IMG/VR virus record: IMGVR_UViG_3300025120_000029
Source of the DNA: an uncultured virus (IMG/VR IMGVR_UViG_3300025120_000029)
Taxonomy: Duplodnaviria > Heunggongvirae > Uroviricota > Caudoviricetes
Length of the DNA: 20,000 nt
Reading direction: 5' to 3' (one strand)
Shown here piece after piece: positions 1 to 20,000 of this stretch. Under the pieces are notes generated by a model. It was given only the letters and a program-made list of their open reading frames with translations. It made no database searches and was not told where the DNA came from. A program made the position numbers and the translations under genes. Position 1 is the stretch's first letter, and every line of letters begins with the position of its first letter.

Positions 1-2537
1 CTATTAACTACTGAGGCAGGACCATTTAGTTCAATTAATACTGCATTAATATTATTTATTAAATATCTTTGTGTAGCATTTAATTGTTCTATTAAACCTT
101 TGTTTTGTTTAAAGCTATACAAACCCTCAAAGGTTGTCATAAATCTATTAAAACCTAATACTTTATTAATAAAACCATCTTCTTTGACATTATCTGGATT
201 ACTAATATAATCTTTGTATTCTTTCATTTGTCTTAATGAATCCTGCAACAATGTTGTATATGTAGTAGATATATCTTTATTATTTTCTGGATCAATCAAT
301 GCTAGATCTATAATAGCTAAAGTATTATCTATTTGTTCTTTAGCTTCTGCACTACTTCTTTCCATGTAGATATTACTTTTTACTTTGTCTAACATTTCTT
401 GTTTAGTAACAATAGCTAATCTATAATCTTTGATTGCACCAAATACAGAACTTAAAGCTACATTTTCATATGGATCTACAACTTCTATGTCTTCCATTAA
501 TGCATCTTCTATTTCTTCTTTTCTTGAATCATATGCAATTCCATCAGTACCACCTTCGTCTAATTTTTGATCTAGCATTTCTCCTTCAACATTATAAACT
601 GTCTCAGGAATTAAATAGTCTACATTAATACCATTATCCATTTCATTATGCGGAACTGTACTTGTATATTCTAGTTTAGGGAGTGTAGATATATCATCAT
701 TTATTTGAATATTTATAGTTGATCTAGCAAATTTATCCATATCCACCTTATATCCCATGTTGGTAGCCATTCTAGCTATAAGATTTATCTGAATAGCATC
801 TTGTACTCTAAGAGGTAGCTCAGAAACATTATTATTTTTTAATCTGTTACCAGATGCTAATGGAACTAAGACATCTTCATATCCAGATGCTTGATCAGAA
901 TTAATTATATTAATTTTTATAATTTTTAAATTACCAAACTTATCAACTAATACTATATCTGCTTTTGCAGCAACATTAGTTTTAGGGTCAGAAAAAATAA
1001 CATTAGTTAATATAACATCACTATCATTTTTGATTGTTACAATATCAGCTTTAATGTTTTCAAATGCTGCTTGTGCTAATTCTTTGTCCAATGATAAACC
1101 TTCAGATATTTCTTCAAAAGTTTTATATGATGCCACTGCATCAACTATAGTACTAATATCATTTTTAATTGCTGTAGAAAACTTATCAGTTTTACCTATA
1201 ACCTCACCAGCTGATTGATATGCTTCTCTTGTATTTATATCATAAAAAGTATTATTGTCTTTGTTAAGAACCACTAGGTTGTTAATAAAGTTATTAGGTG
1301 TGTTAGCAGATAATGAATCTGATAAAGCAGCTGTTTCTTTTATATTATGAAACATTTCATTAATAACTGTTTTTTGTTGGTCTGTCCTAGAAGACTTCAA
1401 AGCTTGATTTACTAAACTTTGTTTTTCTGGTGTAAGATTATATCTTACTCTACCATTGATAGATTGACCTGTTTCAAAAGATATACCTGAAGTATTTAAT
1501 AACTTAGCTACGTCAGACAAAGTTAGATCAGATCTTATTGCTTGTACTGGTAATTTTCTACCAGTTATATATTGATTAAGGTTTTCAATTATATTTTTAA
1601 ACCACTTAAGCAATTCTTCTATACTATTTAAAAAAGACTGTGTAGGACTTTCTTCATACTCTTTATTAAAATGTCTTGACAAAGCTTGAGTAACTACTTC
1701 CATTTCCCTTTCCTCTGCAGTTATATTTCTTTTCTTATTATATGCATCTTCTATTTGTTGAGTCATCTCAGGAAACATACGTCTAGATTCATCTAATAAA
1801 GTTTCATACAATGGAATGTTATCTACCTTTACTGCCTCTATAAAAGGATGTAGCATTTCTTCAATTAGTATTTCATCAGTGACTCTACCTTTAATTAAAA
1901 TAGCATTATTAGCAACATAAAAAGAATTAACCTGTGAAAAAGGTACTTTAGCTTTTCTCCACTGTGGTAATAAATCATACTTCTTTTTTGCTTCTGTAGG
2001 TGTAAGTAATTGTACACTTACATCAGGAAACATCCTCATTAAATGTTTTACTACTTGCCTTGCTCTAGGGGTGTCCCAAGATCTTGATTGAGGAAGCATG
2101 TCTTTTGCTGTAAATAAATTACTATTAACTGACACTGCATATGTTTTAGGAGTCTTATCTATATTTAATGAGTCTGCTGGTAAATTATTAGCCTCTAAAT
2201 ATCTTTTTGCTCTTCTAACATTTGAATCTATTAATGAATCACTTATCTGTAATGTATCTTGATCAGTATTATTTATATAGTAAGAACCTTGATGACTATG
2301 AATAATCTTTTCTCTACTTAGATTATTTAATAAGGCTTGTCCAAATTCTTTTTGCTTTAAATTGTTTAAAGCTCTTTTATCTTTAACATATGAAGCAGCC
2401 TCTACTACAGTAGGAATTGCATCACTATCAGTTGATTCTTGCCAACTATTAATAACATTAGTAGTTATAAGATCTGTTTTATAAACTTCTAATAATGCTA
2501 TATACTCTGCCGTGTTTTTATTTGGACATTTTGCCAT
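1..2537 (-). CDS. Large virion cargo/ejection-type protein, 3'-truncated at the window edge (>845 aa), with degenerate zincin-like and degenerate PD-(D/E)xK-like domains
   Basis: Not in the ORF track because it has no stop inside the window. Manual translation from the ATG at 2537 is open to position 1: MAKCPNKNTAEYIALLEVYKTDLITTNVINSWQ...IEEMLHPF...AAKADIVLVDKFGNLKIIKIN...LNGPASVVN. It starts 2 nt after the TAG of the RNAP gene. A large protein next to the virion RNAP matches crAss-like gene order. Confidence 0.9.
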   Translation of the reverse strand, partial: MAKCPNKNTAEYIALLEVYKTDLITTNVINSWQESTDSDAIPTVVEAASYVKDKRALNNLKQKEFGQALLNNLSREKIIHSHQGSYYINNTDQDTLQISDSLIDSNVRRAKRYLEANNLPADSLNIDKTPKTYAVSVNSNLFTAKDMLPQSRSWDTPRARQVVKHLMRMFPDVSVQLLTPTEAKKKYDLLPQWRKAKVPFSQVNSFYVANNAILIKGRVTDEILIEEMLHPFIEAVKVDNIPLYETLLDESRRMFPEMTQQIEDAYNKKRNITAEEREMEVVTQALSRHFNKEYEESPTQSFLNSIEELLKWFKNIIENLNQYITGRKLPVQAIRSDLTLSDVAKLLNTSGISFETGQSINGRVRYNLTPEKQSLVNQALKSSRTDQQKTVINEMFHNIKETAALSDSLSANTPNNFINNLVVLNKDNNTFYDINTREAYQSAGEVIGKTDKFSTAIKNDISTIVDAVASYKTFEEISEGLSLDKELAQAAFENIKADIVTIKNDSDVILTNVIFSDPKTNVAAKADIVLVDKFGNLKIIKINIINSDQASGYEDVLVPLASGNRLKNNNVSELPLRVQDAIQINLIARMATNMGYKVDMDKFARSTINIQINDDISTLPKLEYTSTVPHNEMDNGINVDYLIPETVYNVEGEMLDQKLDEGGTDGIAYDSRKEEIEDALMEDIEVVDPYENVALSSVFGAIKDYRLAIVTKQEMLDKVKSNIYMERSSAEAKEQIDNTLAIIDLALIDPENNKDISTTYTTLLQDSLRQMKEYKDYISNPDNVKEDGFINKVLGFNRFMTTFEGLYSFKQNKGLIEQLNATQRYLINNINAVLIELNGPASVVN
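740..1280 (-). other. Degenerate PD-(D/E)xK (RecB/lambda-exonuclease/Cas4-like) nuclease-fold domain within the 1..2537 CDS
   Basis: Ordered motifs: NTFYD...YQSAGEVI, VILTNVIF, AAKADIVLVDKFGNLKIIKIN (cf. GxxDhhhxxxxGxhxIhD(F/Y)K), then QINLIARMATNMGY (cf. QLxxY...G). Several catalytic positions are substituted. Confidence 0.6.
1570..1960 (-). other. Zincin-like domain with variant motif EEMLH (HExxH-like) within the 1..2537 CDS
   Basis: NSFYVANNAILIKGRVTDEILIEEMLHPF (EEMLH at 1848-1862, aa 226-230), followed by EREMEVVTQAL and the amphipathic helix SFLNSIEELLKWFKNII. This layout mirrors the HEAFH domain of the RNAP protein. Confidence 0.55.
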
Positions 2538-2539
2538 AA

Positions 2540-5500
2540 CTATAAATTACATTTTTTAATTTGATCAATTAATTCTTGTGGGCTACCCCACATAGAGTTA
2601 GGATTCCTATCATACAAATCTAATAAATCTTCTAAACTATTAATATTATTTTCTCTTTTAAAGTTTTTAACCTCTGTACTAAATGAACCATCTTCTATAT
2701 TGCTATCCCAAAACTCTGTTATTTCAGGATGACTAATAAAAGGATCAAACATATCTAACTGACCTATCAACTCCTGTCTATTCTCACTAATAGGAAGCTC
2801 TTCTACTTCTAATATACCTAGTTCTTCAGAAGTAATATTGTCTGTTGCCTCTGCAATTGATGCCGCAATAGCATCTAATTCTGCAGTGTCTACTATATTT
2901 ACACTATCTATAATTACTGATTCGTCTGTTACATCCAGATTAATAGATTGATTACGGAATATTTGTGGTACAGTTTTACTTGTATCTTCTGTTTCTTTAA
3001 CAACCTCTGGTGTGCTTTTTGATACTTCAGGTTTCTCCATCATTTGTTTTAGAGTAGGTCTATTACCAAACATAAATCCTGCACCAAACTGTAAAGGAGA
3101 ACCTATCAAATCAACTGATGTTTTTTCTTGATCATTTCTTTGATATATAGTTGATTCTATACCGGTCTGACGGTCTATAGTATCCATCCTTTTTATTGCA
3201 ATTGAATCAGTTTCAGAATTAAACTTTCTTGGTAATAACTTAGCATTAGATGCAGATAGCAAATAGTTTTCTACAAAAGATGTCGTACCTCCAGCATCTG
3301 TAAATTCTTTAGATCTTAAATATTTTTCTGTAGAATTAATTTCAGATAAATAGTCTTCTAGAACATACGGGCTAATTGATTCTAATAAACCACCCGGTGC
3401 TAATTGTAAACCATCTTTAACCATAATATAATTTATAACAGTTTTTGCAAATTGTCTTGTATCAGGGTTATTGTATAATTTATTAAATGAGGTTTGTAGA
3501 TCATATTTTTGTAATCTATTTAGCTTTCTCCATGTGTTTGCTTGAGCTAGATACAAACCTGATCTATTACCCTTATCAGTTGGTTTGTATGTTGTAACAA
3601 AATCAAATAAAAAGAAATTGCCAGGATCACTTATTCTAAGTTGTTCTACTGCATGCCATACATTACCTTGTTCATTATCTTGTCCTGGATATAGTATACC
3701 GTTACTTAAAGGATTATTTTTATCTATATTTTGATATGCACTTAATGTGACAAATGCTAATACATCTTTTTTAACTTTTGTTCTAACGGCCTCACTATTC
3801 TTATATAAGTTTGTATCTAATCTTCCAACTAATTCTGATGTAATTCTTTTTACACCTGGTGTCTGTGATAAAAACATCTTTGGTAAAATATTTACATTTA
3901 TGTCTGATAGTTGTTCAGATAATCCAGATAGATATGAACTACTCAACATATTTCTTACCTTTATAAAATAAGGATTTTTTATAAAATCATTTATGCTTTC
4001 TACCCTTTGAGAAATACTATCAATGTTTTTTCCTAATCCATTGTTAAGACTTACTAGACTATTTAATTTAACCGTAAAATTAGATATAGTAATTACTTTT
4101 GCAAAAACCTGTAAGGCCCCTTGTAATTCAAGTACTTCTAAATTATCAGCTACTCCTCTTTCTAAAGCATCTTTATCAGGAACTATACCCTTTACTATTT
4201 TTCCTTTATCATCTCTTTCTATTAGATCATTTATTCTATCTCCAATAGAAGGAGATATACCATCACTATTATCAATTTGTCTATATATATCTTGTATAAT
4301 TTTTTGATTTAAAAGTAGTATAGAAGTTTCTAACGGAACACCAAGTTGAATCATATTTGATAACATACGTGTAGCATGAGCGTTCAAACCTAACTTACTT
4401 ACCAAAAACTCTTTAGCATTGTCTGTCATAGCAACTATTAGAGAAGACATTAAATCTTGTTTTCTCATTCCGTTTTCATTTAAAGTTCCACCAAAAGACT
4501 TATACTCTTTACCATCAAGCTCAAACTTTAAAGTACCTAAACCTATTTTATATTCTTTAAATAAAGACAAATATAAATTTGGTGAAACTACTGAACCAAT
4601 TGAAGCACCCTTATTGTTTGTAAAAGCAACAGTTTGTCCAGTAAGGGTATCTATATCTTTACCTGCTTGGTTAGTTCTTTCTGAAAAACCAGGTAATTTT
4701 CTAACACTCTCCCAAACATTCTTTAATAAATCTAAGTTAGACGGTCTATAAGCTATTGGATATGTACCTGATGTTAAATAATCATTACTTACTAATTGAC
4801 GTTTATAATCTACTAGTTTATTGCTTACAGGTGCTTCATAAGGAGCCTGCTTATTATCTTTTACAAATTGATTAAACTCACTTTGAGTAATAGGCATACC
4901 TAATACTTTTAAAGCACCAACAGCATTCTTACTAAAGCCAGCATTTTCAGCAGGTGTTTGATCTATATCAACTAATGAATCAGATATTATAACACCTTGT
5001 AGTTTATATAATTTTATAGCTTCAGAATATTGGTTTCCTGTTTCATTAACCTTTTTGTTTACATAATTAATATAACTAGAATAATTATTTTCATATGCTT
5101 TAAACTCACCTTTCTCTACATAAAACTCCTTCATGTGTATGTATGCTTGATCTATATCAAAATCTGCACCAGACACTTCTATAAGTTCATTTGAAAACAT
5201 TGCTGAACCTCCCATGAAGTTGGGTAAAAAATCTACAACCTTTACATTAAAGGCAGAATGATAGTCTTCACTAGGTATACGTACAGCATACATCTCACTA
5301 ACTACATCAGGTATAGTATTTTTATATCTTCTATATTTACTCTTATAAGCCAATAAGTCATTTACTTCTTTTGATTGAGGAGGCATAATTGCTTCAGAAT
5401 ATCTTTGACCTTGATATTCACCACCTTTATATTCTTTTAAGTTATATCTTAAACGGTCTACTATAATAACACCTTCAGCTGGTAAAGGATCACCAGTGTT

Positions 5501-8500
5501 TAATTCTTCAAGGCTTCTATTATCTAATGTAAAGTTTCCATTAAGAAATTCATTTTCTCTTATTACTTCTTGTCTATCAGGAGTAACTTTACCATTAAAG
5601 GTTTCTATACTAAATACTCTTCTGTATACATTCTTTCCTAATGATGATACTAATGCAACACTAGTTCCATTTACTTTTTCTTGAAAAACACCTTGACTAA
5701 AGTATGTCAAGAACAGCTGTTCATATTTACTTATAGTATAAGGGTTATCTAAATTATATTTAAGTTGATTGTTTTCATCAGAACTAAAAAATTCAATTAG
5801 ATTACTAGTTGATTGACCAGCCTGTAAAGAATTAACTGCATACTTAGAAAACAATACTAAGTTAGGACTTACTATCTTATTTAATTTTGATGCATCTATT
5901 TCTGATCTTACATCTTCTACATTAAATGTTAATTTAACTTTAGCATTATACTTTAATCTTGATCTATATTTTAAATCATTATTATAGTTTATAATTGTTT
6001 GTTGAATATCCTTATTTCTAGGATCTTGTTCAGATGTGTTTAGAGTTTTCATCTGACTTTGTAAAGTAATCTGTTTTTTATTTGATGGATTAATTTGTTG
6101 TAAGCCAAAGTACTTAGCATAAATAGTTGTGGCATTGTTTGTAAAACCACTAGGTTGACCATTTAAATCACTAATAGGATTTAAATTTTGTTTCATCATT
6201 TTTAGTGCTGATTCAGGTGCTGCTATACTTACAGTTTGATTTTCTTTATCTAATTCTTCTAAGTTGACTCTTAAGTTGTGTAGTTTTTCTTGACCTGGCT
6301 TAGCAACCCACATATCATCAGAGTTCTGCATAGATGTTAACTCTTTGGTTAAAGTAGTATAAGACATCTTTATATATGTTTCACCATCAAAATACGCATA
6401 CTTTTTAGAATTTAACATGTTGCCTTGAGATATAAGCTCACCAATCTCTTCCCATTGTAGAACTTCTCCTTGTTCAATTTTATTTAATGCAGCAGCTAAT
6501 GCTGGTGTCATTTCACCAATACCAAATTGAAAATGTCTAGTGGCTTTTACAGTACCATATACTTGTGCATCTGCAATCTGAATAGAATTTGAACTTAATC
6601 CAGACATTAATGTTGGCTCATTAAAAGCAACTAAATTTATTTTGTTTGTCTCATGCATTACCCCCAAACGTGGGTCAGTTAAATATGTTTCAGCAGGTAT
6701 AAAAGAGTTATTATTACCCTTTGCTCTTTTACTTTTATCAGTAAAGTCTTTTAAAACTTTAGCTTGATCACTTAAATAAAGCTCATTTAATGATTTAACA
6801 TTTAAGTAATTATTAAAAAACACTTGTTTAAGGTTATAAATAGGATCCATGTCAATTAGATTATACATAGCTGCAGTTGACTTAGCAGCTTCTTTAACAG
6901 CTCCAGTAGTACCTCTACTTATACCACGTACAATTTTCTTATCTATTCTATTTCTAACGTTTAGTGTATCTATTAAGTTATCAAACTCATTAAACTTACT
7001 ATCTAAGTTGGCTTCTAATTGTTTCTTAAATGACTTTTTATTTAGCTTAGCTGCTCTTAAAGCTTGTTCAAATGCAGCTGGCTCTTCTGAAAGTGCTTCT
7101 TTTATTAGCCCGCTTCTAGTATCTATATTTAAAAGTGTCTCATTATTGGCAAATGTTTTTGATCTAAACTCTCCAGTGTTATACCCTTCTATTACATCAG
7201 TAGTTCTATTTGGACCATTCTCTCTTACTATTCTATTGTACTCATTCTCAACAAAATTATAAAAGGCCTCTAATACTTCATCAGTAATAACGTCTCTTCC
7301 TTGTATTTTTTCTACTGCTTTTATAATAGGTAAAGTTGTTTGATCACCTGTATTTGAAGACTCCATAACTCTAATTAAATTTGGAGATATAGCAAATCTA
7401 CTATCTGTACCATTTACAGGATTCTTAACCAGTACAGATTTCAAAGGTTTTCTATTAAGAGAATTGTAAAAAGCTAAATAGTTGTTTATGTTAGTAACTA
7501 AAAATTCAGCAGGAGTATATTTCCCATAGTCTGTACTCTTTAATGTTAAACTAGATTTTACATCTAAGTCAGCAGATAAACTTCTTAAAACTTTTGTGCC
7601 AGATATTCTAGATATCTTTACTTGATTATTGTCTGCTAAAGCATTAAATGCAGGTGAGTTCAATAAAAAGTTATTACTTAAATAATCATCCTGTAATAAT
7701 CTTGCCCTCTCACTTGCAGAGTTTAATGCTCTTGTCTTTCTTAAATTAAATGTTGGTTGTTGATGTGAATTAACTAAATCATTATTTGAATTCTTAAATA
7801 CTGTAGCTCCAATTGTTTCATCAAATGATGCATTACCTAAAGCTAATTTTTTTAATTTGCTTTCTGCTCCCTCAGGTGAAAATAAATCTACTCCTTCTTT
7901 AATCAACTCAAAAAACACCTCTATATCATTAAGTGTCATTGGTTGTACATCAGGATGAAAAGATAGCAATTGTTCTTGTGCTTTAGTAAGATTCTCTCTT
8001 GCCATAAGCCTACTATAAGACATATAACCTGGACTAATAGAAATACCTAAATTATCAAATAAAAGTTTAGATAATTTTCTAGATCGTTCATTTAATGCAT
8101 TGTTTCTTATTGTAGTTTTTTTAGGTCTTAACTCTGTTTGTAATGTAACAAGTGCTTTTAATGCATCCTTTCTTATATTTAAATCATCTTGCCATAACTG
8201 TAGCTTAGATGAATATCCTTCTGACCATGAGTCTAATTGATTATTAGAATCATCTCTTTGAGATGCTGAATGAACAATTGAATTACCCAACATATCTCTT
8301 TGAGTAAAAAACCACTCTACTCTAAAGTTTGTAAATGAATTAAGTACTTTAATCAAAAAGTTTGGGTTAGTAATACCTTCAGGAAACTGTTCAAAAGTAA
8401 AGTCTTCTGTATAACTCTCTGGCATATTAATACCTGAGTTTTCAAATATTTGGTTTACAACAGCTTCAGTCTGTGGATTAGTTTGTGAAAAAGCATACAT

Positions 8501-11500
8501 AGCTTGTAGCATTTCTACTGGATCCTCAAGACCTTCTAATGATTTAAGCATTCCATTGTATACTACATTAGCATTAACAGGTACTGTAATAGGCGTACCA
8601 TTAACTAAAGTAGTATTACCAAAATAATCCTTTTCAATATATGTTACTGTTCCTATGTACTTTCTTACTGCAGCAGGTAAATTATCTAAACCACCACTAA
8701 GATATGTTTCTTTACCATACTGCTGTACAGTTCTTAAACCTTCATTATCTATAAACTCATCATTTCTTTCTACTTGTTGTGCTGACTGTAGATCTATTAT
8801 ATCTAATACGTCTGTAACAGATTGTTTTATTTGAGGAATAAAATCTTCAAATGCTGCTGTAAGCAACTTAAGCATGTCATGCTCTTTGCTTCCTTCTAAA
8901 AATTGTGAGTTAGCATTACTAAATACATCATATGTCTCAGCAAACTCATCAACTATAACATCTAGTTCTTCATCTTGATTGAACTTTAGCTTTTCTTCTG
9001 TAGGTATAAAATTAAATTTTCTATCTATTAACACTCCTGCCATAGAAGATATTATACCATTTGCTACAAAGCTTGGTACATATAGCTCACCTATACCAGC
9101 ATTTCTATCTACCATTTGATATGGTATAAGTTTGTTAGCTTCAACAGATGATCCTAAAGTAGTAAACTCATTTGTTGCTATAGGAGCAGATTGAAATTTA
9201 CCTCCATCTATGTTTTCAAATAATGAAGTTAGTTCATTTTTATAGAATTGATTTAGTACTCCTTTAATCCAATCTAATATTTTTGTAAACAAAGATTTTA
9301 CTTCTGAAGAAGTCTTAGTGTTTTTTGGTCCAGTTTTAAACAGCTCAAACTGATCTGCCATATATTCTTCAAAGTATTCTCTTTCTAATCTCTCTTGACT
9401 CATATTAGTATATGTATCAGCAGAGTTTCTAAATTTTTGTAATTCAGATGCTAGACTTTTTCCTTCCTTTCTTAGGTTGGCTCTTTGTTCTTTTCTGGCT
9501 ATTCTTAAATACTTAGCTTGTTCTTGTGGCGTAAGTATCATTCTGTATACACCGTGGAAAGCCTCATGATATCTAAATGGACTATTTGCTCCTGTGTATA
9601 TAGTTCCTGAAACATCAAGTCCACCAGCTATATCATTTATGTTTAAAACAAATGATCCTACACGTGTACCTGTAGTTATTAAATTACTTCTTAGTGTAGC
9701 TATATCAGCTATACCTATATAATCAGGTAATGTTTGTGAAGCCCATACAGAAAAAGAATCAATACTTTCTACATCAGTAGAGTTAAAAGATCCTTTAACA
9801 ATCTTATTAGCACCTCTTAGTTCATCTCTTTTCTTAAATAAATCTTGTAGTTCCTTGTTTTCTTTATATGCTTGTCTTAATCTCTTCCTATTTGTAGGAC
9901 CGTACTGATCTTCTAATTGAGCTTTTAATATGCTTATCTTAGTTAAAATAGAATTTAAATCACTTACCTCTTCTAAAACTTCTACCTCTTCTGCTATATC
10001 TGGTAATACTTCTACATTCTCTGGTGCACTTTCTTCTATTAAAGGTGTGACAGATATGTTACCTTTAGATAACTCTCTTCCAATTGATTTAGGATTAGCT
10101 GTTGTTAAAAGTCTAAATCCTTTTCTTAATTGATTAGGGTCTATAGCTGTTTCCAAGTCTACTAAGAAATCAGTTATACTTGCGTCTTCTGCTATAGATG
10201 TTGTAAAGTTTTTTAAAGATATTGTACCCTCTCCTAAATTTTCATCTCCATTAATTTTATCTAACAAAAGTTGTATTAAATCTTGTGGTGATTTTCTTGT
10301 TTCTTCTGCAACACCTAGATTAAGATCTGCCGGATATAAATATTGTGTCTTTCCTGTCTGCTTATATAATGCACCACCTAATGTTCTGTTTTCATTAGCT
10401 ATAGCATCTTTAACTCTCATTCTAATATTACCATACTGATCTACATCTAAAAATACTTTTCTTTTAGATCCAGGTTTGCTTGTTATAAATATTTTACTTA
10501 AAGTTTCTTTATTAAACTCTTCATTAAAGTTTATGTCTTTTGGTTTTTTATCTTTATCAAGATTGCTTTCTACAGTTGTCTGAGCTCTATTGATAAGTCT
10601 TAAAAGTTCTATGTCTAAGTCTACTTTCTGTTGTAATTTTGGTTTTGAAGTAACAACTGAATAAACTCCATTAGGCTGCTTAAGAACAACCATATATCTA
10701 TTAGTTCCGCCCTCTACACTTTGTTTCCATAAGCCGTTTCTTTTTAATGCAGCTTCAGTCTCTTCTCTTAACACATCTAATGCATCACCTTCTAAATTAC
10801 TAATAACTTTTGGTGCTGAATTATTTCCTCCTACACTAATATCATATATTAAATAGTTACCTAAACCATCAGAACTATATTTTAAATCTTTTAATGAAGT
10901 AAAAGTATTTGGTGATGTATAGTTATCATAACCCTCAAATAAATTTATTCTTATTCCATCTGGTAATTCACCAAATATAGCCTCTCCTCTACCATCTTGA
11001 TTAGCTAGTTTTTGTATTGCTTGATTTAAAACTGCAGCCTTAGCAAAATTTTCTTGTATATATTGTAGAGTCTGCACACCAGGTGATAAATTAGATTGAG
11101 AATCTATTTCCACTCCAGTTAAGTCTTTATCAAATTTAATTACACTCTTCATAAACTCTACATCAAAGTCATGTGGCATAACTGCTTTTCCATCTTTATC
11201 AAAAAAACTGAATCTTTGACTTGGTAAATATGCAAATACATTATTAGCTGATTCTTCTAGTCTAGTTATATCAGGATTTGTATCATATAAGTTATTGATC
11301 TTATCTATAACATTAACATCAATAACTTGTATTCCTATATTATAACTATTAGTATTCTCTTTTATATAAGGATTAGGTTTTAATCCATCAGCAGGTATTA
11401 CATAATTTTTTGATGGTGATTGTGTTACTGGTGTTATAAATAAATTTAATCCATTTAGTTCTTCTGTAGTTAAATTACTAATAATTAAATCTGTTCTTTC

Positions 11501-14500
11501 ATTAGCACTGTCTTTAGGCTCAGTAAAATTATTTTTATGTGACCATGCCTCTATCATTTCATTAGGGCGTATTTTAGAATAAGTTTTACCTAAACTATCA
11601 AAATTAATTGGTGCTGCTAAAACAAAATTATTTATAAAGTCTTGTTCTGAAATAGGTATTGAGTTCTCTAGGTTAGTATAATAGTCATTACTAAACTTAT
11701 TAAAAGGAATAATAAATATACTTTGTTGAGAGCCTTTATCAAATGATGTTTTACCTGTATTAACTACAAATACTTCCCCTTGCTTATTAATTATTCTTTC
11801 ATTCTTACTTATAGATAGCCCATTTATTCCACCAAATCTATATACTCCTCCTGTATCAACCTCTTTTTCTAATTTTTCAGCAGCTTGAATTGCATCAGCT
11901 TTTATACTATATACACCTAAACTATTGGCACCAATAATTTGTCTAAGCTCTTGAGATATCTTGTTACCTTTCTTATCTAGTATTGTATAAATAGATGTAT
12001 TTGCTTTATCTCTTTTATTTATAACCTTTTCTTCTACATCAACTATTGCCCCTTCAAAAATAATATTTGAAGGCTTCTGTCTTACTGTTTGAAAAATAGA
12101 CAGATTTAAATTTAATTGATCTAGTATATTTAATATATCTGCATTCTCTGCTGCAGGTCCGTTTATAAAATCTTGAAAGCCTGTTTCATTTTTTATATCA
12201 CTCTCTGTTGGAATTAATTCTGCAACCTGACCATTAACCAATACTGGATATCCTTTTGACCATATTTTCTTAATAGCATCATAGGCTGTTTGTATGTTAA
12301 TCCCAGCAGCGCTTTCTTTCCATTCTTCTATACTTAATGAATCTCTATTAGGTATAGCCTGATATTGTCTAAACTGGTCTTCTAATGTTCTATTTAATAC
12401 AACAGAATTGATTGTTGGTATTACTTCTACATTTTCTATACCAGCATCATCTAAAATCTGATTAACATCCTTTGCACTCTCATCAGCAACTTCTTCTTGT
12501 GACCTCTCTGCTTTTGCAAGTTCTTCTGTTTGTAGATTATAACTATTTATTATTGGATTAATTTTATTATTGATAATTATAGCATCTTCCAGTATAGATG
12601 GATCTAGTAATCTGCCTGCAAATAAATATGAATTTGACTGGTCTATTGAAGATGTTTCTCCTGTTTCTAAAAAAACTTGAGTAGCTTCCGGTGTTAAATA
12701 AACATCTTCTGCAGCTAAACTATTTAGCATCTGGTTTTGTTTATCTAATACTAGCTGGGCTTTAGTTTGTTCTATTATTATTTGTTTTTGATTAGCCTCT
12801 AATACTTTAAAATATTCTGCAGATCTATTTATTAAGTCTTCCATTTTATTAGGATCTAATAAATAATCTATAGTATTGTTAAACAAGAATGCATCTTGAG
12901 ATAAAGCTGCGTAGTCTACTATTTCATTAATTGCATTATCCACTGCATCAGCATCAACAAACGTTCCTTTAGAAGCAGCTAATGAATTCAAATAGTTTTC
13001 TATTGGGCCCTTTAACTTATTCTTTTTACGCTGATCAAAAAATCCTTTTGCTGTTAGATTATCATTATATACTTTATTAATTCTATCTAGATTCTTTTTC
13101 CTTCTTTTCTTTTCCTTAAGAGATTTTTTATTTCTCTTAATTGCAATCTCATCTAATCCAGATTCATTATTAGCATTTTGTTCTAGTATTAATATCTCTT
13201 GTTGTAATCTATCTACTTCTACTTCTAAAGATTCTTTATCTAATAAAGGTGTAACATCATTAGCAGCCATATTACCAAACAATGGAGTAGACTCTAATGA
13301 CTGAGCAATTTTTACTTTTCTATTTAGTGCATCTTTAAATGCATTCTGAGTAAACATATAAAACATTTCTTGATGTTCATATGCCTTTTTTAATCTTTGC
13401 TCATCTCTATATTTTCTTGTTCCAGGCGTAAACATTTCTGGCTTGTATCTAGGTTTAAATATGCTTTTCTTATTATTAAACATATCACCATACTCAGTAA
13501 TAAGATCTAATTGTTTTTGTATCTTTGATCTTACTTGTTCTATACTACCATAATCCTTTTTAGGAAATGCCTCACCTAAAGCTTTATCATCAAGCTGACT
13601 AAAATCTACCATCTCTTGTTGATAAAATCCTATTGAGCCTTTTTTATATTTATCATGTAAATTTTTAAACTCTAAGAAATTTCTACCATTAAAGTAATCA
13701 TACTTATCATTCCTTGAAATAGCATCATCCATAGCATTGGATGTTTGTTTCATAGTTGACATCATTAGCTGATCATTATTTAAGATAGCATCTAAACCAT
13801 CTACACCTTTTTCAGACATATCTTCTGATTGGCGTATAATATCTGCTATTACTTTTTCCTCTGCTGTTCTTGCGTTTGCATAATCCGCTCTAGAAGCTTT
13901 ACTTCTCAAAGCATAGAGTTTAGGAACTTGTTGAAATAAAACATTTTGATAAGGCCCAGCTAAACCACCCATCAAAAATCCGGATAAAAATGTATTTAAT
14001 CCTTGTGCTGTAAACTGATCCTGTATACCATCCATTGCAAATGAACCATATAAATTCTTTGTACCTGCACCAGGCTCTCTAAGCAAGGCACCATAGTAGC
14101 CTTCATTAGTTGCAGCAATAGCTTCTTGTGAAACTTCTTGTAGTCCCTCTGCTATTCCTGCTGCACCGTATCTTAACATCATACCTCCAAAAACTCTTGG
14201 AGCATTTTTTATTCCACCAGCTGTAAATTGTCTAACAATATTTGTAGGAGTAGGCATACCTAAAAAAGTTGCACCCTTTTGATAAGTTCCTTTTAAAGCT
14301 TTTCCTGTAACAGCATCTACTAGTGGATTAGTTCTAAATACTTTTTCTGATAGATTCTTATATCCTCTTCTCCAACTTCCAAAGGCACCTCTTAAAACAA
14401 ACTTGTTTGATAAATATATTATACCAAAGTTTTGCATTTGTGTTCTAAATGCAGCTTGAGCAGCTTTTACTTTTGTATCAGATAGTTGATCTGCTGTAAT

Positions 14501-15703
14501 AGCTTTACCAGGATTTTGTTGTGCTAAATATTTTAAATGATTTTGTTCTACTCTATTACTAACCATACCAGCTTCTAGTTTAGCTTCAGATAAAGCAATA
14601 TTAAATTGTCTTATATCTCTATAGAAAGCACCAAAAGCATTACCACTTTTAGTAATATTAAATAAATTTTGTGCAGCATTACCTGTTGTTTGCCAATTCT
14701 TTATAGCATAAGTTAGTTCTGGTGCAACAAATCTTCCAAAAGCTTCTGCACCACCATAATAGAATTGTTTAGCGTTTTCAGCATTATTAAGTGTTCTAAC
14801 CAATGCTTCACCAGAACTTGCATATCTTTTTACATCAAATAAATTAGCAATAGCTTTTCCTGTCCTGACTAAATTTCTACCTGTGCCTGCCACAAAAGCA
14901 GCAAAACCTGCTGGTGCTCCTGCGCCTGTTGATGTTAATGCAGCTGATCCCATTGCTAACACTAACTCTTCTACTGCTATAGATGCAATAATACCTGCTG
15001 TATAACCAAAGCTTAAACCAGTATTAGTTAATAAACCAAAAGGTCCTCCTTTGCTTGTTGAACCTATTCTCATAGCATCTTCCATAGTATTTGCTGCTTC
15101 TAAGTCTGGAGCTGACCAATAACCATCTCCATCAAATGCATCTGCTATAGATCTATAAGAAGAACCAAGACCTATAGAAAATTGACTGCCTAATTGATTC
15201 CAAGCTCTAGAAAAATCATCATACTTGCTACTATTAGCATTATAAAAAGATTCATTGTTTGAATAAGGGTTAAAGCCTAACTCACTATAATTAGGACTAG
15301 CATAAAATCTATCAAAATTACTATTCTTAATATTACCATAATCTGGTGCAGCAGCCACTAAATTATTTTGTGATGGTGCGTTTGCTGTTGCTTTCATCTG
15401 CTCACCTAAACTAAGATCTGATATTTGAGTCTTAGATGGATTATATCCTATATCTAATAAACCAGGATTGTTGCTAGAAACATTACCAATTACTTCAGGA
15501 CCATACTTAAACATATCACGTTGATACCTGTCTACATTTAATAAAGCAGCTGGGTCAGCCATATTTAAAAAGTCTGGACCATATTGTTCTGTATCCATTA
15601 AAGACTGCATTGTCTTATATGGTTTAGCATCATTTACTAAATCAACCTTAGGATTGTTGCCTGTAAGGTTCTCCTGAAGGGCTTGTGGATCTTGGTTTTC
15701 CAT
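2540..15703 (-). CDS. Giant virion-associated DNA-dependent RNA polymerase (crAss-like two-barrel vRNAP) fused to a zincin peptidase and an N-terminal putative membrane/ejection region, 4387 aa
   Basis: Uninterrupted 13.2-kb ORF. Catalytic-loop motif GADFDID (DFDID at 5150-5164, aa 3514-3518) is preceded by AVRIP (R3475). Further polymerase-like motifs are DKSKR, ADAQ, SKK..YIKMS, SALK, GLQQ and MTDNAK. HEAFH lies at 9554-9568. DFDID is the catalytic motif of crAss-like vRNAPs such as phi14:2 gp66. Confidence 0.93.
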   Translation of the reverse strand: MENQDPQALQENLTGNNPKVDLVNDAKPYKTMQSLMDTEQYGPDFLNMADPAALLNVDRYQRDMFKYGPEVIGNVSSNNPGLLDIGYNPSKTQISDLSLGEQMKATANAPSQNNLVAAAPDYGNIKNSNFDRFYASPNYSELGFNPYSNNESFYNANSSKYDDFSRAWNQLGSQFSIGLGSSYRSIADAFDGDGYWSAPDLEAANTMEDAMRIGSTSKGGPFGLLTNTGLSFGYTAGIIASIAVEELVLAMGSAALTSTGAGAPAGFAAFVAGTGRNLVRTGKAIANLFDVKRYASSGEALVRTLNNAENAKQFYYGGAEAFGRFVAPELTYAIKNWQTTGNAAQNLFNITKSGNAFGAFYRDIRQFNIALSEAKLEAGMVSNRVEQNHLKYLAQQNPGKAITADQLSDTKVKAAQAAFRTQMQNFGIIYLSNKFVLRGAFGSWRRGYKNLSEKVFRTNPLVDAVTGKALKGTYQKGATFLGMPTPTNIVRQFTAGGIKNAPRVFGGMMLRYGAAGIAEGLQEVSQEAIAATNEGYYGALLREPGAGTKNLYGSFAMDGIQDQFTAQGLNTFLSGFLMGGLAGPYQNVLFQQVPKLYALRSKASRADYANARTAEEKVIADIIRQSEDMSEKGVDGLDAILNNDQLMMSTMKQTSNAMDDAISRNDKYDYFNGRNFLEFKNLHDKYKKGSIGFYQQEMVDFSQLDDKALGEAFPKKDYGSIEQVRSKIQKQLDLITEYGDMFNNKKSIFKPRYKPEMFTPGTRKYRDEQRLKKAYEHQEMFYMFTQNAFKDALNRKVKIAQSLESTPLFGNMAANDVTPLLDKESLEVEVDRLQQEILILEQNANNESGLDEIAIKRNKKSLKEKKRRKKNLDRINKVYNDNLTAKGFFDQRKKNKLKGPIENYLNSLAASKGTFVDADAVDNAINEIVDYAALSQDAFLFNNTIDYLLDPNKMEDLINRSAEYFKVLEANQKQIIIEQTKAQLVLDKQNQMLNSLAAEDVYLTPEATQVFLETGETSSIDQSNSYLFAGRLLDPSILEDAIIINNKINPIINSYNLQTEELAKAERSQEEVADESAKDVNQILDDAGIENVEVIPTINSVVLNRTLEDQFRQYQAIPNRDSLSIEEWKESAAGINIQTAYDAIKKIWSKGYPVLVNGQVAELIPTESDIKNETGFQDFINGPAAENADILNILDQLNLNLSIFQTVRQKPSNIIFEGAIVDVEEKVINKRDKANTSIYTILDKKGNKISQELRQIIGANSLGVYSIKADAIQAAEKLEKEVDTGGVYRFGGINGLSISKNERIINKQGEVFVVNTGKTSFDKGSQQSIFIIPFNKFSNDYYTNLENSIPISEQDFINNFVLAAPINFDSLGKTYSKIRPNEMIEAWSHKNNFTEPKDSANERTDLIISNLTTEELNGLNLFITPVTQSPSKNYVIPADGLKPNPYIKENTNSYNIGIQVIDVNVIDKINNLYDTNPDITRLEESANNVFAYLPSQRFSFFDKDGKAVMPHDFDVEFMKSVIKFDKDLTGVEIDSQSNLSPGVQTLQYIQENFAKAAVLNQAIQKLANQDGRGEAIFGELPDGIRINLFEGYDNYTSPNTFTSLKDLKYSSDGLGNYLIYDISVGGNNSAPKVISNLEGDALDVLREETEAALKRNGLWKQSVEGGTNRYMVVLKQPNGVYSVVTSKPKLQQKVDLDIELLRLINRAQTTVESNLDKDKKPKDINFNEEFNKETLSKIFITSKPGSKRKVFLDVDQYGNIRMRVKDAIANENRTLGGALYKQTGKTQYLYPADLNLGVAEETRKSPQDLIQLLLDKINGDENLGEGTISLKNFTTSIAEDASITDFLVDLETAIDPNQLRKGFRLLTTANPKSIGRELSKGNISVTPLIEESAPENVEVLPDIAEEVEVLEEVSDLNSILTKISILKAQLEDQYGPTNRKRLRQAYKENKELQDLFKKRDELRGANKIVKGSFNSTDVESIDSFSVWASQTLPDYIGIADIATLRSNLITTGTRVGSFVLNINDIAGGLDVSGTIYTGANSPFRYHEAFHGVYRMILTPQEQAKYLRIARKEQRANLRKEGKSLASELQKFRNSADTYTNMSQERLEREYFEEYMADQFELFKTGPKNTKTSSEVKSLFTKILDWIKGVLNQFYKNELTSLFENIDGGKFQSAPIATNEFTTLGSSVEANKLIPYQMVDRNAGIGELYVPSFVANGIISSMAGVLIDRKFNFIPTEEKLKFNQDEELDVIVDEFAETYDVFSNANSQFLEGSKEHDMLKLLTAAFEDFIPQIKQSVTDVLDIIDLQSAQQVERNDEFIDNEGLRTVQQYGKETYLSGGLDNLPAAVRKYIGTVTYIEKDYFGNTTLVNGTPITVPVNANVVYNGMLKSLEGLEDPVEMLQAMYAFSQTNPQTEAVVNQIFENSGINMPESYTEDFTFEQFPEGITNPNFLIKVLNSFTNFRVEWFFTQRDMLGNSIVHSASQRDDSNNQLDSWSEGYSSKLQLWQDDLNIRKDALKALVTLQTELRPKKTTIRNNALNERSRKLSKLLFDNLGISISPGYMSYSRLMARENLTKAQEQLLSFHPDVQPMTLNDIEVFFELIKEGVDLFSPEGAESKLKKLALGNASFDETIGATVFKNSNNDLVNSHQQPTFNLRKTRALNSASERARLLQDDYLSNNFLLNSPAFNALADNNQVKISRISGTKVLRSLSADLDVKSSLTLKSTDYGKYTPAEFLVTNINNYLAFYNSLNRKPLKSVLVKNPVNGTDSRFAISPNLIRVMESSNTGDQTTLPIIKAVEKIQGRDVITDEVLEAFYNFVENEYNRIVRENGPNRTTDVIEGYNTGEFRSKTFANNETLLNIDTRSGLIKEALSEEPAAFEQALRAAKLNKKSFKKQLEANLDSKFNEFDNLIDTLNVRNRIDKKIVRGISRGTTGAVKEAAKSTAAMYNLIDMDPIYNLKQVFFNNYLNVKSLNELYLSDQAKVLKDFTDKSKRAKGNNNSFIPAETYLTDPRLGVMHETNKINLVAFNEPTLMSGLSSNSIQIADAQVYGTVKATRHFQFGIGEMTPALAAALNKIEQGEVLQWEEIGELISQGNMLNSKKYAYFDGETYIKMSYTTLTKELTSMQNSDDMWVAKPGQEKLHNLRVNLEELDKENQTVSIAAPESALKMMKQNLNPISDLNGQPSGFTNNATTIYAKYFGLQQINPSNKKQITLQSQMKTLNTSEQDPRNKDIQQTIINYNNDLKYRSRLKYNAKVKLTFNVEDVRSEIDASKLNKIVSPNLVLFSKYAVNSLQAGQSTSNLIEFFSSDENNQLKYNLDNPYTISKYEQLFLTYFSQGVFQEKVNGTSVALVSSLGKNVYRRVFSIETFNGKVTPDRQEVIRENEFLNGNFTLDNRSLEELNTGDPLPAEGVIIVDRLRYNLKEYKGGEYQGQRYSEAIMPPQSKEVNDLLAYKSKYRRYKNTIPDVVSEMYAVRIPSEDYHSAFNVKVVDFLPNFMGGSAMFSNELIEVSGADFDIDQAYIHMKEFYVEKGEFKAYENNYSSYINYVNKKVNETGNQYSEAIKLYKLQGVIISDSLVDIDQTPAENAGFSKNAVGALKVLGMPITQSEFNQFVKDNKQAPYEAPVSNKLVDYKRQLVSNDYLTSGTYPIAYRPSNLDLLKNVWESVRKLPGFSERTNQAGKDIDTLTGQTVAFTNNKGASIGSVVSPNLYLSLFKEYKIGLGTLKFELDGKEYKSFGGTLNENGMRKQDLMSSLIVAMTDNAKEFLVSKLGLNAHATRMLSNMIQLGVPLETSILLLNQKIIQDIYRQIDNSDGISPSIGDRINDLIERDDKGKIVKGIVPDKDALERGVADNLEVLELQGALQVFAKVITISNFTVKLNSLVSLNNGLGKNIDSISQRVESINDFIKNPYFIKVRNMLSSSYLSGLSEQLSDINVNILPKMFLSQTPGVKRITSELVGRLDTNLYKNSEAVRTKVKKDVLAFVTLSAYQNIDKNNPLSNGILYPGQDNEQGNVWHAVEQLRISDPGNFFLFDFVTTYKPTDKGNRSGLYLAQANTWRKLNRLQKYDLQTSFNKLYNNPDTRQFAKTVINYIMVKDGLQLAPGGLLESISPYVLEDYLSEINSTEKYLRSKEFTDAGGTTSFVENYLLSASNAKLLPRKFNSETDSIAIKRMDTIDRQTGIESTIYQRNDQEKTSVDLIGSPLQFGAGFMFGNRPTLKQMMEKPEVSKSTPEVVKETEDTSKTVPQIFRNQSINLDVTDESVIIDSVNIVDTAELDAIAASIAEATDNITSEELGILEVEELPISENRQELIGQLDMFDPFISHPEITEFWDSNIEDGSFSTEVKNFKRENNINSLEDLLDLYDRNPNSMWGSPQELIDQIKKCNL
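4400..6760 (-). other. RNA polymerase catalytic core (two double-psi beta-barrel region); boundaries approximate
   Basis: DKSKR (~aa 2989), ADAQ (aa 3044-3047, nt 6563-6574), Lys-containing motifs, RIP (5273-5281), DFDID (5150-5164) and TDNAK (4412-4426), in the order expected for single-chain two-barrel polymerases. Confidence 0.8.
9230..9760 (-). other. Zincin-type metallopeptidase domain (HExxH...E) within the RNAP polyprotein
   Basis: GTIYTGANSPFRYHEAFHGVY (H2046-E-A-F-H2050), a downstream EEYMADQF (E2112/E2113, candidate third Zn ligand) and the helix SLFTKILDWIK. Zincin domains associated with crAss-like RNAP proteins are known. Confidence 0.8.
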
Positions 15704-15712
15704 ACTTACCTA

Positions 15713-18700
15713 TTAATTATTTTTTGATTCTTTGCTTTTTGCTGTATAAGCTGCGTCATTGTTTATTTTTTGCTTAGATAATATACCTAATACATAATCA
15801 TAATATTCATCATAACCCGTTTTGTTTTCTTGCTCACCACCTAATATTGTTGAAATTGGCTCTTGTCTATAACCTTTAGGAAATTTAGTAGCATCAGATT
15901 CATAATGATTCAAATAACCATTTACATTTATTCTACCACCAACTTTCTGGAAACTAAAAGAACCGTGTCCAGCATTACCTGCAAAATATGGTGCAGCATA
16001 AGCAGATGGATCAATTGTAAGTATGTTATTATTTGTGCTAGCAATTCTTTTCTCTAATGTAGTATTACTTTGTGTAACATCATAACCTAATGGGTTTGCT
16101 TTTATAGTAGAGCTTCTAGGAAATATATATGTAAATCCTGATCTTAAAACTTCAGTTACATCACTTGCATCCACATCTGCAGGATAAACTGAATTATCTT
16201 TATCTGTTAATGCTTTTATTAACTCTTGAGAAAAATTACTTAATTCATATGCAGCGTAAGGTTCATTTTGTAGTTCACCTGTCTTATCTCTTATCTCTGG
16301 ACCATAGCTATCATAAAAAGTTAATCTCATTGCTAGTTTATCTGCACCTAAGCTTTGTTCATTTGTTATTCTATCATAAATATACATAGCAGCTTTACTT
16401 TTAGTGCTTGATACATCCATAGCATCAGCTGTTAAAATATCTACAAAATCATCACTGTCTTCTGAACCTATTGTTGTACCTATAAAACCATAGTTACCAC
16501 TTCCGCTTGCTTTATTAGAATTAATTTGTGCATAAAAATCACCTAAAAATTTATTTTGTGTTGATCCAGCTTTTGGTGCCAATGTTAAGTCTGATGAGTT
16601 TGCTACATCAAATCTTATATTACTAGCTGGTATAGCACCCAGTCCTTGACTGTTATTCATAAATGTTCTAGAAGGAGTAGTTGACATTAATTTGTTTATG
16701 TCTGCTTTAAATCTTTTATATATTTTTCCTAAATTCTTATCTAATTGATTTTCATCAAAAGCAGTTACAAACTTATATGGACTAGAAAACTTATCATTAC
16801 CATATCTAGACATCATGTCCAATTCATCTTGTGACTTTAACACTTGTTTGGTAGTCATTAAATCATCATTATTGAAAATACCATAAAAGTCAATTGTTTT
16901 ATTTGGGTCTATATCACCTGATTGAATACGTGCCATGTTAGCATCCTTAAACTGCTCCTCAGTCATAATGCTTTTAGAATCATTGTCTATTGGAAAAATA
17001 TATCCATTCTCTAGTAATAAATGAATATTTTTTTCTGCAGGAGTAAGGTCCTTTTTATTAGTATTTGATAAAGCAAGTTCAATTAATCTTGCTTTGTCAT
17101 ATTGATCTTTCATAGCTAGATCTACAGCAGTATTATAAAGTTCAATCTGTGTTGATAAACCAGGAGTTGTTATGCTTGTTCCACTATTAAATAGTTTATT
17201 ACTTATAGACATAAATGGACTATTAGGAGATGTATCAATACCATTTGCATGTGCACCTGTTGCATCAGTATAATATTTTTGTAAATCACCAAATAAAGAT
17301 TCTATACCGTTTGCATATTGATAATTGTCTGTTTCTAATTGATCATCATCTAATTGTCTATTGCTTAATTTTTTAACAACATCTTGTAAGTTAGCGGTGT
17401 AATAATCTTCTGGTTGATTTGGATCAGGGTTTTCAACTAAAGGAACAGTATAAAAACCAGGTCTATCAGGAACATCATATAAACCAGAACCTGCTATCAT
17501 CTCTTCTAACATACCTAAACGTTCAGTTAAAAGTTCATTACCACGTTCTTGTATTGCAATGACGTCCATTTCAAGTGGGTTGTCTGTTCCAACAAAATTA
17601 TTATTTTTATCTACAGCAAAAGTTGCACCAAGACCTTTTACATCTTGTACAGTGTTTCTCATCTGTTGTGCATAATCTATTCCTCCAAGTTCCATTAGTT
17701 TTAAGGATTGATCTCTTTTATACTTTATAGTAGCTGCATCAGCATCTATTTCGGCTTTTTGTACTTGTAGATTCCATTTATTTGTATACTTAAGATTTTC
17801 TAATTCAAAGTTATTTTGTTCTTGAGTCACTTCCATCTCTCTCATACTAAATTGTCTAGCAGCTTTACGTACATCTGTATCAATATTGTAATTAGATAAA
17901 AGAGCCATTGCTTTATTAAACAATGCTTCATCATCAGGATCAGATGTAGCAGCAAACTGATTAAGTTTAAATAGCCTATCTAAATCAATCTTCATTCTTT
18001 CTGCATCACTCAAGTTTTGATTTTTAATATTCTCATCTAAACTGCCAGGAACTATACCATGATTAGCTGCATAATTATCCCAGTTTACATTTACTTCATT
18101 TTGCTTTCTTAATTCATATTCTTTTTTTGTTTGGTATTCAAGATTCTTGTTTTCTATTCTAGAAATTTGTTCTGAAGCCCAAGCATTTAGCCCTTCTTGT
18201 TCTGTTGCAAACACACCTTTGCCAACCATAGTTTCAGCAAAGTCATAAGCTTGTACGTAAGACTTAGCATTATAAAACTTTTGCACTCTTGGATCATCTA
18301 TTAAAGCAGACATAATCTGTTCATAAGCAGGTCCTTCTACTAAGCTTCCATTTTTTTGTGTTATTATAAAATTCTTATCTTCCATTAGGATAGGGTTTCC
18401 TTGTCCATCTACTTTACCTGTATCTTTGATGTTTGGTATAGGTAAAGATATAGTTAATCCAGGATCTAATTCTGATAAATATTTTTGTGCATTTTGCACT
18501 AAATCAGCATCTAAAATTAATTCAGGAAGCGGTTGACTTTGTAATTCACCTCTTCCAGCTTCCATAAACTTTCTTCTATCTATTTCAAGTTTACGTAAAC
18601 TTACTTCACTATTTGCTAACTCTCTTGTTTCTTGATTATTACTTGATGCTAAATTCTGGTATTTTTTTATAGCATCATTATATGATCCAGTCCATACCAT

Positions 18701-19024
18701 ATCATACACTACTTCATCATCCTCAAAAAATGGTGCAAATGCTGACTTAGCAGCTTGTACATTTTGTTCTAAAGAAAGATCCATACCAGATATTTTTTCT
18801 AGTGATGGTCCTAATTTTTCAGCATATTGTCTTTGATACTCTAAGCTGTTTGGGTTAGTAAGTGGTGAATATACAACTTTATTATATAAATCATTCTGTG
18901 CTTTCCACCCTGCATCATATTTAGCCTGACGTGCATCTAATGTAGCAGACAAAAATTTATAGTCTGGTGTAAATGGTTTTATGTCTGGGTAAAAATTCTT
19001 TTGTCCTTTAATGTATGTTGCCAT
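15713..19024 (-). CDS. Putative virion internal (cargo/ejection) protein, 1103 aa, function unknown
   Basis: Long ORF co-oriented with the vRNAP gene and 9 nt upstream of it. It ends in tandem stops TAA TAG. It has no Cys, a helical/coiled-coil-like N-terminal half and no recognisable catalytic motif. The function call is from gene context only. Confidence 0.75.
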   Translation of the reverse strand: MATYIKGQKNFYPDIKPFTPDYKFLSATLDARQAKYDAGWKAQNDLYNKVVYSPLTNPNSLEYQRQYAEKLGPSLEKISGMDLSLEQNVQAAKSAFAPFFEDDEVVYDMVWTGSYNDAIKKYQNLASSNNQETRELANSEVSLRKLEIDRRKFMEAGRGELQSQPLPELILDADLVQNAQKYLSELDPGLTISLPIPNIKDTGKVDGQGNPILMEDKNFIITQKNGSLVEGPAYEQIMSALIDDPRVQKFYNAKSYVQAYDFAETMVGKGVFATEQEGLNAWASEQISRIENKNLEYQTKKEYELRKQNEVNVNWDNYAANHGIVPGSLDENIKNQNLSDAERMKIDLDRLFKLNQFAATSDPDDEALFNKAMALLSNYNIDTDVRKAARQFSMREMEVTQEQNNFELENLKYTNKWNLQVQKAEIDADAATIKYKRDQSLKLMELGGIDYAQQMRNTVQDVKGLGATFAVDKNNNFVGTDNPLEMDVIAIQERGNELLTERLGMLEEMIAGSGLYDVPDRPGFYTVPLVENPDPNQPEDYYTANLQDVVKKLSNRQLDDDQLETDNYQYANGIESLFGDLQKYYTDATGAHANGIDTSPNSPFMSISNKLFNSGTSITTPGLSTQIELYNTAVDLAMKDQYDKARLIELALSNTNKKDLTPAEKNIHLLLENGYIFPIDNDSKSIMTEEQFKDANMARIQSGDIDPNKTIDFYGIFNNDDLMTTKQVLKSQDELDMMSRYGNDKFSSPYKFVTAFDENQLDKNLGKIYKRFKADINKLMSTTPSRTFMNNSQGLGAIPASNIRFDVANSSDLTLAPKAGSTQNKFLGDFYAQINSNKASGSGNYGFIGTTIGSEDSDDFVDILTADAMDVSSTKSKAAMYIYDRITNEQSLGADKLAMRLTFYDSYGPEIRDKTGELQNEPYAAYELSNFSQELIKALTDKDNSVYPADVDASDVTEVLRSGFTYIFPRSSTIKANPLGYDVTQSNTTLEKRIASTNNNILTIDPSAYAAPYFAGNAGHGSFSFQKVGGRINVNGYLNHYESDATKFPKGYRQEPISTILGGEQENKTGYDEYYDYVLGILSKQKINNDAAYTAKSKESKNN

Positions 19025-19028
19025 AATT

Positions 19029-19059
19029 CAAAATTAATATAATTTATTAAGTTTACTAA
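19029..19059 (-). promoter_or_regulatory. Candidate Bacteroidota-type sigma-A promoter upstream of the 1103-aa gene
   Basis: On the minus strand, TTAG (19059-19056), 19 nt, then TAATTTTG (19036-19029), compared with the consensus TTTG-N19-21-TAnnTTTG. It lies in the only sizeable intergenic gap (59 nt). The very AT-rich context makes a chance match possible. Confidence 0.3.
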
Positions 19060-19073
19060 TATTAGTTAATAAA
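19043..19073. repeat. Intergenic imperfect inverted repeat with a perfect 12-bp palindromic core
   Basis: TTTATTA-AGTTT-ACTAATATTAGT-TAATAAA. The core ACTAATATTAGT (19055-19066) is self-complementary, and the arms TTTATTA (19043-19049) and TAATAAA (19067-19073) are complementary. Confidence 0.6.
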
Positions 19074-19083
19074 CCTTTATTGT

Positions 19084-20000
19084 TTAACGCCCCATCTTTC
19101 CTACTGTCATCCAGTATGGGTATGCTGTACGTTTAAGTTTAGTCATGCCTCCTTTTTTTGCAGTAGGTTGATTCACATCTGTTCTTACGCTTGGTACATT
19201 ATATTGCTCAAAAGGATTATCATCATCTTTATTTGCATTCTTCTTACTATTCTCTCCCATAATAAGTTGTATATAATCTATTTTATTTTTTTCATCTTTT
19301 ACTCCTTGTTCATCTGCTTTGTTCCATAACCTAAGTACTTCCTCTTCTCTTTTCTCACTTTCAGTTCTTTGATCTGTTTTTGCATTTGGATTATTAGTAG
19401 AATCAGTAAATGTATTTAAACCATATAGTTCAGGTCTAATTTGGAATTCAGGAGATTTGGTTTTATTAAGGTTAGAAGTATTGGCCATATTAGTTTGCAT
19501 AGTGTTCCACAACTCATTACTTTTAATAGTATCCCAGTTCTTAAAGTCAGTAAACCTTTGTAAAGCTAAATTAGTACCTTCATCTTGTAACTCTCTTTGT
19601 TTCATATTAAACTGATTGTTTCTCATGTTTAAATCAGCATTTACTCTTCCAGCTTGATTAATAATGTTAATGTTATTTGTATTAGTCTTATTAATAGCAT
19701 CCTCACTTAAAGCTACAGCTTTACCAAAGTCTGATCCAGCTACTGCACCTCTACCAAAAGCTTTCATAGCATCTAGCTTAGAATTTAAAGCTGCATTAAT
19801 ATTATTTACTTTACCTGTCCAGTCATCTAAAGCTATATCTAATTGTACTGGTGGTGCTTGTCCTAATACTGGTAATATTAAAGGATTATCTAATCTATTT
19901 TGTGCTGCTATATTATTAACATCTTGCATCCATGGCATAGGTCTTTCAGGAACAAATTCATCATTTAATTTAGGATCTGGAGTATCAGCAGGATCATCTA
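19084..20000 (-). CDS. Putative virion structural/cargo protein, 5'-truncated (>304 aa)
   Basis: The frame stays open upstream of the track's ATG at 19938 to the window end (DDPADTPDPKLNDEFVPERP-MPWMQ...), so the true start is probably outside the window. It is Asn/Gln-rich and helical, has no Cys, and ends ...TAKKGGMTKLKRTAYPYWMTVGKMGR. Confidence 0.75.
   Translation of the reverse strand, partial: DDPADTPDPKLNDEFVPERPMPWMQDVNNIAAQNRLDNPLILPVLGQAPPVQLDIALDDWTGKVNNINAALNSKLDAMKAFGRGAVAGSDFGKAVALSEDAINKTNTNNINIINQAGRVNADLNMRNNQFNMKQRELQDEGTNLALQRFTDFKNWDTIKSNELWNTMQTNMANTSNLNKTKSPEFQIRPELYGLNTFTDSTNNPNAKTDQRTESEKREEEVLRLWNKADEQGVKDEKNKIDYIQLIMGENSKKNANKDDDNPFEQYNVPSVRTDVNQPTAKKGGMTKLKRTAYPYWMTVGKMGR

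Follow-up and report, generated by a model that had tools for sequence, protein, structure and literature searches.

The closest precedent for the arrangement described here is found in the pre-ejectosome of cyanophage A4 (Anabaena phage A-4L), in which a disulfide between Cys1715 of gp27 and Cys5 of gp26 was resolved by cryo-EM (PNAS 2025, PMC12002296). According to the cited excerpts of that paper, the upstream protein docks by its C-terminal helix on the downstream one, and the bond is treated as a local stabiliser, not as a substitute for a peptide bond. In the A-4L record, the gp27 residue is the third from the end of a 1717-aa protein and the gp26 residue the fifth of a 1114-aa protein, and each is the sole cysteine of its chain. 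The locus analyzed here, a window of 20,000 nucleotides (the whole stretch of DNA that was read) from an uncultured marine crAss-like phage (IMG/VR record IMGVR_UViG_3300025120_000029), resembles A4 in that adjacent genes stand in the order of the ejection proteins, with a single cysteine near the C-terminus of the upstream protein and near the N-terminus of the downstream one. However, A4 belongs to the Saffermanviridae, its complex involves no polymerase and one link only, and no fission/fusion series has been described for it; BLASTP comparison of A4 gp27/gp26 with the proteins of this phage gave no match at E up to 0.1.

Among the crassviruses themselves, homologues of the three proteins of the RNA-polymerase module (parts A, B and C) belong to the virion, and DNA and polymerase enter the cell together (preprint 10.1101/2020.03.07.982082); the cargo has to unfold partly for its passage through the tail (PMC10172136). 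In the cited parts of these two sources, presence in the virion rests on mass spectrometry of phi14:2 and crAss001 only. The present locus is related to phi14:2 gp67-gp66-gp65 and to the crAss001 cargo proteins gp47, gp49 and gp50 by a homologous DFDID core, by the C-terminal third of part C and by the HExxH region of part A; as in the cultured crassviruses, a gp45-like cargo gene lies nearby, and the terminal-cysteine rule set out below also holds in those phages. Unlike in phi14:2 and crAss001, parts A and B are fused here, and one cysteine pair is therefore left in the module. According to the excerpts cited, crAss001 virions do form disulfides, in the tail and in gp57 (PMC10172136); in those portions of the preprint and of PMC10172136 the term 'cysteine' is absent and 'disulfide' is used for the tail proteins and gp57 only, and our literature searches found no description of the terminal-cysteine pattern in Crassvirales.

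A third comparison is provided by the Schitoviridae, whose ejection operon is free of cysteine (N4 gp50 vRNAP and DEV gp71-gp73; PMC11445570), which agrees with a first-pass annotation of this DNA, made from the letters alone, that had cited the N4 polymerase as lacking cysteine. The cited parts of the same source describe the suppression as essentially total, attribute the rare cysteines to annotation errors, and ascribe the suppression itself to passage through the periplasm. The present phage likewise has giant, most likely injected proteins, including a virion polymerase, in which cysteine is strongly suppressed, but it retains two conserved cysteines at facing termini, and its polymerase is of an unrelated type.

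The cysteine-poor block and its polymerase

The four minus-strand open reading frames of the window (304 aa, open at the 5' end; 1103 aa; 4387 aa; and 845 aa, open at the 3' end) contain two cysteines in 6,639 residues, compared to about 79 cysteine codons predicted from the codon-position base composition. One is Cys4385 of the 4387-aa polymerase protein, which ends in QIKKCNL, and the other is Cys4 of the downstream protein, which begins with MAKCPN (Table 1). Both are encoded by TGT, each follows a lysine, and the stop codon TAG of the first gene is separated by 2 nt from the ATG of the next. The first-pass annotation had stated that the only two cysteines in about 6,640 codons face each other across this junction, with the genes 2 nt apart and a lysine before each cysteine, and both the count and the direct reading of the sequence agree with it. 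It had also named further cysteines in the part of the downstream protein beyond the window as an observation that would speak against a link; in the whole genome, where this protein is 1,929 aa long, Cys4 is its sole cysteine, and the 1,084 residues beyond the window contain none.

The cysteine-poor block comprises six consecutive genes (1568, 841, 934, 1103, 4387 and 1929 aa; 10,762 aa in total) with two cysteines (0.019%), as opposed to 252 cysteines in 22,279 aa (1.13%) for the remaining open reading frames of at least 100 aa in the genome, a rate at which about 122 cysteines would be expected in the block. If two cysteines were placed randomly in the block, the probability that both would lie within 5 residues of these facing termini is about 4e-7, and about 2e-6 for the same proximity at any of its 5 junctions. 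Histidine is also depleted in the block (0.59% vs 1.52%). The next gene (400 aa) has a single cysteine, Cys10, which sits in a signal peptide and is unrelated to the terminal pair.

Table 1. Features of the module and of the neighbouring cargo genes, in window coordinates.
Feature	Position	Strand	Basis
Part C gene, first 845 codons of 1,929 aa; one Cys; continues to genome C1:55079	3..2537	-	ORF and whole genome
Conserved N-terminal motif of part C, M-A-K-C-P-N-K-N-T-x-E-Y-x-A-L	2493..2537	-	alignment
Cys4 codon (TGT) of the 1,929-aa protein (module part C)	2526..2528	-	sequence
4387-aa gene, fusion of module part A (N-terminal) and part B (virion RNA polymerase); one Cys	2540..15703	-	motifs and homology
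Last 70 residues of the polymerase protein, small conserved motif FWD..I...NNI.SLE..I..Y....E.F.D.IK.C.L	2543..2752	-	alignment
Cys4385 codon (TGT), 3rd residue from the C-terminus of the 4387-aa protein	2549..2551	-	sequence
DFDID catalytic motif of crAss-type RNA polymerase	5150..5164	-	motif at residue 3514
Fused A/B junction zone (approximate), residues ~2060-2230; Cys-free	9014..9526	-	homology
HEAFH (HExxH), in the part matching the C-terminal region of unfused A proteins	9554..9568	-	motif at residue 2046
1103-aa Cys-free cargo-block protein	15713..19024	-	ORF and Cys count
Last 304 codons of the 934-aa Cys-free cargo-block protein	19084..19998	-	ORF and whole genome

The identity of the 4387-aa protein as an RNA polymerase, assumed in the first-pass annotation, is confirmed by its motif and its homologues. 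DFDID occurs once in this protein (in phi14:2 gp66 it lies at 1361-1365; preprint 10.1101/2020.03.07.982082), residues 3300-3800 match 59 phage records by tblastn (best E 5e-13), with crAss-like phages, several of them annotated as RNA polymerase, among the matches listed, and the cr128_1 RNAP is collinear with it by BLASTP (E 6e-19). Upstream of the core, residues 2045-2175 match the C-terminal region of a crAss001-like A protein (5e-5), a Dulem virus A protein (8e-4) and the A+B protein of cr1_1 (9e-6); the far N-terminal part of A gave a weak match only (E 0.045). Judged by these motifs and matches, the protein combines parts A and B of the crAss virion RNA-polymerase module, which has three parts (gp67/gp66/gp65 in phi14:2), in one fused chain. 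The C-terminal third of part C is homologous to cr128_1 C (E 7.5e-25) and also matches a crAss001-like gp49 homologue (3.8e-23) and phi14:2 gp65 (8.8e-10), and this marine phage most likely packages and injects both giant proteins. Scans of the block proteins against Pfam and PHROGs yielded nothing usable (the sole match, DUF7365, was under the cut-off), tblastn searches of the phage collection with the two terminal 400-aa segments and with polymerase-protein residues 201-900 gave no match, no relevant PDB sequence was retrieved with the two giant proteins (4387 and 1,929 aa) or with the N-terminal alignment profile of part C (A1), and a protein atlas search with residues 1-400 of part C reached scores of 0.87 only, which is under the level for more than a lead.

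Conservation of the terminal cysteines in split and fused modules

Within the clade of this phage, both cysteines are kept in all 106 IMG/VR loci with a visible junction (110 loci examined), with exactly one cysteine per visible open reading frame in 105 of them. Among them are 62 distinct sequences, which form 19 clusters at 70% identity and share as little as 34% identity in pairwise comparison, and the peptide patterns used omitted the cysteine in two of the three scans. Homologues of the single proteins were sought with regions blind to the terminus, namely residues 1261-1926 of part C (120 listed of 268 matches) and the catalytic core of the polymerase (120 listed of 151 matches). Every full-length C homologue listed (114/114) has a cysteine within its first 8 residues and none besides, and the six N-terminally truncated ones have no cysteine, giving 114 cysteines in 228,878 aa. 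Among the 120 polymerase homologues listed (554,446 aa, 119 cysteines), 118 have a single cysteine no more than 6 residues from the C-terminus and none has an N-terminal one; the exceptions are P0156, with a single cysteine 17 residues from its end, and P0210 (3,930 aa), with no cysteine, which is apparently truncated since its sequence ends inside the core. The co-conservation of the pair, which the first-pass annotation had proposed as one check of its reading, holds at every junction seen and in nearly all proteins listed.

The codons themselves are less constant than the residues: TGT and TGC are both used, the flanking codons vary, and the intergenic gap ranges from -1 to 26 nt among relatives. 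In the crAss001-like phages, gene A lies on the other strand and well away from where B begins, and its product still has the C-terminal cysteine. On the evidence of these sequences, selection acts at the protein level on the terminal cysteines. In the N-terminal alignment of part C (A1, 18 sequences), C4, N6, N8, Y12 and L15 are invariant. On the polymerase side, a variable acidic linker precedes the conserved C-terminal ~70 residues, and the C-terminal cysteine is the only nearly invariant column in an alignment of the last 200 residues.

Split and fused modules were compared in 16 reference Crassvirales genomes and this genome (17 in all). A and B are split in 12 genomes and B and C in 12, and all 24 split junctions carry the cysteine pair, one member lying 1-9 residues from the end of the upstream protein and the other at position 3-5 of the downstream one; since the split and fused states follow families, these junctions represent few independent evolutionary events. 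In phi14:2, for example, gp67 ends in its one cysteine, gp66 has two, Cys3 and Cys2179, and gp65 has Cys3 alone. Fused forms are the A+B protein of this genome, cr1_1, cr50_1 and P0122; where such forms are poor in cysteine, the pair is missing. The A/B junction inside the 4387-aa protein has no cysteine, and P0122, in which A, B and C form a single chain of 4,520 aa, has none at all, consistent with the loss of the pair on gene fusion that the first-pass annotation had anticipated. Cysteine avoidance is incomplete, however, as the B proteins of gut phages have 1-8 internal cysteines and the fused B+C proteins of Intestiviridae have 6-15 in total. Local HMMs of the terminal 300-aa segments gave only insignificant domains at the B/C junction of the fused Intestiviridae proteins, and a cysteine-free B+C fusion junction is for this reason claimed for P0122 only.

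A putative end-to-end disulfide and the alternatives

We consider it likely that a putative head-to-tail disulfide stands in for the missing peptide bond at the A+B/C junction. Within the virion, such a link would run from the C-terminal end of the 4387-aa A+B protein to the start of the 1,929-aa part C, and the product would be one thread of 6,316 residues, like the single polyprotein of some relatives. The conserved N-terminal motif of part C would serve as the docking site for the terminal ~70 residues of the polymerase protein, carried on the flexible acidic linker, and the thiols would oxidise after sealing of the capsid or on release from the reducing cytoplasm. The tie would set a 1:1 stoichiometry, the proteins would exit N-to-C as one strand, and cytoplasmic reductants would afterwards part them.

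Co-folding of part C residues 1-400 and the 90-residue C-terminal end of the polymerase protein, as the first-pass annotation had suggested for the two termini, lends this contact weak support, with a score of 0.41 (runs 0.57, 0.41 and 0.01) against 0.00 for the best of three controls; the runs agree in at least 26% of contacts, and partner pLDDT is at least 67. Solved complexes attain the mark applied in 116 of 157 cases and mismatched pairs in 2 of 215, counts which hold only roughly here since our own alignments were used; at scores up to 0.60 it is reached by 18 of the 157 solved complexes and by both of the passing mismatches. The timing of oxidation counts against a disulfide, given that assembly takes place in the reducing cytoplasm and that gut crassviruses live without oxygen. 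The phage has a thioredoxin-fold open reading frame with a signal peptide and without CxxC, and glutaredoxin was not found in the phage, leaving no evident reductase for the link.

A metal site would need no oxidation in the cytoplasm, and it is conceivable, though improbable, that the two cysteines jointly bind a metal ion or merely stabilise a non-covalent docking interface. Either would fit the weakly supported co-folding contact and the N-terminal C-x-N-x-N...Y...L pattern, whose invariance beyond the cysteine suggests a structured docking site. However, only one cysteine is conserved per chain, across the order neither cysteine has a conserved His, Asp or Cys co-ligand beside it, the neighbours of the cysteines differ widely (KKC, LRC, IAC, SIC, QEC and TIC; MAKC, MSC and MSRNC), histidine itself is depleted in the block, and the same signature in cyanophage A4 is a disulfide.

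We give the same low probability to the reading that each terminal cysteine bonds another partner, either a copy of the same protein (as tail-to-tail or head-to-head dimers) or a cysteine of the portal or the capsid interior. About 6 copies of each RNAP-associated protein have been proposed per crAss001 virion (PMC10172136, cited in part), so that like-with-like pairing is sterically conceivable, and other virion proteins carry orphan near-terminal cysteines without a visible partner, as in the 861-aa protein of LMMB. The strict complementarity of the chain argues against this, as the first protein has no N-terminal cysteine (0/120 listed) and the last has no C-terminal one, and so does the disappearance of both members of the pair at a fused junction, since anchoring elsewhere would not predict their joint loss.

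More doubtful still is a role of the cysteines as processing signals or nucleophiles, whether as an inherited mark of a polyprotein protease, as an N-terminal nucleophile after trimming, or as a minimal trans-splicing or ligation site. The phi14:2 preprint (10.1101/2020.03.07.982082), in the part cited, proposes cleavage of fused polyproteins and a zincin protease domain in one partner, and HExxH motifs are present. But the fused forms lack these cysteines, so that cleavage would not depend on them, a conserved context around the cysteines is absent, and the 0-8 residues after the C-terminal and 2-4 before the N-terminal cysteine are far too few for intein halves. In the present proteins, a split intein was rejected on the same ground, with 2 residues after Cys4385 and 3 before Cys4, where halves would need tens of residues.

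Lipid attachment was likewise rejected at either terminus. A CaaX box has its cysteine exactly 4 residues from the C-terminus, and here the distance from the end is 3, and 1 to 9 in relatives; a bacterial lipoprotein has a signal peptide with a lipobox ahead of its cysteine, and here the cysteine occupies residue 3-5 and no hydrophobic leader precedes it. A programmed frameshift or readthrough joining the genes was also rejected, as the TAG-TT-ATG junction has other-frame stops just upstream and the variable gap in relatives keeps no frame relation. It is hardly credible that the pair arose by chance, persists as a neutral relic or acts as a signal at the nucleotide level at the gene junction, for although both codons stand in an AAATGT context 2 nt from the gene boundary in this window, the pair persists in 106/106 loci at identities down to 34%, with either codon, with variable flanks and gaps and with partner genes on opposite strands, and its position has the small chance probability given above.

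Extension of the disulfide reading to Crassvirales

For Crassvirales as a whole, we see about an even chance that the disulfide is a replaceable stand-in for a peptide bond, the pair being gained when A, B and C are split and lost when they are fused, so that the cargo would always be one thread, drawn through the tail in the N-to-C direction and severed in the host cytoplasm by reduction; this reduction would perhaps also switch the proteins on. Crassviruses are common in the sea and count among the most abundant human-gut phages, and the proposal bears on how, for each module, they store and inject protein amounting to about 1 megadalton. Should the rule hold, it would explain how splitting, fusion and strand change of the genes are tolerated without loss of function and how a 1:1:1 stoichiometry and the order of exit are kept, and the redox change at entry could free the polymerase. 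With the rule as a simple sequence signature, chained ejection proteins could also be recognised in further phages, A4 being one example.

The gene models of some reference genomes qualify the rule. The N-terminal cysteines of cr110_1 and crAss002 conform to it only with an internal in-frame Met start that gives MSC, and the B gene of IAS virus is annotated as two pieces, with ambiguous bases. Near the fused B/C junction, a lone cysteine may be a relic of the former pair, at residue 2220 in LMMB and at residue 2604 in cr110_1.

Two cysteines at one gene junction

On the minus strand of the window, four ORFs of 304 aa (open at the 5' end), 1103, 4387 and 845 aa (open at the 3' end) together hold exactly two cysteines in 6,639 residues, as the first-pass annotation had counted, whereas about 79 Cys codons would be expected from the base composition at each codon position. 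The two face each other across the junction between the 4387-aa polymerase protein and the downstream protein, C. In the whole genome (a virus record of 108,143 bp, estimated completeness 94%), the complete C protein is 1,929 aa in length and has Cys4 alone, so that the remainder beyond the window adds none. These genes belong to a Cys-poor block of six genes in a row (1568, 841, 934, 1103, 4387 and 1929 aa; total 10,762 aa). Since the remaining ORFs of at least 100 aa have 252 Cys in 22,279 aa (1.13%), about 122 would be expected in the block, and the probability that two randomly placed Cys fall within five residues of these two facing termini is about 4e-7. In the same block (genome C1:55079-87517, with window 1-20000 inside), His (0.59% vs 1.52%) and Trp (0.70% vs 1.22%) are also low, and Met is not depleted. 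Three ORFs very rich in Cys, in contrast to the block, are listed in the table.

Searches of Pfam, PHROGs and PDB sequences with the block proteins were blank. The 4387-aa protein has one occurrence of DFDID, at residue 3514, the defining motif of the crAss virion RNA polymerase, found at 1361-1365 of phi14:2 gp66 (10.1101/2020.03.07.982082). Residues 3300-3800 matched 59 phage records by tblastn (best E 5e-13), the matches listed being crAss-like phages, several annotated as RNA polymerase. Since residues 2002-4387 are collinear with the 2431-aa cr128_1 polymerase (offset near zero, E 6e-19) and the HEAFH-bearing residues 2045-2175 match the C-terminal region of the separate gp67-type (A) proteins of other crassviruses (crAss001-like A, residues 2156-2293 of 2341, E 5e-5; Dulem virus 41 A, residues 2326-2424 of 2474, E 8e-4), the 4387-aa protein is, on homology, A fused to the polymerase (B), with the junction around residues 2060-2230. 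Residues 2045-2175 also match the corresponding part of the cr1_1 fusion protein. In its C-terminal third, the 1,929-aa protein shows homology to the gp65-type protein (C) of cr128_1 (E 7.5e-25), a crAss001-like gp49 homologue (E 3.8e-23) and phi14:2 gp65 (E 8.8e-10), and this third also matches the C-terminal end of fused Intestiviridae B+C proteins; the 841-aa protein matches the gp45-type cargo protein (E 1e-10). Homologues of all three module proteins are reported as virion components, with the polymerase going into the host along with the DNA (10.1101/2020.03.07.982082). The crAss001 cargo consists of gp45, gp46, gp47, gp49 and gp50, partial unfolding being needed for exit via the tail (PMC10172136). 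The 1568-aa protein has two HExxH motifs (residues 527 and 1159) and was without a match in the Pfam scan. The plus-strand ORFs inside the polymerase gene are most likely shadow frames.

Conservation in the clade of the window

Three scans of IMG/VR, one with a pattern that included the Cys (MAKCPNKN) and two with patterns that did not, yielded 110 loci (L003-L112), some contigs being fetched twice. The proposed co-conservation of the facing Cys held throughout, both being present in 106 of 106 loci showing the junction, and in 105 of these each visible ORF had exactly one Cys; the exception, L082, carried one extra Cys in a stop-to-stop frame, 1,682 residues before its end. Among the 106 loci are 62 distinct sequences, falling into 36 clusters at 90% identity and 19 at 70%, with pairwise identity down to 34%. 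The upstream Cys is encoded by TGC in one clade and by TGT in all others; the codons flanking the junction Cys are variable, as is the intergenic gap, from -1 to 26 nt among relatives.

A collection of 5.8 billion proteins was searched twice with internal regions only, so that the queries were blind to the termini. With C residues 1261-1926 as the query, all 114 full-length homologues among the best 120 of 268 matches had a Cys in the first 8 residues and no other, and the remaining six of these, shorter and N-truncated, had none. With the polymerase core (residues 3300-3900), 118 of the best 120 of 151 matches had a single Cys, within the last 6 residues, and none of the 120 had an N-terminal Cys; the exceptions were P0156, whose single Cys lies 17 from the end, and P0210 (3,930 aa), which ends inside the polymerase core and has no Cys. 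Together, the two sets (best 120 each) comprise 783,324 residues and 233 Cys. Conservation is otherwise weak over the polymerase protein's last 200 residues (mean column identity 26%), which end in a variable acidic linker and then a small motif closing with the Cys, the sole nearly invariant column. The N-terminal motif of C is conserved, C4, N6, N8, Y12 and L15 being invariant. Precomputed Pfam matches absent from the window's proteins occur on some homologues of C (PF12705, PF18760) and of the polymerase (PF18760, PF25176, PF08719, PF13532, PF09397), namely P0018, P0019, P0023 and others; P0109, P0132; P0145 and others; and P0162, P0180-P0183, which suggests that some lineages have gained extra enzymatic domains by insertion into their injected proteins.

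Split and fused junctions across Crassvirales

The module was read in 16 reference genomes, and with the window added to the tally, the Cys pair was found at 24 of 24 split junctions. In Steigviridae and allies, A, B and C are all separate (table); the two annotated pieces of the IAS virus polymerase are probably a single gene interrupted by sequence errors. In the Intestiviridae (LMMB, cr110_1, cr8_1, cr3_1 and crAss002), where A is separate and B+C fused, A carries a near-terminal Cys (1-2 residues from the end) in 5/5, and the fused protein starts with MSC or MANNC in 3/5. For cr110_1 and crAss002, whose annotated frames place the first Cys at residue 17 or 35, counting from an in-frame Met further inside puts it at residue 3 (MSC), and the annotated starts are probably too far upstream. 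In the Suoliviridae (cr1_1, cr50_1, cr6_1 and cr125_1), where A+B is fused and C separate as in the window, the fused protein has a Cys 2-4 residues from its end and C has one at residue 3-5. Under table 11, cr6_1 and cr125_1 show 5 to 78 in-frame stops per annotated module or neighbouring cargo gene, so that a stop codon is recoded in the late genes of these Suoliviridae; their terminal Cys persist. Overall, no first module protein has an N-terminal Cys and no last one a C-terminal Cys, and the middle protein has both.

Where the chain is continuous, both members of the pair are missing together. The loss of Cys on gene fusion, anticipated in the first-pass annotation, is seen in the window's A+B protein, which has no internal Cys, the junction zone (residues ~2060-2230) included, and in the full fusion P0122 (4,520 aa; A, B and C parts all recognisable), which has zero. 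Other than the terminal Cys, the fused cr1_1 protein has just Cys 4026, and that of cr50_1 has Cys at 1137 and 3071, far from the junction; in Cys-richer fused proteins the junction could not be placed, and a lone relic Cys may persist there. Since split and fused states follow families, independent events are few, and the pairs of cr110_1 and crAss002 hinge on re-annotated starts. Further points against an inter-chain link (below) are that several gut lineages tolerate internal Cys and that orphan near-terminal Cys exist. Such unpaired Cys were seen in other Intestiviridae virion-block proteins, namely an 861-aa LMMB protein ending ...GKQSCR and small proteins after the stabilization protein with a C-G-G motif close to their C-terminus, and no facing partner was seen for them.

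Features and module proteins. Window, window coordinates; C1, whole-genome coordinates; L001, L002 and L126, loci of the same genome; other L numbers, fetched loci of the phages named.
Feature	Position	Strand	Description
Cys4385, polymerase protein	window codon 2549-2551	minus	...QIKKCNL; window translation
Cys4, C	window codon 2526-2528	minus	MAKCPN; window translation
ORFs in polymerase gene	window 4023-4307, 4419-4751, 6849-7262	plus	94-137 aa, wholly within gene, opposite strand
1568-aa protein, first of block	L002:5515-10218 = C1:82811-87517	minus	Cys-free
400-aa protein, gene after C	L001:787-1986 = C1:53783-54985	minus	N-terminal signal peptide holding its one Cys
139-aa thioredoxin-fold ORF	C1:53059-53478, in L126	minus	PF00085, E 5.4e-7, above cut-off
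Cys-rich ORF	C1:97824-98384	minus	186 aa, 13 Cys
Cys-rich ORF	C1:98402-100642	minus	746 aa, 23 Cys
Cys-rich ORF	C1:9710-10051	minus	113 aa, 8 Cys
phi14:2 module			gp67 (1797 aa): single Cys, last residue; gp66 (2180 aa): Cys3 + Cys2179 alone; gp65 (1421 aa): Cys3 alone
cr128_1 module			A: Cys2384 of 2387 alone; B: Cys 4, 1366, 1439, 2424 of 2431; C: Cys5 alone
PhiCrAssBcn1 module			A: Cys2339 of 2341 alone; B: Cys 5, 1530, 2600 of 2608; C: Cys5 alone
Dulem virus 41 module			A: Cys2471 of 2474 alone; B: Cys4, others, Cys2247 (last residue); C: Cys5 alone
DAC15 module			A: Cys2220 of 2222 alone; B: Cys5, others, Cys2265 (last residue); C: Cys4 + Cys619
cr111_1 module			A: Cys1636 of 1638 alone; B: Cys5, others, Cys2281 of 2283; C: Cys3 alone
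IAS virus module	polymerase L114:14435-23417		same terminal Cys, more internal Cys; B annotated as two overlapping genes (837, 2159 aa), ambiguous bases at boundary
cr110_1 B+C	L119:15999-29252		start probably 14 codons too far upstream
crAss002 B+C	L129:12996-25733		start probably 32 codons too far upstream
Unpaired near-C-terminal Cys	L115:4700-7285, L115:3786-4580, L119:3972-4778, L129:2301-3974		LMMB (L115), cr110_1 (L119), crAss002 (L129)

A candidate link between consecutive cargo proteins

DNA-level signals at the gene boundary fail as the cause of the Cys pair because crAss001-like phages encode A on the other strand, at a long distance from where B begins. The complementary Cys pattern matches the expectation for an inter-chain link between consecutive proteins, and a disulfide would be the simplest such link, since position rather than sequence context is conserved, no co-ligands are conserved, and cyanophage A4 shows the same signature for a disulfide seen by cryo-EM. 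In A4, the known case of one terminal disulfide between consecutive ejection proteins, gp27 Cys1715 is bonded to gp26 Cys5, with the gp27 C-terminal helix in a gp26 cleft (PMC12002296); in the A-4L record these are the sole Cys of the two proteins, like the window's pair. Cys suppression is known for injected proteins, the Schitoviridae virion RNA polymerase homologues having 0.00075% Cys, which was ascribed to passage through the periplasm (PMC11445570). Full-text literature searches found no description of the crassvirus terminal-Cys pattern, and the term 'cysteine' had 0 occurrences in the phi14:2 preprint (10.1101/2020.03.07.982082), the crAss001 atlas (PMC10172136) and the 2026 N4 paper. 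What is new is a conserved Cys pair that follows the splitting and joining of polymerase-module genes throughout a phage order.

Co-folding of C residues 1-400 with the final 90 residues of the polymerase protein scored 0.41 (runs 0.57, 0.41 and 0.01), against 0.00 for the best of three controls; at least 26% of contacts agreed between the runs, and partner pLDDT was at least 67. Of 157 solved complexes, 116 reached that mark, as did 2 of 215 mismatches; at 0.60 or under it was reached by just 18 of the 157 plus both passing mismatches, counts that are rough since our own alignments were used. The co-folding check suggested in the first-pass annotation thus gave the pairing weak support. The proposed terminal disulfide in crassviruses is read from sequences and predicted structure. 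The time and place of its oxidation would be hard to account for, which counts against it, the cytoplasm being reducing and the gut anoxic, although disulfides in crAss001 particles are reported in the tail and gp57 (PMC10172136). The linked chain may be ejected as one thread, which would be cut by reduction in the host cytoplasm, and a one-thread exit is consistent with proposals for crAss001 that gp45 leaves N-to-C and that its cargo unfolds in part (PMC10172136).

The product of the 139-aa ORF, which lies just downstream of the cargo block, resembles a secreted thioredoxin-like protein that is redox-inactive: it carries a signal peptide, and other residues (…EFWAEFNKDN…) stand in place of the CxxC active site.
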